Part shown: positions 1-64,000 of the stretch, one piece after another
How the letters are laid out: every line of letters starts with the position of its first letter
Position numbering within the stretch: position 1 is the stretch's first letter
Source: a phage
Strand: one strand, 5' to 3'
Length of the DNA stretch: 64,000 nucleotides
NCBI GenBank assembly: GCA_019326865.1
Contig: GCA_019326865.1_4101.1
The notes under the pieces: generated by a model
What the model saw: the letters and a program-made list of their open reading frames with translations, nothing else
What the model was told of the DNA's origin: nothing
Databases searched by the model: none
Translations under genes and position numbers: made by a program

Positions 1-95
1 AATAATTGAATCATATAATGTACAAGAACTTGATGTGAACAGTATTAAGTAGTATAATAAATAATAATATATTATATGTTAAAGGAGGGCACACG

Positions 96-1337
96 ATGCC
101 TAGTGATTATAATAATGGTGATATGAAGCACAGAAATGGTGCAATTGTTCAACATTCAAAACGCAAGTCGGAGTACCGCCCTGCTGGAAACTATCATAGT
201 GGTAGAAAAATGAGTCGTAACCAAAGCACTGGTGCACAAGGTGTAGAAAATGCAAAGCCAGGTGAAGTAACAGATACTTCCAAAATGAATCAACATGAAA
301 AATTAAAATACATGAATGCTTTGGGATTACTTAATGCTCATCAAAAAGAGCAACTAGCTGCAATGGATAAAGCACAAGAACGACCAGAAGCAGCAGAAGC
401 CCCCGCACAATCAAAAGCGACTAACCCTGTCAAAGAACTGTCTGATAAGTTAGGTAAGATCTTTGCAAATAAACCCCAACTTATTCAAGGTATTGTCAAA
501 GAATTGCAATCTGTACCTAAAGAAGAATTAAAAGTCAAAGCACAAGCTGTTCTGGATGCAATGAAAGGAAATACCAGTACTGAACCAACCGAAGTATTCA
601 GTACTATTATGCGTGCACTGGAAGGTAAACAACAAGGTGAAGAACGTGGTGATGAAGTAAGTCTTGAACGTGTTCTTAAAACATTTGATAGTATTGGGAA
701 AGAAGACCGTGTTAATGCACAACAGGTTAAAAATGTACTAGCAAAATTGGAAAACCGTCTAGAAGGTAAAGATGATAAGATTAAATTGGTATCCGATGCA
801 GTTGAAAATGCACTTAAATCTTATGTACAAGGTGAAAAGAGTCGTTTTGTAACTGCTATGGATGCTGCATTCAATACTATGAAAAAGTACGAAGCGGATC
901 ATGGAGAGAAGGTAACACGAGATGGTTATTTGATGCGTGATGATGAAGAAGGTGCAGTGGAACAGAATGATGTTCATTCTGACGAAGATATTGATGACAT
1001 GGAAGCAGAACTGTCACAGGACCGCCAAATGACTGAAAAATCTCACAATGAACTAAAGAAATTAATGCAGTGGGTTGCAGACGTAGGTGAAAAGGCGGGT
1101 GCTGACAAGAAGAGTATCAACCGAAACCTAAGTTGGATTAAAGATAAGGTTGGTAATAACGCTCGTAAACTACAAAAAGCATGGACTGATGTAGTGAATG
1201 GTGCAGTAGATATTGACGTTGAATCTGGTGAAGCATATGATTATGCATTGATTACACTTGATGATTCTTTTCGTGACTACGAAAAAGGAAACGTGACTCC
1301 TTGGGAAAAAGACATAATGAGCAAATACGGTAAATGA
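96..1337 (+). CDS. hypothetical protein (413 aa), highly charged/acidic, helix-rich
   Basis: Long ORF; SD aaaggaggg ~7 nt upstream of ATG; hairpin terminator directly downstream. Confidence 0.7.
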   Translation: MPSDYNNGDMKHRNGAIVQHSKRKSEYRPAGNYHSGRKMSRNQSTGAQGVENAKPGEVTDTSKMNQHEKLKYMNALGLLNAHQKEQLAAMDKAQERPEAAEAPAQSKATNPVKELSDKLGKIFANKPQLIQGIVKELQSVPKEELKVKAQAVLDAMKGNTSTEPTEVFSTIMRALEGKQQGEERGDEVSLERVLKTFDSIGKEDRVNAQQVKNVLAKLENRLEGKDDKIKLVSDAVENALKSYVQGEKSRFVTAMDAAFNTMKKYEADHGEKVTRDGYLMRDDEEGAVEQNDVHSDEDIDDMEAELSQDRQMTEKSHNELKKLMQWVADVGEKAGADKKSINRNLSWIKDKVGNNARKLQKAWTDVVNGAVDIDVESGEAYDYALITLDDSFRDYEKGNVTPWEKDIMSKYGK

Positions 1338-1344
1338 TAACAAA

Positions 1345-1372
1345 AAGGTTGACCTCGGTCAGCCTTTTTTGT
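1345..1372 (+). terminator. rho-independent terminator hairpin (ggttgac..gtcagcc + T-run); also carries TTGAC -35-like box
   Basis: Inverted repeat followed by tttttt, immediately after stop of 96..1337. Confidence 0.6.
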
Positions 1373-1406
1373 TATCATAGCTTTCCTAACTACAAAGGAT
1401 GACGTG

Positions 1407-2048
1407 ATGACTAAGCAAGAAATATTCAAAACATTAATTGACATTTTACGTTCATCTAAAACTCGTTGTGCAATGGAGTTTGATATTCCTTACGCTGAAC
1501 GAGTCATCTTTCCACAAGTAAAAGAGGCAGGGCTTACTTTACTTGGTATGGGGATGTACTCTGTAGTAGTTGAACATAAAAACTATCCAGGTCGTGCATT
1601 TAAAGTAACCACGTCACGATGGGATGGTTTTCGTGCTTATGCAAAGTACTGTATTGATAACACAGGAACTAAGTTTCTTCCTGTAATATACAGTGCAAAC
1701 GAGCAAGGAAACTTTGGATGGTATGAGATGGATAAGTACTACCCTATCATTAAACAAAAAAACAATTATGATGACTTTGTTAGCACTAAAATTGGAGATT
1801 TGTATTCGTATGCACATGCTGGTCAGCACGTAACTTCAGTGAATGAACTGCGTGGAAATTCAGAAGAGATTGCAATTGCAACTGTTGTAGCTAACATAAT
1901 GAAAGAGTTTCATGGTCGTTTTGTACCAGACATTCATTCCAGTAATGTAATGATGGATAAAGATGGAAATTTATTCATCACTGACCCTATTTCGTGTGAT
2001 GTACGTCGAGAAATACCAATCACTGAAGAAGACCCAATTTTTTATTGA
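1407..2048 (+). CDS. hypothetical protein, protein-kinase-fold-like (Gly-rich loop, AFKV lysine motif, C-terminal HSSNVMMDKDGNLFITDP)
   Basis: ORF with SD aaaggatg; alternative GTG start at 1404; motif order resembles kinase subdomains but catalytic Asp not canonical. Confidence 0.55.
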   Translation: MTKQEIFKTLIDILRSSKTRCAMEFDIPYAERVIFPQVKEAGLTLLGMGMYSVVVEHKNYPGRAFKVTTSRWDGFRAYAKYCIDNTGTKFLPVIYSANEQGNFGWYEMDKYYPIIKQKNNYDDFVSTKIGDLYSYAHAGQHVTSVNELRGNSEEIAIATVVANIMKEFHGRFVPDIHSSNVMMDKDGNLFITDPISCDVRREIPITEEDPIFY

Positions 2049-2111
2049 CAGAACTTGTGTTCTGGTGTATATTAAGTGAATTATAAACAAATTGTGACAC
2101 AGGATTAAATC

Positions 2112-2393
2112 ATGCGTTCATTTGAAAACTTAATAGGTAAACTTCTTTTATCTGAAATTAGTGAAGACGTTAAGGAATTATGCAAATCAAAAAGTTACAT
2201 TCATTTGGATGAACTGTTTGTTAAGTACGGAGAGATTAGTTTTAAATCATTATTTGTTTTTACTATGAAAGTACATAGTTTAAAGTACTTCGATTTAAGT
2301 TATAAAAATGGTCAACCAAATCTTTATCATATGTATTATCTCAAGAATATAGAAGAAGCTCATATCTTATTTTCTGAATATCTGAAGGTATAA
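2112..2393 (+). CDS. hypothetical protein
   Basis: ORF in operon-like spacing. Confidence 0.5.
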   Translation: MRSFENLIGKLLLSEISEDVKELCKSKSYIHLDELFVKYGEISFKSLFVFTMKVHSLKYFDLSYKNGQPNLYHMYYLKNIEEAHILFSEYLKV

Positions 2394-2394
2394 A

Positions 2395-2733
2395 ATGGAA
2401 CAATATTTTGAATTAGTTAATAAAGTGTCATTCTATGTAGTGTCATTGATTTGGGTTTATTTCATGTTTTGCTACATTATTGCATTCTTCCGATATACTA
2501 CTTTATATGAACGTATCTATTATGATGCACCAATTTCATTCTTGGTGTTCTGTGCATGTACCTTGGGAATATTAGAAGTACTGATATGTGGATATAGTAC
2601 TGATGGATTAAATCTGGTATCGGTATTGACTGGGTTATCACTTGGTGTTATGATATCTTTCTTTCCAGTATGGTTGTTCTTTGAACTGATCCATCGCATT
2701 GATGTATGGCGTTCTAATATCCCTGAAAAATAA
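2395..2733 (+). CDS. small multi-TM membrane protein, family A (C-terminal R.NIPEK-type tail)
   Basis: Hydrophobic ORF; paralogous to neighbours and to 11430-14210 cluster. Confidence 0.65.
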   Translation: MEQYFELVNKVSFYVVSLIWVYFMFCYIIAFFRYTTLYERIYYDAPISFLVFCACTLGILEVLICGYSTDGLNLVSVLTGLSLGVMISFFPVWLFFELIHRIDVWRSNIPEK

Positions 2734-2736
2734 GGA

Positions 2737-3084
2737 TTGATAATGATTTATTACACTAACGTGTTTGCCTATGCTGTTGCTTGCATTTACATTGTTTACT
2801 TCTTATTTGGTGGAGTGCTTTGCTTCTTTAAGTACAAAACACTGTTTAATAGGATGTATCCAAATCATCCTATTGTAGTTGTACTTTTGATTCTTTCTCT
2901 TTCCCAAATAATCGTTGAAACTACATTGGGTATCAGTAGTGTACATTATAGTTTTGGCACTATAGTAATTATTACTATGCTTATTGCATACATTTTAGTA
3001 CTTGGATATGGTATATTTGGTAATGTTGGAATGAAAATGTATCATCGAATTAAAACCTTACGTGATAATCTACCGGAGCGTTAA
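2737..3084 (+). CDS. small multi-TM membrane protein, family A
   Basis: Paralog; C-terminal RDNLPER. Confidence 0.65.
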   Translation: MIMIYYTNVFAYAVACIYIVYFLFGGVLCFFKYKTLFNRMYPNHPIVVVLLILSLSQIIVETTLGISSVHYSFGTIVIITMLIAYILVLGYGIFGNVGMKMYHRIKTLRDNLPER

Positions 3085-3085
3085 G

Positions 3086-3430
3086 ATGTATAATTTAAAC
3101 CTAATCTCATATATTATAACAACCCTGTTTACATTTTATGTCTATGTTGGTATAATCCTACTGTACTTTAAATTTTATAAAGTGTTTAACCGTTTCTATC
3201 CTTCAATGGAGAATGAGTTCTTCTTTGTGTTGTACGTCTGCTACACGCTAATGGCTACTTGTTTCACTGTAGTTGATGGTATCATTGGTATTAAAGCAGA
3301 TGGACCAAATGGTAGTACGCTGGTTGCATTTATTCTTACCGGATTCTTGGCAACTTATATTACCTTCATTTCAACATGGTCAGTGGTTGAATTTCTCTTA
3401 CGACTACGAAAGAATATGCCGAATCGATAG
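3086..3430 (+). CDS. small multi-TM membrane protein, family A
   Basis: Paralog; start chosen at ATG after SD ggag and upstream stop; C-terminal RKNMPNR. Confidence 0.6.
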   Translation: MYNLNLISYIITTLFTFYVYVGIILLYFKFYKVFNRFYPSMENEFFFVLYVCYTLMATCFTVVDGIIGIKADGPNGSTLVAFILTGFLATYITFISTWSVVEFLLRLRKNMPNR

Positions 3431-3439
3431 GAGACATAT

Positions 3440-3697
3440 ATGTTTGCATTGCGTAACAAAAACACTAAAGAATTATTATGTATTGATACAGTATGGGATT
3501 GTGCGGGTTCAACTACTGTTCTTGAAGAAGGTACTGGATATTGCGTGTTTGTTGTTCATGATAGGAATGAACTCGAATCATTGCTTGCTGAGTTTAATGC
3601 TGGTGGTAATCCTAACAGTACTAAATTCCCTGTGATTGTTAATCCTGCACCACCTGGTTCTTATGAAATTCTAACACTATGTGAGATGGATAAGTAA
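3440..3697 (+). CDS. hypothetical protein
   Basis: ORF, tightly packed. Confidence 0.5.
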   Translation: MFALRNKNTKELLCIDTVWDCAGSTTVLEEGTGYCVFVVHDRNELESLLAEFNAGGNPNSTKFPVIVNPAPPGSYEILTLCEMDK

Positions 3698-4077
3698 TGC
3701 GTCAAATGTACAAAGTGACCGAGCTAAACAAGCGTCTAGTTAAACAATCAATGTTCGAGGATAAAGAGTCTTATTATAACTTTAAACGTGCTGTAGAGGC
3801 TGCTATCCACATTCAGAAGCTTAAAGAACGTGGTTGTATTATTTTGGAAAATGGATCGGAAGTTGTATCGGATGACTTTAGTGTAGCGTTTGATGTTTCA
3901 CCTGATGGGACGCTATCAATGCCCCGCTTAGGAACTGGAAACATGACTGTTTGGGTTGGCTTCACTATGGGTAATGTACCAGGCACAGTGTATGTAGATG
4001 ATATGGAGTTGAAAGAAAGCTTCAAAAACTTATCTTATCTTGAACCACAATACGCACATGAAATGAATTTATTTTGA
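3697..4077 (+). CDS. hypothetical protein
   Basis: ORF overlapping upstream stop (ATGA-type coupling). Confidence 0.55.
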   Translation: MRQMYKVTELNKRLVKQSMFEDKESYYNFKRAVEAAIHIQKLKERGCIILENGSEVVSDDFSVAFDVSPDGTLSMPRLGTGNMTVWVGFTMGNVPGTVYVDDMELKESFKNLSYLEPQYAHEMNLF

Positions 4078-4153
4078 GTTGACAAACACATTCAGTACTG
4101 TATAATGCTTATCAAGGGGATGAACTTCTCATCCCTACAATCGAGGAACGACC

Positions 4154-4708
4154 ATGATTACTTTTAAGAAAACTGCTAACCACATCCATGAAATCTACAT
4201 TAACGGTCACAAAGCTGGCCTTCTTCGTTTACTCAGCCATCATCCTGATGTTATTGTATCTGATAATGAACCCAAAGATTGGCGTGTCTTTTTCTTTGGG
4301 AAGTACAGTGATTTTCAAGTATCAAATCTGAAGAACATTCGTTCAGTATGCACGTTAACTGAAATTAAAGAAAAGTTAGTAAAAGCATTGAAAACTAATC
4401 CAGATGCAGTTCTTCCACCAGATAACTTTGTAGAGAAAGGTTATGCCTTAGCTCATTTCAAAGATGGCACTATTCAATCTATCAGCACTGCATATGAATA
4501 TCAATGGACTGAGTACTTCACTTATGGCTCCCGTGAAACTTTGATGGCTTCACGTAGTAAATTGGAAGAAGTAATAACTATTATAAATGAACGTGAACGT
4601 CATTTATATGATAAACCTGAAATGTGGAGTTCAAATTACATTGACCGTATTGACTATGTTATTATGACTCCAATCTTTGACACTGCTTACTATGATTCTT
4701 TGAAATAA
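4154..4708 (+). CDS. hypothetical protein (184 aa)
   Basis: ORF with SD gaggaacgacc-ATG. Confidence 0.6.
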   Translation: MITFKKTANHIHEIYINGHKAGLLRLLSHHPDVIVSDNEPKDWRVFFFGKYSDFQVSNLKNIRSVCTLTEIKEKLVKALKTNPDAVLPPDNFVEKGYALAHFKDGTIQSISTAYEYQWTEYFTYGSRETLMASRSKLEEVITIINERERHLYDKPEMWSSNYIDRIDYVIMTPIFDTAYYDSLK

Positions 4709-4719
4709 GGATAACTTAT

Positions 4720-4896
4720 ATGAAACTACGTACTCGTAATCGTTTGATGGATGCACTGTACCACGAACAATGTACAATGAATGATGTAAAGCGTCAGTTA
4801 ATGTATACATATCAGTTACCAGCCCGTGCTGCGAAACAACGTTCCAAAGAATTACTGAAAGAAGCTATCGAGTACTGGGAATCTGATTCGTACTAA
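4720..4896 (+). CDS. hypothetical small protein (58 aa)
   Basis: Short ORF filling gap, SD aagga upstream; below track cutoff. Confidence 0.4.
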   Translation: MKLRTRNRLMDALYHEQCTMNDVKRQLMYTYQLPARAAKQRSKELLKEAIEYWESDSY

Positions 4897-4935
4897 TATT
4901 ACGTGATATGTCACGTTAATTAAGTGAGACTATAA

Positions 4936-5196
4936 ATGAAAATTTTATTAGTTCTAATACTACTAATACTACTAATTGTTTTACCATTTACTTTAGTATC
5001 TCCTGAACTTGCATGGAATGTGTTTGTGTACTTAGTATGTACTATTGCGGTAAATGGTATCTTGTTCTTAGTTCTATTCATAAATGGAATAGGACACGGG
5101 GGTGGGTGGACCAGTACTGCTGATATTGTACATAAAACCACTATGTCTTTATTTGTAGTGTGGAATTTATTCTGGACTTGGTTTGTGTTCTTCTAA
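4936..5196 (+). CDS. small hydrophobic membrane protein
   Basis: ORF encoding Leu/Ile-rich TM segments. Confidence 0.5.
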   Translation: MKILLVLILLILLIVLPFTLVSPELAWNVFVYLVCTIAVNGILFLVLFINGIGHGGGWTSTADIVHKTTMSLFVVWNLFWTWFVFF

Positions 5197-5209
5197 ATGA
5201 AAAAAAAAT

Positions 5210-5581
5210 ATGAATATAGATTTGAAAGGTGCAACCAGAACTGTTATCCTCATTGGTGAATACGCTATCAAGATTCCAACCTTCAAAAGCTGGAAGTTAT
5301 TCTTAACGGGAATGATAGCTAACCTAAATGAACGTTCGTGGATGCAGTACTCCAATCGTAGTGACAGTAGTATCTGTCCTACGTTGTGGTCATCATGTAC
5401 TGGACTAATAACTGTACAGAAACGTTGTAAGCCAGTACAACATAGGGGTTTATTTTGGGTGGAGTTGTGTGCTTTAGCATTGAATTCTGAGTTAAGTATT
5501 GACTTCTTCTATTCAGATGCGAAGCCAGAAAACTTTGGGTATCTGGGTGGTAAGTTAGTTAAACTTGATTATGGAGATTAA
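5210..5581 (+). CDS. hypothetical protein, kinase-fold-like (AIKIP; DAKPENF catalytic-loop-like; DYG at C-terminus)
   Basis: Motifs D-x-K-P-E-N and D-Y-G seen in translation; protein ends right after DYG. Confidence 0.5.
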   Translation: MNIDLKGATRTVILIGEYAIKIPTFKSWKLFLTGMIANLNERSWMQYSNRSDSSICPTLWSSCTGLITVQKRCKPVQHRGLFWVELCALALNSELSIDFFYSDAKPENFGYLGGKLVKLDYGD

Positions 5582-5582
5582 T

Positions 5583-5852
5583 ATGTACGCATTGTATAAT
5601 AAAGAAAAGAAACAATTTGCTAAGGTTGAAATTTCGATTGATACATTTGATATGTTGGAGTACTGTATTGTAACGGACCCATGTGCTAACTTGTATTACG
5701 TTCATGATGACGTATCAGTACTGCAACGATTGCTTGAGAGTTCAAAAAGTCAATGTCAGGGAATCCATGATGGTTCATCCTATGAAACTCCTGAGTGTTC
5801 ATATGGCTGTCTGGATGGATATGAGATTGTTAAGTTAGGGATCGTTGAATAA
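5583..5852 (+). CDS. hypothetical protein
   Basis: ORF; start at ATG after SD ggag and upstream stop. Confidence 0.5.
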   Translation: MYALYNKEKKQFAKVEISIDTFDMLEYCIVTDPCANLYYVHDDVSVLQRLLESSKSQCQGIHDGSSYETPECSYGCLDGYEIVKLGIVE

Positions 5853-5858
5853 AGAAAA

Positions 5859-5885
5859 GGGTTGACTTTAGTCAGCCCTTTTTTC
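5859..5885 (+). terminator. terminator hairpin gggttgac-ttta-gtcagccc + T-run
   Basis: Perfect 8-bp stem, T-run; recurs at 9255 and 10539. Confidence 0.7.
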
Positions 5886-5891
5886 TATAAT
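5862..5891 (+). promoter_or_regulatory. sigma70-like promoter embedded in terminator hairpin (TTGACT -18- TATAAT)
   Basis: -35 lies in hairpin loop, -10 tataat just after T-run, SD and ATG follow. Confidence 0.55.
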
Positions 5892-5919
5892 CATTTCATC
5901 GGAACGGAAGGATGTTGAA

Positions 5920-6402
5920 ATGAACTATTTAGATTTAATTAATACGTATGTCATCAGCCCATATCTTAACGATGAAAGTATCAAATGTGTAGTATCTGTT
6001 GATAATCATCCAAATGGTGCATTAGAACTATTCGGTGCAGGACAGATTAACAATCGTTGTGGGTATACTTTTGAGTACTTACCAGAAAGAGATGTATTTG
6101 GTTGTTATGACCACAAAATCAAAAAAGGTGCTATATGGGGTAATCACAAAGATATTGCACAATCTTCACTTTTCGAAGATCATAATGGATATATGTGGCG
6201 TTCTCTTGGTGCAGTCCTACTTGATATCGCCCGTAGATATAAAAAGCGTATAACTCTTACTTATACACATACAGTTGAATATAAAAATGAAGTACAAGTA
6301 GAAGATGAAGAATTTTTTAAAAGTATCCCGTACATTGAATTCAACTTCCAAAACGGGTATGCTATATATCCTGATGATTTTATTGGTGAAAAATATTTTT
6401 AA
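5920..6402 (+). CDS. hypothetical protein (160 aa)
   Basis: ORF downstream of promoter/terminator element, SD ggaaggatg. Confidence 0.6.
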   Translation: MNYLDLINTYVISPYLNDESIKCVVSVDNHPNGALELFGAGQINNRCGYTFEYLPERDVFGCYDHKIKKGAIWGNHKDIAQSSLFEDHNGYMWRSLGAVLLDIARRYKKRITLTYTHTVEYKNEVQVEDEEFFKSIPYIEFNFQNGYAIYPDDFIGEKYF

Positions 6403-6493
6403 AAAATATTTGAAAAGAAAAGAATAAGTGCTATAATTATTACATCAAGACAACAAACACTAACATGTAAACGCTACTAATTAGGAGACACAC

Positions 6494-6904
6494 ATGATTA
6501 ACAAACATTTCGCAGTTTCTAAAACAGTAACCATCGATAACGAATGGGAAATTACTATTCTTAATGATCCTGCTCGTGGGTTGCTTGCAGAGAATCTTGT
6601 ACAGAAATACATCGACTGTAAGTCTGAATTGATTATTCACGACCGTACCAAATTTCTTCTCATCAATGGCAAGAAGTGTAAAGTATTAGTATTCACGGAT
6701 AAAATGAGCCGTGCAGACATTATCACCAAATTGGTAAGTTCTTCACGTCACCGCCCAGGAGTTAACAAATCTATCGAAGAAGTTAAAGATATGAAGCCTG
6801 GTGATTTATTCATTATTGCGGGTTTTGATTCTAAAACAAGAGAAATGTACATTTCAGAAATGTACACTAATGCTGAAATGCGTAACAAATTCTTCTCTAA
6901 CTAA
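6494..6904 (+). CDS. hypothetical protein (136 aa)
   Basis: ORF with SD aggagac. Confidence 0.6.
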   Translation: MINKHFAVSKTVTIDNEWEITILNDPARGLLAENLVQKYIDCKSELIIHDRTKFLLINGKKCKVLVFTDKMSRADIITKLVSSSRHRPGVNKSIEEVKDMKPGDLFIIAGFDSKTREMYISEMYTNAEMRNKFFSN

Positions 6905-6935
6905 TCAACCTAATTATGTATTATACAAATCTATA

Positions 6936-8153
6936 ATGGATAAAAATATGATCTTCGAAACAGAAAAAACTTTACTTGAAACTTATACTTTAGAAAATCT
7001 TGTACAACTTAATCTGGCCCGTCCTGATATTCAACGAAACTGGCAATGGAAAAGTAATAATCAAAATAATCTTATAATTTCTATTCTAAAGAATTCACCA
7101 ATTGGACAATTTTTGGTATGGAATGAAACTTCTTCAAATACAATGTACATTACTGATGGACGCCATCGTTATACTGTAATTTCAAACTTCATTAATAATA
7201 AGTTCCCAGTAACAGTTAAAACCGAAAGTGGAACCAAAGATTATTATTATGGTTCTGACGATCCAATCGAAGAAGAAAACATTTCACTAAAACTTGGTGG
7301 TAAAAGTAAGACTTGGAATTTCTTATCAAAAGAAGAGCGTAATGCTTTTCGCAATAAAGAAGTATCAGTAACATTTGTTCATACAGATGATGCTGAGAAG
7401 ATTTCTGAAATGTTTATGGCTATCAACACTGCTTCATCTAATTTGTGTAAAGTAGACTTGCTGGTATGCAAGCACCACAAAAATGCATACATGAAACGTA
7501 TTGATAAACTATTTTCAATTGAGATTGAAAAAGATGACCAAATGGCAGTTCTAGTTAGCGATTTCTATCGTGCAATCGGACACTGTAATGTCAACGGTAA
7601 TTACGAGAAACATTTAGCTAAACTTAAAGCTAACCCAAAAGTTCAGAAGCGTGAATTTTTTGAGATGTATTTTATGGTACGAGCCTTCACCAAATTGTGT
7701 CGTGATGCTTTAAACGATACATTGAATTCATATCGTATGCCTAAGATGAATAAACAAATTGAAGATGCTATTATTAGTACTGAATCACTGAGTGAACAGC
7801 AAGCTAACGCCGATTTTGTTCAGTTCGTGAATGCAGTTCGTGAGATGAACCTTGTATCTCCAATAAAAGATTTACAAAAGTTTCAATTCATCCACGAAGA
7901 TATGAAGAATACCTTTAACAAGCGTCTTTTTTGTATCTTAATGGGATTATATTATGCTTACGGTACACGTTTACCATTGCATTTTCGTGATGTTTGGTGT
8001 GCCATTTATAATGAAATGTCAGAAAAAAGTACTGAACTACCAACAAACGGGACTGATAGTTCTTCTGCTATTGTAGCTGGTATCCAATTGATTGAACCGT
8101 ACTTTAGTTCAGCCTTTAATAATATTTCATTGAGTGCTCGCGTGGGAAAGTGA
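6936..8153 (+). CDS. DUF262/ParB-like (GmrS-like) domain protein; motifs PDIQRNWQW and ITDGRHRYT
   Basis: N-terminal motifs resemble DUF262 signature (QR..W ... DGQQR); start placed after upstream stop; ends GTG-GGA-AAG-TGA. Confidence 0.55.
   Translation: MDKNMIFETEKTLLETYTLENLVQLNLARPDIQRNWQWKSNNQNNLIISILKNSPIGQFLVWNETSSNTMYITDGRHRYTVISNFINNKFPVTVKTESGTKDYYYGSDDPIEEENISLKLGGKSKTWNFLSKEERNAFRNKEVSVTFVHTDDAEKISEMFMAINTASSNLCKVDLLVCKHHKNAYMKRIDKLFSIEIEKDDQMAVLVSDFYRAIGHCNVNGNYEKHLAKLKANPKVQKREFFEMYFMVRAFTKLCRDALNDTLNSYRMPKMNKQIEDAIISTESLSEQQANADFVQFVNAVREMNLVSPIKDLQKFQFIHEDMKNTFNKRLFCILMGLYYAYGTRLPLHFRDVWCAIYNEMSEKSTELPTNGTDSSSAIVAGIQLIEPYFSSAFNNISLSARVGK
8144..8150 (+). other. candidate -1 programmed frameshift heptamer G_GGA_AAG immediately before stop
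   Basis: X_XXY_YYZ heptamer in zero frame of DUF262 ORF; -1 frame continues directly into HNH ORF. Confidence 0.4.
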
Positions 8154-8362
8154 AAAATCGTGGAATACTAAATATTTCACAAAAACAATATATTTTGAAA
8201 AAATATCCCGTTTGTTATCTTTGTAAACAATTTATATTAGATACAGATAAACCACACTTTGATCATGTACAGTCATTGAAAAATGGTGGTAGTAATGACC
8301 TAGAAAATATTAGACCAACGCACCCCATTTGTAATTTACGCAAAGGTGCTAAAAGTATGTAG
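8150..8362 (+). CDS. HNH endonuclease domain (C-x2-C, DH, N, H-x2-C-N), possibly expressed as fusion with upstream ORF
   Basis: CYLC...FDHVQSLKNGGSNDLENIRPTHPICNLRKG; GTG start overlaps upstream stop. Confidence 0.65.
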   Translation: MKNRGILNISQKQYILKKYPVCYLCKQFILDTDKPHFDHVQSLKNGGSNDLENIRPTHPICNLRKGAKSM

Positions 8363-8367
8363 AATAA

Positions 8368-8394
8368 AGACTCCCATTGACTGGGAGTCTTGTT
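8368..8394 (+). terminator. hairpin agactccca-ttgac-tgggagtct
   Basis: 9-bp perfect inverted repeat after stop of HNH ORF. Confidence 0.5.
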
Positions 8395-8411
8395 ATATTA
8401 AAAGGATTTAT

Positions 8412-9248
8412 ATGAGTATTAAAAATAAATTAGATCAGTATTATACAAAACCAGAGTATGCTGTAGATTGTTATACTAAATCATTAGAATTAATTTCTGA
8501 ACGTATGGATATTAGTTCATCGTATTTTATGGAACCATGTGTCGGTACTGGTTCATTTTATCTACAATTTCCTGAAGAACGTCGTTTTGGTTGTGATATC
8601 GAACCAGTACATCTTGATGAAAATGTTATACATTCTGATTTTTTGCTTGAGTTCGGGATTAATGCAAGAAGTAAAGGTGAGCCAATAATTGTTATAAGTA
8701 ATCCACCATTTGGTAAGATTTCTTCTTTGGCTATCAAATTCTTTAATAAATGTGCATCTATGCCTGAAGTGAAATATATTTGTTTTATTGTACCTAAGAC
8801 ATTCCGTAAAGTTGCAACACAGAATAAACTAAACGAGATGTTCCATCTTGTTCTTGATGAAGATTCACCACATGATGCTTTTATTCTGCATGGCGAACCG
8901 CATCATGTACCATGTGTATTTCAGATATGGGAGCGTAGAGATGAAGTTCGTGAACAACACGAAATTAAAAATAAATCAAACTACTTCCAGTTTTGTACTA
9001 AGGATGAAGCGGATATTTACATTAAGCGTGTAGGAACTAAAGCTGGTGAGTATGCTGCACCTGGTAAAGAACACAAAGATGCAAGTATGTACTACATTAA
9101 AACTGATTATGTTGATGAAATTATTAGAATTTTGCAAAGTGAAGACTACATTGACGAGATTAAACGTATACGCAAAACCACCGCTGGTGTATTCTGTGTA
9201 TCTAAATCTGAACTTGTACTGAACATTGAAAAACGTTTGAATTTTTAA
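8412..9248 (+). CDS. putative DNA amino-methyltransferase (N6-adenine or N4-cytosine), motif I VGTGSF then motif IV NPPFG
   Basis: Motif I before motif IV with short spacing suggests gamma-like order; start at ATG with SD aaagga (track start 8346 overlaps HNH). Confidence 0.6.
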   Translation: MSIKNKLDQYYTKPEYAVDCYTKSLELISERMDISSSYFMEPCVGTGSFYLQFPEERRFGCDIEPVHLDENVIHSDFLLEFGINARSKGEPIIVISNPPFGKISSLAIKFFNKCASMPEVKYICFIVPKTFRKVATQNKLNEMFHLVLDEDSPHDAFILHGEPHHVPCVFQIWERRDEVREQHEIKNKSNYFQFCTKDEADIYIKRVGTKAGEYAAPGKEHKDASMYYIKTDYVDEIIRILQSEDYIDEIKRIRKTTAGVFCVSKSELVLNIEKRLNF

Positions 9249-9254
9249 AATACA

Positions 9255-9280
9255 GGGTTGACTTAGGTCAGCCCTTTTTG
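9255..9280 (+). terminator. terminator hairpin gggttgac-ttag-gtcagccc + T-run
   Basis: Same element as 5859. Confidence 0.7.
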
Positions 9281-9315
9281 CTAAAATTCTTTCATCGAAA
9301 CGTGAGGATGAATAC

Positions 9316-9831
9316 ATGACACGCATTAACTTAGTACACGTTAAAGAACTTGCAGACCAACATCTGATGGCTGAATATCGTGAACTACCACGTGTATTTG
9401 GTGCTGTACAAAAACACGTTCAAGCACGTAAGCGTGTACGTGATTTCAAAATTAACAGTACTTATCTGTTAGGTTCAGGTCATGTGACATTCTTTTACGA
9501 CAAGTTGCTGTACTTACAGAAGCGTCATATCGATATTGTCAACGAATGTTTGCGTCGTGGTATGAAGATTCAAAATACTGAAGTAAACGACATTAGCAGC
9601 TTCCCTGCTGAGTTTTGTAATGACTATGTACCATCGGAGTCAGAGATTGAAATGTCTCGTAAGCGTTTGATTGAGAAGCTTCAGATGAAGCCTACGTGGT
9701 ATAAGTTTACTGATGTTGAATGTCCACAGTACGTTACAGATATGCTGAACGTAAGTAGTAAGTTCGAATATAGTACGGCTATGTTAGACGAAATTGAAGA
9801 ACAAATCAAAGATGAAATGAATAATTATTAA
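9316..9831 (+). CDS. denV: endonuclease V-type pyrimidine dimer DNA glycosylase/AP lyase
   Basis: N-terminal ~130 aa closely resemble T4 endonuclease V as I recall it ([50 protein letters not shown]), with a C-terminal extension. Confidence 0.85.
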
Positions 9832-9869
9832 AGGAAAGGATTGACTTCGGTCACATAAAGGAACATAAC

Positions 9870-10064
9870 ATGTTATTAGTATATTCAAAGCGTTTCTGGA
9901 TTTCTTTTATTGTACTATCGCTAATCGGCTTCGGTGTGAGTATACTCTTTTCGTGGGATGAATTGGGCACATGGTATTATGAAGTCCCGTGGTACATGAA
10001 GATAGCTCCTTGTTACGCGGCATTGTTCGTATCATTCCTTATTGTTGTCTTCAGCGAGGATTAG
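9870..10064 (+). CDS. small membrane protein
   Basis: Hydrophobic ORF. Confidence 0.45.
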   Translation: MLLVYSKRFWISFIVLSLIGFGVSILFSWDELGTWYYEVPWYMKIAPCYAALFVSFLIVVFSED

Positions 10065-10171
10065 TTGATGTAGTATGTTCTACATCAAAAGTATTTGGAT
10101 ATTTGAGATATAAACATTGACACATGTTCTATCTTTCTGTATTATGTACATCACCAAATGAGGAATACAAC

Positions 10172-10531
10172 ATGGCATCTTTAAGTGAAATCGCGGAATA
10201 CAATCCACTAACAATCTCAACAATTCAACGTACAAAAACTTTTTATTTCCGTCCTGTTGATGGATGGAAACGTGGAATGAATAGTGACTATCGAGTACTG
10301 GAAGATTCACTCATCGAGCGTATCAACTCTGAACTACAGAAGTATGAAGGTGTTAAAGTTGTACGTTCAACTTCTCGTTATTTTGAGTACTATATTGAGT
10401 CTTTAACAGTAAATGAAAACTCATCATCATCTGTGGATAACACTGATATTCTTCGTAATGCAGTTGGTCTGTTATGCAACATTGCAGAAGAAATGGGATT
10501 AACTATCACAACAATGAGTGAAATAGAATAA
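10172..10531 (+). CDS. hypothetical protein
   Basis: ORF; start at MASLSEI with SD gagga (track start 10124 lies in promoter region). Confidence 0.55.
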   Translation: MASLSEIAEYNPLTISTIQRTKTFYFRPVDGWKRGMNSDYRVLEDSLIERINSELQKYEGVKVVRSTSRYFEYYIESLTVNENSSSSVDNTDILRNAVGLLCNIAEEMGLTITTMSEIE

Positions 10532-10538
10532 CAAAAAA

Positions 10539-10564
10539 GGGTTGACTTTAGTCAGCCCTTTTTG
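10539..10564 (+). terminator. terminator hairpin gggttgac-ttta-gtcagccc + T-run
   Basis: Identical to 5859 element. Confidence 0.7.
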
Positions 10565-10571
10565 CTATAAT
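10542..10571 (+). promoter_or_regulatory. promoter embedded in terminator (TTGACT..TATAAT)
   Basis: Same architecture as 5862. Confidence 0.55.
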
Positions 10572-10599
10572 CATTTCATCAACTGATGAGGATAACGAA

Positions 10600-11373
10600 A
10601 TGAACCGTACAGAGAAAGCACTCCAAATTGAAAAGAACTTCAACTCCATGATGGCAGCACTGGAATGTCTTCTTGATACACAAACTAACTCGATCAACTC
10701 GCTGATCGTTTCTGGTAAAGGTGGTGTTGGTAAAACTTACAATGTTGACCAACGGTTACAGAAAGCTGATGACAACTTTGAAATCGACTACAAGAAAATC
10801 AGTGGTAAAGTAACTACTGTAGGTCTGTACGAAGCACTGTATCGTTCACGTCATGCTGCTTCAGTACTGTTACTTGACGACGTTGATATCTTCTCTGATG
10901 AAACGAATATTGATTTGCTTAAAGCTGTATTGGATACTTCTGAGAAGCGTGTAGTGTCTTATGCTACATCTGCGAAGTACCTGGAACAGCAGGGTATCCC
11001 TAAACAGTTTGAATTCCGTGGTAAAGTAATCTTTCTGACTAACAAAAATCTGTCACAGATTGCTAAAGGTAAAAGCAGTTTAGCACCACACATTGATGCA
11101 CTGATTACTCGTAGTATCTTTGTTGACCTGCAACTGTTCACCAACGAAGAAGTTATGATTCACATTGAGAATATCATGAACAAAACTAACATCCTTGAGA
11201 ACAATGGTGTTAACAAAAATGGTTGTAAAGCAATTTTGAACTGGATGTTGAGTAATGAAGATCGTCTGCGTTCACCTTCACTGCGTATGCCAGTACTGAT
11301 CGCTGGACTGTATAATAAATTCCCATATGATTGGGAGTCAATGGCAGAGAATATGTTCCTTGAGAAAAATTGA
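10600..11373 (+). CDS. P-loop NTPase, AAA-like (Walker A GKGGVGKT, Walker B LLLDDVD)
   Basis: Walker motifs with ~55 aa spacing seen in translation. Confidence 0.6.
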   Translation: MNRTEKALQIEKNFNSMMAALECLLDTQTNSINSLIVSGKGGVGKTYNVDQRLQKADDNFEIDYKKISGKVTTVGLYEALYRSRHAASVLLLDDVDIFSDETNIDLLKAVLDTSEKRVVSYATSAKYLEQQGIPKQFEFRGKVIFLTNKNLSQIAKGKSSLAPHIDALITRSIFVDLQLFTNEEVMIHIENIMNKTNILENNGVNKNGCKAILNWMLSNEDRLRSPSLRMPVLIAGLYNKFPYDWESMAENMFLEKN

Positions 11374-11429
11374 TCACGAGCATTAACCGAACTAACAATG
11401 TGTAGTATTTAATTTACTGGAGACACCCA

Positions 11430-11771
11430 ATGTGTGAGTTTTTTGAATCTAATATAATGCTTGGTATTACATTGATATACATGTATGTATTCTTGTTTTA
11501 TCATTCAATTGTAATTAGTCTTTGGTATTTTAAAAGGAAAATGGTTTTTAAATTATATTCATATGATAATGTATTCTTAGTTATATATAGTATCATACAA
11601 GGTGGGTTTGTTCTATTTGGTATTATGACGTATGTGATTTATAGATTACAAATTGATAACACACCATACATTACACAATATGTTGTGTTTTCAGGACTAA
11701 TCGTATGGTTATTGGTGTGTATAATTTATTTTATAATTAAAGCTCGTGATAAAATTAAAGGGGATTTCTAA
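11430..11771 (+). CDS. small multi-TM membrane protein, family A (C-terminal RDKIKGDF)
   Basis: Paralog array, hydrophobic. Confidence 0.65.
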   Translation: MCEFFESNIMLGITLIYMYVFLFYHSIVISLWYFKRKMVFKLYSYDNVFLVIYSIIQGGFVLFGIMTYVIYRLQIDNTPYITQYVVFSGLIVWLLVCIIYFIIKARDKIKGDF

Positions 11772-12109
11772 TGTTAGAATTTTTTAAATCAGATGTGATG
11801 CTTAGTATTACATTGATTTATATGTTTGGTTTTTTATTTTATCATCTACTAGTTGTAGTTCTATGGTATTTTAAAAAGAAAATAGTTTTCAAACTGTATC
11901 CACCTAGTAACATTTTATTGTTTCTTTACACACTTATTCAAGGTATGTTTGTTATTATTGGTGTTATCACACACTTAATCTATTGTTATAATCCACATTT
12001 AAAATCAATAACACAATATATTGTTTTCTTTGGGTTGTTCATTTGGTTAATTATATACTTAATTGAACTCATTATTCATAGTAGAGAAAAAATTCGTGGA
12101 GACTTCTAA
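11771..12109 (+). CDS. small multi-TM membrane protein, family A
   Basis: Close paralog of 11430 gene (C-terminal REKIRGDF). Confidence 0.65.
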   Translation: MLEFFKSDVMLSITLIYMFGFLFYHLLVVVLWYFKKKIVFKLYPPSNILLFLYTLIQGMFVIIGVITHLIYCYNPHLKSITQYIVFFGLFIWLIIYLIELIIHSREKIRGDF

Positions 12110-12456
12110 TGTTTGAAGCTTATCTTGATTTTTTAAGAAATAGTCCAGTTGCACATTCACTTGCAGGAATTATACTAACAACTTATATCACATTTTGGGG
12201 AGTTATGTTTCTAGGATGGTATTTTAAACGACAATTCTATAAACGTAATGGCGAACATTTTATGAATTCTGTCATTAATCAATCGTTGTTTGCATCAACA
12301 TTTATAGCATCTATTTTAGCCATACTCACAGGAAAGGTTCTGCCAGCGTATTCAGTAACTTACGGAACACTTTGGATGATATGTTTAACTTTTATATTGA
12401 CCATTAAAATTTGTTGTGTTATGATTGAACTTCGAAATAAGATACCGGAGGAATGA
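12109..12456 (+). CDS. small multi-TM membrane protein, family A
   Basis: Paralog (RNKIPEE tail). Confidence 0.6.
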   Translation: MFEAYLDFLRNSPVAHSLAGIILTTYITFWGVMFLGWYFKRQFYKRNGEHFMNSVINQSLFASTFIASILAILTGKVLPAYSVTYGTLWMICLTFILTIKICCVMIELRNKIPEE

Positions 12457-12791
12457 TGGAGTATTTTATTGATTTACTGCCGTGGTATATGAAAGTGAGT
12501 ATTTTATACTATATTATTAGTACTGGATTCTACTTCCTGATGTGGTTTTTTAAACGACCAATTTCAGTGTACATTGCTAATAACATGCTGCAATTAAAAT
12601 TACACGCATGGTTTTTTATGGCGATGTTTATGCCTATTATTCACTACTCAATGATTAGTATAGGTTTACGTTCTAATGGTGAACCAATTGTATTAGTATT
12701 CTATTGGGGTTCAACTATAGTATATTTCGGTTTGCTATTGTTCCCCATCATTCATAAATTACGTGCTAAAGTTCCTGATGCGAGGTATTAA
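12453..12791 (+). CDS. small multi-TM membrane protein, family A
   Basis: Paralog (RAKVPDARY tail). Confidence 0.6.
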   Translation: MMEYFIDLLPWYMKVSILYYIISTGFYFLMWFFKRPISVYIANNMLQLKLHAWFFMAMFMPIIHYSMISIGLRSNGEPIVLVFYWGSTIVYFGLLLFPIIHKLRAKVPDARY

Positions 12792-13105
12792 TGGATATCG
12801 TAACATTGATCTACACGTTGTATTCATTCTATTTCATTATGTGTTGGGTTGGATTTTTATTTGTACTCAAGATGTTTGATTATGTTGAAAAACAGATAAA
12901 AGATTTTTGTATTCCTTTTATCGGTTCAACCATTATTAGTGTTTCTTGTGTTTATTTTTTAGTGTTTGATCCACCAGATAACACTGCGATGATTGACTTC
13001 ATGTTACTACCAACCACTGTAATTTTTTTATGTAGTCTGATGCCACCTATTAGTCGTGGATTAACTGAATTTAGACGCAAACAAAAGCGTAAAAGAGGGA
13101 TGTAA
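12791..13105 (+). CDS. small multi-TM membrane protein, family A
   Basis: Paralog, basic tail. Confidence 0.6.
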   Translation: MDIVTLIYTLYSFYFIMCWVGFLFVLKMFDYVEKQIKDFCIPFIGSTIISVSCVYFLVFDPPDNTAMIDFMLLPTTVIFLCSLMPPISRGLTEFRRKQKRKRGM

Positions 13106-13473
13106 TGGAAATTGCTCTTATTATCTTAACTGCTATGCTGTTTATTAGTACATTGGTTATAATTGGCAAATTCTTTTGTGTATCATTTTTAGAAACGGTA
13201 TACGATGAAATTGCTGATGATTATGAATTACACGCCGGATTTTTCATTACGTATTGGCTTAGTTTATTTTGTCTAGTCATTGTTTGGATTTTACATATCT
13301 TTAAATGGGGTATGGTGGACGGTGATCCTATCATGGCAATTATTGTTCTAGTGTTTGGTATCCTAGGTGGTGCAGTACATAATATGATGGTTATTTGGCA
13401 AACTGTTCAATGTGTATTGGTTCCTTATTTCGAAAAAATGCACAGTACAATTAAAAAACGTAAACGAGGTTAG
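13105..13473 (+). CDS. small multi-TM membrane protein, family A
   Basis: Paralog, basic tail KKRKRG. Confidence 0.6.
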   Translation: MEIALIILTAMLFISTLVIIGKFFCVSFLETVYDEIADDYELHAGFFITYWLSLFCLVIVWILHIFKWGMVDGDPIMAIIVLVFGILGGAVHNMMVIWQTVQCVLVPYFEKMHSTIKKRKRG

Positions 13474-13474
13474 T

Positions 13475-13837
13475 ATGAACGGGATTGAATTATCTTTCAT
13501 TGGTCAAATACTAGTAATGGTGAATACTTTCTTTTTCTCACTTATTGCATTAATGTGCATTGGAAAGTATTTTCATAAACAACCATTCTCAAATTTATAT
13601 GATGTAATAAAAAAGAAATATAGTCCTGCACATAGTGTACTTATTTGCAGTTTCAATTTTGGTTTTGTTGTATTAATAATTGGATTGTTAACATCAACGT
13701 CAAATGTAATGATCTTCGGTCTTATGATCTGTTCATTGGTATTAGCAGTAATTGTATGTTGTTTAGTACTGCACCTTGTAGTACTATTATATATAAAGCT
13801 CGTTGAAATCCATCAACGTTTAGGTATGAGGAAATAA
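13475..13837 (+). CDS. small multi-TM membrane protein, family A
   Basis: Start at ATG after upstream stop. Confidence 0.55.
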   Translation: MNGIELSFIGQILVMVNTFFFSLIALMCIGKYFHKQPFSNLYDVIKKKYSPAHSVLICSFNFGFVVLIIGLLTSTSNVMIFGLMICSLVLAVIVCCLVLHLVVLLYIKLVEIHQRLGMRK

Positions 13838-13838
13838 T

Positions 13839-14210
13839 ATGAGTTACCGTGAGATATTTTCCATTATTTCAATTATTATGTTCAGTGCTGGGACATTGGT
13901 GTGGGTATTATATTTTTTCTGTGTATCACCAGTGTATAATATGTTATGTAATATTAAATCAAGTTCTGGATATATGACTTTTATGATCTTTATGGGATAT
14001 TATTGTCTAAGCATTTTAGGTGTTGTTTTGGTTGTTATATTTGATGTAGGGCCAAATAAGGATGGTCTGAAAATGTATGAGTTAATAACTATGTTTGGGT
14101 GTATGATACCAACTGCACTAATGTTTGTAGCTATTGGTGCTGGATGTATAAAGTTATACAATTATTTAAAATCCATTCATCATTCCATTCATAATAAACG
14201 TATGTCATAA
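13839..14210 (+). CDS. small multi-TM membrane protein, family A
   Basis: Paralog. Confidence 0.6.
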   Translation: MSYREIFSIISIIMFSAGTLVWVLYFFCVSPVYNMLCNIKSSSGYMTFMIFMGYYCLSILGVVLVVIFDVGPNKDGLKMYELITMFGCMIPTALMFVAIGAGCIKLYNYLKSIHHSIHNKRMS

Positions 14211-14217
14211 TAAAAAT

Positions 14218-14237
14218 CCAGTACTGAATAGTACTGG
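14218..14237 (+). terminator. hairpin ccagtac-tgaata-gtactgg
   Basis: Perfect 7-bp stem after membrane array. Confidence 0.45.
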
Positions 14238-14251
14238 ACTAATAAGGAGTT

Positions 14252-14902
14252 ATGATGAAATCAAAATTAGGTTTGTTTTATGGAAACTACTTCATTAAAC
14301 AGCGTAAATTCATAAAAAAATACTTCTCCACAGAGAAATCTAGTCCTATAATTTTTAAAAGACCAAAATATAATTTTTACTTAGCAGGTGCTAAACAGTC
14401 TAAGAAATTCATTACATTTTTAAATAAAAACAAAATTAAAGCTTCTTATGTTGAAACTAGAAAGAACTCATCGATAATTCCTGGTGATTTCATTGAATAC
14501 GGATGTTTCAATATTAAGTACAATGATAGCACATACTGTATGGATATTGATTGCAATACATCAAATCTTTTTAACATTGTAATAAATCCATCGAAACAAT
14601 ATAATGTTTATGGTGATTCAATTATCAAATTAATAAAAAACAAAGATTGGTTTGATTTTGAAATAAATGTTTTAGATGAAAATTATGATGAAGTTCCAGT
14701 TAACCCTGAAATATGTGATATATTAAACAGTTTAAAAGGTAGTAGCTACAATATACCATCTGATTTAATGTTTCAGTACTCTTTAATACATAAAGATATT
14801 GAACATTATATTGTGTGTGCTAAAATCTTGAATTATCTGTATGATGAATTTAAAATGAGTTCTAAAATAACAGCATATACTCTTTATAATATTTCTATAT
14901 AA
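14252..14902 (+). CDS. hypothetical protein (216 aa), very AT-rich
   Basis: ORF with SD aaggag. Confidence 0.55.
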   Translation: MMKSKLGLFYGNYFIKQRKFIKKYFSTEKSSPIIFKRPKYNFYLAGAKQSKKFITFLNKNKIKASYVETRKNSSIIPGDFIEYGCFNIKYNDSTYCMDIDCNTSNLFNIVINPSKQYNVYGDSIIKLIKNKDWFDFEINVLDENYDEVPVNPEICDILNSLKGSSYNIPSDLMFQYSLIHKDIEHYIVCAKILNYLYDEFKMSSKITAYTLYNISI

Positions 14903-14913
14903 TTTAAAATATT

Positions 14914-14939
14914 AAAGCCAGTACGAGAGCACTGGCTTT
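14914..14939. terminator. bidirectional hairpin aaagccagt..actggcttt between convergent genes
   Basis: Inverted repeat with flanking A/T runs on both strands. Confidence 0.55.
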
Positions 14940-14943
14940 AATA

Positions 14944-16089
14944 TTATTTTTTCCAAGGAAGTAACGAAGTTGGAATCTTGATAGGTATATTTGATGCAAC
15001 AACATCAGGAAAATTTGCATCTCCACAAACATACAAATTATCGATTTCGTCTATCAATAATGTATAGTTGTAACTTCTACAAAAACCACTTAAGACTCTT
15101 CCCTCTAATGCAGATAAATTCATTTCAGTGAATTGAGTGATATATGTTTCATTTGAACCAACACCACATTGACCATTAGCATTTATACCACAAGTAAGCA
15201 ATTTATTATTGTTTTGAATTACACATGATGGTCCAGCAAGGTTCGTACCTAGTTCACCTACAACATTAACTTCACCTTTTAATGATAAATTTGGGATCAC
15301 TGTACTCATTGGGACTCGAGATGTATTTCCGACACCTGCTTGCCCTGAGCCATTAGTGGATGCTACTTTAACAGTACCGTCATTAAGAAAAATATAAGAT
15401 GTTTCGATTGTATTAACTGCTTGAGTAGCTGATGTTATTGACGTATCCTGTTTGAATTTAAGTACATTTGTCGTTGTTGAACCAGAGATAAATGTAGCAC
15501 CTGCGTACCAATATGTTCCATCCTGGAGTACTAAACCAGTACTTCTAATTGAACACCCAGCACTTCGAACATTTTCTATATGACTATATGTAAAGGTTGA
15601 TACGATTGAAGATTCACCATTACCGAACACCCCACCAGTACCTGCACCACAGAAAAACCATTTACCGTTTTTCAAAAATACACGCATACAAGCAGAAATA
15701 ACCACACTATCAATATCACTTGCAGTTACACCAAAATCGGTAAATAAATGAGTTATATCAATCCAATTACCACCAGTATTTGATGGGAGATGTGGAATTA
15801 CAACTCTAGTCCCTGTGTACCAGATTGTATCATCATCTTTAATAACAAGCGTACCTTGAACACCACCCCAATACCTGGTTACATTAGTATTAACAAGTGT
15901 CCACTCATTAGATGATTCCGTTGAGCCATTACCACCTTGACCATATGATGATGAACCGCACCAGTATAAATTGCCATTTTTATTTAAATAAAATTTTGCA
16001 TCAGCCGAGCATTGTAATCTGTATTTGAATACGGTTTTTGGTGCTGGTGCAATATTTGCATACTTAATCATTCTTCCAAAAGGTAACAT
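14944..16089 (-). CDS. RCC1-repeat-like (beta-propeller) protein, paralog 1; N-terminus MLPFGRMIKYAN
   Basis: Repeated G-x-N-x-x-GQ-x-G-like motifs (e.g. LYWCGSSSYGQGGNG); conserved 5' cassette. Confidence 0.7.
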   Translation of the reverse strand: MLPFGRMIKYANIAPAPKTVFKYRLQCSADAKFYLNKNGNLYWCGSSSYGQGGNGSTESSNEWTLVNTNVTRYWGGVQGTLVIKDDDTIWYTGTRVVIPHLPSNTGGNWIDITHLFTDFGVTASDIDSVVISACMRVFLKNGKWFFCGAGTGGVFGNGESSIVSTFTYSHIENVRSAGCSIRSTGLVLQDGTYWYAGATFISGSTTTNVLKFKQDTSITSATQAVNTIETSYIFLNDGTVKVASTNGSGQAGVGNTSRVPMSTVIPNLSLKGEVNVVGELGTNLAGPSCVIQNNNKLLTCGINANGQCGVGSNETYITQFTEMNLSALEGRVLSGFCRSYNYTLLIDEIDNLYVCGDANFPDVVASNIPIKIPTSLLPWKK

Positions 16090-16138
16090 AATTTCTCTCC
16101 TTCATTCATTATACTGTATTTAACCCAATTAAGAAAAG

Positions 16139-16155
16139 CCAGTATCAAGTACTGG
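16139..16155 (-). terminator. hairpin ccagtatcaagtactgg
   Basis: Perfect inverted repeat after stop of 16163..17512; recurs at 17561 and 19997. Confidence 0.55.
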
Positions 16156-16162
16156 TATTTTA

Positions 16163-17512
16163 TTATTGTAATGGAATTTCAGTGAGTGTTTTATATGTAC
16201 TTCCGTTATACACCCCTCTCCAATATACTTTACCATCAGTACTAACCACTAATAATCCATATGTTGTAAACCCAAGAGTACCACCAACATACATAGCATC
16301 TTTGATTCTAATACCAATGTCTTCATATGTAAATGACGCGACTGCACCCGCTTGCCATGAAGGACTAGCGTAGTAATCACTATAAACACCATGTGCTTTA
16401 TATATTGATGTTGTTCCTGGTTCAAAAATTACAGTTCCACAGTAGTTCATTCGTATTTTAGTACTGGATGAAGTTGGTACATTTATACCTACGTCATCTT
16501 TTATCCCTGTGGTTAGGACGTTAAAACCACCCGCCACACGGTTGACGTCATTCGCACCGATTAAATACATACCAACGTTGTAGCCCATATAAAACACACT
16601 AGAGCTTCCATTCCAGAAAGAAAAACCACCACCATTCCCACAGCGATATAGTTGTGAATTTGAGCAGTACATCATACCTTCGTTTGTCGCATCAAATTCA
16701 TCTGCTTTTCCTATTGTAGCTACTGTAGTCCAAGTTTTAATTACTTGGTTTGTACTAGCTGGTGTTTGTATACCATATCGTATATTATACCCTTTACCGA
16801 CTATTGTACCATCTTCTAATTTGGCATAAAGTACAGGTCTATTACCAACAAAATACATATTATTGTGTGACATGTCTATTGTGCATCTTAATGAAACTAC
16901 TTTTTGTTTCAATTGATTATCTTTAGTAAAAGAAGTAAAGTAGTAATCTGATGTTGAGTTGTTTATTAAACCTTGTATTGACAACCCCATATACCAGATT
17001 TCTCCATTACTGTTCAATGCTGCCAAAATACAACTATATTTTGAAGTATATGCTGGGGTTACTGATGTTGCTGGTCCTTTATCATATCCACCACAGAATA
17101 CCATCTCCACAACTTCACCCACGTTAGCAAAATAAGAAGATACATTGATAAAACCATTTGTTATAAAAGGTGCTGTATTTATACTTGAATGTGTGAATAT
17201 CCCATTTGCATATACACCACAAAAATGATATGAACCATCATTATCTTGGACTATTATTCCATTTGATAGTAACCAAAAATTGTTTACATTTTTTCTTACT
17301 AATTCGATTCCTGCCCCATTAGTTGGCGTTATACCAAAAGAAACATATTTTGTTTGACCAATTCCATATAAATTTCCATTTGATGCTAATATTGCACCAA
17401 ACCAATTACCACCACCATTCTTGTTATGACCCATACCTATAGAATCAAATTTCTTAACAGTAGGAGCTTGTACTTTGTTCCCATAATTCACCATTCTTCC
17501 AAAAGGTAACAT
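16163..17512 (-). CDS. RCC1-repeat-like protein, paralog 2; N-terminus MLPFGRMVNYGN
   Basis: Conserved N-terminus and upstream motif; G/S/T/N-rich repeats. Confidence 0.65.
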   Translation of the reverse strand: MLPFGRMVNYGNKVQAPTVKKFDSIGMGHNKNGGGNWFGAILASNGNLYGIGQTKYVSFGITPTNGAGIELVRKNVNNFWLLSNGIIVQDNDGSYHFCGVYANGIFTHSSINTAPFITNGFINVSSYFANVGEVVEMVFCGGYDKGPATSVTPAYTSKYSCILAALNSNGEIWYMGLSIQGLINNSTSDYYFTSFTKDNQLKQKVVSLRCTIDMSHNNMYFVGNRPVLYAKLEDGTIVGKGYNIRYGIQTPASTNQVIKTWTTVATIGKADEFDATNEGMMYCSNSQLYRCGNGGGFSFWNGSSSVFYMGYNVGMYLIGANDVNRVAGGFNVLTTGIKDDVGINVPTSSSTKIRMNYCGTVIFEPGTTSIYKAHGVYSDYYASPSWQAGAVASFTYEDIGIRIKDAMYVGGTLGFTTYGLLVVSTDGKVYWRGVYNGSTYKTLTEIPLQ

Positions 17513-17560
17513 ATTTCCCTCCTTTATTCATTATACTATATTTAATACTAAAAGAAAAAG

Positions 17561-17577
17561 CCAGTATCAAGTACTGG
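17561..17577 (-). terminator. hairpin ccagtatcaagtactgg
   Basis: Same hairpin, after stop of 17585..18694. Confidence 0.55.
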
Positions 17578-17584
17578 CATTATG

Positions 17585-18694
17585 TCATTTTGGTAAATTA
17601 ATTTTAGTAAAGGCTGCAACATCCTCGATTGCACCAGGAATTGCGTAATACGATCCAGTACTATATACATCTCCGTCTTTGGTTAATATTGATGTTAAAC
17701 CATCACTAAAAAGAACATCCCTAATCTCACTAACTTCAACGGGTAATTGTAAATTAGTAGCACTATATATTGCACCAGTTTGAGAATTGTTTAATCCCAA
17801 ACCACGGTTCGCCCCAACACCCTTCTGATATGTACTAGTAATTACCATTTGTGTAGCAGTATTTAAGGCAGGTGAATTCGTCATAAACAACGGTGAACTA
17901 TTAGGCAAAGTACTTGCAGGAACTGCACGAAATGTAGTTGTATCTGAACTAAGAAAGTTTGGCGTTTGACCACATACGAAATATGATGTACCATTATAGT
18001 AATTAAATGCATTACCACCAATGACTGCATCGATTACACCAGAGCTACGTAATCCCCACGTGTTAATTTGTGTTCGGTTCCCCGTGCCATGCTGACCCCT
18101 GTCATTCCACCCAGAACTATATAACTTATTATCTAATGTAATATACATACTGTCATTTGCATTCGTCATTACTTTACGCACATTAGTAGCACATTGAGTT
18201 AATGTGTAAATTGATGATGAACCAATACCTAAAGCACCACGATATCCATTAGCTCCTGCACCATAGAGTACTGAACTAGTGCTAAGTACAAATATTAAAC
18301 CATACGAACATACAATATTAGCAATTTCACTCACTGGTATAGCACTGGTAAACCAATTAGTTCTTTCAACTAATACTGTGCTGTAAGAAGTAGTTGTAGA
18401 CGATGTGAACCAATATGTTTCCCCTGATGTCCATATAGTATTATCATTTTTAATAATAACAAGTGCACGATCACCTACGAAAAAATTAGAAACATCTGCA
18501 CTTACTAATATCCATGAAGATACCGTGTTTTTATTACCATTTCCAGATTCACCACCTTGATTTCTACCTATGTAATATAAATCATGTGAATCAGTTAATA
18601 AGAATTGACCCTGTGTAGATGCACCAACTTTAATTATATTTTTAGGACCAGGTACAATATTCCCATAATCAAACATTCTTACAAAAGGTAACAT
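17585..18694 (-). CDS. RCC1-repeat-like protein, paralog 3; N-terminus MLPFVRMFDYGN
   Basis: Start placed at conserved MLPF methionine with SD ggag (track start is 15 nt upstream); motifs LYYIGRNQGGESGNG, LYSSGWNDRGQHGTGN. Confidence 0.65.
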   Translation of the reverse strand: MLPFVRMFDYGNIVPGPKNIIKVGASTQGQFLLTDSHDLYYIGRNQGGESGNGNKNTVSSWILVSADVSNFFVGDRALVIIKNDNTIWTSGETYWFTSSTTTSYSTVLVERTNWFTSAIPVSEIANIVCSYGLIFVLSTSSVLYGAGANGYRGALGIGSSSIYTLTQCATNVRKVMTNANDSMYITLDNKLYSSGWNDRGQHGTGNRTQINTWGLRSSGVIDAVIGGNAFNYYNGTSYFVCGQTPNFLSSDTTTFRAVPASTLPNSSPLFMTNSPALNTATQMVITSTYQKGVGANRGLGLNNSQTGAIYSATNLQLPVEVSEIRDVLFSDGLTSILTKDGDVYSTGSYYAIPGAIEDVAAFTKINLPK

Positions 18695-18768
18695 AACTAA
18701 AATCTCCATATAATAATTATAATGTATTTACAAAAAAATACCAGTACGTATTTCAGTACTGGTATCAT

Positions 18769-19950
18769 TTATGGTAAAATGATAGATTGTAACGAACTCA
18801 TACCCAATGCTGGAACACTAGCCTGTGGTGCTGGAGAATTCAATTTTGGTGATGAAACCGCATATGACATTCCTGAACCCAAATCTGGATCAAAAACTAC
18901 AGCACAATAATTCCCACTATATATAAGTCCATTCTTGTATCCTTGTGCACTTTGAATGCATTTCGTGAACGTACCAATATCTGTCGTGGCATTTATTAAG
19001 TTCCTCCCACGATAACCGCAGGTGTATATGAAATTATCATCGCCTATGTACATACTAGAATCCCCAGAAGAACTACATAGATACGACATATAAGCACGCA
19101 TGTTTTTAGGAGCAACTGACAATGTACCTGCATAGAATTTATTATTCGAACCCGTAATATCACCATCACCCAATGCACCAAAACTTCCCCAGCCAGTACC
19201 GTAATATCTCTTATCACTCAAAAATATAATACAGTTGTTATTACACATCTTGATTTGATATATCAATGAAGGATCAACCCCAGGGAATGATTCAGTGAAT
19301 GTTAGAACAGCCGGATCAGTACTAGCATTACATTGATGATATGTATTAGTACCAGCGGACAAGATTGTTCCATTAGCTAACAGAATTCTCGCAGTACCAG
19401 TACCAGCAGTACAAGCAACTGCACTTCCTGCACTTCCGGTGTATATTTGTCTGAAAGTAAAGAAACCAACAGTTTTACTTCCCTGCCCACTCCAACCAGT
19501 ATTATCAACTCCACACGCCCATACTGAACCATCTTGCATGATCATCATTACACCAAAGCGTTCTATTGAAATATAAACAATCTTCGTTGTATCAACTGCA
19601 CTAAATCTAGAAGTTATATCAGTCCATACCTTAACACTTACCGCCGTCGCACTGGAAGTAGGATCTTCACCAGCTATCATTATCCTCCCATTGTTAGTAA
19701 GATACATTGTCTGACTATAACCAGTACTACAAAACTTAACACTATCAGTCTCTGGAACTTTTAACCACTCGTTGTAACGTGTTACGTTAGTGTTATTACC
19801 TAACTGATAATAGTTATTCATCCCAGATACATATAACACACCATCCTTTATTAAACTATAAGTCGCACTATAGTCACTACAGGTATAACGTGTACCCACA
19901 GGTCGCTCAACGACGTTCCCGTACTTAACCATTCTCCCAAAAGGTAACAT
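18769..19950 (-). CDS. RCC1-repeat-like protein, paralog 4; N-terminus MLPFGRMVKYGN
   Basis: Motifs LYVSGMNNYYQLGNN, VWACGVDNTGWSGQG. Confidence 0.7.
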   Translation of the reverse strand: MLPFGRMVKYGNVVERPVGTRYTCSDYSATYSLIKDGVLYVSGMNNYYQLGNNTNVTRYNEWLKVPETDSVKFCSTGYSQTMYLTNNGRIMIAGEDPTSSATAVSVKVWTDITSRFSAVDTTKIVYISIERFGVMMIMQDGSVWACGVDNTGWSGQGSKTVGFFTFRQIYTGSAGSAVACTAGTGTARILLANGTILSAGTNTYHQCNASTDPAVLTFTESFPGVDPSLIYQIKMCNNNCIIFLSDKRYYGTGWGSFGALGDGDITGSNNKFYAGTLSVAPKNMRAYMSYLCSSSGDSSMYIGDDNFIYTCGYRGRNLINATTDIGTFTKCIQSAQGYKNGLIYSGNYCAVVFDPDLGSGMSYAVSSPKLNSPAPQASVPALGMSSLQSIILP

Positions 19951-19996
19951 ATTTTCCTCCTTTATTCATTATACTATATTTAATACAAAAAGAAAT

Positions 19997-20015
19997 GCCA
20001 GTATCAAGTACTGGC
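19997..20015 (-). terminator. hairpin gccagtatcaagtactggc
   Basis: Same hairpin, after stop of 20024..21172. Confidence 0.55.
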
Positions 20016-20023
20016 ATATTAAT

Positions 20024-21172
20024 TCATTGTATAAATGACATATCTACTTCTGTATAATTAAGAACGTTCTGTCCAGAAATACCACCCATTACTACTATTG
20101 CAAGGCCACAATAATATAATTTTCCAGTATCCGTAAGTATAAGTGATCCAGATGGACTGCGTACCAAATCACACGAACTATTAAAAGAAGTATAAGAAGG
20201 AGTATAGGAGTACTGATTATTATTATTACCAACACCTAATTGCCCAAACCCATTCGATCCAGAAGCATATAGAACTTCATCTGCTTTGACAATATGTGAT
20301 GCCATGTTACCAACACAAGTATATAGAGTATAAACTCCTGAACTCAATAATGTCGGAGTTTTATATTGTATATCTGTAGATGTAGAAGTACCACCTGTAC
20401 CAAATTCGTTCCCATATTGTGCACCGAACTGTTTACCACAAGCGTACAAATTATTATCCGATTTGATAAAAAATGTACTCTGATAACTTACATTAAAATC
20501 TATAACATCCGAAGAAATCATCGTCACCCCAGTAATAGAAGTTTGATTACCCGTGCCCAACTGGTAGTAATAGTTAAAACCACAACCCCATAAAGTATTA
20601 TCTTCTCGCAAATAAATGTTACCAACTGCCTTTTTAACCGAAGTTATAGTATCTACTCTTTTGAATGTGTTAAAAGAATTAATGTTTGTACCATCACCAA
20701 ATGATGATATGTTCGATATATTGTTAACTCCACAACAATACAATGTACCATCTTTTGTTATCAAATTCACCTTCATATCATAAAAACTACTCATGTATTT
20801 TATATCAGAAACATTAACACCACTTGATGTTATCCACGTAGTACAGTCCGTCCACAAAGTTTTTCTATCAGTTACACCAGTGAATGCCTTCGTGTTACCA
20901 GTGATAAAAACTTTTCCAGTACCTTTCTCTTCATACAATTGACAATCACTACTGTTATCTTCCAATAGAACTCGTTTAACATTCTCCGCACAAAGAATAA
21001 ATTTACTCGATGCTACACCTGTACCAGTACCCCAATTCGTCGCAGAAGATGCATACAACTTATCAGTATAAGTATCATGAAGATACATAGAATCACTGGA
21101 ATATATTTTAAAACGCCCTTCTTTCTCAGGTATAATATTCCCGTACTTAACCATTCTCCCAAAAGGTAACAT
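20024..21172 (-). CDS. RCC1-repeat-like protein, paralog 5; N-terminus MLPFGRMVKYGN
   Basis: Clearest RCC1-like motifs: LYASGSNGFGQLGVGN, LWGCGFNYYYQLGTGN. Confidence 0.75.
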   Translation of the reverse strand: MLPFGRMVKYGNIIPEKEGRFKIYSSDSMYLHDTYTDKLYASSATNWGTGTGVASSKFILCAENVKRVLLEDNSSDCQLYEEKGTGKVFITGNTKAFTGVTDRKTLWTDCTTWITSSGVNVSDIKYMSSFYDMKVNLITKDGTLYCCGVNNISNISSFGDGTNINSFNTFKRVDTITSVKKAVGNIYLREDNTLWGCGFNYYYQLGTGNQTSITGVTMISSDVIDFNVSYQSTFFIKSDNNLYACGKQFGAQYGNEFGTGGTSTSTDIQYKTPTLLSSGVYTLYTCVGNMASHIVKADEVLYASGSNGFGQLGVGNNNNQYSYTPSYTSFNSSCDLVRSPSGSLILTDTGKLYYCGLAIVVMGGISGQNVLNYTEVDMSFIQ

Positions 21173-21268
21173 ATCCCCTCCTTATTCATTATATCATATT
21201 TACCCAAAAAACACTTGACACCCTTTCAGTACTGTTGTACGATAGAAGGAATATTAGGAGAACTACAC

Positions 21269-21496
21269 ATGACAAATACCCTTAAGTACTACCTCAATAC
21301 TCTGCCCGACCTAGAGTACGGGAAGTTTCTCGCAGATAGTTCGTGGCTGATTGAGCTAAAAACACATAACAGCCCTGGATGCACCCTTATGATGAACAAT
21401 GCAATTGATACCCTTATAGTGAGTATTTTACATAGCAATATCTACGAGGATAACAATAAACAATTAACAAAAATCTTAGTACTGCTATCTCTATGA
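21269..21496 (+). CDS. small protein, family C (MHKEFY...LIYRY-type)
   Basis: Start at ATG with SD aggag; tandem paralog. Confidence 0.5.
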   Translation: MTNTLKYYLNTLPDLEYGKFLADSSWLIELKTHNSPGCTLMMNNAIDTLIVSILHSNIYEDNNKQLTKILVLLSL

Positions 21497-21705
21497 ACAC
21501 TATGAGCACTGAACAGTTCTACATCAATGCACTACCAACTAAAAGTCTTCAAGAAAGCTTACTGTATACACAAAAGAATTTTAAAAACTTCAAACGTTGC
21601 CCTAAACTACTGAACTCGTACAGGAATAATATTATAAGAAATGTTTTACAAGGAGAAGAAAGTATGCAATACTATCACATCCTTATCCTTATATTGGAGT
21701 ACTAA
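21493..21705 (+). CDS. small protein, family C
   Basis: Tandem paralog, ATGA overlap. Confidence 0.5.
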   Translation: MNTMSTEQFYINALPTKSLQESLLYTQKNFKNFKRCPKLLNSYRNNIIRNVLQGEESMQYYHILILILEY

Positions 21706-21706
21706 T

Positions 21707-21916
21707 ATGAATACTGAACATAAAGAATTCTACACCAAATACCTCAGTAACGAAGAACAATTGTTTCTAAGAAGTGTATCACCTGTAAGTACCAATACTC
21801 AATTCGGTAGAGATTGCTTTAATAATTGTATACGTAGTACCCTAGAAGCTATCGAATACAATAACAAAAATATTATGTACTCAGGTTTAATAGGACTAAT
21901 ATTCTTCTATGAATAA
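21707..21916 (+). CDS. small protein, family C (MNTEHKEFY..)
   Basis: Start at family-typical N-terminus. Confidence 0.55.
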   Translation: MNTEHKEFYTKYLSNEEQLFLRSVSPVSTNTQFGRDCFNNCIRSTLEAIEYNNKNIMYSGLIGLIFFYE

Positions 21917-22103
21917 TCATAAAGATTTCTATGGTAGTAAACTACACAAACATGAACAGCTATCATTCTCTTTAGCACCACCTATGAGAAAGGATAATCT
22001 ATATTATAATTACGATTTCAGGATGGCGACACGTTATGCAATAGAACATCAGTTCCCTGAAACTAAGTACCGCTCTATCCTGAACCTCATCTTTAAGTTC
22101 TAA
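21909..22103 (+). CDS. small protein, family C (MNNHKDFY..LIFKF)
   Basis: Tandem paralog. Confidence 0.55.
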   Translation: MNNHKDFYGSKLHKHEQLSFSLAPPMRKDNLYYNYDFRMATRYAIEHQFPETKYRSILNLIFKF

Positions 22104-22150
22104 AAACCGCACCAGGGTCCGAGTACTTTAACATAGTAAGGCTAATTACA

Positions 22151-22336
22151 ATGAATCACATAAGCTACTACTACCAACAACTATCCGACAGAGACAAGTA
22201 CAGCCACAATTCCCATGTATGGTACTACAAACGCGGCAGTATAAGAGACAAACAACATTACTTCTGTATTTCTATTAAAGAAGCACTAACAACTAAGTAC
22301 ACGTACAGAGCAGTACTTAAACTAATCTCTATCTAA
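22151..22336 (+). CDS. small protein, family C
   Basis: Tandem paralog. Confidence 0.5.
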   Translation: MNHISYYYQQLSDRDKYSHNSHVWYYKRGSIRDKQHYFCISIKEALTTKYTYRAVLKLISI

Positions 22337-22344
22337 GGAATACT

Positions 22345-22524
22345 ATGCAAGAATTCTATATAGAACATATAACCATAAAAGACCGTTTCATGTACGACAC
22401 CTTCGTGAAATACTACAAACTGGGAACAAAAAGTACTAAAAATATTAATCTCAATAGCTGCATACACCAAGCACTAACAAAAGATAATCCCTTCAGGGAA
22501 ATCCTCGCTCTCGCATCTGTATAA
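22345..22524 (+). CDS. small protein, family C (MQEFYIEH..), 59 aa
   Basis: Below track cutoff; found by translating gap. Confidence 0.45.
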   Translation: MQEFYIEHITIKDRFMYDTFVKYYKLGTKSTKNINLNSCIHQALTKDNPFREILALASV

Positions 22525-22534
22525 AGGAAACCAA

Positions 22535-23194
22535 ATGAAACTTAATCAACACAGCAAACAATACCTTAAACACTTTAAGTACCTCAACAGTATTCAAGCA
22601 GAATCTTTTACACCAGCATATACGTATCACCCAAATGTACTAAAGAAACGAAATAAAAAGAAAAAATCCAGAAATGTTCTCGTATCTAAGAACCTCAAAT
22701 CGTACTTGAAGAAAAATAATATAGCTCTTGCTTTTATTAATATCTATAATACTGATTTAAAAGTATTGAGTACTAATACCAGCACAAAAGCACTAAAGAA
22801 TGCATCTATCTATATACACATGGATAATATCCCGTGCACTATAATTCTATCTTCCGGGAATGTATACTTCTTCGGGAATTGTAATAGCACCCATGATATC
22901 AGTACTGCACAATTCCAAATCGGAGATATGTACTGCATGGGTTCAGAAAAAATACACGATAACATGCACTTCTTCCAAAAGCAACGTACTAACGAAACTG
23001 ATACAGTACTGCAATTCCTCAAAGAATTACAAAACAAAGAATTATCCGAGGAAGAAGAATTCATGTACAGTACTGTAATCGATAATCCAGGACTCTATAA
23101 AAACGCGTACAAACTAACAAAACATGTACAGGAACTTATCAGTACTGATAAGAAATTCCATCACCTCATTACGTATATTTCAAACTATGTATAA
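22535..23194 (+). CDS. hypothetical protein (219 aa) within family C array
   Basis: Longer ORF. Confidence 0.55.
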   Translation: MKLNQHSKQYLKHFKYLNSIQAESFTPAYTYHPNVLKKRNKKKKSRNVLVSKNLKSYLKKNNIALAFINIYNTDLKVLSTNTSTKALKNASIYIHMDNIPCTIILSSGNVYFFGNCNSTHDISTAQFQIGDMYCMGSEKIHDNMHFFQKQRTNETDTVLQFLKELQNKELSEEEEFMYSTVIDNPGLYKNAYKLTKHVQELISTDKKFHHLITYISNYV

Positions 23195-23369
23195 AGAATT
23201 CTACAAAGATAAAATCCCAATGCATCTACAACACCATATACCAAACGTTGCATTGGGCATAAAAGATCACGCAAAGATAATGTTCCAACAATGTACTAAG
23301 TACACGCTCATATACGATGATAATCCATATATGCTGTACTACGTAGTAATGCTAACATTCAGGTACTAA
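23187..23369 (+). CDS. small protein, family C (MYKEFYKD..LTFRY)
   Basis: Tandem paralog. Confidence 0.55.
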   Translation: MYKEFYKDKIPMHLQHHIPNVALGIKDHAKIMFQQCTKYTLIYDDNPYMLYYVVMLTFRY

Positions 23370-23370
23370 T

Positions 23371-23550
23371 ATGCACAAATATAAAGAATTCTACCTCTCG
23401 TACCTTAATTCCGATATAGTAACATCCAATACCTTCAGTACTAAAATTATCTATAATGAAGTAATGAAAGAATGTATTAAAGGTGCTATTAACCCTAAAG
23501 ATACGTATGACTTGTACTATGCAGTACTAACCCTTGTTTTCACGAAATAA
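23371..23550 (+). CDS. small protein, family C (MHKYKEFY..), 59 aa
   Basis: Found by translating gap. Confidence 0.45.
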   Translation: MHKYKEFYLSYLNSDIVTSNTFSTKIIYNEVMKECIKGAINPKDTYDLYYAVLTLVFTK

Positions 23551-23558
23551 CACATAAT

Positions 23559-23747
23559 ATGAATAACCACAAAGAATACTACATACAATTTCTCCCCAGT
23601 ATTTTTGAACACTACGCCAGATATAAAGTCCCCCTGGATAACGATTTGGCAGTACTGGGATTCAATCACTGCATAGAACGAAGTATAGAAAATAGTAATA
23701 GCTATGAACAATTATATAACACTATCCTACTTATATTCAGGTACTAA
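23559..23747 (+). CDS. small protein, family C (MNNHKEYY..LIFRY)
   Basis: Tandem paralog. Confidence 0.55.
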   Translation: MNNHKEYYIQFLPSIFEHYARYKVPLDNDLAVLGFNHCIERSIENSNSYEQLYNTILLIFRY

Positions 23748-23748
23748 T

Positions 23749-23937
23749 ATGCACAAAGAATACTACGCAAAATATTTCCCAATGTATCTCAGAACTAATC
23801 TATTAGATAAACCTCGCGATATCAATGCACAAAACGATAAAGTGTACTTTATTATGTGCACTAAAGCATGTATACTAGATCATGACAGCTACCATCGAGT
23901 ACTGTATCATACACTGTACCTAGCTTTCGTATTCTAA
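23749..23937 (+). CDS. small protein, family C (MHKEYY..LAFVF)
   Basis: Tandem paralog. Confidence 0.55.
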   Translation: MHKEYYAKYFPMYLRTNLLDKPRDINAQNDKVYFIMCTKACILDHDSYHRVLYHTLYLAFVF

Positions 23938-23946
23938 GAGAACAAT

Positions 23947-24132
23947 ATGCATAAAGAATTCTACTTAAGCCATCTGGATCTAAACTCCCAAATGCTTATA
24001 CCACTAATCCCAATAGATATCAAGGATAAGAAAAATACCGAACAATTCATTTACCATACACAGTGTGCGATCACCCCAAATTACATTCCATATGAATTGT
24101 ACTACATTCTCGCCCTAATATATAGGTACTAA
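23947..24132 (+). CDS. small protein, family C (MHKEFY..LIYRY)
   Basis: Tandem paralog. Confidence 0.55.
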   Translation: MHKEFYLSHLDLNSQMLIPLIPIDIKDKKNTEQFIYHTQCAITPNYIPYELYYILALIYRY

Positions 24133-24133
24133 T

Positions 24134-24319
24134 ATGCATAGAGAATACTACACACAATTTGTTAAAGGGAACTACAAACATGCCGTACCCAGAACCCCTT
24201 TAAATTCTCATGACCCAAGTACTATATTCCTGTTTAATGACGCAATACGTACAGTACTCAATACTAAAGATGAACAAGTGCAGTACGTATTCTTACTTTT
24301 ACTTATATACAGACACTAA
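24134..24319 (+). CDS. small protein, family C (MHREYY..LIYRH)
   Basis: Tandem paralog. Confidence 0.55.
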   Translation: MHREYYTQFVKGNYKHAVPRTPLNSHDPSTIFLFNDAIRTVLNTKDEQVQYVFLLLLIYRH

Positions 24320-24342
24320 CTAATATACAGACACTAACTAAT
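24307..24342. repeat. perfect 18-bp tandem duplication (atacagacactaactaat x2) spanning stop codon
   Basis: Two identical adjacent 18-mers read directly. Confidence 0.8.
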
Positions 24343-24525
24343 ATGAATAAAGAACATAAAGACTTCTACATAAGAAAACTAACATTCGTCCCCGTAAGAA
24401 TATACAAAGAATGCGACCCAAGATTATACCTATGGCACTTCAATGAGTGCATAAAAGATTCTATATACCCTAAGAACTATAAAGAACAATTGTGCTCAGT
24501 ACTAACACTAGTACTATCATATTAA
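24343..24525 (+). CDS. small protein, family C (MNKEHKDFY..)
   Basis: Tandem paralog. Confidence 0.55.
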   Translation: MNKEHKDFYIRKLTFVPVRIYKECDPRLYLWHFNECIKDSIYPKNYKEQLCSVLTLVLSY

Positions 24526-24538
24526 TAGAGATAATACT

Positions 24539-24730
24539 ATGTATAAAGAGTACTATATAAGTAAACTCAAAGAGAATGAACAAGCATGGATTAAATCTAT
24601 AATAGCACTTGCATTTAATAGATATGCATTTAACAGATGCACAGAGATTGCTATAGAACCTTGTCCTATTAAAGAGAAGGCACAGTACAATCAGTACTAC
24701 TATATGTTAATGCTTATATATAGAAAGTAA
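24539..24730 (+). CDS. small protein, family C (MYKEYY..LIYRK)
   Basis: Tandem paralog. Confidence 0.55.
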   Translation: MYKEYYISKLKENEQAWIKSIIALAFNRYAFNRCTEIAIEPCPIKEKAQYNQYYYMLMLIYRK

Positions 24731-25386
24731 TTCAACATAGAGACAGGGGAAGCTCCGCAGGGTAAGCATTGGACAGGCTTTAACATATGTTATATATGTT
24801 AAAATTCAGCCTGGACAAATGCGATCACTAGGATTCTCCCCAGGCTAAACCCCGTAATCATATATAAACATTTAAGTAATCATTTATAATCATTGTGGTG
24901 ATCAGTAGTGATTAGTATTGAGTACTAGAGTGTAATAGAGTACAGGAATGTGCACGTTTAATCAAGAACGTAGCAGTACTGATATGCCACTAAGTAGGCA
25001 GAGGAAGTCTGCCGTACTTTGTAGTTTCCAAGCTCCTTTTCCATTTTGCAAATTACATCAAATGTAATCAAAAGTAATCACGTAATGATTAGTACTGAAA
25101 TATTAGTTTCATCTTTTTTCAAATACCTTTTTACCCTTCGGGATAAATGTATTTTTATCCATTTACCTTTGGGGTAAAATCCCATTACCCCTTGAGGCTC
25201 CAGCAAAAAGTTGGAAAGTACTCCATCGTAAATATGGATCGTAAAAATTTTGGAGTACCTATGAAATAAAAGTTGGATCTTCGAAAGTTGAAATTTACGT
25301 TGGGACATTGATGTTTTTTGGGATATAATGAGTTTTGTAGTGATGAAGTTTGTACGATTACAGTACTGAATAATGAAAGAAAGCTA

Positions 25387-25414
25387 TTGACATTATGATT
25401 CAGTACTGTATAAT
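25387..25414 (+). promoter_or_regulatory. orphan sigma70-like promoter (TTGACA -16- TATAAT) with no ORF downstream
   Basis: Consensus hexamers; only a ~20-codon ORF follows. Confidence 0.45.
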
Positions 25415-25785
25415 GTTCTACATAGAGAGATGAGTTGCCGCAAACAATTCATTCACTCTACCTCCTGTCGTGAGACAGTACAGAAAAGATAGTTCCTCCT
25501 ATGCGTGGTACATCTTTTTATAACCTCTTTTTTCGTAATATAAACAGTACTGGTATTAACAGAATGGTATCAGTACTGACTTTAATCTAATACATTATGC
25601 CACCAGCACAAGCTGGTGGATTCCCTCTAACAGTATTCAGTACTACATGATAGTCTTCATCCTCCTAGGGTAACATAGTGAGGGCTATTGTGGGAGTACT
25701 GAATACTCCTTTCAAAAGATAGAATAATGGTATAGTACCGACGGATTTTGGGCGTAGTTACCCTGGGTGGATTTTGGACGTAGAT

Positions 25786-25930
25786 ATGTCTAGCCCTCCA
25801 GAAGTCTGGAAGTAAAGATGGCTATCCATCTAGACGGCTAAACGGATAGATTTCTAGATGGCTGTATGGCTAGACGTTTGGATGGCTAAACGGCTAGATG
25901 GTTACACGTCTGGAAGTATAGACGGCTAAA
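25786..25930. repeat. cluster of short direct repeats (ggctaaacgg / ctagatgg / tctggaagta units), iteron-like
   Basis: Repeated 8-12 nt units in noncoding DNA. Confidence 0.5.
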
Positions 25931-26619
25931 TCAAAATTTTTATTTTGTTTTTCCAATAGTTCCCCTACCGCGTGAGGATATTTTTCCCCGCAGTATCTGG
26001 AGTTAGATTTTTCTGAATCTGGAATCATTATCTAATAAACTGGGGGCAATGTCAACCGCCTGGATGAATATTTTTAAAAATAATCTAGTACTGAATTTTG
26101 GGCGTAACTATGCACCCGGTGGGCTTGAGTCTTTCTCGACTTGATGAAACTATTATACAGTACTAGAAAAATAAAGCAATACCCTAAACGCAAAAAATTT
26201 AATTAATTTGCTTGCTATCCTGGGCCGTACTATGGTACTATTAGTTCAGTACTGAGAAAGTGCTTTAACCTGCTAGGGTGCGGGAGTGTATCCTTTTTAA
26301 ATTATATGAATTTTGGACGCAATCCCGCACCCTGTGGGTTAGTGCCTTGTGTCCGGCTTATGTAGTAATTATACGCTTTTTCAGTACTGAGTCAATAGCT
26401 AAAAACAAAAATAATTGAAAATAATTTAACGCGTTTAAACGGCCCGTAAAGCCCTGGAGTGATTGGAATGGTACAAATGTATAGCTTAGGTGTATTAATG
26501 CGTTAGAATGCGTCTGAGGCCGTTTTACGGGGTGTAGTGGTGATTTGGTTGATTCAGTACTGAATGATAGTATTCCTATATAGAAAGAAAACTATTTTAA
26601 AAGTACATGTAGAAAGTAC

Positions 26620-26647
26620 TTGCAAAGTATTGGGAAAGGTGTAGAAT
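26620..26647 (+). promoter_or_regulatory. early-type promoter TTGCAA -16- TAGAAT, followed by leader hairpin gcgggaacacttcccgc
   Basis: Hexamers and spacing read from sequence. Confidence 0.55.
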
Positions 26648-26702
26648 GTTTTACATCGAGAGCGGGAACACTTCCCGCTGCACATAAAGAGAGATTAAAA
26701 CG

Positions 26703-27065
26703 ATGGCTACTCAAATCAATAAAATTATTGCTAACCTGGTTAACTTCCGCGACGAGATGAAAGGTCTTCCGGCTGAAACGGTAAAAATTCACATTTCAGC
26801 TTATCGGGAACTTATTGCAATGTTACCGCTTAAGCGTGAACAATACGCCGCTACCGTGATGCTTGATGCGATGATCCATGAGATGATCGCCAGTGATTTA
26901 ACGATGGTTTATCAGTACATGGGCGAAAATTTCGCGGTGTCTGGTAAGCCAGTACCAGGGATGGCAACTACTGAGGAATTGCACGGTTTAAATTTAAAAC
27001 AAGATGCATGGGATAATATGCCTCGTTTCCTGGTATGGGCTGACAGTGGCAAAATTTACAAATAA
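26703..27065 (+). CDS. hypothetical protein (120 aa)
   Basis: ORF after promoter + leader hairpin; starts ATGGCT. Confidence 0.65.
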   Translation: MATQINKIIANLVNFRDEMKGLPAETVKIHISAYRELIAMLPLKREQYAATVMLDAMIHEMIASDLTMVYQYMGENFAVSGKPVPGMATTEELHGLNLKQDAWDNMPRFLVWADSGKIYK

Positions 27066-27079
27066 GTTTAATAAAGTAC

Positions 27080-27107
27080 TTGCATACTAAGTTAAAACAA
27101 GTATAAT
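27080..27107 (+). promoter_or_regulatory. early-type promoter TTGCAT -16- TATAAT
   Basis: Followed by two leader stem-loops (27127-27146, 27151-27165). Confidence 0.6.
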
Positions 27108-27150
27108 ACTTTCTATCAGGTGCAACGGGAAGTTTTTAAACTTCCCTATA

Positions 27151-27165
27151 GGGGAATAGTTCCCC
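27151..27165 (+). other. 5' leader palindrome ggggaatagttcccc
   Basis: Perfect 6-bp stems; same motif class upstream of >25 genes in 26.6-44.5 kb. Confidence 0.6.
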
Positions 27166-27186
27166 ACTATATAAGAGGATTAAAAA

Positions 27187-27426
27187 ATGGCTAAATCAAA
27201 AATGTTCTTAGGTCACAAAAACAAAACTCATTGGAATGTAAGCCTTTGGATTAATAACGATGAGTCATTGTACCGGTTGGCCCAGGACTTTATTGCCGCC
27301 AACACTAATCGCAATGATGCGGCCCGTCATATGATGTTATTTTTAGAACAGACTGGACAAGATAAAACACCGGACGGATTCAAATATAGCACTACTGCGA
27401 TCCGTGCGGCGATGGTTGGAATGTAA
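27187..27426 (+). CDS. hypothetical protein (79 aa), paralog of 29223 gene
   Basis: Shares HKNKTHWNVSLWINNDESLYR and GFKYSTTAIRAAMVGM with 29223..29462. Confidence 0.7.
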   Translation: MAKSKMFLGHKNKTHWNVSLWINNDESLYRLAQDFIAANTNRNDAARHMMLFLEQTGQDKTPDGFKYSTTAIRAAMVGM

Positions 27427-27511
27427 TAGAATTTATTTAAAGTACTATCGCAAAAAATGATAGTACTTTATAATAGTGTTTTATTCATACACCAACGATA
27501 AGGGCAACAGC

Positions 27512-27778
27512 ATGAATATTAAGTATTTTGCGACGCGTGAACAAGCTCGGAAGGCGGCGAAAGTGGAAGGTGCAACGTTTAAAGATATGGGCATACAATC
27601 GGAACGTGGTAAACGTTGGGCCATTGTAAAGCGTAGTACAGCCAGATCATTACAGTACTGGTTATCAGCTTTAAAAAGTCCTGATAGTGTATCGCGTCGA
27701 GTGGTAGAAATAAAGCTCGACCGTAAGGGGAATCGTGTTACCGTGTACCGTACTAAAAAGATTGCAGTACTTGAATAA
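27512..27778 (+). CDS. hypothetical protein, paralog of 39936 gene
   Basis: Shares KYFATREQAR..FKDMG..RKGNRVTVY; start at MNIKYF. Confidence 0.65.
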   Translation: MNIKYFATREQARKAAKVEGATFKDMGIQSERGKRWAIVKRSTARSLQYWLSALKSPDSVSRRVVEIKLDRKGNRVTVYRTKKIAVLE

Positions 27779-27784
27779 AAGTAC

Positions 27785-27812
27785 TTGCAAAGTAAGTTAA
27801 AAGGCGTATAAT
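27785..27812 (+). promoter_or_regulatory. early-type promoter TTGCAA -16- TATAAT + leader hairpin ggggaatacttcccc
   Basis: Read from sequence. Confidence 0.6.
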
Positions 27813-27862
27813 ACTTTCTATCAGGTGGGGAATACTTCCCCACTACATAAGAGGATTTAAAA

Positions 27863-28093
27863 ATGGCTACCATGTACATGACCGAAGTTAAAACCGTAAA
27901 AGATACTACCACAAATAAAACTACTTACTTACAGCGGATCTGTGGTGTATGGCAACGTATTAGTAAAGTAAAGTACTTTAAATTAACATCATATGCCAAT
28001 CGTTCGGATTCATTCAGTACTGAAATAAAAGGTAATAAAGTACACCAATACGGCACTTATTATTATTATAGCCTGGACGCGATTGCAGTATAA
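27863..28093 (+). CDS. hypothetical protein
   Basis: ORF after promoter cassette. Confidence 0.6.
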   Translation: MATMYMTEVKTVKDTTTNKTTYLQRICGVWQRISKVKYFKLTSYANRSDSFSTEIKGNKVHQYGTYYYYSLDAIAV

Positions 28094-28519
28094 GCAGTTT
28101 ACAAATCTTTACAATTGCCGGTATTGACTTAAAATGTCAGTACTGGCATAATGTATCTATTGAAACGAACAATTTGGCCCACGGGGTGCGGGAGTGTATC
28201 TATAGAAAAAGTAGTTTAGTACAGTTACAATTGTGCACCCGGTGGGTTAGCTGTTGTCATGGGGTATATTATGCCAGTACTTGATAATGCTGTCAATACC
28301 TTTTTACTATTCAGTACTGAAAACTATTTGATAAAAAGTACTTGCAAACTATGTTTAAAGGCGTATAATGTTTTACATCAGGACGGGGAACGAAATAAGT
28401 AACTTCCCGTTAAGTAGCCCAGGAGTAAGGCATACGAAAAACTCCCCTGATAAAATAGTTTGACAATTGTTTTTAAAAGCGTATAATACTTACATCAACT
28501 ACTTAATGAGGGTTACAAA

Positions 28520-29131
28520 ATGAAAACTATCACTACTACTACTTATGTTATGGATTTTTCTGAATTAAACGCAGAACAAAAAACGTCAGCTATCGAACTG
28601 GTTCGGGAACGTGAAAAAAACTTAAACGACGATTATTTTTCTGAAAGTGAAATTGAATACTATAAAGAAACAGTACTACCGGAATATGGCATTAATGAAG
28701 CTGAAATACAATTCAGTGGTTTTTGGTCGCAGGGTGACGGTGCATCAATTAGTACTGACCACGTTGACGCAGTGAAGTTTTTACGTAAGGTAAGAGCATT
28801 AACTAAGTATCGCTCAATCCGTCACCTGCTGAATGAAGATGATTTGGCGATGAGTGTAAAGCGTTCTCACTCCCGCTACTCACATGAGAACACTGTAAGC
28901 GGGTACATTGAATCGGCTTACACTGATTTAACCGCAAAACAAGAAACGTTAGTTAATGGGCTTGAGGAACTGCTCACTGATACTATTCGTGAATTGTCAC
29001 GCAAGTTATACCGTGATTTAGAGAATGCATATGAGGATCAATTCACTACTGAAAACATCGTATCACTGATTGAGGGTAACGAATATCAATTCAATGTTAT
29101 TGATGGCGTAGTAGAATCAATTGCATATTAA
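28520..29131 (+). CDS. hypothetical protein (203 aa)
   Basis: ORF after promoter TTGACA..TATAAT. Confidence 0.65.
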   Translation: MKTITTTTYVMDFSELNAEQKTSAIELVREREKNLNDDYFSESEIEYYKETVLPEYGINEAEIQFSGFWSQGDGASISTDHVDAVKFLRKVRALTKYRSIRHLLNEDDLAMSVKRSHSRYSHENTVSGYIESAYTDLTAKQETLVNGLEELLTDTIRELSRKLYRDLENAYEDQFTTENIVSLIEGNEYQFNVIDGVVESIAY

Positions 29132-29138
29132 AAAGTAC

Positions 29139-29166
29139 TTGCAAACTAAGTTTAAAAGCGTATAAT
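29139..29166 (+). promoter_or_regulatory. early-type promoter TTGCAA -16- TATAAT + leader hairpin gggggaatggttcccc
   Basis: Read from sequence. Confidence 0.6.
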
Positions 29167-29222
29167 ACTTTATATCGAGGCGGGGGAATGGTTCCCCTGC
29201 TCAAACAAACGAGGATTTAAAA

Positions 29223-29462
29223 ATGGCTAGTACTAAAACTTACAACGGACACAAAAACAAAACTCATTGGAATGTTTCATTGTGGATTAATAACGATGAA
29301 TCATTATACCGGATTGCTCAAAATTGCATCGCTCAAAGTAAAACGAAAGATATTGCAGCGGAATTTATGTACCGCAGATTAAAAGCCAACGGTACTACTA
29401 CAACGCCGGACGGATTCAAGTATAGCACTACGGCGATCCGTGCTGCAATGGTTGGAATGTAA
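29223..29462 (+). CDS. hypothetical protein, paralog of 27187 gene
   Basis: High identity to 27187..27426. Confidence 0.7.
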   Translation: MASTKTYNGHKNKTHWNVSLWINNDESLYRIAQNCIAQSKTKDIAAEFMYRRLKANGTTTTPDGFKYSTTAIRAAMVGM

Positions 29463-29518
29463 CATTCAGTACTGAATCAATGGCGGGTGTGGTTCCCGCC
29501 TTTACTGAGGATTATCTA

Positions 29519-29800
29519 ATGAGTAAAGTAATTAACTATACAGTACTAAGCAAGTCATTATCTATTAGCCAGTGCACCGATGGTTTTTGGCTGTACGATG
29601 AAACGCGTGGCATGAATTTAGCTATGCAGGAGAAAACTGCTGATGCGGCATATCTTAAAGCACTGGAATACTACCAGAAGCGTTTAACGGAAGTAGAAAA
29701 CGATTATAATAACCTTAAAGCGAAAGTGGATAATTTCGTTGGTCAATTCGTTGACGATGACGAGGGGCACTACTGCGACCGTTGTGGATCTTACAGTTAA
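29519..29800 (+). CDS. hypothetical protein
   Basis: Start at MSKVINY with SD gagga. Confidence 0.55.
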   Translation: MSKVINYTVLSKSLSISQCTDGFWLYDETRGMNLAMQEKTADAAYLKALEYYQKRLTEVENDYNNLKAKVDNFVGQFVDDDEGHYCDRCGSYS

Positions 29801-29817
29801 GTACTAAGGATTATATA

Positions 29818-30021
29818 ATGAGTGATTTAATTGAACGTATCAAAGAGCTTGAAGAAAAAGAATTGCAGTTGATCGGTTTACAGAATAAAATCTATCATGA
29901 TTTGGGGAGTTTTATCAATGCGTGGGATAATGGCGATCCTGATGCGTTACCTGCTAACCGCCAGGCAATGATCAATGATGTGCGTGGTGTCTTTGAGTAT
30001 GTTTTAAAGCAATTAAATTAA
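29818..30021 (+). CDS. hypothetical protein
   Basis: Start at MSDLIERIK. Confidence 0.55.
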   Translation: MSDLIERIKELEEKELQLIGLQNKIYHDLGSFINAWDNGDPDALPANRQAMINDVRGVFEYVLKQLN

Positions 30022-30031
30022 AAAAAAGTAC

Positions 30032-30059
30032 TTGCAATTAGTTTTTAGTACTGTATAAT
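30032..30059 (+). promoter_or_regulatory. early-type promoter TTGCAA -16- TATAAT + leader hairpin ggggagaaatggttctccc
   Basis: Read from sequence. Confidence 0.6.
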
Positions 30060-30109
30060 GTTTTACATAGAGGGGAGAAATGGTTCTCCCTGGTAATGAG
30101 GAAAATACA

Positions 30110-30331
30110 ATGGCTAATATCACTACTCTTTCTCAACTGGAAGCACTGGTTAAATCTATGCGGGAACATGCCGACAAAATCGGCGTAAAAGATCCAGCCG
30201 TTTGCTTCTGCGACGAAATGAATGATGATACATTGGTAATAGCAGAAGTTCAGGACGTTTCTAACTATTCATCGCGTTACACTGGCGGCGTAGCAAATAA
30301 AGGTGACTTCTGTTTATACCTTACCAAATAA
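30110..30331 (+). CDS. hypothetical protein
   Basis: Start at MANITTL; track start 30080 lies inside leader hairpin. Confidence 0.6.
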   Translation: MANITTLSQLEALVKSMREHADKIGVKDPAVCFCDEMNDDTLVIAEVQDVSNYSSRYTGGVANKGDFCLYLTK

Positions 30332-30574
30332 CAACGCGGGGAGATAATAACTCCCCGTTACTTTTTCAGTACTGAATAATTTAATAGACGGATCTATGCA
30401 CCCAGTGGGTTAGTGACTGTTTCGTCTTTATGTAGTAATTATGCCAGTACTGGATGCACTTGTCAACAACTATTTTTCAAATACTTTTTATTAAAATACT
30501 TGCAATTAGTTTTTAAACGCGTATAATGTTTTGCATAGGGGGAGCGGTTCCCCTGGTAACTAAGGAATAAGAAA

Positions 30575-30811
30575 ATGGTCGAACAAATCAAATCAACGTC
30601 TTCGAATGTAACGGGAACGGTAGCACACTTTACTTGTGATGAATCGCGGGGCGTTCCCTATTGTGCTGTACATGTAAACACTGAGGGTAACTACTGGTTT
30701 ACGGTTTACGGATCATATTCATTTGGACGGCCAGGGCATCAAAAAATTCTGGATAAAGTACAACCAACGGGTAAAAATATCACTGCCGAAATGTTTTATA
30801 AAAACAAATAA
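30575..30811 (+). CDS. hypothetical protein
   Basis: Promoter cassette upstream. Confidence 0.6.
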   Translation: MVEQIKSTSSNVTGTVAHFTCDESRGVPYCAVHVNTEGNYWFTVYGSYSFGRPGHQKILDKVQPTGKNITAEMFYKNK

Positions 30812-30905
30812 AAGTACTTGATAATAGTTTGACTATGTATTACAGTACTGTATAATAGATACATAAGGGGCGAATAGTTTGCCCCTAGTACAAAGGGGAA
30901 ACATT

Positions 30906-31136
30906 ATGCCAGGCCGAATAGTTTTACTTAACGCTGGAAGTACTACACAACTCCTTAACGCCGTGTATTATGATATTGAAACGAGCGTCAATCTTATCAG
31001 TACTGTAGTATTGTTGGACACTGGAAAGGTCGCAAATGATAAAGCGATTGCAGGTATACTAACGGATCTTAAACCAGGTTGCAGTACTCCAATAACTTTA
31101 AATGATAAAGTGTTTAATATTTTACTAACTGATTAA
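30906..31136 (+). CDS. hypothetical protein
   Basis: Start after leader hairpin ggggcgaatagtttgcccc. Confidence 0.55.
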   Translation: MPGRIVLLNAGSTTQLLNAVYYDIETSVNLISTVVLLDTGKVANDKAIAGILTDLKPGCSTPITLNDKVFNILLTD

Positions 31137-31143
31137 GTACATA

Positions 31144-31165
31144 GCCCACCTGGTGGGCTTTTTTG
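31144..31165 (+). terminator. terminator gcccac-ctg-gtgggc + T-run
   Basis: GC stem then tttttt. Confidence 0.6.
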
Positions 31166-31360
31166 TTTTTGTAGTACTGCATACTTTGAAAATAGTTTTA
31201 AAAAAGTAGTTGACATTACCGCAAAAAGGCGTAGAATGTATTACATCAAGACGGGGAGCACTAAGTAGACCGCCAGTAAGTCGAACGAAAAACTGGACAC
31301 GTCGAGAAAACTTTGATACACTAACTAACATAAACTAAACTTTAATTGAGGATTTATAAA

Positions 31361-31843
31361 ATGGCTAATGTAAAATCATTTCTGAAAGCACTGATTTCTA
31401 ACGATACTGCTATTGCTGCTGAATTGCTGGCGGATCTGGATAGCGATACCATGAAAGCGGTACGCAACAATTTTAACATTGCGTACAGTGAAGCTAAAGA
31501 ACTGCAAGCCAAAAAGATAGCAGAACTGGAAGAACAGAAAAAAGCCCGTGAAGAAGAATTACAAGCAACAATTGAAAGTATTCAGGCGGCGGTTGCAGGG
31601 TTGGATCTGGAAGTAGTTATTGAAATGGCACATAAAGCCCTGGCAGTTAAGTACGGTGAAGATAAGCCAGTATCTAAACCTAAAAAATGGATTCAGGAAC
31701 GCGTAACGGTTGTTCTTGATAATGGCGAGGAACATTTAATTCCCGTGCGTGGTAACTGCATTGCGGTAGTTCTGGATGCTATCAAAGAAAGCGGATTGAC
31801 TCGCGAGGAATGGATCGAAGCTCACCGCAAGATTGAAGCATAA
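31361..31843 (+). CDS. hypothetical protein (160 aa), charged/helical
   Basis: Start MANVKSF. Confidence 0.65.
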   Translation: MANVKSFLKALISNDTAIAAELLADLDSDTMKAVRNNFNIAYSEAKELQAKKIAELEEQKKAREEELQATIESIQAAVAGLDLEVVIEMAHKALAVKYGEDKPVSKPKKWIQERVTVVLDNGEEHLIPVRGNCIAVVLDAIKESGLTREEWIEAHRKIEA

Positions 31844-31864
31844 CAATTAAAGTACTGAATCACT

Positions 31865-31892
31865 AGCCCACTTCTTATAGTGGGCTTTTTTG
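31865..31892 (+). terminator. terminator agcccac..gtgggct + T-run
   Basis: Stem-loop then tttttt. Confidence 0.6.
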
Positions 31893-32107
31893 TGTTTATC
31901 GTTTACCAGTCCACTAGCACCGCCTAGAATCGATTCTAACGCATTAAACTGGTCGCCCTAGCTGGTGGCATTAATGCCGTTAGAACGCGATTGAGGACGT
32001 TTAAAGTATTTTTGCAAAAAGTAATAAAAAGTACTTGCACGATTAAGAGATTAGAGTATAATTAATTACATCAAGACAAGACACCTTAACTAACTGAGGA
32101 TATAAAG

Positions 32108-32260
32108 ATGAATACTTATGAACTGGATTGTTTTACTTTACAAGTAATGTCAGTATGCAGTAAAAAAGATTGGTCATCAAAGGAATTTAAAGCAGTTATT
32201 GCGTGTGCAAAACACGGCAAGACTATCAATGAAACGGCATCAATCATTGATAAACTTTAA
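32108..32260 (+). CDS. hypothetical small protein (50 aa)
   Basis: Short ORF after promoter, SD gagga. Confidence 0.4.
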   Translation: MNTYELDCFTLQVMSVCSKKDWSSKEFKAVIACAKHGKTINETASIIDKL

Positions 32261-32331
32261 AAAATAGTTTGACAATAGTTTTAAGTACTGCGATAATACA
32301 TACATCAACTACTGAATAGGAATAAAAAACA

Positions 32332-32559
32332 ATGGCTATCGTAATCACTCGCGTAACTGGTACTACTGGCACTGCTTCAAATGTTGCTGTAATTACTAAT
32401 AAGAAAGGTGCAGAATTACATTTTGCAATGGATAAATGGGCCGTTAATGAGTTTGGTCAGTGGGCAAGTGTAGCATACATTGAAACCTATCAAGTGCCAT
32501 CGATTAGCTTAACTGATTTAGGTGTAGAACGTATCCTTTGCCTGGATGAATTAAATTAA
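32332..32559 (+). CDS. hypothetical protein
   Basis: Starts ATGGCT after promoter. Confidence 0.6.
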   Translation: MAIVITRVTGTTGTASNVAVITNKKGAELHFAMDKWAVNEFGQWASVAYIETYQVPSISLTDLGVERILCLDELN

Positions 32560-32645
32560 AAAAGTACTTGCAAAGTAAATCGAATAAAGTATAATACATT
32601 ACATCAAGGGGAGAAAATGGTTCTCCCCACTAAGAGGAAACTAAT

Positions 32646-32789
32646 ATGAAAACTTGTCAATGTGGTAAAAAATCTATTACTGGTTTGAAACGGGGCGTTG
32701 CACTTTGCCAGTACCATTATAATTTACAAGTATGGGGTAAAGAATGGGCCGATCAGGTGGAAGCAATAAAGAAAGCAAAAAGTAAGTAA
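32646..32789 (+). CDS. hypothetical small Cys-containing protein (47 aa)
   Basis: Short ORF after promoter + hairpin. Confidence 0.4.
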   Translation: MKTCQCGKKSITGLKRGVALCQYHYNLQVWGKEWADQVEAIKKAKSK

Positions 32790-32869
32790 AAAATATTATC
32801 ACAGTACTATTGACATAGATTGATAGTACTGGCATAATAGATTTTATTAAAACAACTGAGGAAATTAAA

Positions 32870-33082
32870 ATGGCTATCATTACTAAAATCAAAGTAAACA
32901 AAACACTGGTTAAGCTGGAACAAGTGAAAGAAGGTTATAAAGTATCTTGGTGCGGTATGTATCGGACGTTCGCAGATGTAGACGATGCAATCAATTACTA
33001 CACTGACACGGTTAAAAACTTTGTTCGTGCTGATGTGGTTATGGCAGTGGCAACATATAAAGCATCAAAAGAAAGTAAGTAA
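32870..33082 (+). CDS. hypothetical protein, paralog of 35824 gene
   Basis: Identical promoter block upstream; N-terminus MAII. Confidence 0.6.
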   Translation: MAIITKIKVNKTLVKLEQVKEGYKVSWCGMYRTFADVDDAINYYTDTVKNFVRADVVMAVATYKASKESK

Positions 33083-33164
33083 AAATATTATCACAGTACT
33101 ATTGACATAGATTGATAGTACTGGCATAATAGATTTTATCAAGACAACTAAGAGGAAATTAAAA

Positions 33165-33509
33165 ATGGCTAACATCAATACTATAGCAGCACAAAATATC
33201 AACCTGTCTTCTGTTGAAGTTGTACACATTGCCGCCCGGCGTTGGTTCCAGGCGTCTTATGGTAATACGTATTTCTCTTTAACGGTAGATGTTGAAATCA
33301 ATGGCGAATTTATTGAAGTAGTAAACGTGCCGTTCCAATATGGCTACGGGGATCATTTTGACACTGTAGCAATGGAAGAATTTAGCAAGGTTATTAATAT
33401 GGAAGGTAAAGAGTTTTTACGCGGTTCTTATCTTTCCCGTTTTTGCCGTGATAATAATATCACTGTTTATAGTTCTGTTAGTGATGTTAAACGCAAAAAA
33501 GATCTTTAA
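33165..33509 (+). CDS. hypothetical protein, paralog of 39526 gene (C-terminal VKRKKD)
   Basis: Shared C-terminal motif. Confidence 0.6.
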   Translation: MANINTIAAQNINLSSVEVVHIAARRWFQASYGNTYFSLTVDVEINGEFIEVVNVPFQYGYGDHFDTVAMEEFSKVINMEGKEFLRGSYLSRFCRDNNITVYSSVSDVKRKKDL

Positions 33510-33589
33510 TTAGCTTTACTTTATGCAGATACTTTGATATAGTGTCTGCATAGGGGAAAGAAATTAAATCAACTTAAGAGGATAGTAAA

Positions 33590-33859
33590 ATGAAAAATAT
33601 CAGTACTTTAATCGATGCAGGTACACATGTTCGTCGGTCTATGGTTGCAACCAGTTCTACAAAACAAGTAGCGAGCGGTTATCTTGTATTTGTGCACGAT
33701 GGAAAACTCCTGGAACGTTCAATCAATTTTGATGTTAAAAACAATTGCCGTTTTATTATCTTTCGCCGTGAACAATACAAGATCGACATTCCAGCAAAGC
33801 CCATTAGCGGGGCGTACAACGTGCAATCATTGTTTGAGCGTCAACCATACACCTATTAA
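33590..33859 (+). CDS. hypothetical protein
   Basis: ORF with SD gagga. Confidence 0.55.
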   Translation: MKNISTLIDAGTHVRRSMVATSSTKQVASGYLVFVHDGKLLERSINFDVKNNCRFIIFRREQYKIDIPAKPISGAYNVQSLFERQPYTY

Positions 33860-33910
33860 TCAAAACATCGTTAGCGGTCGATTTAGGCCGCTTATACTGG
33901 GGATTATATA

Positions 33911-34183
33911 ATGAATACTAATCAAGTACTGAATGAGATTGAAAGCATCATTAAACCGATGAAGCGTACTGATGCAATGTTAACACCGGAAGAATGCCGC
34001 CTATATGAGCGTTATAGCGTCGAACAAGTCCAGGAAATGGCTATGGCTATCCCTGCCGTTCAACAGCCTGAGAATGCGTCACAGGACGTTACAGGGGATT
34101 ATAACATCAATCCAGTACTAGGGAAGATTACACCAATTACCGAAGAAGAAAAAGACTACTTAAGCCAGTACTTAAAAGGTTAA
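33911..34183 (+). CDS. hypothetical protein
   Basis: ORF. Confidence 0.55.
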   Translation: MNTNQVLNEIESIIKPMKRTDAMLTPEECRLYERYSVEQVQEMAMAIPAVQQPENASQDVTGDYNINPVLGKITPITEEEKDYLSQYLKG

Positions 34184-34188
34184 TTAAT

Positions 34189-34398
34189 ATGCTTACTGTA
34201 CAGGATAAGATCGACATCTTAAAGGTTAATATGTATGTGATTGATGCAGATCCTGAAAAAGTATTTGCATACGATGATTCTAATCGTAGTCCTTTTTATT
34301 GTAGTCATGTAGTTGGATATGTGCCGTTATCGTATGTTATCGAAAGAGTGGTTGATTCAGCATACAAACATTTTTTAGAAAATAGTACTTGCAATTAG
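34189..34398 (+). CDS. hypothetical protein
   Basis: ORF. Confidence 0.5.
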   Translation: MLTVQDKIDILKVNMYVIDADPEKVFAYDDSNRSPFYCSHVVGYVPLSYVIERVVDSAYKHFLENSTCN

Positions 34399-34466
34399 TT
34401 TTTAGTACTGTATAATGTTTTACATGAAGGGGGGAAATGATTCTCCCCAATAACAGGAGAAACAAA

Positions 34467-34619
34467 ATGAAACAATACAACGCTCGGTTTGATGTTACTA
34501 TCGGCAACGGCAAAGGTCAATTCTCTTTCAGTGCTCGTAAGAGTTATACAGAAAACTTCTTGCGTAATTGTGCACTGACCGCCGCACAAATTAAACATTA
34601 TTTTCAGGCTAAAAAATGA
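34467..34619 (+). CDS. hypothetical small protein (50 aa)
   Basis: Start after leader hairpin, SD aggag. Confidence 0.45.
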   Translation: MKQYNARFDVTIGNGKGQFSFSARKSYTENFLRNCALTAAQIKHYFQAKK

Positions 34620-34850
34620 AATCATTAGCTTATTATAGCTCGGCCCTGGTCGGTGCATTGATCGCGGCATTGTTAGTAGCTTATCTATTCTTTATGGTGA
34701 TTTAAATGAATCCTAACGGTATAATTTACAGTACTCCTAAAACTAAAGCAGATAAAGCGGAAGCACGTAAAGCGAAAGTAAAGGAGTACATCAAGCAAGG
34801 TATGACACGAAAGGCGGCGATTCTAAAAGCTAAAAATAAATGAAAAAAAG

Positions 34851-34940
34851 TGGTTGACTTCGGTCAGCCATTTTGCTATTATATATTCATTGAGAGATAG
34901 CTCACTAGCCCACAGGGTGCGGGAGTGTATCTATTATATA
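34851..34940 (+). repeat. ~90-bp repeat element copy 1 (hairpin ggttgacttcggtcagcc + ...tagcccacagggtgcgggagtgtatc...)
   Basis: Near-identical copies at 38578, 41587, 43870. Confidence 0.75.
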
Positions 34941-35065
34941 AGTATTGAGTACTGAAAACTATTTTAAAAGTACATGTATAAAGTACTTGCAAACTATCTC
35001 AATTGGCGTATAATGTTTTACATCGAGAGGGGAAACGGTTTCCCCTAGTAATAAGGAATAAAATC

Positions 35066-35407
35066 ATGACTATTGCAATTGTACAATCTAACTTTGAAAA
35101 TGAAATCATCGCCCAAGCACTGCGTTTAAATGATGGTCGGGCCGAAATTAATTACGGTTTCAATTCAGGCGGTTGTGAAAAATATCAGTACTTTATAACT
35201 GCTGATGGCGGTGTCCTGGGTATTAATACAGTTATTGTAAACATTCAGAAAATTAATTTCAATGATCCAGACGATAGCCAGTTTTACATTGTAGGCGTAG
35301 ACGTGAACTATGAGGATGACTCACTAACTGATGATTACACTGGCGAGAAGTTAGAAAGTGCATACGGTGAAGATGATTATCAGTCAGTACCGGAAGATTT
35401 TGAATAA
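35066..35407 (+). CDS. hypothetical acidic protein
   Basis: Start at MTIAIVQ after leader hairpin. Confidence 0.55.
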   Translation: MTIAIVQSNFENEIIAQALRLNDGRAEINYGFNSGGCEKYQYFITADGGVLGINTVIVNIQKINFNDPDDSQFYIVGVDVNYEDDSLTDDYTGEKLESAYGEDDYQSVPEDFE

Positions 35408-35531
35408 TATTAAAAAATAGTTTGACAATAGATTATAGTACTGTATAATAGTTTACATCAAGGGCGACGGGAAGTTTTAAAAACTTCCCTATAGGGAGAA
35501 TAGTTCTCCCCACTAACAGAGAGAAAACAAA

Positions 35532-35744
35532 ATGGCTAATATCTGCACTGTACTGAAAAATGCAAAACAAGTTTTATTTTCTGATCACGATCATTTAAAC
35601 AAGGATATTACTGGCGTTCGGAATATCAAAGATGTAAAACGTGTTATGGGTATCTATTGCAATATGAAACGTGTCGGCACGTTCGGTAATAAATTTCTAT
35701 ACCAGGCGGGGGATTACAATTTTACACTGACTATCATTAACTAA
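35532..35744 (+). CDS. hypothetical protein
   Basis: Promoter with two leader stem-loops upstream. Confidence 0.6.
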   Translation: MANICTVLKNAKQVLFSDHDHLNKDITGVRNIKDVKRVMGIYCNMKRVGTFGNKFLYQAGDYNFTLTIIN

Positions 35745-35823
35745 AAATATTATCACAGTACTATTGACATAGATTGATAGTACTGGCATAATAGATTTTA
35801 TTAAAACAACTGAGGAAATTAAA

Positions 35824-36003
35824 ATGGCTATCATCGCAAAAACTGAAATCATCGGCCTGGATTCTATCATCATGACGTTTGAAGATCAAAAAGGTATGTA
35901 TGTAGTTTCCTATGGTGATTATGTTCGGGAGTATGAAACGGTAGACGAAGCCTTTGAAAGTTACATTCGCCAGGTGAATAAAGCATACGACGATTACCGC
36001 TAA
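35824..36003 (+). CDS. hypothetical protein (59 aa), paralog of 32870 gene
   Basis: Same promoter block as 32790-32869. Confidence 0.5.
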   Translation: MAIIAKTEIIGLDSIIMTFEDQKGMYVVSYGDYVREYETVDEAFESYIRQVNKAYDDYR

Positions 36004-36104
36004 AATATATTACCAGTACTATCAAAGCTATTGACAACGTTTGATAGTACTGTATAATAAGTTTTATCAACTGTAGTTAACTTAACAAAAGAGAGAGAAA
36101 CAAA

Positions 36105-36248
36105 ATGATCGCACTGGATTCATTCATCGATGCAGTTCTGGCAAAAACTGGCGAGGATCTGACCGCAGAACAATACGCGATGATCGAGCAATGCCAGCAA
36201 GACGGTAAATCGGTGAAAGATACTGTTAAGATTATCCGCAAGATGTAA
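36105..36248 (+). CDS. hypothetical small protein (47 aa)
   Basis: After promoter with AGTACTATCAA inverted repeat around TTGACA. Confidence 0.4.
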   Translation: MIALDSFIDAVLAKTGEDLTAEQYAMIEQCQQDGKSVKDTVKIIRKM

Positions 36249-36354
36249 GATTATAAGCCCATTAGTTAACGCTGGTGGGCTTTAATCATTTACCCTATAC
36301 AATGCCAGTACTAAACCGTTTATCTCGTTAGAATGCATTACAGGACGTTTAACA

Positions 36355-36552
36355 ATGATTAGCATGAAATCAGTACAAAAACAAATAGAAACATTATCAA
36401 AAATTAAACGTAAACAGTACTCATTAGAATATAATATCAATGGTAACTATCATCTAATGAAAGAGAATAATTTTATCGTCATTGATGAATCATTGCAAAT
36501 TATTAGTATAGTACTGAAAGCATTAATTAATGATAGAAAAAGGTTAAAATAA
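36355..36552 (+). CDS. hypothetical protein
   Basis: ORF. Confidence 0.45.
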   Translation: MISMKSVQKQIETLSKIKRKQYSLEYNINGNYHLMKENNFIVIDESLQIISIVLKALINDRKRLK

Positions 36553-36809
36553 TGGCAGTAGGATTCGCGAAAGATGGAGCCGAGCAAGATGAGATTAACG
36601 CAGTTATTCAAGCCGCCGTTAACCACGCTAGAAAGCAAATTAACGCACAAATAGAATCACTGATACATTGCCTCGACTGCGGCGATAAAATCCCTGAGAA
36701 TCGCCGACAGGCTGTTAAGGGATGTAAGTACTGCATAACCTGCCAGGAAGATCATGATAGTACTTTTAAACGAGATCCGCGTAATTGTTGGCATAGATCT
36801 ATGAGATAA
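36552..36809 (+). CDS. TraR/DksA-like C4 zinc-finger protein
   Basis: C-x2-C-x13-C-x2-C-x2-C with IPENRR motif. Confidence 0.55.
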   Translation: MAVGFAKDGAEQDEINAVIQAAVNHARKQINAQIESLIHCLDCGDKIPENRRQAVKGCKYCITCQEDHDSTFKRDPRNCWHRSMR

Positions 36810-36873
36810 AAAGTAATTGACAGTACTGAAAGATAGTGTATAATGTTTTATATCTTAACTGAGGATAGAAATC

Positions 36874-37230
36874 ATGGGAATACAACATATCACGCTGACC
36901 ACTGACAATGGCGAGATCACTGGTTATCAAGTACAGGGCAAAGTAGCACAATTGCAGTACTGGTTTGTTAAACGTGGAATCATTGCACCGGATCTTGATT
37001 ATGACCGTGTAGCGTTTATTGATTCTCTTTATGTTGATCCTGAAAGTCGGGGCAATGGTGAAGGTAACGAATTAATGAATGCCTTTATTGATGCCGCCGA
37101 TGATTCAGATTGTATCATTTTAGAATGCGATACGGGAGAAGATAACGCCTTCAATCTTAAAGAATGGTATGAAGGTTTCGGATTCGAAGTACTGATCGAT
37201 AGTGAATATCCTATCATGATTTTATCATAG
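36874..37230 (+). CDS. hypothetical acidic protein
   Basis: ORF with SD gagga. Confidence 0.6.
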   Translation: MGIQHITLTTDNGEITGYQVQGKVAQLQYWFVKRGIIAPDLDYDRVAFIDSLYVDPESRGNGEGNELMNAFIDAADDSDCIILECDTGEDNAFNLKEWYEGFGFEVLIDSEYPIMILS

Positions 37231-37319
37231 TACTAAAAAAGTAATTGACAGTACTATCAGATAGTATATAATGTTTTACATAGAGGGGAAACATCTTCCC
37301 CTACTAAGAGGAAAGAAAA

Positions 37320-37508
37320 ATGGAAAACTTATCAAGTATTTTAGTACAAGATGATTTTGGTAATCCTGGAAGTGCTATCATTGTTCGGGGTAATAAAGCA
37401 ACGTTTGTTATTGCTGGTGGACCTGTACAGCGTAGCATTAAAAACAATGCTGTTACTATTAATAATGTACGCTATCGCTTAGATAAAGAATTGATTCATA
37501 AACTGTAA
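37320..37508 (+). CDS. hypothetical protein
   Basis: After promoter + hairpin ggggaaacatcttcccc. Confidence 0.55.
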   Translation: MENLSSILVQDDFGNPGSAIIVRGNKATFVIAGGPVQRSIKNNAVTINNVRYRLDKELIHKL

Positions 37509-37535
37509 TATTAATTTAATAGAGGATAACAATAA

Positions 37536-37859
37536 ATGTACATTCATACTACTATCACAAAGGAAGTCCGTTGCCAGTTCGAAAGTATTCCGGGCGTATG
37601 TTTCATCACTGGTACGTTTTCCCCTGGTGATCGTGATAATCCAGTACTGTTACAGTTACGCCATCCATTATGGGATAAAGCATTTGATCTACCGTTGAAT
37701 GAATTCGCAACTACTGCTGAAAAGTACATTAAAAATATTCGCGAGAATGATCGACTATTCATTAATGCTTTTAGTGATTCCGCGTTAAGCGAGATCCACG
37801 GCGTATTGGTTGCAATCATGGAATCAATGGAGAAAACTAAATTCAAACAAGGTGAATAA
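37536..37859 (+). CDS. hypothetical protein
   Basis: ORF with SD gagga. Confidence 0.6.
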   Translation: MYIHTTITKEVRCQFESIPGVCFITGTFSPGDRDNPVLLQLRHPLWDKAFDLPLNEFATTAEKYIKNIRENDRLFINAFSDSALSEIHGVLVAIMESMEKTKFKQGE

Positions 37860-37943
37860 AAACTATTGACAATGTAATCTAGTACTGTATAATAAGTTAC
37901 ATGAAGGGGAGAAATGATTCTCCCTACTAAGAGGAAAGAAAAA

Positions 37944-38156
37944 ATGCAAGGTCAACTAATCGTTCGTAAATGGTCTGATACTAATGAAAAACCGTGGGAT
38001 GTACAATACATCGGACCGGATGGGGTATCACGTTATCAGCCTGGCGTAACGCATAGTACTGAGCAATATGCCGCCGCTCATCGTGAACGCCTGTTAGAAT
38101 CTATGCAACAGGGTTTAGGTGAAAAATTCATTCAAGATCATTGGCTGAAAGATTAA
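37944..38156 (+). CDS. hypothetical protein
   Basis: Start after leader hairpin ggggagaaatgattctccc. Confidence 0.55.
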   Translation: MQGQLIVRKWSDTNEKPWDVQYIGPDGVSRYQPGVTHSTEQYAAAHRERLLESMQQGLGEKFIQDHWLKD

Positions 38157-38242
38157 AAAGTACTTGTGTAGTATAGAAAATAAAGTATAATGTTTAATAC
38201 AGGAAGGGGAATAGTTCCCCTCCTAACAAAAAGGAAAGTAAC

Positions 38243-38416
38243 ATGATTCATGTAGAATTGTCAGTACTGAGAGATTTGTTTTATCGGATGGGTACTACTG
38301 GCGAATATCCGAAGGGTGATACTGCAAAACTTTTTGTATCTCTCGACTTATGGCAACGCGAACAATTAGTAATGTCGTGGCGTAAAGGTAAAGCAGATCG
38401 CGAGGTGAAAGCATGA
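38243..38416 (+). CDS. hypothetical small protein (57 aa)
   Basis: After promoter + hairpin. Confidence 0.45.
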   Translation: MIHVELSVLRDLFYRMGTTGEYPKGDTAKLFVSLDLWQREQLVMSWRKGKADREVKA

Positions 38417-38562
38417 AAGAATTTTTATTCGAAGTAGTTTTTATTGGTGTAAGTAGTCACCAATTGATTCGCTCAAGTGGTTACAATGTTTGCCAGGCAT
38501 GGAATAACATTAAACAAATGTACCCGAACGCTATCACATATCGCAACCCAAAACAAGTTTAA
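38413..38562 (+). CDS. hypothetical small protein (49 aa)
   Basis: ATGA-coupled to upstream ORF. Confidence 0.35.
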   Translation: MKEFLFEVVFIGVSSHQLIRSSGYNVCQAWNNIKQMYPNAITYRNPKQV

Positions 38563-38577
38563 AAATAATTAAAAAAA

Positions 38578-38667
38578 GGATTGACTTCGGTCAGTCCTTT
38601 TTGCTATTATATATTCATTGAGAGATAGCTCACTAGCCCACAGGGTGCGGGAGTGTATCTATTATAT
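38578..38667 (+). repeat. ~90-bp repeat element copy 2
   Basis: Matches 34851 copy. Confidence 0.75.
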
Positions 38668-38894
38668 GTTGGTGGGTGTATTATCTAGTACTGAAAACTA
38701 TTTGATAAAAAGTACTTGCATTGTACTTAGAATCAAGTATAATGTTTTACATCAGGACAGGGAACGAAATAAGTAACTTCCCGTTAAGTAGCCCAGGAGT
38801 AAGGCATACGAAAAACTCCCCTGATAAAATAGTTTGACAATAGTTTTAAGTACTGATAAAATAATCACATCAACTACTGATAAGGAAACATAAA

Positions 38895-39170
38895 ATGCGG
38901 GTTCTTCTGACAGCTAACGAAATCGAGCAAGTACTTACTACTAACCTGGAACAATGGAAACGTGAAGCAGATATCCAGGCGGTTCAATTGTTAAATGAGA
39001 AGTTAACGCCGGATGATTTAAGTAAGATTGTAGATCCTCAATTCTACGAAGATATTCACGACACCGCGTTAAGCGTCGAGGATGTACTAGATAAACACTA
39101 CATTGATACTAATTTACAGGGTTACGGTCGTAAAAATTTTATTACTATTCACGACATTTACAATAATTAA
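38895..39170 (+). CDS. hypothetical protein
   Basis: ORF after promoter. Confidence 0.6.
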   Translation: MRVLLTANEIEQVLTTNLEQWKREADIQAVQLLNEKLTPDDLSKIVDPQFYEDIHDTALSVEDVLDKHYIDTNLQGYGRKNFITIHDIYNN

Positions 39171-39256
39171 GTATTGACAAAGTATCTTAGTACTGTATAA
39201 TAGTTTACATCAAGTGAGGGGAATGGTTCCCCTCCTAACAAAGAGAGAAATAAAAA

Positions 39257-39439
39257 ATGGCTAAGTGCACTATCTGTAAGAAAGAAATAGTATTAGTTCC
39301 AAGTGCCCGTGAGCGTGCAGCTCGGTTCGGTGGCAAAGCGTCAGACTATACAAAAATGTTTACTACTCATGCAAATTGCCAGGTAGCAAAACGTTCACAA
39401 GAAAGCGTAGAATTAATGCGTAAACTTTCCAAAAAATAA
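39257..39439 (+). CDS. hypothetical small Cys-containing protein
   Basis: Promoter block duplicated at 39440-39525. Confidence 0.55.
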   Translation: MAKCTICKKEIVLVPSARERAARFGGKASDYTKMFTTHANCQVAKRSQESVELMRKLSKK

Positions 39440-39525
39440 GTATTGACAAAGTATCTTAGTACTGTATAATAGATTACATCAAGTGAGGGGAAACGGTTCC
39501 CCTCCTAACAAAGAGAGAAATAAAA

Positions 39526-39849
39526 ATGACTATGATCCTTGCCCAGAAAGTAGAACTGAAAATTGTAACTTCCTTTGACATTAAAGTTAATCGCTGGACT
39601 GATCGGAACGGTAATACTTACCACTCTTGCTACGTGTCTGCATTGATTGGTGATCGTTGGGAAGACTTGGGACACGAAACCTTTACATACGGTTACGGTA
39701 CGCAAGGCGAATACACTGGTTTGGAGATCATTAAAGAAACCGTTATAGGTTTCAACCCGAAAGAAAAAGTTATTCACCGCATCGAAAAAGAGATTAATAA
39801 AGAAATAACAGTTCGCTACTACGATGTAAAACGTAAGAAAGACATGTAA
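39526..39849 (+). CDS. hypothetical protein, paralog of 33165 gene
   Basis: Shared C-terminal VKRKKD motif. Confidence 0.6.
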   Translation: MTMILAQKVELKIVTSFDIKVNRWTDRNGNTYHSCYVSALIGDRWEDLGHETFTYGYGTQGEYTGLEIIKETVIGFNPKEKVIHRIEKEINKEITVRYYDVKRKKDM

Positions 39850-39935
39850 TAGAATCCATTTAAAGTACTATTTGACATTACACAGATAGTACTTTATAAT
39901 AGACTCTAACTTGTAGTATTAACTTAACTAATAGG

Positions 39936-40340
39936 ATGTATACCATGATTACTAAATTCTACGCTACCCGTGAAGCTGCCCGTATTGTTGCACGCGAGGA
40001 AGGAGCGGCATTTAAAGACATGGGCAAAGATGCACCGAAAGGCCAACGCTGGAGCGTACAGTTCAAAGAAATCTCTGATATTGTGAATTCACCTGAACCA
40101 GTACTGACAGCAGCAGAACAGAAGAAAGCTGATGAACTGGCGGCAATTCTTAACGCTCAAGATGAATTCGTCGAGGGTGCTGATATCCAGGTTGTAGTAA
40201 ATTCGAATGCATGGACTCACGCGGATCATCTGGCTAACCTGAAGCGTCCAAGCGTATTGATTCGCAACCATAAAGAGATCCGACACGACCGCAAGGGCAA
40301 CCGTGTTACTGTATACAGTAAACGCCGCCAGGTTATCTAA
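39936..40340 (+). CDS. hypothetical protein, paralog of 27512 gene
   Basis: Shared KFYATREAAR..FKDMG..RKGNRVTVY; alternative start 39945. Confidence 0.6.
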   Translation: MYTMITKFYATREAARIVAREEGAAFKDMGKDAPKGQRWSVQFKEISDIVNSPEPVLTAAEQKKADELAAILNAQDEFVEGADIQVVVNSNAWTHADHLANLKRPSVLIRNHKEIRHDRKGNRVTVYSKRRQVI

Positions 40341-40362
40341 TACCTAGCAGTACTAACAACAC

Positions 40363-40387
40363 GGCGGGATCTGTTCCCGCCTTTTTT
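40363..40387 (+). terminator. terminator ggcggga-tctg-ttcccgcc + T-run
   Basis: GC stem then tttttt. Confidence 0.65.
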
Positions 40388-40402
40388 ACAGGATAAACTA
40401 AA

Positions 40403-40657
40403 ATGATTAAGGTAAAACTATCTAAAGATAATATCTTGCGGGTACACTATAAAGCCCCTCAGAGAATCATCACAAAGGCCGTACAGCTTGCGAATGAGTT
40501 TATTAATGGTAATCTATTACCTAGGAAGTTAAGCAACGGAAAACTGCGTGTAATCGATGTAGACACTAACAACAGAATAGTAATAGAGAATACCGGAAAG
40601 ATAAACCTATATGAACACCAACAATATAATAAGAAAATAAAACTAATTAGTCGTTGA
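40403..40657 (+). CDS. hypothetical basic protein
   Basis: ORF. Confidence 0.55.
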   Translation: MIKVKLSKDNILRVHYKAPQRIITKAVQLANEFINGNLLPRKLSNGKLRVIDVDTNNRIVIENTGKINLYEHQQYNKKIKLISR

Positions 40658-40711
40658 CAGTACTCAAATGTTTTAGTACTATATATCTATACCAACACGG
40701 AGAGAAACAAA

Positions 40712-40930
40712 ATGAAATTATCTAAAATCGAAAAGAAAACTATTGACGTAGCTATCCAACATGGTTACACCTTTCGTAATGATTTACATTTTACCAATTT
40801 TCAACAAGGGTATCGTACTATTAAAAAACTAATTGACAAAGGTTTATTAGTTAAAGTAGACAACGGCAACGGCGTTGAATATCAACCAACACAGGACGCA
40901 TTTAATTTTAAGAAATATAATATTATCTAA
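40712..40930 (+). CDS. hypothetical protein
   Basis: ORF with SD ggagag. Confidence 0.55.
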   Translation: MKLSKIEKKTIDVAIQHGYTFRNDLHFTNFQQGYRTIKKLIDKGLLVKVDNGNGVEYQPTQDAFNFKKYNII

Positions 40931-40987
40931 TTGACAGTACTCAAATGTTTTAGTACTATATCTATACCAACACAGGAAAAAAACAAA

Positions 40988-41572
40988 ATGCGTAATTATA
41001 CTAAATTCATCCGTACACTGTCAGAAATGGAAACCAACAAAGAGATCTTGACAGCTTGTCGGTTAGCTGGTCTGGAGATCATCGGTGCGGGGTCTTCCCG
41101 TATTGTATTCGCTTTAAATGATCGGTTAGTGATTAAGGTCGCGAATTGTGATGCGGGTGTAGAACAAAATGAAACAGAATGTAAAGTATGGAATTTTTTA
41201 GATTATGACCGACCTCAGTTGAAACAGTTCTTTGCTAAAGTACATATGCATTTAAGCGATCCTGATAATATGTTTATTGTTATGGATCGGTTGAGTACTG
41301 CAAGTAAAGGCAGTGTAAAGCACGTTAACGCGTGCAACGAATTAAAGTACAATATTAAACGTAATGCAATCGAACGCCAGCACCGCTTTGCTGATGCACT
41401 ACAACACGTCGATGATACATTATCAACACTAACGATCAGAGATATCAGAAAACAGAATATCGGACAGGATCGAAATGGACTGATTAAAGTACTTGATTAT
41501 GGTTTAACCCGCAATATCTGGAATCAGTACTATAAAAAGCGTGATGTAAAAGCCGTAACTATAACACGATAA
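40988..41572 (+). CDS. hypothetical protein, kinase-fold-like (IIGAGSSRIVF, VIKV, DIRKQN, LDYG)
   Basis: Gly-rich loop, lysine motif and catalytic/DFG-like motifs in canonical order; start at MRNYTKF. Confidence 0.5.
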   Translation: MRNYTKFIRTLSEMETNKEILTACRLAGLEIIGAGSSRIVFALNDRLVIKVANCDAGVEQNETECKVWNFLDYDRPQLKQFFAKVHMHLSDPDNMFIVMDRLSTASKGSVKHVNACNELKYNIKRNAIERQHRFADALQHVDDTLSTLTIRDIRKQNIGQDRNGLIKVLDYGLTRNIWNQYYKKRDVKAVTITR

Positions 41573-41586
41573 AAAAGATTAAAAAA

Positions 41587-41675
41587 GGGATTGACTCCGG
41601 TCAGTCCCTTTGCTATTATATATTCATTGAGAGATAGCTCACTAGCCCACAGGGTGCGGGAGTGTATCTATTATA
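41587..41675 (+). repeat. ~90-bp repeat element copy 3
   Basis: Matches 34851 copy. Confidence 0.75.
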
Positions 41676-41787
41676 TAAGTATTGAGTACTGAAAACTATT
41701 TTTAAAAAGTACTTGCATTGTACTTAGATTCAAGTATAATGTTTTATATCGAGAGGGGGAACGTCCCTGATAATAAGGAATAAAATC

Positions 41788-42009
41788 ATGACTACAATGA
41801 CTTGCATTTACGCTTCCAATCTTCTGAATGATGCTGTTTTTAATGTTGATTCAGAATATCAATGTTATCGGGATGAAAATAAAAAAGTTTTTGTAGTTGA
41901 TAATAATGGTTTCCATATTGAATTACAATCCGGCTTCACTGGTGTTGATGGTAAATCAGTATGGGGCGTACAGGATGATAAAGGCACATATCATTTTAAA
42001 CGTAATTAA
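41788..42009 (+). CDS. hypothetical protein
   Basis: ORF after promoter. Confidence 0.55.
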   Translation: MTTMTCIYASNLLNDAVFNVDSEYQCYRDENKKVFVVDNNGFHIELQSGFTGVDGKSVWGVQDDKGTYHFKRN

Positions 42010-42124
42010 GTATTGACAAAGTATCTTAGTACTGTATAATAGTTTACATCAAGGGCAACGGGAAGTTTTAAAAACTTCCCTATAGGGAGAACAGTTCTCC
42101 CCGATACTAAAAGGAAACAAAAAT

Positions 42125-42397
42125 ATGTCTAGCTACTCCGCTACTATGATCATTAAAGATATGAACGGTAATCCTACTGCTGCTGGTGGATCATTTGGAA
42201 ACATTAACTTAGATGGTCGGTTAACCATGCAATCAGCCATCAATGCAGCGAAAGAAGTTTTTAAGAATGAATGCACTGTAAGTAAGCTGGATTATATGGG
42301 ATTCGCTATCGAGAAAACTAATCGTTTTGTGAACTACAAAAATCCACTGATGATTGATACTAACCTGAAAGCTAACGAAGTGGAATACTTATTATGA
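42125..42397 (+). CDS. hypothetical protein
   Basis: ORF after promoter with two leader stem-loops. Confidence 0.6.
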   Translation: MSSYSATMIIKDMNGNPTAAGGSFGNINLDGRLTMQSAINAAKEVFKNECTVSKLDYMGFAIEKTNRFVNYKNPLMIDTNLKANEVEYLL

Positions 42398-42585
42398 CAG
42401 TTGAAGAAGTTAAAAAAGTACTGGCAGTTCTACGCTATCATAACCATTGCAAGGTGAAGAATGATTCTGATTATCTTGATTCATCCCTTGAGGAAGACAC
42501 ATTAAACGCAATAAGCTATATGCAAACATTATTAAAACGTATGACCGAAAAGAATAGACCGGACTATATCGGAAATAAAATTTAA
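42394..42585 (+). CDS. hypothetical protein
   Basis: ATGA-coupled. Confidence 0.5.
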   Translation: MTVEEVKKVLAVLRYHNHCKVKNDSDYLDSSLEEDTLNAISYMQTLLKRMTEKNRPDYIGNKI

Positions 42586-42671
42586 AAAGTACTTGCATTG
42601 TAGTTAGATTAACGTATAATGTTTTATATCGAGAGGGGAAATGGTTTCCCCTCAAGTCCAGGAGATACACA

Positions 42672-42935
42672 ATGAACACTATCGAAATCACTATCAATGC
42701 TCACGTATACGACAACGTAGTACTGCAAACTACTATGACCGCTAATGATACCAGTACTTTGCGGAATACTGTTATTAGTGCTGTATGTGCCGCTATCGGT
42801 GATGTCGCCCTGGAAAATGCAAAACACGTAAACGATGGTTTCACTATGTGCAAGCGTGATAACGCAAAACATATCATCGTAGAAGGTTACGGCGGTGTAG
42901 AATATAATGTTTATATGAAAAAAGTACTTGCATAA
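42672..42935 (+). CDS. hypothetical protein
   Basis: ORF after promoter + hairpin. Confidence 0.6.
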   Translation: MNTIEITINAHVYDNVVLQTTMTANDTSTLRNTVISAVCAAIGDVALENAKHVNDGFTMCKRDNAKHIIVEGYGGVEYNVYMKKVLA

Positions 42936-43002
42936 TAACTAAAACAAAGTATAATGTTTTGCATAGGGGGAGATATCCTCCCCCACTAAAAGGAGTAATA
43001 AA

Positions 43003-43227
43003 ATGGCTAACTTTGATGAACTGATGCGGGAAGTAGCTAACCTGGCAGAAGAGAAGAAATCATTCGATTCTATCTATAACACCTCTTACCGTGATTCAGT
43101 ACTGGCATGTAACCAGGATCAAAAAGATGAACTAATCGCCACCTATTATGAAGCATGGAAGTACTACCGACAATGGGAGAAAGAAGAAAGTGAGTCTACC
43201 ATTGACGGCCTCAATAATCTAATCTAA
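43003..43227 (+). CDS. hypothetical protein
   Basis: ORF after promoter + hairpin gggggagatatcctccccc. Confidence 0.6.
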   Translation: MANFDELMREVANLAEEKKSFDSIYNTSYRDSVLACNQDQKDELIATYYEAWKYYRQWEKEESESTIDGLNNLI

Positions 43228-43302
43228 AGTTTTATTTCAGTACTATTGACATAGATTGATAGTACTGATATGATAACTTTACTATCTACAAGGGGAAACA
43301 TC

Positions 43303-43560
43303 ATGGAACAATTCACACAATATCGGGTAAATCCTCAAGCTATGGCATACGTAGAAGACCATAAAACGTTACCAGTACAAACACCAATTAAAGGCCATAT
43401 CTATCGTGCAATGTCATGGAATCCGGCCCAGTATGGCTATAACACCGTAGCCGTGGGCATGTACTGCGGCAATGGTGAATGGTTTGATCCTAACAATCCG
43501 ATTGCACTTGATAGTACTGAAAAAATGAAATGGGCCGACTACATCGAAGATATTTCATAA
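43303..43560 (+). CDS. hypothetical protein
   Basis: Start at MEQFTQY. Confidence 0.55.
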   Translation: MEQFTQYRVNPQAMAYVEDHKTLPVQTPIKGHIYRAMSWNPAQYGYNTVAVGMYCGNGEWFDPNNPIALDSTEKMKWADYIEDIS

Positions 43561-43650
43561 AAATTATTTGACAGTACTAACCAGTAATGTATAATGTTTT
43601 ACATAGAGCGGGGGAATAGTTCTCCCGCCAATAGTTTGGAGTAAAACATT

Positions 43651-43851
43651 ATGTCTATCGCTATCGCCCTGGTCGAAGTACTGAAAGAAGCTAAAGCCAA
43701 CCTTATCGATGTACAGATTAAGGAATTGCAAAATGGCTTAATCGGCTGTACTTGTACCGCTGGTGGCCCGTCAGACTATCGGGAATTCGAATCACTTGAA
43801 TCGATGGTCCGTTATCTTACAATCATCGTAGAAGATTGGAGAATCATCTAA
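43651..43851 (+). CDS. hypothetical protein
   Basis: ORF after promoter + hairpin. Confidence 0.55.
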   Translation: MSIAIALVEVLKEAKANLIDVQIKELQNGLIGCTCTAGGPSDYREFESLESMVRYLTIIVEDWRII

Positions 43852-43869
43852 CAAAAAAAAAGAATAAAA

Positions 43870-43955
43870 AGGGATTGACTCCGGTCAGTCCCTTTGCTAT
43901 TATATACGCATAGACAAAAACTAGCCCACAGGGTGCATAGGTGTATCTTAAATAT
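43870..43955 (+). repeat. ~90-bp repeat element copy 4 (diverged 3' half)
   Basis: Matches 41587 copy at 5' end. Confidence 0.65.
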
Positions 43956-44097
43956 ATAGTTAATAACGGTGAGTAACTATCTGCTGGTGGGGTGAAAACT
44001 ATTAATAAAAAGTATTGACAAAGTATATCAGTACTGCAATAATGTATCTCGTAGGGCGGCAATGGTGCGACGGTCCACAAAGTTAGGAGATTCACAA

Positions 44098-44430
44098 ATG
44101 AGTACTTCAATCGCTATCGTTAAAGCTTTCATCCGTACCAACGTTTCATCTGTATTCATTGACGGACTGGATCGGGAAGTAGAATACTCAATCATTATCG
44201 CACAAACTGCAAACGGTGCTCGGTACATCCTTAATAATAGTGAAGCAAATCACTACTACTTCACTAAAGCCACTGGCTTTAAACGCATCGATGCTGATGT
44301 AGTATACGCTAAGATGAATAAGCTGGTAGACAAGATTAACGCGAAAGGTACTATCGATTTACAGTACTGGACCGAAACCGATCCAGAATATGGATCTCAC
44401 CGCTACCTGAATCCAGGTATTAAAATGTAA
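44098..44430 (+). CDS. hypothetical protein
   Basis: Start at MSTSIAIV with SD aggag. Confidence 0.6.
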   Translation: MSTSIAIVKAFIRTNVSSVFIDGLDREVEYSIIIAQTANGARYILNNSEANHYYFTKATGFKRIDADVVYAKMNKLVDKINAKGTIDLQYWTETDPEYGSHRYLNPGIKM

Positions 44431-44519
44431 AAAGTACTTGCATAGTACTTAGATTTAAGTATAATGTTTTTCATAGAGAGGGGGAAATGGTTCTCCCTCC
44501 TAAATTAAGGAGTTTTATC

Positions 44520-44921
44520 ATGACCTTCTCAATCACTTCCTTCGCTGACGTTTTAGTACTGGCTCGGACTTTCGGCAAAGCTGGCCTTGAGCACGCTGTA
44601 AGTAATGGTTATATGCACCCGGAATATTGCCGCATTATCGGTAGCTGTAAACGTTGGGCCGTGTCCCGTAATATTGAGATTGAAAACTTCAATGATGGTA
44701 ACAACGAATATACAGTTGATGCAGTATTCGAATCCGTTGATCTCGGCGGTATCTATAACACTAACCTGAATGATGTGCGTATTGTTCGCACGGGGTTCGG
44801 TGCTTATGATGTATCTATCCGTGAAGCGATGGACAAGGGATACATTAGCAAGGATCAGTTAGCTTACATTATGCAGCAGACTAAAGAGCGTAATGAAGCA
44901 CGCACTATCTTAGGTCTGTAA
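44520..44921 (+). CDS. hypothetical protein
   Basis: Start at MTFSITSF with SD aaggag. Confidence 0.6.
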   Translation: MTFSITSFADVLVLARTFGKAGLEHAVSNGYMHPEYCRIIGSCKRWAVSRNIEIENFNDGNNEYTVDAVFESVDLGGIYNTNLNDVRIVRTGFGAYDVSIREAMDKGYISKDQLAYIMQQTKERNEARTILGL

Positions 44922-44989
44922 GCATTACACATCACTAAACATCATAGGCCGCTCTCTAGCGGCCTTAACTATATCAGGAGTACATACAC

Positions 44990-45199
44990 ATGATCTATAC
45001 AGTATACAGTGTTCTAGGCACTATTGCAGGTGTACACGATAATGTCGATGATACTATGATTACAGTACTGCAACAGGTTCCACTAAAGCCTAAGACAGTT
45101 AAGAAGATGACCGCACGACTAACCAGGGCGACGGCTGGCGTGGAAGTATGGCAGGACTACGGGGATACACAGGTAATCGTAAGCGTAACGAGGGATTAA
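44990..45199 (+). CDS. hypothetical protein
   Basis: ORF with SD ggag. Confidence 0.5.
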   Translation: MIYTVYSVLGTIAGVHDNVDDTMITVLQQVPLKPKTVKKMTARLTRATAGVEVWQDYGDTQVIVSVTRD

Positions 45200-45448
45200 T
45201 ACGTAAAATGATTTAGTACTGATTCAGAAAAAAGTCAAGGCGTTTTTAAAATTATGCGTTAAAAAAATGCATAGGTAATCCCTTGACTTTTTTGAAATAA
45301 AAGGGATTGGACTATGGCAAAATGCGTAGGGGGGCTAAAGTGCGGGTAACTTAGCGGCTTCGATAAAGGGGTATTACGAATAAAATGTTATTGACTTTTT
45401 ATATAAATCGTATAAAATATGATTGATAATAATTTTAAGGGAGTCCCT

Positions 45449-45646
45449 GTGCGTATTTTAACTCAAGCAGAACACCACGAAAGACTTATCAATAACATGG
45501 CTATGATAATGTATAAGTCCCATGACCGTGGTATTGCCTATAAGCGTGAATTAGTACTGGAACTATTCATTGGAACTAACTTTCAGGAAAGGTATGTCAA
45601 CGATTGGATTTGGTATTTAATTGAAGATATAACGAGTAAACTATGA
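45449..45646 (+). CDS. GTNYQ-family small protein, member 1 (GTG start after SD aagggag)
   Basis: N-terminus VRILTQAEHHERL aligns with family M.IL..EY; C-terminal GTNFQERYV. Confidence 0.55.
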   Translation: MRILTQAEHHERLINNMAMIMYKSHDRGIAYKRELVLELFIGTNFQERYVNDWIWYLIEDITSKL

Positions 45647-45837
45647 TCATTTTAAATAAAGAAGAATATCAAGAACTGTTACGTAAAAACTTTGTAAAGA
45701 TTTATAATACAGACACACACGTAGAACGAATGGAGTTATACCTTTTGATTACATTGGGAACTAACTATCAGGAAAGATGGGTGATTCAATATATGGATAC
45801 ATTGAAAAATAAAATATTGTCCACGAGGAAACAATGA
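45643..45837 (+). CDS. GTNYQ-family small protein
   Basis: C-terminal LGTNYQERWV; ATGA-coupled. Confidence 0.65.
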   Translation: MIILNKEEYQELLRKNFVKIYNTDTHVERMELYLLITLGTNYQERWVIQYMDTLKNKILSTRKQ

Positions 45838-46043
45838 AAACTATAACACGAACCCAATCATTCGGACTTATCTTGAAATACATGGACTTAATGGTGGATA
45901 TCAGCAAAGACCTGCCTAAAACTGCAATTGAAGTTGCAAGAGCAGAGATCCGCATGTTGGCTGTACTGAACACAAACCATCAGGAAGAGTATGTTGACGA
46001 TTGGATTCGATTTTTAATAGAAGATATTAAGAGTAAACTATGA
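45834..46043 (+). CDS. GTNYQ-family small protein
   Basis: Family motif; coupled. Confidence 0.65.
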   Translation: MKTITRTQSFGLILKYMDLMVDISKDLPKTAIEVARAEIRMLAVLNTNHQEEYVDDWIRFLIEDIKSKL

Positions 46044-46252
46044 TTATATTAACACCTGAAGAATATAAGAAACGTTTTAATTCTGTCCAGACTGAAATAT
46101 TACTTATATACCTTTCAAATGCAGATCTTAACTTATCAAGGGTAATGGAGAAGGATTTACTTATGGGTGCATTTTTGGATACAGACTTTCAGGAGTATTA
46201 TGTAGGGGAATACTTTATTGCACTTCAGAACCACATTAAGAGTAAACTATGA
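46040..46252 (+). CDS. GTNYQ-family small protein
   Basis: Family motif; coupled. Confidence 0.65.
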   Translation: MIILTPEEYKKRFNSVQTEILLIYLSNADLNLSRVMEKDLLMGAFLDTDFQEYYVGEYFIALQNHIKSKL

Positions 46253-46464
46253 TTATTCTAGAAAAATCATATCAATATACTGAACGCATCGCTGCCAGAC
46301 AACTTGAAATCCTCATAATATACGAAGAGACTTCTGATTTAAACTTAGCCGAGGTATTGGAAAATGAAATACTTTTGGGTGCATTCTTGGGAACAGACTA
46401 TCAGGAGTATTATGAGGAAAAGTATTTGTCATCTCTTGAGAAATACGTCAGGAGCAAACTATGA
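46249..46464 (+). CDS. GTNYQ-family small protein
   Basis: Family motif; coupled. Confidence 0.65.
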   Translation: MIILEKSYQYTERIAARQLEILIIYEETSDLNLAEVLENEILLGAFLGTDYQEYYEEKYLSSLEKYVRSKL

Positions 46465-46688
46465 AACATTTAAGTAATATAGAGAAGAATAAAATTATCA
46501 TTGCTGTAATAAACAAATATTTTACACTTCCACAAAAAGAATGTTTATCTATAAGGGAACACAGGATAAACACCACCGAGATTCGCATGTTGGCTGTACT
46601 GGGGACTAACTTCCAAGAAGGCTATGTTCATGAGCACATCGTTGCACTCACTAATTACATAATGGACAAATGCAATGAACATCATTAA
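46461..46688 (+). CDS. GTNYQ-family small protein
   Basis: Family motif; coupled. Confidence 0.65.
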   Translation: MKHLSNIEKNKIIIAVINKYFTLPQKECLSIREHRINTTEIRMLAVLGTNFQEGYVHEHIVALTNYIMDKCNEHH

Positions 46689-46899
46689 TAACTTTGAATA
46701 CGAGGCCCGTGTTAAGAGTGCCAGAAAAAAAGAGAACACCATTTACTTCACTATGATGTACTTACAATGGACTGAAATTGAAGAAAAGGTTGCTGAAGTA
46801 TGGATGTTGGAATTCATGGGGACGCAGTATCAGAATAGGTTTGCGGGTGAGTATATCAATGTTCTTATGAAACAAATAGAAAGGAAGGAAAAGAACTAA
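46675..46899 (+). CDS. GTNYQ-family small protein
   Basis: Family motif (MGTQYQNRF). Confidence 0.6.
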   Translation: MNIINNFEYEARVKSARKKENTIYFTMMYLQWTEIEEKVAEVWMLEFMGTQYQNRFAGEYINVLMKQIERKEKN

Positions 46900-46984
46900 T
46901 GGAGGGATGCTGTACTTTATTGGAACTTTTATATATTCATGAACACATAGTTGCCCTCACAAATCTAATAAAGGATAAATGTAA
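46900..46984 (+). pseudogene. decayed fragment of a GTNYQ-family gene
   Basis: Translates in pieces to LYFIGT.. and EHIVALTNLIKDKCK, matching C-terminus of 46461 gene, without intact ORF. Confidence 0.5.
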
Positions 46985-47242
46985 ATGAAACACTTGACTG
47001 ATGATGAACATGAAACTATAATTCGTAAACTAACCCCCATCACAAGGATAGTCTACGGTGATCCCAGCCTCACATGGAACCAAATGCGAGCTAAAGTTAA
47101 TGAGCTATGGTTGCTGTACTTTATGGGGACTCAATATCAAGATAAGTTTTGCACAGAATATATCGAACAATTAACGAATGTTATACAGGATAAACTAAAT
47201 GAACGAATTGTGGAAAAATATGAAAACTTTATCAAGCATTGA
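46985..47242 (+). CDS. GTNYQ-family small protein (extended C-terminus; usual coupled stop lost)
   Basis: Family motif; junction aaactaAATGaa instead of aaactATGA. Confidence 0.6.
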   Translation: MKHLTDDEHETIIRKLTPITRIVYGDPSLTWNQMRAKVNELWLLYFMGTQYQDKFCTEYIEQLTNVIQDKLNERIVEKYENFIKH

Positions 47243-47471
47243 GTATCAGACTGCCCTCTTCTCTCTTCTAAACACCCTCCGCACGAACAATAAACTTTAT
47301 AATTCACGTGAAGCTGATATTGTCAACGCTGATGTATATCTTAATAAATTTATAGGGACTAACTATCAAGAACTGTTTGTTTTACGATATATCTCTGCAC
47401 TAAGAAACGAAATATCAGATAAAACCCGCCAAGCCAGAAGAGAATGGAAGAGACAATGCAACAAAGACTAA
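47199..47471 (+). CDS. GTNYQ-family small protein
   Basis: Family motif FIGTNYQELFV. Confidence 0.6.
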   Translation: MNELWKNMKTLSSIEYQTALFSLLNTLRTNNKLYNSREADIVNADVYLNKFIGTNYQELFVLRYISALRNEISDKTRQARREWKRQCNKD

Positions 47472-47707
47472 ATCACAAAATGTATTGTAAACTATTACAG
47501 AATCTAGGACAAAAACACTATGATACAGTATCTGAAATATTACCCTATGATATCATGCGTTTAATTCATAGTGAGGCAGAGATGCTTGTACTGATGACCG
47601 GTACTGATAAAACAGCAATCACCAGATCGATAGAGCAATATATTGATGCACACTGTCAATGTATTAGAACTGAGATATGGAGGCGAGTAAATGAAAGTAC
47701 TGAATGA
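47444..47707 (+). CDS. GTNYQ-family-like small protein (diverged motif MTGTDKTA)
   Basis: Position in array; weak motif. Confidence 0.45.
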   Translation: MEETMQQRLNHKMYCKLLQNLGQKHYDTVSEILPYDIMRLIHSEAEMLVLMTGTDKTAITRSIEQYIDAHCQCIRTEIWRRVNESTE

Positions 47708-47906
47708 GTATCAGTATCATTGGAGGTTACAAACTATAAGAGGGAAAGTTGTTAGTATTTCTTTAGACAAGTCTATTGCACAAGAGGACAAATGTGTTAT
47801 AATAGCTGAAATGAAGTTGGGTGTATTTGTAGGAACAAACTATCAAAACATCTACACTGACGTATTATTAAGTGCCTTACGCAACAAGGTGTTATCCAGA
47901 GAATGA
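47691..47906 (+). CDS. GTNYQ-family small protein
   Basis: Family motif. Confidence 0.65.
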   Translation: MKVLNEYQYHWRLQTIRGKVVSISLDKSIAQEDKCVIIAEMKLGVFVGTNYQNIYTDVLLSALRNKVLSRE

Positions 47907-48121
47907 GAAAATTAATAGGTTACGAATATGTTAAGCTTCTGAAAACCTGTAGTATTAGCAGGGTAAAGATTCAATCTGATAAGAGTATTCCTGTTGAACT
48001 AAAGTACGCAATGATGGCTGAACTTTATGTAGGTGCACTATTGGGGACAAACTATCAACAAATGTATGTAGACCTATGGGTTGACGCTCTACTGAAAGAG
48101 GTCCAAAGTAAATGCAAATGA
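47903..48121 (+). CDS. GTNYQ-family small protein
   Basis: Family motif. Confidence 0.65.
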   Translation: MRKLIGYEYVKLLKTCSISRVKIQSDKSIPVELKYAMMAELYVGALLGTNYQQMYVDLWVDALLKEVQSKCK

Positions 48122-48333
48122 TTCATTTATCTTACTATGAATATCAAAAACGTTTAAATGCATCAAGGGATATAAGGATTAAAATCTACAATAACAAAAG
48201 ATTGAAATCTGAAGCCAAAAAAATCAAAATGATAGAAGCTGAATTATGCAACTTCCTTGGGACGAACTATCAGGATGATAAGGTAACAAACTATCTTAGA
48301 GAACTAATGATTAGTATCAAGAGTAAATGTTAG
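48112..48333 (+). CDS. GTNYQ-family small protein
   Basis: Family motif. Confidence 0.65.
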   Translation: MQMIHLSYYEYQKRLNASRDIRIKIYNNKRLKSEAKKIKMIEAELCNFLGTNYQDDKVTNYLRELMISIKSKC

Positions 48334-48337
48334 GCAG

Positions 48338-48595
48338 ATGTACATGAAAATGATTAAATTATCTCAAGCAAAATATAAAGAACGCCTGGAAAAAATTACA
48401 CCTAGACTTAATGAAATCCATCACGGAGAAGTCATTAAACACGGAAATAAGATGATTATGAAACTTGAGTTAAAGGTGGGTGCATTCATAGGAACAAACT
48501 ATCAGGAGTATTATGTAGATGAATACATAATCGCACTTAAGAGATACATTGGAAGAAAACTATATCTACAAACTAAAGAATTGTATTGCAAATAA
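48338..48595 (+). CDS. GTNYQ-family small protein
   Basis: Family motif. Confidence 0.65.
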   Translation: MYMKMIKLSQAKYKERLEKITPRLNEIHHGEVIKHGNKMIMKLELKVGAFIGTNYQEYYVDEYIIALKRYIGRKLYLQTKELYCK

Positions 48596-48876
48596 ATGCA
48601 AGGATAATGAATATGAAAATGATCAATTTAAGTAAAGATGAATATACCGAGCGTATGACAAAAATTACGCACAAACGTAATACAATCTATCACAACCCAG
48701 AAATTCAACACAGTAAGAAAATGATTATGATGCGTGAGTTAAAGATGGGTGTATTCTTGGGAACAAACTATCAAGATACAGAAGTAAATCGCTTAATCGC
48801 GGAGTTACTACTGGAAATCAGAGGTAAGCTGTACTTTCATCAAATGACCCAACCACTGAGGTGTACTAAGAAATGA
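48586..48876 (+). CDS. GTNYQ-family small protein
   Basis: Family motif. Confidence 0.65.
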   Translation: MQINARIMNMKMINLSKDEYTERMTKITHKRNTIYHNPEIQHSKKMIMMRELKMGVFLGTNYQDTEVNRLIAELLLEIRGKLYFHQMTQPLRCTKK

Positions 48877-49088
48877 TCAACATCACATTGCAAGAAAGAT
48901 TCATCCGAATCAACTATGCAATTACCAAATTAGATGCTACTATAGGATTCCAAAGTCTACCGTTCCAAACAAGAATGATATTAGAGTGCGAAGCTAAATT
49001 GGGTGTACTGTTAGGAACGCAACACCAACAACGATATGTGGAAATCTGGATTGATCTTTTAACCCAAAATGTACATGAGAAAATGTAA
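48873..49088 (+). CDS. GTNYQ-family small protein
   Basis: Family motif (LGTQHQQRYV). Confidence 0.6.
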   Translation: MINITLQERFIRINYAITKLDATIGFQSLPFQTRMILECEAKLGVLLGTQHQQRYVEIWIDLLTQNVHEKM

Positions 49089-49325
49089 ATGAAAAATGAA
49101 ATGATATACTTAACGAATGAAGAGTTTCAAGAGAAGATGTTAAAAATCTATGATAATACTCTTGAGTACGTTCCAAATCAATCAATATATGAAGTGTCTG
49201 CGAATGTATTATTTCAGAAGCTACCATACGTTCTTGGAACGGATAAACAAGAATTTATGGTCAAAAATATGATTGAACATCTTATGATGAGTATTAAGGA
49301 AAAAGTGAATGCAAAAGAAAAATGA
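49089..49325 (+). CDS. GTNYQ-family small protein
   Basis: Family motif (LGTDKQEF). Confidence 0.6.
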   Translation: MKNEMIYLTNEEFQEKMLKIYDNTLEYVPNQSIYEVSANVLFQKLPYVLGTDKQEFMVKNMIEHLMMSIKEKVNAKEK

Positions 49326-49572
49326 AATGATATACTTAACACCTGCTGAGTTAACAGAAAGACTAGTTAAATCCAGAAGATATACAAATCAACTTCCTCA
49401 CAACCCAAATCAAACCCCAGCGGAAAGGAGTGCAGAAGTTTTATTCCAATCACTACCATACCTTCTTGGAACTAATAGACAAGAGTATCATATCGAACGT
49501 ATAATTAAATATCTTAAAATTACTATTAAGGAAAAAGTAAATGCTCAAGAATTTAAAAATCCTAACAGTTAA
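49309..49572 (+). CDS. GTNYQ-family small protein
   Basis: Family motif (LGTNRQEY). Confidence 0.6.
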   Translation: MQKKNEMIYLTPAELTERLVKSRRYTNQLPHNPNQTPAERSAEVLFQSLPYLLGTNRQEYHIERIIKYLKITIKEKVNAQEFKNPNS

Positions 49573-49783
49573 TGAATATCATAAGATTGTAATGAAAACT
49601 AATAGTGCAATTTCTAAAAAATCAAACCCAAAGTACATACTGGAACACACATTTGAAGAACGTCAATTAGCTTTAGTTGAAGCAAAACTTCTTGCACTCT
49701 TAGGAACAAACTATCAGGAAGAATACATCAGAAAACTAATATACCTTTTAACTAAACACATCAGGAAAAGAAAAAAAGCATGA
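49541..49783 (+). CDS. GTNYQ-family small protein
   Basis: Family motif. Confidence 0.65.
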   Translation: MLKNLKILTVNEYHKIVMKTNSAISKKSNPKYILEHTFEERQLALVEAKLLALLGTNYQEEYIRKLIYLLTKHIRKRKKA

Positions 49784-50010
49784 AGCACTTGACAGATGAT
49801 GAACATGGGCTTATAGTAATGGATGTAATCAACATCGAATACAAAAAGTTGATACGCTATCGTTGTTATGAAGATAAGCAACTAGTTCTAGCAGAACAGA
49901 AGTTGTTTCGACTCTTAAACACAAACTTCCAAGCACAATACGAAGAATCGTATATGTACCTTTTGGCGAGGAAAGCAAAAAGAGATTATGAAAATTTTAA
50001 GCAAAGGTGA
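49780..50010 (+). CDS. GTNYQ-family small protein
   Basis: Family motif (LNTNFQAQY). Confidence 0.6.
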   Translation: MKHLTDDEHGLIVMDVINIEYKKLIRYRCYEDKQLVLAEQKLFRLLNTNFQAQYEESYMYLLARKAKRDYENFKQR

Positions 50011-50209
50011 TTCAGTAATATTACTTATAGAGAGTTCAAATAAATTCTTAAACATAACACTGTCTGATATAGATGAAGATGATAAAGAAGTACTGAGAGC
50101 AGATTTAAGAGTACTGTTACATCTCGGAACAAACCTACAAGAAGAATATGTAGAGTACTACATTGATGAACTTAAAGAATCAGTACTGAGAAGATGCAAA
50201 TGCGAATGA
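49988..50209 (+). CDS. GTNYQ-family small protein
   Basis: Family motif. Confidence 0.6.
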   Translation: MKILSKGDSVILLIESSNKFLNITLSDIDEDDKEVLRADLRVLLHLGTNLQEEYVEYYIDELKESVLRRCKCE

Positions 50210-50421
50210 TTACCGACGAAGAATACCTAACAATTATAAATGGATTGTTTTTGAAGTTGTTTGTTATTAACACATCAGATATACCAGATATGGATAAAAT
50301 TATTAAGAGAAATGAAATCTATGTTCTAGCTACCCTGGGAACTAACTATCAAGAATGCAATATTAATGATTATATTAATACACTTAAAGGAGCGATTGAA
50401 CTAAAATGCCAAAACCACTAG
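50194..50421 (+). CDS. GTNYQ-family small protein
   Basis: Family motif. Confidence 0.65.
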   Translation: MQMRMITDEEYLTIINGLFLKLFVINTSDIPDMDKIIKRNEIYVLATLGTNYQECNINDYINTLKGAIELKCQNH

Positions 50422-50621
50422 GAACAGCAGAATACATTGAACTCATGGGATTACACTTCTCATCCTTTCAGAAACTTATGCGAGAATCAAAGAATGATTT
50501 AGAATATACCATCAGAGGTTCAGATTTAAGAATGCTTCTCACCCTAGACACAGATTCCCAAGAGAGATTTGTCAATGAGCATATTAGAGCACTTTTAATG
50601 GAAATTAAAAGTAAACTATGA
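50406..50621 (+). CDS. GTNYQ-family small protein
   Basis: Family motif (LDTDSQERF). Confidence 0.6.
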   Translation: MPKPLGTAEYIELMGLHFSSFQKLMRESKNDLEYTIRGSDLRMLLTLDTDSQERFVNEHIRALLMEIKSKL

Positions 50622-50833
50622 AGGTAATATCAAACCAAGAGTACTTGGCACTATTCAGGAAGAATAATCACAAATATATGGCACTTGATTCAAGAACTGA
50701 TATAGGGGAACTTGAAAAAAATCTTTTGCGTTCAGAGATGATAGTACTGACACTCTTAGGAACACAACATCAAGAGAGAACTGTTGATTCATATATTGAG
50801 ATTCTTAAGAAGCTTATACAGGAAAAACTATGA
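50618..50833 (+). CDS. GTNYQ-family small protein
   Basis: Family motif. Confidence 0.65.
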   Translation: MKVISNQEYLALFRKNNHKYMALDSRTDIGELEKNLLRSEMIVLTLLGTQHQERTVDSYIEILKKLIQEKL

Positions 50834-51060
50834 GAATCATAACACAAACAGACATATTTAAGTTAGCAAGGGAACATACATCTGAAATTGATGCTATAGT
50901 ATCAAAAAGTTACAATGACCCTTATACACAAGATGTGCACTACAATGAATTATGGGTGTATATACTTTTAGGTACAAATTATCAAGAGCAAGCAGTACAG
51001 AAGTATTTGGCAGCTTTAAGTACTGCTACTGCTAATAGTATAGGTATTAAAAAATGCTAG
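50830..51060 (+). CDS. GTNYQ-family small protein
   Basis: Family motif. Confidence 0.65.
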   Translation: MRIITQTDIFKLAREHTSEIDAIVSKSYNDPYTQDVHYNELWVYILLGTNYQEQAVQKYLAALSTATANSIGIKKC

Positions 51061-51290
51061 TACTGACAGAACTAGAAATGTATCATAGATTTAATAAGTA
51101 CTATCATTTACTTAAGCCTATACAGAGGATTAAATGTCCATTTGAAGAGAAACAGGTATTAATTTATGAGCATAAGTTATTTGTATCATTAGGTACGAAT
51201 GAACAAGAGTATTATTTGAAGTTGTACTTAATTACTTTAATTGAATTGATTAATCACAAAACACAGAAAGCTAAGAAATCTAAAAAATGA
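51054..51290 (+). CDS. GTNYQ-family small protein
   Basis: Family motif (LGTNEQEYY). Confidence 0.6.
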   Translation: MLVLTELEMYHRFNKYYHLLKPIQRIKCPFEEKQVLIYEHKLFVSLGTNEQEYYLKLYLITLIELINHKTQKAKKSKK

Positions 51291-51625
51291 AAACTAATAT
51301 TCAACTCAAGGTATACATATCTTATGAATCTATATACATCAAATGCAGTCTATGTAAAGATGTAATGGATTATAAAGGTAAGCCATTCACAATTACTTAC
51401 AGTCTAACAGGAGGCTTTTATATATCTTTTGTTGATTACGAAAATAAAATATACAAGCACATTGATATTAAAGATTTAAGTACCTTGTCAGATGAGGAAT
51501 ACTTTCAAGAATCATTAGTATGGGATTTAGAGTTTCCTATGACATTAGTACACAAAATGATAGTACTAATGAAAGAAACTAAACCTGAGCCGAGTGGTTA
51601 TGAAGAATTCATTATTGAGTATTAA
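51287..51625 (+). CDS. FQxSLV-family protein (EEYFQESLVWD) embedded in GTNYQ array
   Basis: Motif seen in translation. Confidence 0.6.
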   Translation: MKTNIQLKVYISYESIYIKCSLCKDVMDYKGKPFTITYSLTGGFYISFVDYENKIYKHIDIKDLSTLSDEEYFQESLVWDLEFPMTLVHKMIVLMKETKPEPSGYEEFIIEY

Positions 51626-51637
51626 GAGTACTGATAT

Positions 51638-51853
51638 ATGAAAAGATTATCATACAAAGATTACAGTAAACTTATCAGTACTTTACAACCAGAAATTAGA
51701 AGAATTAATTATCTTCCTATATCTAACGAAGAACGTGTAGTACTGAAAAATGAGTTAATATTAAAACGCACAGTAGGTACTAACTATCAAGATAATAGTG
51801 TTTGCGATTTAATTAGAGGGTTAATGATCACAATAAAGGCCAAGTGCTATTGA
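51638..51853 (+). CDS. GTNYQ-family small protein
   Basis: Family motif. Confidence 0.65.
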   Translation: MKRLSYKDYSKLISTLQPEIRRINYLPISNEERVVLKNELILKRTVGTNYQDNSVCDLIRGLMITIKAKCY

Positions 51854-51917
51854 CAGTACTTGACGGAGCTTTTCATTACTGATATAGTATACTAACGTTA
51901 ATCATAGGGTAGAAATT

Positions 51918-52163
51918 ATGTTAAAATTTTTAAATTTCCTTATCGTCTTGTGTATTGTTCTTGGGATTGCACCGTTTGTACTGGTGTATATGGATTCAGA
52001 TGAAATGCAAAAGATGAATTGCACAAAGACGGGACAGAGTAGAGAAGAGACGATTCTTATGCCTGTTACTGTTATTGTTAATAATATGCCCATTACAAAC
52101 ATGGTCCCTACCCTAACGACAACGTACCAGTACTCTTGTACAGACGGGGAGAGGTGGAGATGA
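51918..52163 (+). CDS. small protein with N-terminal hydrophobic segment
   Basis: ORF after TTGACA-like promoter. Confidence 0.45.
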   Translation: MLKFLNFLIVLCIVLGIAPFVLVYMDSDEMQKMNCTKTGQSREETILMPVTVIVNNMPITNMVPTLTTTYQYSCTDGERWR

Positions 52164-52480
52164 AATTTAATATAGCAAAAACATCGAATGTATGTATATT
52201 TGGTTATGCAGAAGAGTTAGGTGATATTGACATTCTTTTGTACAAAAAGGATGGTGTTATGCATTTCAAGTACCAGGATGAAGAGGCAGACAATTATCTT
52301 TTGCCTAATTTAGTACAAATGCAGGAAGAGGAATTATTCCAGTACAGCTTAGTATATGACATTGATATTTGCACGATGCCAGTACTAATTAATATTCAAA
52401 AAGTGATGCTCGATGTGTTTGATAGGCTAATACAAGGCACACAAGGAAGAACCATATATGTCAATGTACAAGACAATTAA
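52160..52480 (+). CDS. FQxSLV-family protein (EELFQYSLVYD)
   Basis: Start at MKFNIAK with SD ggag. Confidence 0.6.
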   Translation: MKFNIAKTSNVCIFGYAEELGDIDILLYKKDGVMHFKYQDEEADNYLLPNLVQMQEEELFQYSLVYDIDICTMPVLINIQKVMLDVFDRLIQGTQGRTIYVNVQDN

Positions 52481-52673
52481 TCAAGAATGGAAGAATCAAA
52501 AGTACAGAGAATTCAATAGGAATTTTACAAAAGACGAATTGAATATAAAAACAACAGAATTTGATATGTTTATTTTTCTCGGAACACGTTCTCAGGAGCA
52601 ATTTGTTCATTATTATATAAATTCGTTGCGAGCGGAGATAGTATGCAAAACAAAGGGTATTATAAAAAGGTAA
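52458..52673 (+). CDS. GTNYQ-family small protein (LGTRSQEQFV)
   Basis: Family motif, diverged. Confidence 0.55.
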   Translation: MSMYKTINQEWKNQKYREFNRNFTKDELNIKTTEFDMFIFLGTRSQEQFVHYYINSLRAEIVCKTKGIIKR

Positions 52674-52909
52674 ACCAACATTTGTACGCTACAAAGTACA
52701 GGGATTTTTGTTTAAAGGGTGGTGATGAAGATTTTTCTTTGCGATTATCAGAATTTAATCTGTTATTTTATCTTGGTACATCGGAACAAGAAGAAATGGC
52801 ACAGAAATTTCTCAATCACCTTGTACAAAAAATTAATATGCAAATTTTGATGCTTAAGTTACAGGATGAGATAAATGAATATGAACCCAACAATAGTACA
52901 GGATCTTAA
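52643..52909 (+). CDS. GTNYQ-family small protein (LGTSEQEEM)
   Basis: Family motif, diverged. Confidence 0.55.
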   Translation: MQNKGYYKKVNQHLYATKYRDFCLKGGDEDFSLRLSEFNLLFYLGTSEQEEMAQKFLNHLVQKINMQILMLKLQDEINEYEPNNSTGS

Positions 52910-53270
52910 ACAAGTAATATTCCTTTTGAATACAAGAAGTGAATTGTATACAGAGTTTAAAGAGATTAATGCATTTTATCAGAATTTTGTAATTCAAGAG
53001 TTCAGTGATTTAATTACAGATGCATTATTTGAATTATCGGAAAAATACAAAGGAACAGAGTTCAGTGTTAAAAATGTATTACGTTCTTTATCAACGCGTA
53101 TAATAAAATTAGATCATTTCAAATTTGAAAATAAAGATTTATTCAGTCACAATCCAAGTACAGCTTTATATTTTATTCCTGATTCAGACAAAAATCATCC
53201 TATTCATTACGGATGGATTTTGTCGTACATAGTACAAGGAAAGGAGTATCCTATTAAATGGAACGATTAG
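52875..53270 (+). CDS. hypothetical protein
   Basis: ORF in array, no family motif recognised. Confidence 0.5.
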   Translation: MNMNPTIVQDLKQVIFLLNTRSELYTEFKEINAFYQNFVIQEFSDLITDALFELSEKYKGTEFSVKNVLRSLSTRIIKLDHFKFENKDLFSHNPSTALYFIPDSDKNHPIHYGWILSYIVQGKEYPIKWND

Positions 53271-53418
53271 GGCGATTAGATTATTACACAATTAATACAA
53301 ATTATTTGTTGCGTAATATAAAATCCGATTACAAAATATGGATAAAGAACAGAGATAGCATGTGTTATGAATTTTATTTAGATTATGCTATCAAACGATT
53401 TTTAAGAGAAGAACATTA

Positions 53419-53622
53419 GTGCAAAATAGTAATACGATAACATTAAATGCATTACAGGATTCATTATTAGATAGTATTAAGATGTATTACAATATACATT
53501 TGAGGGGTGGCATTGATGATTATAATTATTATTTGAGTTTAATTGTAATTGAGCACCTTTCAGTACAGGACAGGATTTTACATCCTACAAATCCTAGGTA
53601 TCCATCGATAGGTAAATTATGA
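53419..53622 (+). CDS. hypothetical protein (GTG start)
   Basis: ORF from track. Confidence 0.35.
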   Translation: MQNSNTITLNALQDSLLDSIKMYYNIHLRGGIDDYNYYLSLIVIEHLSVQDRILHPTNPRYPSIGKL

Positions 53623-54176
53623 ATGAGATAGAGTTATTAGCACACAAGATAAGTACAATAATGCTTATCCTCAATAACAACCATCCTATATCGCAGATAG
53701 ATGGAATCCTGAGTCAGAGGACAGGTGGTAGTTTATATTTGTCCCTAAACGCAAATATCGCAAGGAAATACATTGACATTGGTGATGTTGATGCTGAAAT
53801 CGAATGTGATACAACTGGAATTGTTGATGTAGGTGCATTAATCAGTTCAAATCCTGTATCAGTATCCCCGTTGACCAAAGGTGTTAGTACAGGATTCGAA
53901 GGATATTTGTGGTATAATGCTAATGATAATTATTTTATATATCAGCATTCTAATACAAATTATGATGAAGATAAATTTGAGTTCATTGACCCTTATGATG
54001 AAGCTGGAGTATTTCAACAATCATTAATCACAAAACCACATCAAATGATGTATCTAATGTTATTCAGTACAATGAATTTGAATCCATTAATTAATGGTTT
54101 AAAGTTTTATATTCAATTGAATTTGGTTCATGTAGTTTATGATTTATTAATGCAAGGATATAGTTATGAAGTATAA
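53619..54176 (+). CDS. FQxSLV-family protein (AGVFQQSLITKP)
   Basis: Family motif. Confidence 0.6.
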   Translation: MNEIELLAHKISTIMLILNNNHPISQIDGILSQRTGGSLYLSLNANIARKYIDIGDVDAEIECDTTGIVDVGALISSNPVSVSPLTKGVSTGFEGYLWYNANDNYFIYQHSNTNYDEDKFEFIDPYDEAGVFQQSLITKPHQMMYLMLFSTMNLNPLINGLKFYIQLNLVHVVYDLLMQGYSYEV

Positions 54177-54468
54177 AATGATGTATACTCCAGATATGAT
54201 TTATGTTGAATTAGAAGACGATGACGACGGCTGGAATTTGATTTATTCAATTAGTTCAGGTTGGTACATGGCACATTTAAATGATAACAAAGTTACAGAT
54301 TATTTTGTAGATTTCAACACCTTATCCGATGAAGAATTGTTTCAACAACAATTAGTGATTGATACAGGTGGTTATGATGTGTTATTATTAAAAAAGATAC
54401 AGAAAGCTGTTATTGATTTTAAGCCCAATATGTTGCAAAGGAAATATTATGACATCGAAGTACAATAA
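54166..54468 (+). CDS. FQxSLV-family protein (EELFQQQLVID)
   Basis: Family motif. Confidence 0.6.
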   Translation: MKYKMMYTPDMIYVELEDDDDGWNLIYSISSGWYMAHLNDNKVTDYFVDFNTLSDEELFQQQLVIDTGGYDVLLLKKIQKAVIDFKPNMLQRKYYDIEVQ

Positions 54469-54802
54469 TGTATTTGATATTAAGAAATTAAAAGAATGGG
54501 TTTATAGTATTGAAATTGAAGCAATTCCTTATCATAGATACAAACAATATGATTTATGTAATATAGATATTCGTGAGTTGTACGCATATTATCAGAGTGC
54601 ATTAGAGATGCATAAGATATTTTTGAGTTCAAATTACATGACACGTTGTAATGATGCTTTTAAAGAATTTAATAATTATAATTTAGTACAAAAATATGTA
54701 GTATCAAAGTACATGTACAATCAAGGAATTAAAGGTTGTATTGAATTCAATTCGGTCTTTGCTTTAGTTGAGATAATTTTATGCAGTACATGTCTGATTT
54801 AG
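54449..54802 (+). CDS. hypothetical protein
   Basis: Start at MTSKYNNVF. Confidence 0.45.
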   Translation: MTSKYNNVFDIKKLKEWVYSIEIEAIPYHRYKQYDLCNIDIRELYAYYQSALEMHKIFLSSNYMTRCNDAFKEFNNYNLVQKYVVSKYMYNQGIKGCIEFNSVFALVEIILCSTCLI

Positions 54803-55278
54803 AGTTTAGTTTAGATGCTGCTTTTAAATTTGTACACAAGATAGAAACAATATATCGTACATTATGTGCAATACGATTAGTAACATCTGAACTTGATGTT
54901 GGTAAAAGGTATCAGGTATGGAATAACACATTTCTAGACAAAGAGCGTTGTTCAACTGGGTTTAATATTTTATCATTTAATCCAAGTAATTGTTACCCAG
55001 AGAAGCATGAGCGTTATCCGAATGATGACATGTGGTTTGAGTACAAAGAAGATGGTGATATGTCGTTCATTGAAGTTCCTGATGATTTTAATGCACAAGA
55101 TTTAACAGAAGAATGGTGGTTCCAGCAGAATTTAGTCCACGATGATATTGATTTATTTTTTTATGTAGTATTTAAAATGCTTTATCACAACAAGATAGTA
55201 CAAGATAGTGTATTTTTTTCATGTCTATATATTGATGATTTGTACAATGAAATTCAAATCAACATGCCTGTATCGTAA
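54781..55278 (+). CDS. FQxSLV-family protein (EEWWFQQNLVHD)
   Basis: Family motif. Confidence 0.6.
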   Translation: MQYMSDLEFSLDAAFKFVHKIETIYRTLCAIRLVTSELDVGKRYQVWNNTFLDKERCSTGFNILSFNPSNCYPEKHERYPNDDMWFEYKEDGDMSFIEVPDDFNAQDLTEEWWFQQNLVHDDIDLFFYVVFKMLYHNKIVQDSVFFSCLYIDDLYNEIQINMPVS

Positions 55279-55358
55279 GATATGGGCTTTTTTTGTTTTG
55301 GTATTGACATAGAAGTACAAAACTGTTATCATGGGTAATCATTTTAAAGGAGGAATTT

Positions 55359-55880
55359 ATGGCGAGTTTTATGGTTCCAAGTACATACGAAGATGCATCA
55401 AGTGCAGTGCATAAGGTTCATCATATTTTTAATTTAATTATTAATGCATCAAAAAATAAAATGTATGCACCTCTAGTGAAATTTAATAAAAATGAGGAAA
55501 TTTTTGTTAGTACAGAACAAACGATTTTTCCATATTTCAATAAAGATAGATTATGGTTCATGCATTCAGTTGCATTACAAAGATATAATATAACAAGATC
55601 CAACGAAAATCATAATCCAGGATATTTGCATATATCGTTATACCATCCCGATATTGGAGAGGATGTATATTTTCAGTACAGCACAGTACACTGCCATGAA
55701 GATATCTTTGCTGCTATGCTTATTGCTAAACTGAACACCGTTGATTTGGAGTACCACAAATACAATAATAAATCATTTAAGATCATAATCCCTGCATTCA
55801 TAGCTCTTTATGATTATGTGGTGCATAACAAAAAAGATGATACATATGCTTTCAATGAAGAGTATTTGGATTTTTTTTAA
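55359..55880 (+). CDS. FQxSLV-family protein (EDVYFQYSTVH)
   Basis: SD aaaggagg; family motif. Confidence 0.65.
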   Translation: MASFMVPSTYEDASSAVHKVHHIFNLIINASKNKMYAPLVKFNKNEEIFVSTEQTIFPYFNKDRLWFMHSVALQRYNITRSNENHNPGYLHISLYHPDIGEDVYFQYSTVHCHEDIFAAMLIAKLNTVDLEYHKYNNKSFKIIIPAFIALYDYVVHNKKDDTYAFNEEYLDFF

Positions 55881-55889
55881 GGAGAACAT

Positions 55890-56435
55890 ATGAGCAGTAC
55901 AACAGTACAGAAAGCAATGACATTCAATGAAATTGGTGCATTTAAAGATAAGATTATTGATAGTATTGAATATTTGATTTGTTGTAACATCAATAAGATA
56001 GATGTATATAACAAGGTAAATGGTTCATGTCACACAATGTACATGACAAACAACAATGGAACTATTCCATTTATTTCGGATAGTACAATATGGTACGCAT
56101 GTGATACAACAAAATACACAGCAGGTTCGTATGTGTTAGGGACACATAAGGAATTAATTATTCCTGAGCATTGTATACAAGAAGAAGAATATTTTCAAAT
56201 GCAGTTAGTACACGCACCATTAGAGATGGTTGCTTTATATATGATACCTTATATCTCTAAATGTGTTCATGAGAATAAAGCTCCATGGAATCATGAATTT
56301 GGTTCGTTGAAGTTATTGTATAATGTTTTAGCACAATATTATGATTACAGACACGAGGGTACAATCAGCGATGTATGGGATTTTGAATCACTAAGGGTGA
56401 AAACATACACAGGTGAATTATATGTCCAGAATTAA
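55890..56435 (+). CDS. FQxSLV-family protein (EEEYFQMQLVH)
   Basis: SD aaggag; family motif. Confidence 0.65.
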   Translation: MSSTTVQKAMTFNEIGAFKDKIIDSIEYLICCNINKIDVYNKVNGSCHTMYMTNNNGTIPFISDSTIWYACDTTKYTAGSYVLGTHKELIIPEHCIQEEEYFQMQLVHAPLEMVALYMIPYISKCVHENKAPWNHEFGSLKLLYNVLAQYYDYRHEGTISDVWDFESLRVKTYTGELYVQN

Positions 56436-57036
56436 AATGTGTGATTTGATGCAGTACAGTAAAATTGCAATTCCAGTACTTAATAAAGTTCTTGATGCAT
56501 TCATTGCAAAATACCCTGAGAATTCAGAATTACGTATTCCGTTTCGTGTACCAGACATAGATGATACATTCTATGTAAATGTCAGTACACGTGGTATTAC
56601 ATTGCAGCAGAAATACAGGGATACAGAATACTATGGAATAAAGTTGGATTCGGGGCAGGGTTCTAAATCATCCTATGATTTTTTTGTTCCTAATAATATA
56701 GAGTCATGGGAAACAAACATTTCAAAGAAAGATGAAAATGATGTTCCTATTAGTGGTGAATTAAGCAATAAAGTTTTTTATTATTACGAAACTGATAAAT
56801 TCCCTGAAGAGTTATATTACAATTCAGAAATGAGTGAAGATGTAGATGCATTCATGTTTCAATTATCTTTAGTACAGGATATAATTAATGTTCAAGAGTT
56901 AAGAGCAGAAATCAATTTAGCTAAAGAGTTGTCGGACATGTTGCCACCGTTTAGTATGATTTTTTGTGAAGGAGGTTATTTTACAAAAGAAGTGTTTGAA
57001 CATTTCGTAGATGTTGTAAAAGGGTTGGATATATAG
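56413..57036 (+). CDS. FQxSLV-family protein (DAFMFQLSLVQD)
   Basis: Family motif. Confidence 0.6.
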   Translation: MNYMSRIKMCDLMQYSKIAIPVLNKVLDAFIAKYPENSELRIPFRVPDIDDTFYVNVSTRGITLQQKYRDTEYYGIKLDSGQGSKSSYDFFVPNNIESWETNISKKDENDVPISGELSNKVFYYYETDKFPEELYYNSEMSEDVDAFMFQLSLVQDIINVQELRAEINLAKELSDMLPPFSMIFCEGGYFTKEVFEHFVDVVKGLDI

Positions 57037-57037
57037 T

Positions 57038-57268
57038 ATGCTTACTGATGATATTAAACAAAAATACCGTAAGTTTGATTGGTTCACCGACAGTTTCCAG
57101 CTTGAATTACTGCATTTGAATATAAGTGAGACATTATGTGCAGAAACACAAGATGAATTTGATGACAGAGTTCTTAACATAGTAATGCTTTCTTGCTTTA
57201 AACACTTTGGTTATTTTTCGAACAGGATTAAGGTACAAAATGCATCAACACAAGCATCATTCATATGA
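57038..57268 (+). CDS. hypothetical small protein
   Basis: ORF. Confidence 0.4.
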   Translation: MLTDDIKQKYRKFDWFTDSFQLELLHLNISETLCAETQDEFDDRVLNIVMLSCFKHFGYFSNRIKVQNASTQASFI

Positions 57269-57755
57269 TTTTGCAATTAACATTATGAAGTTCATTCGAG
57301 CGTTGGAGGATGGGAAGCTTAGTCATAAGTACAGGAAAGAGGGTAACAATTGGTTCAGAAATGATTCCGAGTTCAGGAGTCATAACATCGTGTATAGCAA
57401 TCAGTACAGTGCTAATTACCTACAAGATGTAGTGATGTGTTTTGAATATGTATTGCAGTTCAGGGGTACAATCCAGAATGAATTAATGGATCACATGTAC
57501 ATCCGATACCTTCCAATGCATAAAGATGAAAATGCATTATTAGGTTCAATATACCAACGAGTAAGGGAAATTGAGTGCAGGGATATATTAGATACAGAAG
57601 AATCGTATTTCCAGCAATCTCTTATTACTGCACCTGATTCATTACAGGCACATAATTTGTTTAATACATTACGTCAGAACATCAGTACAGACATATTTTT
57701 GTCATTATTGGATTATGATACATTTGTCAAAGATTTAGAGGAAATAGGTTTATGA
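57240..57755 (+). CDS. FQxSLV-family protein (EESYFQQSLITAP)
   Basis: Start at MHQHKHH with SD aagg; family motif. Confidence 0.55.
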   Translation: MHQHKHHSYDFAINIMKFIRALEDGKLSHKYRKEGNNWFRNDSEFRSHNIVYSNQYSANYLQDVVMCFEYVLQFRGTIQNELMDHMYIRYLPMHKDENALLGSIYQRVREIECRDILDTEESYFQQSLITAPDSLQAHNLFNTLRQNISTDIFLSLLDYDTFVKDLEEIGL

Positions 57756-58108
57756 GTATATTTTCGGTTTATATAGTAAACGTCCACAACGATGGTAGTT
57801 TAATTGAATTTGATCTAGTTGATAACGATGATAATGCATATGGTATTAAAGTGCAGGGAGATGAAGTGCAGTTCACTACAAGAACAAATTTTGAAAATCC
57901 AGTCCAAGTTCCTAATTTCATAGAAGATGAAGCTGCACGATTCCAATACGAAACGATATACGAGAATGTACATATGCATACTGTTATGCAACAAAGTTTA
58001 GTTCAATTAGTTCCTTTGTTTAAACAAAATATATATGTACATGAATTGTCGATTAATGACGTTCGCAGTTCCGTTTTGTTCGGTTCCAGTGATACCGATG
58101 ATATGTAA
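57752..58108 (+). CDS. FQxSLV-family protein (ARFQYETIY..MQQSLVQL)
   Basis: Family motif, diverged. Confidence 0.55.
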   Translation: MSIFSVYIVNVHNDGSLIEFDLVDNDDNAYGIKVQGDEVQFTTRTNFENPVQVPNFIEDEAARFQYETIYENVHMHTVMQQSLVQLVPLFKQNIYVHELSINDVRSSVLFGSSDTDDM

Positions 58109-58117
58109 GGAAGTGTT

Positions 58118-58666
58118 ATGAGTTTATTAGATACATTAGAAAAAGACCGAAGTGCAATTAAACGATTAAAAAAGCAAATTCAAAAGATTGTATACAACGT
58201 TGATAAGTTTGAGGTTCCTGGGAGAGTAGGTGATATTTCCCATACTGAGATCAAATCCCTTAAGTCAGATTTGTTGTTAAAAAATAAAAATGAGTTGATT
58301 TTAGTTTTGAGTTCAGATATGATGGGGGTAAGATATGGTTTTAATTCAGTATCAGTGCATCCTAAGAGTGAAGGGATATATCTATCACAGGGTTTCAATA
58401 GCAACGAGCAGAAGTGTTTTTACGATGCTGTACATGAACCTTTGAAGTTTACGAGAAGTGAAGCTCAAGCGTTATTAGAGCTATCAGACGAGAGTTTGTT
58501 TCAGTACAGTACAATGTACGACAATGACAAGCTTCGTTGTATGTACGCAGTGAAGCATTATGCACATGAGTTCTCTGGATTTGAATACCTTTTAGTTAGA
58601 ACCAATACAATGTATCTTGATATGTTAGAAGAATACATCGATAAAGTTGTTAATGAGTATCACTAA
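58118..58666 (+). CDS. FQxSLV-family protein (DESLFQYSTMYD)
   Basis: Family motif. Confidence 0.6.
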   Translation: MSLLDTLEKDRSAIKRLKKQIQKIVYNVDKFEVPGRVGDISHTEIKSLKSDLLLKNKNELILVLSSDMMGVRYGFNSVSVHPKSEGIYLSQGFNSNEQKCFYDAVHEPLKFTRSEAQALLELSDESLFQYSTMYDNDKLRCMYAVKHYAHEFSGFEYLLVRTNTMYLDMLEEYIDKVVNEYH

Positions 58667-58827
58667 TGAAAGAGTTATTTGAAGATCAGTTCAATACCTA
58701 TGTGGATAATATTCTTTATTCCAATCGTGCCAGTCAACGAGGAAATCGTGCTTACAATATTGATTACCTATTAGTGGTACTGAGTTCACAGTACACACAC
58801 GCTGTACAGAGGATGTATTATGAATAG
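58666..58827 (+). CDS. hypothetical small protein (53 aa)
   Basis: Gap-filling ORF coupled on both sides. Confidence 0.35.
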   Translation: MKELFEDQFNTYVDNILYSNRASQRGNRAYNIDYLLVVLSSQYTHAVQRMYYE

Positions 58828-59023
58828 TTATCACGATATTGCAAAGGAGAAGTTGGAGTGTAGTTTAGATTACGGTTTAAATAATTTTCTTACATGCACA
58901 ATGTACAGGGATGAAGATTATGAACAATCCGTAATTTCGTTGCATAGATATTTCGAAATAATTTACGCAAGATATCTTAGAAGGTTAGACGGGATAGGGG
59001 ATTGGAATTATGATTACGTTTGA
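58820..59023 (+). CDS. hypothetical small protein
   Basis: ORF. Confidence 0.45.
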   Translation: MNSYHDIAKEKLECSLDYGLNNFLTCTMYRDEDYEQSVISLHRYFEIIYARYLRRLDGIGDWNYDYV

Positions 59024-59264
59024 AGAACCTGAAACAATGAGTCCATATACGATGAAAGGTTTTGAATTCATGATGGATTCGATTTTGAAGAGTTCGTGTT
59101 TAGTACACAATCCTGGATGTGCTACAGTGAGGGAATATCAGGACAATGCATTGCATCGTGTAATGAATATGTACAGGAATACGAGCCGTAAGCTTTGTGC
59201 GATTAAAAGGATTAAAGAAATCAAGGCTTCTAAGATGAATAAAATCAATCCGTGTGATTTTTGA
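59010..59264 (+). CDS. hypothetical small protein
   Basis: ORF. Confidence 0.45.
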   Translation: MITFEEPETMSPYTMKGFEFMMDSILKSSCLVHNPGCATVREYQDNALHRVMNMYRNTSRKLCAIKRIKEIKASKMNKINPCDF

Positions 59265-59300
59265 AATCTTCGTATTCATATATCATAAGGTTTAATAAAA

Positions 59301-60029
59301 ATGAAATATAAAGAATTTTGTATAAAAACATGGATGTACACTGGTGAATTGCTTACGTGCTGTAATTTGTACAAGCGTGATGTAAACTTCACAAAGGACA
59401 AAGTTATCAAGTATGAAAATTCTCAATTTTATTTGATGGATTTTAGTACTGGGTTTCATGGTAAATCAACCGAGATGCTGGATTATACATTAATGGATGA
59501 GGCGGCACTATTTCAAGAATCATTAGTATTTGATAAGAAGTACATCTGTACATTAGAAGAGATGATTGAAATTCAGAATAAAATTAAATGTGTTCACAGG
59601 GAATGTATTGATAAATGGTGTAAAACTGGTGAAACTGATTTTAGTAATCATTTTAATTTAGGAGAAAGAGTGATGGAATTTGATTTTTTAATATCAGTGC
59701 ATACATTCAAGAATACACATCAGTACTTTTGTAATTTAAACAAAGGTGATTTAATGCACAGTGCGAATGAGTATATTCATTTTATGGATGGTAAATTCAC
59801 ATTCATTGATTACAGTTCATTACAATATCCACATCAAGATATGCCGGACTATACAATAATGAATGAGGCTGAACTATTTCAAGCTTCATTAGTATTTGAC
59901 AAGAAGTACATCTGTACATTTGAAGAAGTAATTACTATACAAAATGAAATGAAGGAGTATGCATCTTTGAATAAACCCAATGAAGGTATTAATCAAGAAT
60001 ACAAATTCAATATAGAGATTCCAAAATGA
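59301..60029 (+). CDS. FQxSLV-family protein with internal duplication (two ALFQESLVFDKKYICT units)
   Basis: Two ~30-aa near-identical segments in one ORF. Confidence 0.65.
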   Translation: MKYKEFCIKTWMYTGELLTCCNLYKRDVNFTKDKVIKYENSQFYLMDFSTGFHGKSTEMLDYTLMDEAALFQESLVFDKKYICTLEEMIEIQNKIKCVHRECIDKWCKTGETDFSNHFNLGERVMEFDFLISVHTFKNTHQYFCNLNKGDLMHSANEYIHFMDGKFTFIDYSSLQYPHQDMPDYTIMNEAELFQASLVFDKKYICTFEEVITIQNEMKEYASLNKPNEGINQEYKFNIEIPK

Positions 60030-60385
60030 CATATGATTATTCTATGTACTATTATAAGTTACCTAAAGGATGGGACTTGTGCTGTAATCTTATTAAGGGA
60101 GACTCGGAACATGAGTTGAATTTATATATGCACTACAAAGATTCTTGTTTTAAATTTATTCATGTATCACATGATGACTATGACTATGAATCTGAGAGTC
60201 TTATAGATTATACAGTACTGGACGATGGCGAACTATTTCAGGAAGCATTAGTGTTTGATAAGAATAAGTACTCCTGTACATTTGAAGAAATGGTTTCTTT
60301 GCAAACTGAAATGAAGAGATTTGAAAAAGAAAACGTATTTAATCCATCCCCATCAAGAACGAATAATTATTATTTCAATATATGA
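60026..60385 (+). CDS. FQxSLV-family protein (GELFQEALVFDKNKYSCTFEE)
   Basis: Close paralog of 59301 gene. Confidence 0.65.
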   Translation: MTYDYSMYYYKLPKGWDLCCNLIKGDSEHELNLYMHYKDSCFKFIHVSHDDYDYESESLIDYTVLDDGELFQEALVFDKNKYSCTFEEMVSLQTEMKRFEKENVFNPSPSRTNNYYFNI

Positions 60386-60394
60386 GATTATAAA

Positions 60395-60877
60395 ATGACA
60401 TTACAGAGTTCATTGGAAAAAGCAAAGAAGATTCATGAGTACATGAATATGGCAAAAGAAGGTTCAGTTTACGGTGTTTTCAAAGACACAAGTACTCAAT
60501 ATTATGTGCCGGATAACCTCCTTTATAATGACTACTCAGATACAGAAACGTGCGTACTGGATACCGACCCTAAAGATTATGAATGTTTCATTGATATGCA
60601 TTATGAGTACATGGTCTATATTAATGATGCAGATATTACCATATACAGTACTGACTGCGATTCTGATGACATTATAATTCCTAGTGAAGTTCTGAATGGC
60701 CCGTGGGATAGTGAAGAGTATTACTTCCAACAAAGTACTGTATACAATGAAGAAGTACTTGATGTTATTATAATTATGTGGTACTTTAAAAATATTGGTT
60801 CTGATAACTTCTATTTCGATTACAGATACGTAAAGAAAGCTATAGATAACGATATTAATAAACCACACGGGGGTTGA
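60395..60877 (+). CDS. FQxSLV-family protein, MSLQSALEKAKK subfamily (EEYYFQQSTVYNEEVLD)
   Basis: Subfamily with conserved N- and C-terminal blocks. Confidence 0.65.
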   Translation: MTLQSSLEKAKKIHEYMNMAKEGSVYGVFKDTSTQYYVPDNLLYNDYSDTETCVLDTDPKDYECFIDMHYEYMVYINDADITIYSTDCDSDDIIIPSEVLNGPWDSEEYYFQQSTVYNEEVLDVIIIMWYFKNIGSDNFYFDYRYVKKAIDNDINKPHGG

Positions 60878-60878
60878 A

Positions 60879-61349
60879 ATGAGTTTAGAAAGAGCATTAG
60901 AGATTGCGAAGTTAATTGATTTATGCAGCAAAGAAATTGTATCAAATTGTCTCAATGGATATCTATTCAAGGAAGGTAAATCATATTGTCGAATGAGATA
61001 CGATGACAGTAGTGAGTATATTCACATGTATGAAGAAGACCTTGATGATTCCGAAATAACACTGAATGGGTGTGATGTTAATCTGGAAGATAATTACATT
61101 TACTTCAGTCGTGGTGCTGATATTTTAATACAAGAAACATCAATTCAACATGTGAATCCAGATGTATATCTTCCATATTCAGTACTGGATAATGACTGGG
61201 GAAGTGAAGAGGTTTACTTTCAGCATAATACTATCTACGATGAAGATGTGCTTGACAAGCTTGTCATTCTGTGGTACTTTAAGAACACTGATACTCCCAA
61301 CTTCTATATGGATTTGGATCTACTACGAGTTATAAAAGAGGATATATGA
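60879..61349 (+). CDS. FQxSLV-family protein, same subfamily
   Basis: EEVYFQHNTIYDEDVLD..WYFKN. Confidence 0.65.
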   Translation: MSLERALEIAKLIDLCSKEIVSNCLNGYLFKEGKSYCRMRYDDSSEYIHMYEEDLDDSEITLNGCDVNLEDNYIYFSRGADILIQETSIQHVNPDVYLPYSVLDNDWGSEEVYFQHNTIYDEDVLDKLVILWYFKNTDTPNFYMDLDLLRVIKEDI

Positions 61350-61789
61350 GTTTAGCAAGTGCACTTAAACTGGCACACAAAATACATCACTTCCACGATA
61401 ACATAAAAAGTGGGTTCAATGGTGATAAAGTAAGTGCATTGGGTAATGAGTATTATCTATCAGGTATAAAGACATACTCTGATGATATTTTACTTATGGG
61501 ACATGATAAAGACAATACTATACAGTACTCTTCATGTAGTCAATATACTAGTTTTATGGTATATATTCCAGGTACTAAGATTACGTTTGACACATCAAAT
61601 TCACCTGTTGACTTCGGGGTACTTGATGGCCCGTGGGGTACTGAAGAGTATTACTTCCAACAGAGTCTTATTTTCAACCAAGAAATTCTTGATTCCTTGG
61701 TTGTTTTGTGGTACTTTAAGGAATTGAATTTTGAACCATTCTTTCTTGACTGGGGAGCATGTGAGTATTTAAGTACAGGGGATTTGTAA
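61346..61789 (+). CDS. FQxSLV-family protein, same subfamily
   Basis: EEYYFQQSLIFNQEILD..WYFKE. Confidence 0.65.
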   Translation: MSLASALKLAHKIHHFHDNIKSGFNGDKVSALGNEYYLSGIKTYSDDILLMGHDKDNTIQYSSCSQYTSFMVYIPGTKITFDTSNSPVDFGVLDGPWGTEEYYFQQSLIFNQEILDSLVVLWYFKELNFEPFFLDWGACEYLSTGDL

Positions 61790-62277
61790 TGTCGTTACAA
61801 AGTGCATTAAAAGAAGCAAAGAAAATCCATGAGTACATGATTATGGTACAAGAAGGTTCAGTCCCAGGTGTGTATAAAACATCTGATACTGAATTTTTTG
61901 TAAAAGACCGTGACGATTATGATGAGTCAGAGATATGTGCAGAAACGTTAGTACTGCACACTGATACTGGTGATAGTGATAACTGTGAATATCATATGTA
62001 CAATCAATACATTAGTTATTGCCGTAATGAAGATATTACCATCTACAACACAGATATTGATGCTGATGACACTATCATTCCGTATTCAGTACTGGAAGGT
62101 CCGTGGGATAGTGAAGAGTATTACTTTCAGAATAGTACTATCTACAATGAAGAAGAACTGGATGTTATTGTGATTATGTGGTACTTTAAAAGTATTGACT
62201 CCAGTAGTTTCTATTTTGATTATGAATATGTAGAGAATACAGTAGGAGAAGGTAATGTCATTACAAAGTGCTCTTGA
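61789..62277 (+). CDS. FQxSLV-family protein, same subfamily
   Basis: EEYYFQNSTIYNEEELD..WYFKS. Confidence 0.65.
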   Translation: MSLQSALKEAKKIHEYMIMVQEGSVPGVYKTSDTEFFVKDRDDYDESEICAETLVLHTDTGDSDNCEYHMYNQYISYCRNEDITIYNTDIDADDTIIPYSVLEGPWDSEEYYFQNSTIYNEEELDVIVIMWYFKSIDSSSFYFDYEYVENTVGEGNVITKCS

Positions 62278-62701
62278 AAAAGCAAAAGAACTACATGGAT
62301 ACTTTGAAGATATAAAGGCAGGAAAGTTCAAAGAAGTATACAAAGCCGAGAACGGTAACTACTACAAAGATGAAATATATAATAATTCCGTTGGTGTAAG
62401 GGTTATTCTTGGGTTGAATTCCAATAGTCCTGTGTCGTTTTCTGAATACAATAGAGATGCAGAATTCATTAGTTATGTTGAAAATGGTAGCATTCGTTTT
62501 ATTAATAGACAAAAACCATTAATTTTGAATTATGAAGTTCTGGATGGTCAATGGGATAATGAAGAGTATTACTTCCAAAACAGTACTGTATACGACGATG
62601 AAGTACTTGAAGCATTAGTTATTATGTGGTACTTCAAGAGTATTAACTGTCCTCGATTTTATTTGGATTTCGAAGAACTTGGTAAAGATCCAGAGGTATA
62701 G
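62255..62701 (+). CDS. FQxSLV-family protein, same subfamily
   Basis: EEYYFQNSTVYDDEVLE..WYFKS. Confidence 0.65.
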   Translation: MSLQSALEKAKELHGYFEDIKAGKFKEVYKAENGNYYKDEIYNNSVGVRVILGLNSNSPVSFSEYNRDAEFISYVENGSIRFINRQKPLILNYEVLDGQWDNEEYYFQNSTVYDDEVLEALVIMWYFKSINCPRFYLDFEELGKDPEV

Positions 62702-62702
62702 A

Positions 62703-63017
62703 ATGAAAAACTTATTCAGTGTTCAGTACGTTCCAGGTGAAATTAGTTTATTGTATCTCTTTGACCATGATAATTCATTATTACTAGTAGTAAAGAAATG
62801 TCAAGCTAGTTCGTTTGTTGAATACATTCACGATAATGAATATATACCTGATTTTTTAGAGTGCGATTATTACGATGATCATGAATCATTTATTTTTCAG
62901 GAATCGCTAGTATGGGACAAATCGATTAACTTCTTTACGTTAATTGAATTACAAAAGCAAGTGAAGTATCATTGGGATTATTTAATTACACAGGATTACA
63001 TTGAGATAGAAATATAA
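62703..63017 (+). CDS. FQxSLV-family protein (ESFIFQESLVWD)
   Basis: Start at MKNLFSV with SD gagg. Confidence 0.55.
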   Translation: MKNLFSVQYVPGEISLLYLFDHDNSLLLVVKKCQASSFVEYIHDNEYIPDFLECDYYDDHESFIFQESLVWDKSINFFTLIELQKQVKYHWDYLITQDYIEIEI

Positions 63018-63325
63018 TGACTAAAAATGAATTTGATTCACTTTGTACTGTTTATAATTCATTAACAGAAATACCTAACTTTATTAGTTATATTTCAGCT
63101 TTAAATCACATTATGCATAGTTTTGAACAATCGTTTGAGGAGAAATATGCTGGAAGAAAAGTTCTATGTCATATGCCAATGTACTTAGGAGATGGTGAGC
63201 CTTACACTACAAGTACTACATGTGAAATAAAAAAATATAATATATTATTGGGTACTATAGAATTCACAGTATCCAATGGCGGTAGTTATATGTACTTTAG
63301 AGATGGAGTGGTTGAATTATTATGA
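63017..63325 (+). CDS. hypothetical protein
   Basis: ORF. Confidence 0.45.
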   Translation: MTKNEFDSLCTVYNSLTEIPNFISYISALNHIMHSFEQSFEEKYAGRKVLCHMPMYLGDGEPYTTSTTCEIKKYNILLGTIEFTVSNGGSYMYFRDGVVELL

Positions 63326-63771
63326 GTTACGAAAGTGCAATCAAGAAAGCAAATGATATTCTACGCGTCGTTCAATTCTTCAAAGAAAATCCTGAATACG
63401 TAGATGATAAAAACCAAGAGCACGATGAGAGATTGAGACGAAAAATTATCTCTTTATTTGACACTAATAAAGATAATTGGAGTCTAATTGAGTTAGCATA
63501 CGATTATATTTCATTGAACCGAAATGATGATGTAGTTAAGATAGAAAGGCATGAATCAGAAGAATCTTTTAAAATTTCAGATATTTTATCCCTGAGTACT
63601 GAAGAAGGGTACTTCCAGGGTAGCACTCTTTATAATGAAGAAACACTTGACAATCTATGCACATTCAGTGTAATATATCAGAAATCTGTACTAGATATAT
63701 TTTATCTTGACACTGCTGAACTGCATACCCTAACCAATTTTGTTACTACCGAAGAGGCTACATTCGAGTGA
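63322..63771 (+). CDS. FQxSLV-family protein (EEGYFQGSTLYNEETLD)
   Basis: Family motif. Confidence 0.6.
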   Translation: MSYESAIKKANDILRVVQFFKENPEYVDDKNQEHDERLRRKIISLFDTNKDNWSLIELAYDYISLNRNDDVVKIERHESEESFKISDILSLSTEEGYFQGSTLYNEETLDNLCTFSVIYQKSVLDIFYLDTAELHTLTNFVTTEEATFE

Positions 63772-64000
63772 TGAAAGTTAACATTAATGACTTTGATGCA
63801 TTACAAGATTTATCAAAAAAGATTCGCACCATCGTACCAGTACTTAAAAAATGCAGTACTGGTTTAATCGATCCTAGTTCTGTTGTCAATGAGAAGTACA
63901 ATTTTCATCGTGTATTACAGGGGACAGGTGCATTTCAGAAGTGTGAGGTACGTGAGAAACATGTAATTGATACATCGTTGTTTTCTATTGGTGCACCTGT
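63771..64000 (+). CDS. hypothetical protein, 5' partial (runs off window)
   Basis: ATG overlapping upstream stop; ORF open to end. Confidence 0.4.
   Translation, partial: MKVNINDFDALQDLSKKIRTIVPVLKKCSTGLIDPSSVVNEKYNFHRVLQGTGAFQKCEVREKHVIDTSLFSIGAP

Follow-up and report, generated by a model that had tools for sequence, protein, structure and literature searches.

The kinase of phage T7 (T7K, gp0.7) has been shown by experiment to be a hyperpromiscuous Ser/Thr/Tyr kinase and a broad anti-defence factor (PMC13645617). Its kinase domain consists of residues 1-242, and the DFG-equivalent sequence Asp-Pro-Val (DPV) is located just before Ser216 (PMC13645617). The domain ends about 27 residues after its "DFG", so that a kinase this short beyond the DFG position is known to be highly active. 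Jumbo-phage homologues of T7K without the shut-off (SO) domain, from phages G17 and Munch, were listed by Bartolec et al. (Nature 2026); a relaxed DPV motif was described for such homologues, and their function and promiscuity remain, according to the same authors, to be elucidated (PMC13645617). The effectors OspG and NleH are also active Ser/Thr kinases without subdomains VIII-XI, with a size of about 170-200 residues. The NleH genes are carried on lambdoid prophages, and OspG needs E2~Ub for activation (PMC12756638). The kinase 933W Stk and the defence kinases are full-length and act in abortive infection (PMC8008677).

The DNA analysed here is a stretch of 64,000 nt (the window) from the phage contig GCA_019326865.1_4101.1 of GenBank assembly GCA_019326865.1. 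The first 8 kb of the window are 87-96% identical to Asteriusvirus-type jumbo coliphages with genomes of about 350 kb, among them 121Q, PBECO4, G17, UE-S1 and ph0011. These identities place the window in an Asteriusvirus-type jumbo coliphage, a relative of 121Q, G17 and PBECO4. The G+C content is 31-39%, and the ORFs are small, tightly packed and located on the same strand.

Three of these ORFs (Table 1) had been selected in a first-pass annotation as kinase-fold-like proteins ending right after a DFG-equivalent motif. All three are present where that annotation placed them, and each contains the Gly-loop, the Lys motif, the catalytic loop and the DFG-like motif in the order it described. The early stop is also seen: the chain ends 20, 3 and 24 residues after the DFG-equivalent Asp in ORF1, ORF2 and ORF3, respectively. 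The Gly-rich loop ascribed to all three proteins is reduced in ORF2 to a single conserved Gly, followed by an invariant Thr/Ser-Arg pair (G-x-T-R-x-V). A segment "AGL" before the G-loop is common to ORF1, ORF2, ORF3 and T7K as judged by eye only. In each family alignment the columns without variation coincide exactly with the motif residues, which indicates selection and not chance. Of a protein kinase, all three proteins retain just the half that binds ATP and carries out catalysis. The first-pass annotation missed two points: ORF1 is homologous to gp0.7 and already carries this annotation, and ORF2 and ORF3 belong to one family, PHROG 4301.

The start codons of two genes differ from those given by the ORF caller. 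For ORF1 the caller gives GTG 1404; ATG 1407 was chosen because the homologues all start with MTK and an AGGA is located 6 nt before this ATG. For ORF3 the caller gives TTG 40931, and 11 of 11 homologues start with MRNYTKF, which corresponds to ATG 40988.

Table 1. Putative kinase genes and associated expression signals in the 64,000-nt window
Feature	Position	Strand	Description
Terminator/promoter cassette	1342-1383	+	Hairpin terminator combined with a sigma-70-like promoter (TTGACC-18-TATCAT with TG), immediately before ORF1
ORF1	1407-2048	+	213 aa, putative T7K (gp0.7)-like stand-alone kinase domain
ORF2	5210-5581	+	123 aa, predicted mini-kinase core, phrog_4301
Terminator/promoter cassette	5855-5891	+	TTGACT-18-TATAAT; closes the transcription unit holding ORF2
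Sigma-70-like promoter match	40931-40959	+	TTGACA-17-TACTAT, ends 29 nt before the ORF3 ATG; consensus match only
ORF3	40988-41572	+	194 aa, predicted longer paralogue-type member of the ORF2 family (phrog_4301)
Terminator/promoter cassette	41581-41624	+	Immediately after the ORF3 stop codon

ORF1 consists of three N-terminal helices, the N-lobe, the catalytic loop Asp-Ile-His-Ser-Ser-Asn and a Thr-Asp-Pro sequence as DFG-equivalent, followed by the short tail. The motifs are G48xG50, K67, D176-x-H-x-x-N181 and D194 in the numbering of the translation from 1404, and in the family alignment (20 sequences, 38-93% identity to ORF1) the residues Gly48, Gly50, Lys67, Asp176, His178, Asn181 and Asp194 are invariant. 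The match of the protein to phrog_15752 ("protein kinase; inhibitor of host transcription...") has E 2e-88, and that to the PHROG of T7K itself, phrog_2828, has E 2.8e-17. The family profile can be aligned with residues 60-224 of T7 gp0.7 over 163 columns, from the G-loop to DP(V), with an hhalign probability of 98.6% and E 1e-15. In the AF2 model of ORF1 the pLDDT is 91.7 and the pTM is 0.87, and the best 50 Foldseek matches in the PDB are all protein kinases or aminoglycoside phosphotransferases (APH).

The two proteins ORF1 and T7K have in common the G-x-G-x-[YF]-S loop, the sequences [FI]-K-V, D-x-H-x-x-N and I-T-D-P, and a kinase domain that stops shortly after the DFG-equivalent. Lys67 of ORF1 has no Glu partner in helix αC, and the same is true of T7K. 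The expected Asp-Pro-Val in place of DFG is found with one difference: Thr-Asp-Pro is invariant, while the Val of DPV is Ile or Leu in the jumbo-phage clade, in which the inhibitory Ser after DPV is also not conserved. Unlike T7K, ORF1 has no C-terminal shut-off/DNA-binding domain, the part that targets T7K to nucleic-acid-binding proteins. As the loss of this domain has already been described in jumbo-phage homologues, it marks a sub-clade and is no bar to homology. On the profile evidence, ORF1 represents the T7 kinase family in a jumbo phage, without the shut-off domain. It is already known as such: GenBank records name the orthologue "protein kinase", the G17 orthologue is annotated as "putative protein kinase, PHA00451", and the group is noted in the 2026 Nature paper (PMC13645617). 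All ORF1 homologues carry PF27024.1 as a precomputed database annotation; the copies of Pfam, NCBIfam and PADLOC that were searched gave no significant named family for ORF1.

The kinase fold of ORF3 can be recognized by profile comparison. At E<=1 its family profile has 267 matches among PDB sequences, and each of the 60 listed is a eukaryotic-type kinase. MKK4 ranks first (E 2.9e-4), and MKK6, MKK7, PKC and DYRK are also found, with Lys50, the catalytic loop and the Asp-Tyr-Gly (DYG) sequence in register. The motifs thus align to kinase subdomains of solved structures from the β3 Lys to the DFG position, as the first-pass annotation had supposed. The Pfam Pkinase model (PF00069) gives ORF3 a score of 18.4 bits (E 0.0016), below the gathering threshold of 31.7 bits, and gives no match for ORF1 or ORF2. 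The PADLOC models of the PD-T4-6 kinase match ORF3 weakly in the catalytic region (E 1e-4).

For the ORF2 family no significant sequence match was found in the PDB; the shallow profile gave nothing, and the deep profile reached TTK at E 0.3, in register. The AF2 model of ORF2 (pLDDT 89.4, pTM 0.80; pLDDT of the five models 86.7-89.4) shows the order β1-β2-β3, αC, β4-β5, αE, a short helix and β7-β8, after which the chain ends. The N-lobe strands are at residues 2-4, 10-15, 18-23, 58-61 and 68-71, with a helix at residues 28-43. The best 50 Foldseek matches in the PDB are all protein kinases, among them TTK/MPS1 (TMq up to 0.63) and Legionella Lpg2603. Structure prediction, which the first-pass annotation had proposed as a check, therefore retrieves kinases for ORF2 and kinases or aminoglycoside phosphotransferases for ORF1. 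BFVD contains many uncharacterised phage proteins, 117-235 aa long, with the ORF2 fold, including the 194-aa RaK2 protein H6X4G3 and a "protein kinase domain-containing protein" of Ralstonia phage RP12. The assignment of ORF2 as a putative kinase rests on the AF2 model, the homology to ORF3 and the motifs. Judged by profiles and model, the kinase-fold assignment of ORF2 and ORF3 is solid.

The comparison with canonical ePKs (PF00069: TTK/MPS1, MKK4/6/7, PKC) can be made element by element. ORF2 and ORF3 have the N-lobe topology of five strands and αC, the VAIK Lys with the αC Glu (Lys21/Glu41 in ORF2, Lys50/Glu64 in ORF3), and the D-x-K-x-x-N type of catalytic loop. The Asp and Asn of this loop (D-x-x-x-x-N) and the Mg-binding DFG Asp are in register in the alignments with MKK4, PKC and TTK. 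However, all three ORFs lack the activation segment (to APE), αD, αF and the αG-αI C-lobe, and they score below the Pfam gathering threshold or not at all. The length of ORF2 is less than half that of a canonical kinase domain.

The PHROG of ORF2 (E 3e-44) and of ORF3 (E 7e-43) is phrog_4301, labelled "unknown function". In a pairwise BLAST comparison only the stretch from the catalytic loop to DYG aligns. The profiles of the two family alignments (15 sequences with 46-98% identity for ORF2, 12 sequences with 40-94% identity for ORF3) match at E 3e-5, and a deeper ORF2-family profile of 111 sequences matches that of ORF3 with an hhalign probability of 96.2% (E 2e-9), the register being kept over 116 columns between the G-loop and DYG. 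An HMM made from 144 ORF2-family representatives (50%-identity clusters) found ORF3 among the window ORFs at E 1e-6. A search of the window ORFs with four HMMs gave no kinase-like ORF beyond the three and no further PHROG 4301 paralogue.

Common to the ORF2 and ORF3 families are a G-x-[ST]-R-x-V loop and the αC motif G-x3-N-x2-E. The motifs of ORF2 are G7, K21, E41, D103-A-K-P-E-N108 and D120-Y-G, followed by one last residue (Asp); Gly7, Lys21, Glu41, Asp103, Lys105, Asn108 and Asp120 are invariant in the 15 sequences. The motifs of ORF3 are G33xG35 in the loop G-x-G-S-S-R-x-V, K50, E64, D152-x-x-x-x-N157 and D170-Y-G; Gly35, Lys50, Glu64, Asp152, Asn157 and Asp170 are invariant in the 12 sequences. 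ORF3 is longer than ORF2 at three places: an N-terminal helical extension of about 30 residues, inserted residues before αE, and the tail of 24 residues that follows Asp170. By these comparisons, ORF2 and ORF3 are homologues, one short and one long, in a second phage family that is much larger than that of ORF1.

The early end of the chain is a property of the whole ORF2 family. An exhaustive profile search of 1.84 billion cluster representatives (50% identity) found at least 1,212 clusters of ORF2 relatives at E<=1e-3, of which 643 also pass E<=1e-10. Almost all of these proteins have 110-135 aa and match to the last residue. In the set of 144 representatives the chain ends no more than 1 residue after the Gly of D-Y-G in 104, no more than 3 residues after it in 122 (85%) and no more than 10 in 133. 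The rare longer members have extensions that are unrelated to each other and contain no Pfam domain. Since the stop position and the length are conserved across the family, the early end is the native state and not a truncation; ORF2 and ORF3 are stand-alone kinase cores, not fragments.

The catalytic residues are under purifying selection in the same set. Lys21 and Glu41 are present in all 144 representatives, Asp120, Gly7 and Arg10 in 142 each and Lys105 in 123 (85%). The catalytic base is Asp in 90 sequences and Glu in 52, and the metal-binding position is Asn in 94 and Ser in 45. These two positions co-vary, as 89 of the 144 have the combination D...N and 43 (about 30%) have E...S. In the E...S variant of the ORF2-type representatives a canonical Mg ligand is lost.

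ORF2-type genes were found in 118 GenBank phage records, almost all as "hypothetical protein", with two auto-annotated as kinases. They occur in Asteriusvirus, in T4-like Dhakavirus and others, in jumbo phages of Aeromonas and Erwinia and in 58-kb Pseudomonas Nipunavirus siphophages. In Salmonella lambdoid prophages they are morons located between the lysis cassette and terminase Nu1, and in one metagenomic phage the gene is inside nucleotide-metabolism gene clusters. ORF3-type genes were found only in jumbo phages of the RaK2/121Q/Munch/GAP32 type, with sporadic auto-annotation as Ser/Thr kinase. The copies of NCBIfam, Pfam and PADLOC searched gave no significant named family for ORF2, and those of NCBIfam and Pfam gave none for ORF3-type proteins. 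The literature search found no description of the family of about 120 aa and no biochemistry on ORF2, ORF3 or PHROG 4301 members. An ORF2-type gene is carried by phage PaulHMueller, which we take to be a BASEL phage. ORF2/ORF3-type proteins were not picked up as kinases in the published survey of the BASEL collection (PMC13645617).

No conserved neighbour of the ORF2-type gene was found in 34 loci from unrelated phages. The only recurrent neighbours are denV, in 121Q/G17 and in Pseudomonas Nipunavirus, and rnlB (RNA ligase), in the T4-like JS10; the genes downstream vary by phage and include rnlB, denV, terminase Nu1 and unknown genes. In the window, the ORF following ORF2 overlaps or abuts its stop codon, and the 89-aa product has no kinase or Pfam similarity. 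The gene downstream of this neighbour has no Pfam match and is not DenV. Across the 34 loci no conserved gene is thus available as a separately encoded C-lobe, and read-through from ORF2 into the next gene is implausible.

Family membership was also examined for the described short kinases. For ORF2 and ORF3 the profile-profile comparison does not support divergent T7K relatives: the ORF1 family profile shows no significant homology to that of ORF3 (hhalign 1.9%) or to the deeper profile of ORF2 (0.9%), both values being about 1-2%. The truncated architecture is nevertheless like that of T7K, and the way of working is probably alike. OspG and NleH resemble the three ORFs in that their chains stop soon after the DFG-equivalent. 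However, NleH1 from E. coli Sakai has no detectable relationship to the profiles of ORF1, ORF3 and the deep ORF2 family (hhalign probabilities 1.2%, 0.5% and 0.3%), so membership of that family is unsupported (<=1.3%) and the likeness is architectural only. NleH1 keeps 35 residues after the DFG-equivalent Asp, whereas ORF2 keeps 3, and OspG and NleH act in eukaryotic cells, unlike the phage ORFs. The kinases 933W Stk, PD-T4-6 and Stk2-type are, like these ORFs, encoded by phages or prophages and are used in phage-host or phage-phage conflict; no specific relationship to them was seen, the match of ORF3 to PD-T4-6 being weak. In the ORF2/ORF3 family the known theme of minimal kinases takes a new and more extreme form; the system is not new in kind.

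The terminator/promoter cassette is present in eight copies in the window. In the copy upstream of ORF1 the −35 sequence TTGACC is inside the hairpin stem, and the T-tail runs into TG-n-TATCAT. Four perfect TTGACA-16/17-TATAAT promoters, which are consensus matches only, are located within 4 kb around ORF3. In positions 1-7000 the promoter-like matches are not enriched over shuffled sequence (27 observed, 33 expected). The sigma-70-type signals, all of them consensus matches only, suggest transcription by the host RNA polymerase, i.e. early expression.

The fold, the homology, the conservation of the catalytic residues, the conserved truncation and the stand-alone genes allow us to propose a common mechanism. 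Each core keeps the parts for Mg-ATP binding and gamma-phosphate transfer, namely the glycine-loop strand pair, the β3 Lys, αC, the hinge, αE, the catalytic loop and the DFG-equivalent Asp, and stops before the activation segment, the P+1 loop and αF-αI. In ordinary kinases these last elements form the peptide-binding groove and the regulatory switch. The cores may be constitutively active with little intrinsic substrate selectivity, because the active site would be open, with no gating activation loop and no peptide-binding groove. They would be transcribed by the host RNA polymerase from sigma-70-type promoters and could phosphorylate host and possibly phage proteins, leading to takeover of the cell and blunted defences, as T7K does. 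We consider it probable, by analogy with T7K, that the three ORFs are autonomous kinase cores which work as active, poorly selective protein kinases for host takeover or counter-defence. For ORF2 and ORF3 the catalytic activity, protein substrates, promiscuity, timing and biological role would follow from the conserved residues and from this analogy. Helix αF is regarded as the scaffold of the kinase spines. Without it, stability or activity may need a partner, possibly from the host, or oligomerisation. The prophage copies might mediate exclusion, like 933W Stk (PMC8008677).

Other explanations should be considered. The first-pass annotation left open whether the proteins are minimal atypical kinases or pseudokinases, and the second possibility is the poorer fit. 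ORF2 and ORF3 would in that case be pseudokinases, nucleotide-binding modules or ATPases that serve as scaffolds, sponges or switches without protein phosphorylation. The entire substrate-binding half with αF is missing from the ORF2 model, the G-loop is degenerate with its one Gly before Thr-Arg, E...S replaces D...N in the 43 representatives, and the small size may recall the phage "sponge" proteins. However, the invariant β3 Lys, αC Glu and DFG Asp, together with a loop Lys conserved to 85% and a base position that is always acidic (Asp or Glu), form a pattern of the kind seen in active transferases; D/N and E/S change together in pairs and do not show random decay. Both T7K (PMC13645617) and OspG/NleH (PMC12756638) are active though they lack subdomains VIII-XI. 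The minimal atypical kinase is preferred in view of the invariant residues for ATP binding and catalysis and of the hyperactivity of T7K (PMC13645617), to which ORF1 is related; inactive proteins appear unlikely. A similarly low probability is given to kinases for non-protein substrates, such as a small molecule, a nucleotide or signalling molecule or nucleic-acid ends. The protein-kinase-like (PKL) fold does serve small-molecule kinases as well, the ORF1 model matches aminoglycoside phosphotransferases too, and ORF2-type genes adjoin rnlB and denV in the phages named above. Yet the C-terminal helical subdomain with which small-molecule PKL kinases bind their substrate is missing from these proteins. 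The sequence D-x-K-P-E-N in the ORF2 loop is the signature of Ser/Thr protein kinases, and T7K, to which ORF1 is related, acts on proteins. The neighbours are otherwise unconserved, and the window gene past the neighbour of ORF2 is not DenV.

A split kinase, in which the core is completed by a separately encoded C-lobe or by a host protein, is still less probable. The absence of αF would expose a hydrophobic face of αE, and the activation of OspG by E2~ubiquitin gives a precedent (PMC12756638), but the 34 loci have no conserved adjacent gene, the window has no other kinase-like ORF, the rare longer members carry only unrelated and unannotated extensions, and the monomer model of ORF2 is confident at its pTM of 0.80. 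The abrupt stop of ORF2 one residue after D-Y-G and the position of the next ORF at its stop codon could suggest that these genes are remnants of full-length kinases, as gene fragments or pseudogenes, or that translation continues into the next ORF by read-through or frameshift. The first part is ruled out by the length and stop position, which are kept across more than 1,200 clusters, even at less than 35% identity, and the second by the downstream genes, which differ among phages and locally have no kinase similarity. This explanation is effectively refuted.

The proposal of active kinase cores can be extended, more tentatively, to the ORF2-type proteins as a class. It is possible, though we would not rely on it, that these proteins of about 120 aa are the smallest autonomous active kinase-fold enzymes, a general weapon of motif-blind phosphorylation for takeover, counter-defence or superinfection exclusion. 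If this is true, a kinase needs neither αF nor the activation segment, and at least 1,200 sequence clusters in lytic, jumbo and temperate phages have been missed by surveys of phage kinases. In kinase structural biology αF and the activation segment are treated as the indispensable scaffold and switch of the fold. A widespread conserved family ending at DFG would lower the known minimum for a functional kinase, and the ORF2-type core would give a natural minimal scaffold for engineering. With three cores in one phage, one of them a T7K homologue, it can be tested directly whether they are redundant or divide the labour. The characterised protein kinases of phages numbered only two until recently (PMC8008677). 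PHROG 4301, an overlooked family that spans jumbo, T4-like, sipho- and lambdoid phages of Escherichia, Salmonella, Pseudomonas, Aeromonas and Erwinia, could be a second and much commoner class of such phage enzymes.

The ORF2-type genes encode short proteins of PHROG 4301 that end at D-Y-G and are predicted to be kinases. An alignment of 144 representatives revealed two kinds of catalytic loop, D-x-K-x-x-N in 89 sequences and E-x-K-x-x-S in 43. The positions that distinguish them co-vary, with hardly any mixed forms. This pattern in the aligned sequences suggests two functional sub-clades, which may differ in metal or phosphate coordination.

The features of the window and of the compared loci are presented in the table.

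Features of the window and of loci carrying ORF2-type genes
Feature	Position	Strand	Remarks
Three tandem paralogous small proteins	2395-2733, 2737-3084, 3086-3430	+	similar sequences
Protein with N-terminal GmrSD_N domain	6939-8153	+	404 aa; Pfam E 1e-17
Composite element	1342-1383, 5855-5891, 9258-9296, 10533-10571, 34854-34892, 38571-38615, 41581-41624, 43866-43903	+	terminator hairpin/promoter pattern
Perfect sigma-70 consensus promoter matches	39174-39201, 39443-39470, 39872-39900, 42013-42040	+	12/12 consensus
Mini-kinase gene adjoining RNA ligase rnlB	L003 2477-3854		T4-like phage JS10
Mini-kinase gene beside denV	L004 2402-3312		PaMx25
Mini-kinase gene beside denV	L002 6637-7827		G17
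ORF2-type mini-kinase moron	L039 5001-5372; L040 5001-5372		Salmonella lambdoid prophages; 45% identical

The three paralogues located immediately downstream of the ORF1 kinase gene consist of about 112-122 residues each and are hydrophobic, apparently multi-pass membrane sequences. All three end in R(S/D/K)N(I/L/M)P(E/N)(K/R), and the one of the three that was tested had no Pfam match.

The composite element occurs in eight copies in the window and follows the pattern AAAAAGGGTTGACT-TYNG-GTCAGCCCTTTTT-GCTATAAT. The left arm of its terminator hairpin is the -35 hexamer TTGAC, which a G.T wobble in the stem confines to one strand, and a -10 sequence (TATAAT or TATTAT) directly follows the T-tail of the hairpin. 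Judged from this arrangement, the element appears to have a double function, stopping transcription after one early gene unit and restarting it for the next; matching sites in the related phage G17 are annotated as terminators only. Near ORF3, the four perfect promoter matches (TTGACA-16/17-TATAAT) fall inside 3 kb, and every one of them occupies an intergenic gap ahead of a small ORF. The GC skew is negative (-0.06 to -0.24) at 14000-24000 and positive elsewhere in the window, which suggests that a minus-strand gene block was inserted there into an otherwise plus-strand array.

Most relatives (121Q, G17) resemble the window only up to about position 5900, and the segment coding for the GmrSD_N protein therefore varies among related phages. 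Its place is taken by the glycosylase gene denV in 121Q and G17. Type IV restriction enzymes contain the GmrSD_N domain (DUF262, a ParB-like nuclease), and in this case a phage encodes it.

The pyrimidine-dimer glycosylase gene denV lies beside a mini-kinase gene both in Asteriusvirus and in unrelated Pseudomonas siphophages. This adjacency, like that to rnlB, may be due to chance or may hint at a link with nucleic-acid repair. The presence of the moron in two Salmonella prophages, flanked by an Rz-like lysis gene and the terminase gene Nu1, indicates that temperate phages also carry the ORF2-type family. In such phages, expression of the family could occur at a late stage or during lysogeny.

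What the first reader, a model, noticed from the sequence alone, without database searches (positions are those of the whole stretch)
6936..8362. DUF262-like ORF ends on a G_GGA_AAG slippery heptamer that reads into an HNH nuclease in the -1 frame
The 405-aa ORF with DUF262/ParB-like motifs ends ...GTG GGA AAG TGA. The heptamer G GGA AAG is a canonical X_XXY_YYZ -1 slip site, and the -1 frame continues without a stop into a 70-aa HNH-motif ORF. A -1 frameshift would produce a ~475-aa DUF262-HNH fusion, an architecture resembling GmrSD-type modification-dependent nucleases. Alternatives are two coupled genes (GTG start) or a frameshift-inactivated gene. An amino-methyltransferase (8412-9248) follows immediately.
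Basis: partly seen in the sequence, partly recalled or inferred. Interest (0 to 1): 0.78.

Follow-up and report, generated by a model that had tools for sequence, protein, structure and literature searches.

The report
Conserved frameshift joins phage DNA-sensor to nuclease
In this giant coliphage and its relatives, a DNA-binding ParB-like (DUF262) gene ends on the same slippery sequence used by phage lambda's tail genes. An occasional one-base backward slip of the ribosome would attach an HNH DNA-cutting domain, giving a two-product nuclease gene that has not been annotated or described before.

Summary
ORF1 (6936/6948-8153; Pfam GmrSD_N/DUF262, E 1e-17) ends GTG GGA AAG TGA. The heptamer G_GGA_AAG lies at 8144-8150, and the -1 frame runs from it into a 70-codon HNH domain (Pfam HNH, E 2e-10). 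A gamma-type N6-adenine methyltransferase follows at 8412-9248.

The frameshift reading is strongly supported by comparison, though it has not been tested experimentally. I found nine loci in at least five clades whose ORF1 proteins are only 22-34% identical. They include two cultured phages where the HNH part is unannotated (ph0011 and Cronobacter phage GAP32). All nine carry exactly GGGAAAG in the zero frame. In 7 of 9 a stop codon follows immediately, and all have an HNH open in the -1 frame.

The GTG "start" exists only where the stop is TGA; elsewhere that codon is GTA. Two clades have no start codon at all before the HNH CxxC motif. The virtual fusion is collinear with ordinary single-ORF DUF262-HNH proteins (hhalign E 2e-45). 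The slip site falls in the only disordered linker of a confident AlphaFold model.

This is a new gene family using a known recoding mechanism (the lambda G/GT heptamer). The biological role is inferred only: a dose-limited nuclease in a phage-borne restriction-like cassette with a partner protein and a methyltransferase.

The parts
6410..6437 (+). Sigma-70-like promoter candidate (TTGAAA-16-TATAAT, 11/12) upstream of the cassette
   Evidence: Consensus scan only. Function not shown.
6494..6904 (+). 136-aa partner ORF that always sits immediately upstream of the DUF262 gene. It has no Pfam, PHROG or PADLOC family.
   Evidence: Homologues were found only in the same lineages that carry the split nuclease (P0169-P0176; alignments). 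The AF2 model has pLDDT 84.5. Fold matches are weak (E >= 1.7e-3); several are PD-(D/E)xK-type nucleases.
6948..8153 (+). ORF1, the zero-frame product. It has 401 aa from the conserved ATG 6948, or 405 aa from ATG 6936. It consists of a ParB-like DUF262 domain plus an alpha-helical domain and ends ...SARVGK*.
   Evidence: Pfam GmrSD_N E 1.1e-17. PADLOC NsnA E 2e-12 over residues 29-338. Start codon comparison. AF2 model.
8144..8150 (+). [quoted passage not shown] This is the proposed -1 frameshift site.
   Evidence: Sequence. Identical in all 9 loci across at least 5 deep clades. It is the same heptamer as lambda G/GT (PMC3296357) and is among the three best E. coli heptamers (PMC4066793).
8151..8153 (+). 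Zero-frame UGA stop directly 3' of the heptamer. A stop in this position is conserved in 7 of 9 loci.
8150..8362 (+). The -1 frame extension of 70 codons. It has a basic linker (VKNRGILNISQKQYILKKYP) followed by an HNH nuclease domain (CYLC...DH...N...H..C). GTG 8150 is a possible but non-conserved independent start.
   Evidence: Pfam HNH E 2.3e-10. The excess of synonymous changes in the linker is seen only in this frame. HNH catalytic and zinc residues are invariant across 22 sequences.
8160..8180 (+). Weak 8-bp hairpin lying 9 nt 3' of the heptamer. It is a possible but unproven stimulator.
   Evidence: Energy -6.3 kcal/mol, z-score -1.25. It is compensated in ph0011 but not kept in L002 or L005. 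Other clades have different hairpins at 4-12 nt.
8367..8391 (+). GC-rich hairpin between the HNH stop and the methyltransferase start. It resembles a terminator but has a poor U-tract.
   Evidence: The stem is kept in ph0011, L002 and L005.
8412..9248 (+). N6-adenine DNA methyltransferase (motif I EPCVGTGSF, motif IV NPPF). It is linked to the nuclease in most lineages.
   Evidence: PADLOC MTase_II E 1.3e-34. phrog_5172 E 3e-88. Synteny.
9254..9275 (+). Terminator-like hairpin with a T-run that ends the cassette, just before the promoter-like site and denV.

Best explanation
This is one gene decoded in two frames.

Most ribosomes translating ORF1 read ...GUG GGA AAG and stop at UGA (8151-8153). 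That releases a roughly 46-kDa protein made of a ParB-like DUF262 domain and a helical domain that is probably DNA-binding.

A minority slip one base backward on G_GGA_AAG (8144-8150). The tRNA-Gly re-pairs from GGA to GGG and the tRNA-Lys from AAG to AAA. Translation then continues with GUG AAA AAU..., and the same two domains gain a flexible basic linker and an HNH nuclease domain (471-475 aa, about 55 kDa).

The adjacent stop codon probably helps the slip, through slow termination with the shift-prone tRNA-Lys on A_AAG. A modest downstream hairpin may also help.

Inferred, not shown:
- The short form and the nuclease-bearing long form co-assemble, as ParB/GmrSD-type proteins dimerise. The frameshift would then fix a low, constant dose of a potentially toxic nuclease.
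- Together with the obligatory 136-aa partner protein and the adjacent N6-adenine methyltransferase, the gene forms an accessory restriction-like cassette. The phage would use it against host DNA or competing phage DNA while marking its own.
For: 1. **Site conservation.** Nine loci have exactly GGGAAAG in the ORF1 frame: the window, ph0011, L002, L005, L007, L008, L009 (also L010 and L015), GAP32 and L011. Their ORF1 proteins fall into at least 5 clades at 22-34% identity. Gly-Lys are the only invariant residues in the C-terminal 25 positions. Even given Gly-Lys, this genome's codon usage predicts the nucleotide heptamer with p of about 0.0075 per lineage, or about 3e-9 for four further independent clades.

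2. **Narrow shift window.** The zero-frame stop follows immediately in 7 of 9 loci. The -1 frame is closed only 1-2 codons upstream of the heptamer in L005, L009, GAP32 and L011. The only stretch where a shift can work in all lineages is therefore the heptamer itself.

3. **No conserved start.** GTG at the junction occurs only with TGA stops (window, ph0011) and is GTA or GCC elsewhere. L008 and L011 have no ATG, GTG or TTG between the slip site and the CxxC motif.

4. **The linker is coding in the -1 frame from the heptamer on.** Synonymous versus non-synonymous codon differences are 25/54 in that frame, against 5/67 and 5/61 in the other two. The conserved motif is K-R-G-x-L-N-x-x-Q-K-x-Y.

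5. **The virtual fusion resembles real proteins.** A profile of the fusions aligns end to end, without a break at the junction, to single-ORF DUF262-HNH proteins (hhalign probability 100, E 1.9e-45, positions 15-474 against 7-421). Many such 405-470-aa proteins exist. Pfam finds GmrSD_N and HNH in one ORF in them.

6. **Structure.** The AF2 model of the fusion has pLDDT 87 and pTM 0.75. Its only low-confidence internal segment is residues 401-410, which is the junction.

7. **The heptamer is a proven slip site in E. coli.** It drives lambda G/GT, where about 4% of ribosomes shift (PMC3296357). It is 'highly shift-prone' (PMC5009743), among the three best heptamers (PMC4066793), and was used as a reporter slip site (PMC6815119).

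8. **Not an assembly error.** The same frame arrangement appears in two GenBank phages, an IMG/VR contig and several independent SRA and ENA assemblies.
Against: - No protein evidence was available here, such as a trans-frame peptide, Ribo-seq data or a reporter assay.
- No conserved stimulatory structure or upstream SD-like element was found. The window hairpin is weak (z -1.25), and the hairpins in other clades differ in position and sequence. Without stimulators, reported efficiency for this heptamer is only about 0.3-4% (PMC4066793).
- In the window and ph0011, a GTG overlapping the stop (GTGA) could also give a free 70-aa HNH by termination-reinitiation.
- In five further lineages an ATG, GTG or TTG lies 10-16 codons after the slip site (L002, L005, L007, L009, GAP32). 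A truncated free HNH is therefore not excluded there.
- GmrS and GmrD are known to exist as two separate proteins in some bacteria (PMC4619093 abstract), so a two-polypeptide nuclease has precedent.
- The functional part rests only on domain content and synteny: dose control, hetero-oligomers and a restriction-like role. L007 and L011 show no adjacent methyltransferase.
Confidence: 0.85

Rival explanations
1. There are two separate, translationally coupled genes. Ribosomes terminate at UGA and re-initiate at the overlapping GTG (GTGA), making a free 70-aa HNH protein that binds the DUF262 protein non-covalently, as separate GmrS and GmrD do.
For: A GTGA overlap is present in the window and ph0011. 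One gene caller produced a 70-aa protein cluster for the ph0011-type ORF (P0007). GmrS/GmrD occur as two proteins in some strains (PMC4619093 abstract).
Against: The start codon is not conserved. It is GTA with TAA or TAG stops and GCC in L002 and L005, and two clades have no canonical start before the CxxC motif. The only SD-like sequence lies 2 nt from the GTG. This model does not explain invariance of the nucleotide heptamer at 22% protein identity. It also does not explain -1-frame coding constraint that begins right at the heptamer in L002 and L005, where the first start lies 15 codons further on. It could still operate alongside frameshifting in the window.
Confidence: 0.08
2. This is a frameshift-inactivated gene, or a sequencing or assembly error in a formerly fused DUF262-HNH gene. 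The HNH part is not made.
For: In-frame fused relatives are the common form in cellular genomes. GenBank annotators left the HNH part unannotated in ph0011 and GAP32.
Against: The same -1 arrangement is kept in at least 5 clades and many independent assemblies. The HNH catalytic and zinc residues are invariant (C427, C430, D443, N458, C466; H444 and H463 nearly invariant). The HNH core shows an excess of third-position and synonymous changes (98 synonymous against 81 non-synonymous codon differences). No member of the clade has reverted to a simple in-frame fusion, although that would take a single 1-nt indel.
Confidence: 0.02
3. The frame change is made at the RNA level. RNA polymerase slips on GGGAAA and adds or removes a base in a fraction of transcripts. 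It is not made by the ribosome.
For: The outcome, a fixed minority of fused product from a conserved short repeat, would look the same in genome comparisons. Nothing here distinguishes RNA-level from ribosome-level events directly.
Against: From established knowledge, and from the topics of review PMC5009743, productive transcriptional slippage needs long homopolymer runs, typically 7 or more A or T. Here the runs are G3 and A3. What is conserved is the exact X_XXY_YYZ register relative to the zero frame together with an adjacent stop, and both are features of ribosomal slippage.
Confidence: 0.03

Closest known systems
Phage lambda G/GT tail-assembly chaperone frameshift
   Same: It uses the identical heptamer G_GGA_AAG, encoding Gly-Lys in both frames. 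A zero-frame stop lies just downstream, there is no required RNA stimulator, and a minor C-terminally extended product (about 4%) is made in E. coli (PMC3296357).
   Different: The gene family and biology are completely different: tail chaperones rather than a DUF262/HNH nuclease. Here the stop is usually directly adjacent to the heptamer. The trans-frame part is a catalytic domain, not a tape-measure-binding domain.
IS3/IS911-family OrfA / OrfAB transposase frameshift (established knowledge; motif statistics in PMC4066793)
   Same: The logic is the same. The zero-frame product is a DNA-binding protein, and a -1 shift on an X_XXA_AAG heptamer appends the catalytic DNA-cleaving domain. The ratio limits a dangerous DNA-cutting activity.
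   Different: IS elements mostly use A_AAA_AAG with a strong pseudoknot or hairpin and an upstream SD-like element. They add a DDE transposase domain, and there is no methyltransferase or partner protein.
GmrSD / BrxU Type IV restriction enzymes
   Same: Both have an N-terminal DUF262 ParB-like NTPase-type domain, a helical middle domain and a C-terminal His-Me-finger nuclease. BrxU (7p9k) is the best PDB fold match (E 1e-4, probability 0.99). Pfam names the N-domain GmrSD_N.
   Different: The nuclease here is PF01844 HNH, not DUF1524. The DUF262 motif is DGRHR rather than DGQQR. The gene is phage-encoded and linked to a methyltransferase and a small partner protein. The nuclease is attached by recoding. 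Modification dependence is unknown.
Single-ORF 'ParB-like and HNH nuclease domain' proteins of bacteria (the name JGI gives P0156; examples P0039, P0012, P0132, P0011)
   Same: They are collinear over the whole length, including the pre-HNH motif R-x-F/L-S/N-x-x-Q-K/R-x-x-L...CxxC (hhalign E 1.9e-45; sequences).
   Different: They are encoded in one frame. They were found next to HEPN/Abi_C and toxin-antitoxin genes, without the partner ORF or methyltransferase. They are only about 20% identical to the phage protein.
Menshen NsnA (ParB-DUF262 + ParBDB sensor)
   Same: NsnA is the best PADLOC hit of ORF1 (E 2e-12, residues 29-338). The zero-frame product therefore resembles a complete DUF262 plus DNA-binding 'sensor' module (PMC12065111).
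   Different: No NsnB ABC-ATPase or NsnC effector gene lies next to it. Here the effector (HNH) is attached to the sensor itself.

Membership tests
Programmed -1 ribosomal frameshift gene (X_XXY_YYZ type) | Canonical slippery heptamer in the zero-frame register | tested here: met
   G_GGA_AAG lies at 8144-8150 in the ORF1 frame. It is a documented efficient E. coli heptamer.
Programmed -1 ribosomal frameshift gene (X_XXY_YYZ type) | The heptamer is conserved in divergent orthologs beyond what protein constraint and codon usage predict | tested here: met
   It is identical in 9 loci across at least 5 clades at 22-34% identity. The codon-usage expectation is 0.0075 per lineage.
Programmed -1 ribosomal frameshift gene (X_XXY_YYZ type) | The -1 ORF is open from the site, has a short overlap, and has no conserved independent start | tested here: met
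   The overlap is only 1-9 codons upstream. The junction codon is GTA or GCC in 7 of 9 loci. L008 and L011 have no canonical start before CxxC.
Programmed -1 ribosomal frameshift gene (X_XXY_YYZ type) | The trans-frame product is homologous to a contiguous protein elsewhere | tested here: met
   hhalign probability 100, E 1.9e-45, collinear across the junction.
Programmed -1 ribosomal frameshift gene (X_XXY_YYZ type) | A stimulatory element is present (downstream structure 5-9 nt away, or an upstream SD-like sequence) | tested here: inconclusive
   The window has a weak hairpin at +9 nt (z -1.25). L008 has a hairpin at +7 nt (z -2.8), L011 at +4 nt (z -1.9) and L007 at +12 nt; L009 has none. 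No shared structure was found. The adjacent stop codon is conserved in 7 of 9 loci. Lambda G/GT is generally held to need no stimulatory element (established knowledge; not checked in a paper here).
Programmed -1 ribosomal frameshift gene (X_XXY_YYZ type) | The trans-frame protein is detected and depends on the heptamer | not testable with these tools
   This needs a tagged construct, mass spectrometry or Ribo-seq.
GmrSD family Type IV restriction enzymes | N-terminal DUF262 (GmrS) domain | tested here: met
   Pfam PF03235 E 1.1e-17, 65 bits against a 33-bit cut-off. The best PDB fold match is BrxU.
GmrSD family Type IV restriction enzymes | C-terminal DUF1524 (GmrD) nuclease domain | tested here: not met
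   The Pfam scan of the C-terminal ORF gives PF01844 HNH and HNH_5 only, with no DUF1524 hit at E <= 1.
GmrSD family Type IV restriction enzymes | Canonical DGQQR motif of the DUF262 domain | tested here: inconclusive
   The window has DGRHR. Relatives have DGQHR, DAKHR or DGLQR. Asp74 and Arg78 are invariant.
GmrSD family Type IV restriction enzymes | Cleavage only of modified (glc-hmC) DNA | not testable with these tools
   This is biochemical. The linked methyltransferase argues neither way.
Single-chain ParB-like (DUF262) + HNH nuclease proteins | DUF262, a helical domain and HNH in this order, with catalytic residues intact | tested here: met
   (invariant Q33, R34, D74, R78, C427, C430, D443, N458, C466).
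Single-chain ParB-like (DUF262) + HNH nuclease proteins | Encoded as one continuous ORF | tested here: not met
   A -1 frame change is needed in every member of the phage clade.
Menshen (NsnABC) defence system | NsnA-like DUF262 + ParBDB protein followed by an NsnB ABC-ATPase and an NsnC effector | tested here: not met
   There is an NsnA-like hit. The neighbours, however, are the 136-aa partner ORF, the HNH extension and a methyltransferase, with no ABC ATPase or NsnC adjacent.
Type II restriction-modification system | A DNA methyltransferase adjacent to a nuclease whose activity it blocks | tested here: inconclusive
   The methyltransferase is present (PADLOC MTase_II 1e-34) and is linked in 7 of 9 loci. 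It lies downstream in six and upstream in L008. None was found next to L007 or L011. Protection was not testable.

The most novel reading that the evidence does not exclude
The frameshift would be a built-in ratio device for a phage-borne restriction-like weapon. The zero-frame product is a complete ParB/DUF262 DNA sensor. A few percent of chains carry the HNH blade. Mixed oligomers, the obligatory 136-aa partner and the methyltransferase would together keep the nuclease off phage DNA and aim it at host or rival-phage DNA. Because slippage on A_AAG depends on host tRNA-Lys(UUU) modification, as shown for lambda G/GT, the nuclease dose would also track host physiology. This would be the first recoding-controlled member of the DUF262/GmrSD-type nucleases, and the first programmed frameshift described in a restriction or defence-type nuclease.
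Probability: 0.35. Interest if true: 0.85.

Novelty: new variant of a known kind. Interest (0 to 1): 0.72.

Why it matters
- **A new case of recoding.** Known bacterial and phage frameshifts fall into a few classes, such as tail chaperones, IS transposases and dnaX. This adds a conserved, previously unannotated example in a nuclease of the ParB/DUF262 superfamily, which is now central to many anti-phage systems (GmrSD, BrxU, SspE, Menshen, PD-T4-2).

- **Annotation fix.** The HNH domain is missing from the GenBank records of ph0011 and GAP32. Gene callers miss it in every metagenomic locus seen here.

- **A testable model.** The site offers a simple natural system to ask why a DNA sensor and its nuclease should be made at a fixed unequal ratio. 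The clade never reverted to a simple fusion, which argues that both products are needed.

- **Phage biology.** It points to a three-gene accessory cassette in jumbo phages that may act in phage-host or phage-phage conflict.

Tried and rejected
- **Stimulatory RNA structure.** I folded the 57-117 nt after the heptamer in the window and in seven relatives. The window hairpin (8160-8180) is weak. It is compensated in ph0011 but not kept in L002 or L005. Other clades have unrelated hairpins at 4-12 nt. I treat this as inconclusive, not as support.
- **Known RNA families.** Rfam gave no hit at E <= 1 in 6000-9600.
- **Upstream SD-like stimulator.** TTGAGTGC is invariant only within the close group and is absent in the deep clades. 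Rejected.
- **More lineages.**
  - The IMG/VR scans gave only L015, the same type as L009, and an unrelated locus L014.
  - The single metagenome scan gave only distant in-frame DUF262-HNH genes (L017-L019).
  - The alignment of deep homologues was too divergent for pattern scanning.
  - The profile search in the word-indexed database added no new split lineages.
- **Literature.** No relevant paper combines frameshift with DUF262 and HNH, and none combines GmrSD with programmed frameshift. The 2016 recoding review has no 'HNH' in the 300,000 characters held.
- **Partner ORF function.** Only weak Foldseek matches were found (best E 1.7e-3), several to PD-(D/E)xK nucleases. That is not enough to assign a function.
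- **Phage tRNA-Lys.** I checked whether a phage tRNA-Lys in the window might modulate slippage. The window has no tRNA genes.
Full report
**What is in the window.** The window comes from a jumbo coliphage of the 121Q/PBECO4 (Asteriusvirus) group. Its denV region is 92-96% identical to many such phages. The reported sequence is exactly as described...GCT CGC GTG GGA AAG TGA AAA ATC GTG GAA....

- ORF1 runs from ATG 6936 to the UGA at 8151-8153.
- The heptamer G_GGA_AAG lies at 8144-8150 in the ORF1 register.
- The -1 frame is open from 8123 to 8362 and encodes 70 residues from GTG 8150.
- ORF1 matches Pfam GmrSD_N (the former DUF262) at E 1.1e-17, above the curated cut-off.
- The 70-residue ORF matches Pfam HNH at E 2.3e-10.
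- The next ORF (8412-9248) is a Type II-like N6-adenine methyltransferase with an NPPF motif (PADLOC MTase_II E 1e-34; phrog_5172 E 3e-88).

One small correction applies. Comparison with relatives shows the conserved start is ATG 6948 (MIFETEK...), preceded by a conserved TGGA. The upstream ATG is out of frame in ph0011. ORF1 is therefore probably 401 aa and the fusion 471 aa.

**Why one genome is not enough.** A GTGA stop/start overlap is commonplace in phages, and a heptamer near an ORF end could be chance. The window has no other in-frame G_GGA_AAG in its 15 ORFs of 200 aa or more. The decisive evidence has to come from relatives.

**Relatives.** The cassette is rare.

- Among 50,697 phage records, only Escherichia phage ph0011 has it at the DNA level (84% identity). 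A tblastn search adds Cronobacter phage GAP32 (22% identity).
- An exhaustive HMMER search with the virtual fusion found five cluster representatives that match ORF1 along its whole length: P0004 (73%), P0005 (34%), P0006 (30%), P0008 (23%) and P0009 (25%).
- Every one of these ends in ...GK.
- Their contigs, together with ph0011 and GAP32, give nine loci in at least five clades. ORF1 proteins from different clades share only 22-34% identity.

**What the junctions show.**

- All nine loci carry exactly GGGAAAG, in the zero-frame register G_GGA_AAG. It is preceded by GTG, TCG or GAG.
- A zero-frame stop (TGA, TAA or TAG) follows immediately in seven loci. In L002 it comes one codon later and in L005 six codons later. 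L005 has a second heptamer, G_GGA_AAC, directly before that stop.
- In every locus an HNH domain is open in the -1 frame from the heptamer onward.
- That frame is closed by a stop only 1-2 codons upstream of the heptamer in L005, L009, GAP32 and L011.
- Taken together, the only place where a frame change could work in all lineages is the heptamer itself.
With TAA or TAG that codon is GTA, and in L002 and L005 it is GCC.
- L008 and L011 have no ATG, GTG or TTG anywhere between the slip site and the CxxC motif of the HNH.

**Statistics.** Gly404 and Lys405 are the only invariant residues in the last 25 positions of ORF1. They lie in a segment that AlphaFold models as disordered. Even if Gly-Lys is taken as given, this genome's codon usage predicts the nucleotide heptamer in only 0.75% of cases: P(third-position G) 0.14 x P(GGA|Gly) 0.21 x P(AAG|Lys) 0.26. 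For four further independent clades that is about 3e-9.

**Is the -1 frame translated from the heptamer on?**

- In the four closer lineages, the 21 codons between the slip site and CxxC show 25 synonymous and 54 non-synonymous codon differences in the -1 frame. The other two frames show 5/67 and 5/61. These pairwise counts are not independent, so they are descriptive only.
- The encoded motif K-R-G-x-L-N-x-x-Q-K-x-Y is conserved in L002 and L005, upstream of their first possible start codon.
- The same stretch corresponds to the pre-HNH motif of ordinary single-ORF DUF262-HNH proteins, R-x-F/L-S/N-x-x-Q-K/R-x-x-L...CxxC (sequences).
- A profile of the eight virtual fusions aligns to a profile of 14 such in-frame proteins over positions 15-474 against 7-421. 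The hhalign probability is 100 and E is 1.9e-45, with no break at the junction.
- HNH catalytic and zinc residues are invariant or nearly so across both groups.
- The HNH core shows the third-position excess expected of a coding region under purifying selection.

**Structure.**

- An AlphaFold2 model of the window fusion has pLDDT 87 and pTM 0.75. It shows an N-terminal alpha/beta DUF262 domain, a helical domain ending at about residue 395, and a C-terminal beta-beta-alpha HNH.
- The only low-confidence internal segment is 401-410, which is the frameshift junction. The slip site therefore sits in an interdomain linker. The zero-frame product is a complete two-domain protein.
- The best PDB match is BrxU, a GmrSD-family Type IV enzyme (7p9k, E 1e-4). 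ParB N-domains and the McrA and Gme HNH domains follow.
- ORF1's best PADLOC hit is Menshen NsnA (E 2e-12, residues 29-338). NsnA is described as a ParB-DUF262 plus ParBDB DNA-binding 'sensor' (PMC12065111).

**Mechanism.**

- G_GGA_AAG is the lambda G/GT slip site. There it encodes Gly-Lys in both frames, and about 4% of ribosomes shift (PMC3296357).
- It is 'highly shift-prone' in E. coli (PMC5009743).
- With C_CCA_AAG and A_AAA_AAG, it is one of the three most efficient heptamers. Efficiency is about 0.3% unassisted, up to about 3.7% with a favourable 3' context, and tens of percent with a pseudoknot (PMC4066793).
- It has been used as a reporter slip site (PMC6815119).
- I found no conserved stimulator. 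The window has a weak 8-bp hairpin 9 nt downstream (z -1.25), which is compensated in ph0011 but lost in L002 and L005. L008, L011 and L007 have unrelated hairpins at 7, 4 and 12 nt, and L009 has none.
- The one conserved context feature is the adjacent stop codon. By the classical 'shifty stop' idea (Weiss et al. 1987, cited in PMC5009743), this should favour slippage of tRNA-Lys on A_AAG while termination is slow.
- My estimate is that the fusion is a minor product of about 1-10%. This is an inference.

**Rivals.**

- Coupled re-initiation at GTG 8150 may occur in the window and ph0011. It cannot explain the conserved heptamer or the lineages without a start codon.
- A pseudogene or assembly error is excluded by conservation across many independent assemblies and by purifying selection on the HNH.
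- Transcriptional slippage is unlikely on G3A3 runs.
- No member of the clade has become a simple in-frame fusion, although one indel would do it. This argues that both products, or a low dose of the long one, are selected.

**Context and function (inferred).**

- Phage 121Q has denV directly after its gene 216. The window and ph0011 carry extra ORFs there, and JP4 has an unrelated HNH gene at the same spot. The cassette is therefore an accessory insertion in a variable site.
- The 136-aa ORF at 6494-6904 has homologues only in the same lineages as the split nuclease. It always lies immediately upstream. Its fold gives only weak matches, several to PD-(D/E)xK nucleases.
- The methyltransferase is adjacent in 7 of 9 loci. 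In L010 it is 71% identical to the window's methyltransferase, although the nuclease there is only 22% identical. No methyltransferase was seen next to L007 or L011.
- Cellular in-frame relatives sit among HEPN/Abi and toxin-antitoxin genes without a methyltransferase.
- A restriction-like module carried by the phage is the most economical reading. The methyltransferase would mark self DNA, and the DUF262/HNH enzyme with its partner would attack host or competitor DNA. The direction of modification dependence is unknown.

**Known or new?** The mechanism and even the heptamer are textbook. The gene family, and the idea of attaching the nuclease domain of a DUF262/GmrSD-type enzyme by recoding, were not found in the searched literature. 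The 300,000 characters held of the 2016 recoding review contain no mention of HNH, nor does a 2025 frameshifting survey. GenBank annotations of ph0011 and GAP32 omit the HNH part. I classify it as a new variant of a known kind.

**Verdict.**

- The frameshift interpretation is supported by strong comparative evidence (confidence about 0.85). Direct protein evidence is still needed.
- The functional model is tentative.
- Interest: 0.72.

Noticed in passing
window 5853-9300 (compare L012 = 121Q and L013 = JP4): The whole block between the gp216-like ORF and denV is absent from phage 121Q, where gene 216 abuts denV. The block holds the 160-aa ORF at 5920-6402, the partner ORF, the DUF262/HNH gene and the MTase. 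In JP4 and several others an unrelated 137-aa HNH endonuclease gene sits at this spot. The site upstream of denV is a hot spot for accessory or mobile genes in Asteriusviruses.
   Followed up: partly
L016 (GAP32, NC_019401) 4128-4360; L001 (ph0011, OP557969) 4739-4951: In both GenBank records the -1-frame HNH ORF is not annotated, leaving a gap between the DUF262 CDS and the MTase CDS. In GAP32 the HNH stop (TGA) overlaps the MTase ATG (ATGA), so the MTase may be translationally coupled to the frameshifted product there.
   Followed up: partly
L005 6197-6224 (also L006): This lineage has a direct repeat AGCGTGGGAAA...AGCGTGGGAAA. It gives two in-register slippery heptamers 18 nt apart: G_GGA_AAG, then G_GGA_AAC directly before the TAA stop. 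Both lead into the same HNH frame.
   Followed up: no
window 8367-8391: A GC-rich hairpin sits between the HNH stop and the MTase start. Its stem is kept in ph0011, L002 and L005, but the U-tract is poor. It could be a leaky terminator, an RNA processing site, or a regulator of MTase translation.
   Followed up: partly
L010 1999-2832 compared with window 8412-9248: The methyltransferase is 71% identical between the window and L010, while the adjacent DUF262 proteins are only 22% identical. Either the nuclease evolves much faster than the MTase, or the modules have been shuffled between cassettes.
   Followed up: no
window 6494-6904: The 136-aa partner protein has no family in Pfam, PHROGs, NCBIfam or PADLOC. 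Its confident AF2 model (pLDDT 84.5) gives only weak Foldseek matches. Several are PD-(D/E)xK-type nucleases (MGME1, Cas4-like, bunyavirus cap-snatching endonuclease). It has a PGD...DSK motif that is not strictly conserved.
   Followed up: partly
window 11430-12109: Two adjacent paralogous ORFs of about 112 aa (11430-11771 and 11771-12109) encode very hydrophobic, multi-pass membrane-like proteins with near-identical N-termini (M.EFF.S..ML.ITLIYM). The homologous regions of ph0011 and 121Q annotate a run of five or six similar-sized ORFs in a row.
   Followed up: no
window 1-64000: ARAGORN finds no tRNA or tmRNA gene in the 64-kb window.
   Followed up: yes

What the first reader, a model, noticed from the sequence alone, without database searches (positions are those of the whole stretch)
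14944..21214. Five tandem RCC1-repeat-like paralogs sharing one 5' cassette
Five minus-strand genes (374-449 aa) carry G-x-N-x-x-GQLG-x-G-like repeats typical of RCC1 beta-propeller blades and are otherwise diverged. All share the N-terminal dodecapeptide MLPFGRMVKYGN (with variants), the SD, and an upstream block (..agtataatgaataaaggagg..), and each is preceded by the same hairpin. A conserved 5' module on variable bodies is the pattern seen for exchangeable virion or receptor-binding proteins, but function cannot be assigned.
Basis: partly seen in the sequence, partly recalled or inferred. Interest (0 to 1): 0.72.

Follow-up and report, generated by a model that had tools for sequence, protein, structure and literature searches.

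The report
Tagged swappable virion proteins, jumbo phage
Five neighbouring genes of a jumbo E. coli phage encode propeller-shaped proteins that all start with the same 12-residue tag, and this tag marks a wider set of interchangeable proteins found in the virus particles of related phages.

Summary
Five minus-strand genes (14944-21172) encode RCC1-like seven-bladed propellers that are 22-29% identical in the body. All begin MLPF-x-RM-x-x-YGN, and each has its own promoter-like block, Shine-Dalgarno site and terminator hairpin. The hairpins follow each gene, so the first gene has none upstream.

The window comes from an Asteriusvirus-like jumbo coliphage. Multi-copy "RCC1 / DNA condensation" genes are already annotated in that group.

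Three results appear to be new:
- **The peptide is a portable tag.** It is disordered in the AlphaFold model. In related jumbo phages (CBB, GAP32, metagenomic contigs) it also heads Kelch propellers, ConA-like lectins and other small bodies.
- **Tag-bearing proteins are enriched in published virion proteomes.** CBB has 7 of 9 (p=2e-6) and phAPEC6 has 8 of 13-14 (p=3e-5).
- **The 36-nt tag sequence is the crossover point for cassette exchange.** Identity to a relative jumps from 45-61% upstream to 100% right after codon 12.

Best reading: the tag docks exchangeable binding domains onto the virion, most likely on the outside as accessory adhesins. Internal, T4-like packaged cargo is not excluded. 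Location and partner are inferred, not shown. I class it as a new variant of a known kind.

The parts
20024..21172 (-). g1: tag plus RCC1-like seven-bladed propeller (382 aa), first gene of the array
   Evidence: ORF. Pfam RCC1 and RCC1_2 above cut-off. AF2 pLDDT 92.9 with residues 1-15 below 50. Foldseek UVR8 E 7e-18, TM 0.74. 97% identical to phAPEC6 gp549, which was detected in virions.
18769..19950 (-). g2: tag plus RCC1-like propeller (393 aa)
   Evidence: No ortholog in G17, phAPEC6 or the IMG/VR contig. An ortholog in metagenomic locus L137 carries a different tag variant and upstream region, and identity is 100% from nt +37 onward.
17585..18694 (-). g3: tag plus RCC1-like propeller (369 aa from the conserved start)
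   Evidence: Its 5' module is 100% identical to that of a different body in L137, and its body is 88-96% identical to another L137 gene.
16163..17512 (-). g4: tag plus divergent RCC1-like propeller with insertions (449 aa)
   Evidence: No Pfam hit. PHROG 4219 E 1e-14. AF2 pLDDT 70.6, and the best Foldseek matches are HERC2 RLD and UVR8 at E 3e-10. Only 4 homologs were found in the word-indexed search of the 5.8 billion-cluster database.
14944..16089 (-). g5: tag plus RCC1-like propeller (381 aa), last gene of the array
   Evidence: 59-70% identical to the phAPEC6 gp551, G17 and IMG/VR orthologs.
21137..21172 (-). Tag-coding 36 nt of g1 (MLPFGRMVKYGN). Equivalent stretches: 19915-19950, 18659-18694, 17477-17512 and 16054-16089.
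   Evidence: It is the most conserved 12-aa stretch of the family, 0.89 against 0.33 for the body. Codons are fixed, including non-preferred ones. It is the crossover site. It is always at residue 1 in hits among 1.84 billion representative proteins.
21188..21202 (-). Promoter-like block TAAATAnnnTATAAT of g1. Equivalent blocks: 19968-19982, 18716-18730, 17530-17544 and 16108-16122.
   Evidence: In the window the block occurs only at these five genes. The TAAATA core lies upstream of 17 of 30 phAPEC6 morphogenesis-region genes, against 2.7% expected. Function is inferred.
19995..20017 (-). Terminator-like hairpin after g1. Equivalent hairpins: 18737-18766 after g2, 17560-17578 after g3 and 16139-16155 after g4.
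   Evidence: Consensus scan. RNA folding gives -6.6 to -15 kcal/mol, z -3.2 to -4.9. The homologous hairpins in G17 are annotated as terminators.
14908..14945 (.). Terminator-like hairpin between g5 and the converging + strand gene 14252-14902; only the + strand reading has a clear T-run
   Evidence: flags it on the + strand: 15-bp stem, then ATTTTTTCCA. On the g5 (-) strand the hairpin folds at -21 kcal/mol, z -9, but is followed by only a weak T-run, so termination of g5 here is inferred.

Best explanation
**What the genes encode.** The five genes encode accessory virion proteins of a Rak2-like (Asteriusvirus-type) jumbo phage. Each protein has two parts. The first is a flexible 12-15-residue N-terminal tag, M-[LI]-P-F-x-R-[MI]-x-x-Y-G-N. 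The second is a single globular beta-rich binding domain, which here is always an RCC1-like propeller.

**Proposed role of the tag (inferred).** The tag is a docking peptide that brings any body attached to it into the virion by binding one common virion component. I think the most likely location is the outside of the particle, on the hair-like fibres or on capsid or tail decoration sites. There the mixed bodies would act as accessory adhesins.

**Transcription (inferred).** Each gene is its own transcription unit, with a late-type promoter core, an SD and a terminator.

**Array evolution (shown).** The repeated module of terminator, promoter, SD and tag (about 110 nt), and especially the 36-nt tag sequence, is the homology used for recombination. 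Whole cassettes are deleted, inserted and re-ordered without breaking reading frames. Between the same flanks this phage holds 5 cassettes and phAPEC6 holds 13-14.
For: **The tag lies outside the fold.** Residues 1-15 have pLDDT below 50 in an otherwise 92.9 model.

**The tag is portable.**
- Seven tandem genes in L126 all start MIPFA[RK]..YGN. Their bodies include Kelch (80 bits, cut-off 50), Laminin_G_3 (36.5, cut-off 27.6) and RCC1-like domains.
- Nine CBB genes (Kelch, LamG, unknown) and GAP32_001 and GAP32_002 carry it.
- 94 unique tag proteins fall into 10 body clusters.
- Of 70 proteins scanned, 41 are RCC1-like, 7 Kelch and 7 LamG.

**Selection acts on the peptide.** Synonymous variation is free in the MIPF lineages. 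M1, P3, F4, Y10 and N12 are invariant in the 70-protein alignment; the only departure seen later is GAP32_002, which has D at 12.

**Virion association.**
- CBB: 7 of 9 tag proteins are among the 55 of 554 ORFs detected by MS, p=2e-6.
- phAPEC6: 8 of 14, p=3e-5.
- GAP32 gp001 is reported as MS-detected.

**Support for an external adhesin role.**
- The nearest bacterial homologs of the body are secreted or surface proteins with T9SS, dockerin or MucBP domains.
- RCC1-like propellers form the C-termini of T7-like tail fibres in phages PollyC and Littlefix.
- PhiKZ gp298, a low-copy Kelch virion protein, is a host-specific adsorption factor.
- There is no conserved protease site after the tag, and the proteins are near neutral, pI 5.1-9.2.

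**Recombination.**
- Junctions fall at the tag.
- The same body appears with three different upstream contexts, and gene order is shuffled between genomes.
- The flanks are homologous around 5 versus 13-14 cassettes.

**Late promoter core.**
Against: - No experiment localises these proteins or shows that the tag is needed for incorporation.
- The MS lists also contain obvious non-structural proteins such as topoisomerase, thymidylate synthase and ssDNA-binding protein. Abundant late proteins can therefore co-purify.
- Peptide counts for the phAPEC6 members are low, at 1-5.
- I scanned only the 18.6 kb CBB locus for tags, not the whole genome. The 7 of 9 could be diluted by undetected members elsewhere.
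- Globular proteins of 25-50 kDa cannot by themselves form the 119-nm hairs.
- Short tags on diverse packaged proteins are equally the hallmark of T4 internal proteins. phAPEC6 has an inner body of unknown composition.
- The promoter timing is inferred from a 6-nt core only.
Confidence: 0.6

Rival explanations
1. Internal head cargo. The tag would be a capsid-targeting sequence like that of the T4 internal proteins. It would load the diverse bodies into the prohead or inner body, and they would be ejected with the DNA to act on host proteins, for example as anti-defence factors.
For: [quoted passage not shown]
- phAPEC6 has an inner body of unknown composition, and its authors proposed the RCC1-like proteins for it.
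- Kelch and RCC1 propellers are protein-binding modules.
- Virion MS is equally compatible with this reading.
- Repertoire turnover fits an arms race.
Against: - No conserved Glu or protease site follows the tag.
- The tag has no similarity to the T4 CTS.
- The bodies are 25-50 kDa, near-neutral, stable beta folds rather than small basic proteins.
- ConA-like lectin bodies and secreted bacterial homologs point to extracellular ligands.
- Phage precedents for these folds are adsorption proteins.
Confidence: 0.22
2. The proteins are abundant late, non-structural proteins that merely co-purify with virions. Examples would be intracellular binders of host or phage components. On this reading the tag serves another purpose, such as chaperone, protease or localisation recognition inside the infected cell.
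For: The MS lists contain known non-structural proteins. Peptide counts in phAPEC6 are low. No structural density has been assigned to them.
Against: Enrichment is reproduced in two independently prepared virions of different genera, and a third (GAP32) is cited. It holds across different body folds. Coverage in CBB reaches 25-51% for several members.
Confidence: 0.1
3. The proteins are DNA condensation or chromosome-organising proteins, as the GenBank names and the phAPEC6 paper suggest.
For: The annotation comes from homology to eukaryotic RCC1.
Against: - RCC1 is a Ran-GEF, and only the fold is shared at 15-18% identity.
- The proteins are not basic, with net charge -5 to +7.
- The same tag and locus carry Kelch and lectin bodies in sister phages.
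- The nearest bacterial homologs are secreted.
Confidence: 0.03
4. The N-terminal conservation is a purely nucleotide-level effect, due to a translation-initiation region or very recent gene conversion, and the peptide has no function.
For: - Within Asteriusvirus, codons 2-4 and 6 are invariant, including the non-preferred CCT.
- The same codon is used at 83% of identical residues in the tag, against 47% in the bodies.
- Local homogenisation of tag variants is seen in G17 and L137.
Against: In other lineages the same residues are kept with varied codons: CCT/CCA/CCG/CCC, TTT/TTC, AGA/AGG/CGA, TAT/TAC. Y10, G11 and N12 vary synonymously even within Asteriusvirus. The tag is retained on unrelated folds across genera.
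Confidence: 0.03

Closest known systems
Multi-copy 'RCC1-like / putative DNA condensation' proteins of Asteriusvirus and Mimasvirus jumbo phages (121Q_234-248, PBECO4, phAPEC6 gp549-gp010, GAP32 gp001)
   Same: It is the same gene family and locus. g1 is 97% identical to phAPEC6 gp549 and g3 is 93% identical to phAPEC6, G17 and IMG/VR orthologs. Multi-copy status and MS detection are already published.
   Different: The papers treat them as DNA-condensation candidates. In the text I could search they do not describe the shared N-terminal tag, its presence on the Kelch and LamG 'structural proteins' of CBB, or recombination at the tag. g2 and g4 have no ortholog above 31% in G17, phAPEC6 or the IMG/VR genome.
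T4 internal proteins (IPI, IPII, IPIII, Alt) with the capsid targeting sequence
   Same: A short conserved N-terminal peptide sits on otherwise diverse proteins that end up in the virion, and the locus is plastic (PMC3012670).
   Different: There is no sequence similarity and no conserved protease cleavage site after the tag. The bodies are larger, near-neutral beta-rich binding domains. An internal location has not been shown.
Modular receptor-binding proteins with a conserved N-terminal anchor and an exchangeable distal domain (T7-gp17-like fibres, multi-tailspike systems)
   Same: They have a conserved N-terminus and swapped C-terminal binding domains, with recombination at the conserved part. 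RCC1-like propellers do occur as fibre tips in phages PollyC and Littlefix.
   Different: The anchor here is only 12-15 residues and disordered. There is no fibrous shaft or trimerisation region. Each protein is a single globular domain, and the docking partner is unknown.
PhiKZ gp298 (Kelch/NANM low-copy virion protein)
   Same: It is a beta-propeller accessory virion protein of a jumbo phage, required for adsorption to particular hosts only (PMC12676376).
   Different: It comes from an unrelated phage family. I did not check whether it carries a tag, and it is a single gene rather than an array.
Eukaryotic RCC1-like domains (RCC1, UVR8, HERC2 RLD, RPGR)
   Same: They share the seven-bladed propeller fold, TM 0.6-0.75, and the repeat motif.
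   Different: Identity is 15-18%, there is no Ran system in bacteria, and the biology is different.

Membership tests
RCC1-like domain (seven-bladed beta-propeller; Pfam RCC1, RCC1_2, WD40_RLD) | Repeated blade motif of about 50 aa recognised by the Pfam repeat models | tested here: met
   g1, g2 and g3 score above the curated cut-off for RCC1 and/or RCC1_2. g5 is just below (20.9 against 22). g4 has no hit. All five match PHROG 4219.
RCC1-like domain (seven-bladed beta-propeller; Pfam RCC1, RCC1_2, WD40_RLD) | Seven-bladed propeller three-dimensional fold | tested here: met
   The g1 model (pLDDT 92.9) matches UVR8, HERC2 and RCC1 at E 7e-18 to 6e-13, TM 0.6-0.75. The g4 model (pLDDT 70.6) has the same top hits with TM 0.43-0.6. 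g2, g3 and g5 were not modelled.
RCC1-like domain (seven-bladed beta-propeller; Pfam RCC1, RCC1_2, WD40_RLD) | Ran-GEF or chromatin-binding activity, the basis of the 'chromosome condensation' name | not testable with these tools
   Only the fold is shared. Near-neutral charge argues against bulk DNA binding.
T4-type capsid-targeting-sequence internal proteins | Short conserved N-terminal peptide on otherwise diverse proteins | tested here: met
T4-type capsid-targeting-sequence internal proteins | Prohead-protease cleavage site (L/I-x-E) directly after the targeting peptide | tested here: not met
   No conserved Glu follows YGN. Positions 13-20 vary freely.
T4-type capsid-targeting-sequence internal proteins | Location inside the head and ejection with the DNA | not testable with these tools
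   Virion MS in relatives does not resolve inside from outside.
Phage receptor-binding or adhesin proteins with a conserved N-terminal anchor | Conserved N-terminal attachment region with an exchangeable distal binding domain | tested here: met
   The tag is conserved across 10 body clusters. Exchange junctions lie at the tag. The anchor is unusually short, at 12-15 aa.
Phage receptor-binding or adhesin proteins with a conserved N-terminal anchor | Presence in the virion | tested here: inconclusive
   Published MS of relatives shows enrichment. There are no data for this phage, and co-purification is possible.
Phage receptor-binding or adhesin proteins with a conserved N-terminal anchor | Fibrous or trimeric shaft, or a demonstrated role in adsorption or host range | tested here: not met
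   The AF2 models are single globular domains without a shaft. A role in adsorption cannot be tested here.
T4-type late promoter | TATAAATA element about 10 nt upstream of the start site, with a phage late sigma factor | tested here: inconclusive
   The TAAATA core is invariant at all five genes and enriched upstream of phAPEC6 structural genes (17 of 30 against 2.7% expected). phAPEC6 encodes a late sigma factor. The first two consensus positions differ, and no transcript data exist.

The most novel reading that the evidence does not exclude
The 12-residue peptide M-[LI]-P-F-x-R-x-x-x-Y-G-N is a general virion-incorporation tag of Rak2-like jumbo phages. It would act as a plug-and-play docking signal that loads any of at least ten unrelated binding domains onto one shared virion site. 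Its own coding sequence would double as the recombination site that lets phages swap these domains. If so, the enigmatic 'hairy' jumbo phages carry a combinatorial adhesin display, and the tag could be used to load foreign proteins onto jumbo-phage particles.
Probability: 0.5. Interest if true: 0.78.

Novelty: new variant of a known kind. Interest (0 to 1): 0.62.

Why it matters
- **Re-interpretation of a mis-named family.** The "DNA condensation / RCC1" genes have been annotated by name in dozens of jumbo-phage genomes. This work recasts them as one branch of a tag-defined family of exchangeable virion accessory proteins.
- **A shared explanation for scattered proteome hits.** It links unexplained "structural proteins" in three published proteomes (phAPEC6, CBB, GAP32) through a single short peptide.
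- **A concrete experimental handle.** The composition and function of the hair-like appendages, or of the inner body, are open questions for these phages. The tag, its unknown docking partner and tag-GFP fusions make those questions testable.
- **Evolutionary interest.** A 36-nt coding repeat serves both as a protein signal and as the crossover site for cassette shuffling.
- **Practical interest.** A 12-residue incorporation tag would be useful for engineering the host range or cargo of therapeutic jumbo phages.

Tried and rejected
- **Exact 21-nt tag DNA in IMG/VR.** Locus L006 was a chance match inside an unrelated minus-strand ORF.
- **AT-rich promoter pattern in IMG/VR.** It gave more than 120 chance matches. 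The only useful result was that within the 348-kb Asteriusvirus contig it occurs only in the array.
- **Sigma-70 consensus scan.** The number of sites equalled the shuffle expectation (70 against 69), so it was uninformative.
- **Possible paralogy of flanking proteins.** The 216-aa and 219-aa proteins at 14252-14902 and 22535-23194 are not related (E=12).
- **Tag-only searches.**
  - A 40-aa N-terminal profile in the word-indexed database returned one fragment.
  - A PDB profile search gave only chance hits.
  - An exhaustive search with the window's five 30-mers found 18 representatives, all N-terminal matches, and no new body type.
- **Rfam.** There was no RNA family in 12-24 kb.
- **Literature.** I found nothing on the tag. 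The PA5oct, Sharanji, 121Q capsid and jumbo-phage comparative-genomics papers do not discuss these genes.
- **Velcro-strand idea.** I considered that the tag might be the strand that closes the propeller. I rejected it because the tag is disordered in the model and also occurs on non-propeller bodies.
- **Left undone.** The 7 of 9 count for CBB rests on one 18.6 kb locus only. Scanning the rest of the genome would show whether undetected tag genes dilute it.

Full report
**1. Observation**

The five minus-strand ORFs exist as described. They are g1 20024-21172, g2 18769-19950, g3 17585-18694 (from the conserved start), g4 16163-17512 and g5 14944-16089. They form an inverted island in a window that is otherwise transcribed on the + strand.

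Bodies are 22-29% identical, while residues 1-12 are nearly identical. The 21-nt start sequence occurs five times, against none in shuffles. The block TAAATAnnnTATAAT is found exactly at the five genes.

Two details in the finding need correction:
- The hairpins are terminator-like stem-loops with T-runs that follow each gene. g1, which faces a divergent intergenic region, has none upstream.
- g3 has a divergent leader.

**2. Fold**

Pfam RCC1-type models hit four of the five genes, and all five match PHROG 4219.

AlphaFold2 gives a confident all-beta model for g1 (pLDDT 92.9, pTM 0.89). It superposes on UVR8, HERC2 RLDs, RPGR and RCC1 (E 7e-18 to 6e-13, TM 0.6-0.75).

g4 has no Pfam hit. Its model is of moderate confidence (pLDDT 70.6), and its best matches are the same RCC1-like domains.

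In the g1 model, residues 1-15 have pLDDT below 50. This is exactly the most conserved segment of the family. The conserved peptide is therefore not part of the propeller.

**3. Where the window comes from and what is known**

Megablast places the window in Asteriusvirus-like jumbo coliphages such as phAPEC6, G17, Sharanji and 121Q-like phages. Identity is about 90-95%, and no record covers more than 60% of the array.

The genes are annotated there as "regulator of chromosome condensation", "putative DNA condensation protein", "HERC1" and similar names.

Two papers already note the multi-copy family:
- The phAPEC6 paper counts eleven copies and speculates on DNA organisation or the inner body.
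- The CBB paper lists copies in 121Q and PBECO4 and states that GAP32 gp001 was found in virions.

The family itself is therefore not new.

**4. The N-terminal peptide is a portable tag**

From the window, G17, phAPEC6 and an IMG/VR genome I collected 34 non-redundant members in 15 orthogroups. Mean body identity between groups is 20%. Residues 1-12 are the best-conserved 12-residue stretch of the protein, with a top-residue fraction of 0.89 against 0.33 for the body.

A more distant homolog led to contig L126. There, seven tandem genes all begin MIPFA[RK]..YGN but have different bodies. These include a Kelch propeller (80 bits against a cut-off of 50), a ConA-like lectin (Laminin_G_3, 36.5 bits against 27.6), an RCC1-like propeller and others.

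A degenerate DNA pattern for the tag found it only in arrays on jumbo-phage contigs of about 350-366 kb and a few fragments. This held in IMG/VR and in metagenomes.

The positional counterpart of the locus in Pectobacterium phage CBB carries nine tag genes: CBB_536, 537 and 548-554, with Kelch, LamG and unknown bodies. In CBB, GAP32 and the window the array lies next to the same block of tandem membrane-protein paralogs. In GAP32, gp001 (RCC1-like) and gp002 carry the full tag, gp530 a degenerate version (MLPFARIIKFGV), and gp531 is split across the ends of the record.

Summary counts:
- Of 70 tag proteins scanned, 41 are RCC1-like, 7 Kelch and 7 LamG, and the rest have no Pfam family.
- 94 unique tag proteins fall into 10 BLAST-level body clusters, all single-domain and 214-449 aa long.
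- M1, P3, F4, Y10 and N12 are invariant in the 70-protein alignment, and R6 and G11 are at least 90% conserved. Adding GAP32 brings one exception, D at position 12 in GAP32_002.
- In an exhaustive HMMER search of 1.84 billion representative proteins, every hit places the motif at the extreme N-terminus.
- No solved structure contains it.

**5. Virion association (literature plus my mapping)**

In phAPEC6, ESI-MS/MS of virions detected gp003, 005, 006, 007, 009, 010, 549 and 551. I verified that each begins MLPF[GA]RM..YGN. That is 8 of 13-14 members, and 8 of the 10 that were annotated and therefore searchable. The genome-wide rate is 62 of 551 (Fisher p=3e-5).

In CBB, 7 of the 9 tag genes are among the 55 of 554 ORFs detected (p=2e-6). 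This holds irrespective of body fold.

Caveats:
- Both lists also contain some clearly non-structural proteins.
- Peptide counts in phAPEC6 are low.
- I scanned only the CBB locus, not the whole genome.

**6. Peptide-level and DNA-level conservation; recombination**

Within Asteriusvirus the tag codons are almost frozen. L2 is TTA, P3 is CCT and R6 is AGA in 15 of 15 orthogroups, although CCT is used at only 30% of body prolines. The same codon is used at 83% of identical residues in the tag, against 47% in bodies.

In the MIPF lineages and in CBB the same residues are encoded with freely varying codons. The peptide itself is therefore under selection. The extra nucleotide identity in Asteriusvirus is best explained by recombination or gene conversion.

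The junctions are visible directly:

| Comparison | Upstream (-100 to -1) | nt 1-36 (tag) | Body (after nt 36) |
|---|---|---|---|
| g3 vs L137 gene with a different body | 100% | 97% | about 39-51% (random) |
| g3 vs its body ortholog in L137 | 42-55% | 94% | 88-96% |
| g2 vs its ortholog in L137 | 45-61% | 83% | 100% at first (nt 37-150), 95-96% further in |

L137 has the order g2-ortholog, body X, g3-ortholog. The window has g2 followed by g3, and g3 carries X's 5' module. This is the product expected of a crossover between two tag repeats that deleted body X.

Further signs of modularity:
- One body (the g3 group) has three different upstream contexts in three genomes.
- The array-leading upstream block sits on different bodies in G17 and phAPEC6.
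- Cassette order differs between genomes.
- Tag variants are locally homogenised: ARMMNYGN on three neighbours in G17, and VRMFDYGN on most paralogs in L137 and L144.
- Homologous flanks enclose 5 cassettes here and 13-14 in phAPEC6.

**7. Transcription signals**

Each gene is followed by a stable hairpin. Four of the five have a clear T-run after it. After g5 the T-run is weak on the g5 strand, and that hairpin is shared with the converging + strand gene. The homologous hairpins in G17 are annotated as terminators.

The invariant TAAATA lies 34-39 nt upstream of each ATG. In the phAPEC6 morphogenesis region, 17 of 30 genes have TAAATA at -80 to -11, against 2.7% expected. It is usually part of (T)ATAAATA, the T4-type late promoter, and the phage encodes a late sigma factor.

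The adjoining TATAAT is specific to the array. Late expression is therefore plausible but inferred.

**8. Mechanism**

What is shown:
- The proteins are modular, with a disordered tag and a globular body.
- The tag is portable across folds and genera.
- Tag proteins are enriched in virion proteomes of relatives.
- Recombination occurs at the tag.

What is inferred: the tag docks the proteins to one common virion component.

I favour an external, accessory-adhesin role for these reasons:
- The bodies are lectin or propeller binding domains, and their nearest bacterial relatives are secreted or surface proteins.
- RCC1-like propellers form the tips of T7-like fibres in other phages.
- A low-copy Kelch virion protein of PhiKZ is a host-specific adsorption factor.
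- There is no protease site after the tag.
- The proteins are near neutral.
- These phages carry unexplained hair-like fibres on head and tail.

The main rival is T4-like internal cargo with a capsid-targeting sequence. It fits the short-tag-on-diverse-bodies pattern and the inner body of phAPEC6, and it is not excluded. "DNA condensation" and a purely nucleotide-level explanation are poorly supported.

**9. Verdict**

The RCC1-like array itself is already known.

The added value has three parts: the recognition of a short, cross-fold, cross-genus N-terminal tag; its statistical link to virion incorporation; and the demonstration that its coding sequence is the crossover point for cassette exchange. 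I found no description of any of these in the searchable literature.

I rate it a new variant of a known kind, namely modular virion proteins with a conserved N-terminal targeting or anchoring element. Interest is moderate to high.

Noticed in passing
window 21215-24132 (+ strand) and beyond: A tandem family of 60-93-aa ORFs. Many start MN(N)HKE(F/Y)Y and end in ..LIFRY or ..LAFVF-like motifs. They are homologous to 121Q_249-265 and G17_00054-69, and their function is unknown.
   Followed up: no
window 12791-14210 (+ strand); L136 (CBB_539-547); L156 (GAP32_522-529): Four tandem transmembrane-protein paralogs (104-141 aa) with basic C-terminal tails. The same kind of membrane-protein paralog block sits beside the tag-gene array in CBB and GAP32, there with a ~207-aa DUF1190 protein. 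The window has a 216-aa ORF (14252-14902) in the matching position, which I did not test for DUF1190. The neighbourhood is conserved and its meaning is unknown.
   Followed up: partly
window 14218-14237 and 63837-63862: Hairpins with the same CCAGTAC...GTACTGG stem as the hairpin after g2 occur elsewhere in the window. This suggests a stem sequence reused for terminators across the genome.
   Followed up: no
L003 (phAPEC6 MK817115) 2434-3543, 6063-7253, 7325-8059; 3-1145 and 1218-2360: Three family members in the phAPEC6 record are unannotated or mis-annotated (gp002 start, gp004), so they could not have been found by MS. gp550 and gp551 are repeated at the start of the record, either from an assembly overlap or a real duplication.
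   Followed up: partly
window 20000-24000: GC skew stays strongly negative (about -0.22) over 21.2-24 kb, although the small genes there are on the + strand. Elsewhere in the window, + strand genes go with positive skew.
   Followed up: no
L137 and L144 (ENA metagenome contigs OERM01000014.1, OEQX01000370.1): A related phage lineage carries the tag variant MLPFVRMFDYGN on six of eight paralogs. In the window only g3 has it. This could reflect lineage-wide homogenisation or co-evolution with a partner.
   Followed up: partly
L126 972-5613: In the MIPF lineage most tag genes lack their own promoter and terminator. They are tightly packed or overlapping (for example ATGA at 1637-1640), so they form an operon. 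This contrasts with the one-gene-one-promoter layout in the window.
   Followed up: no
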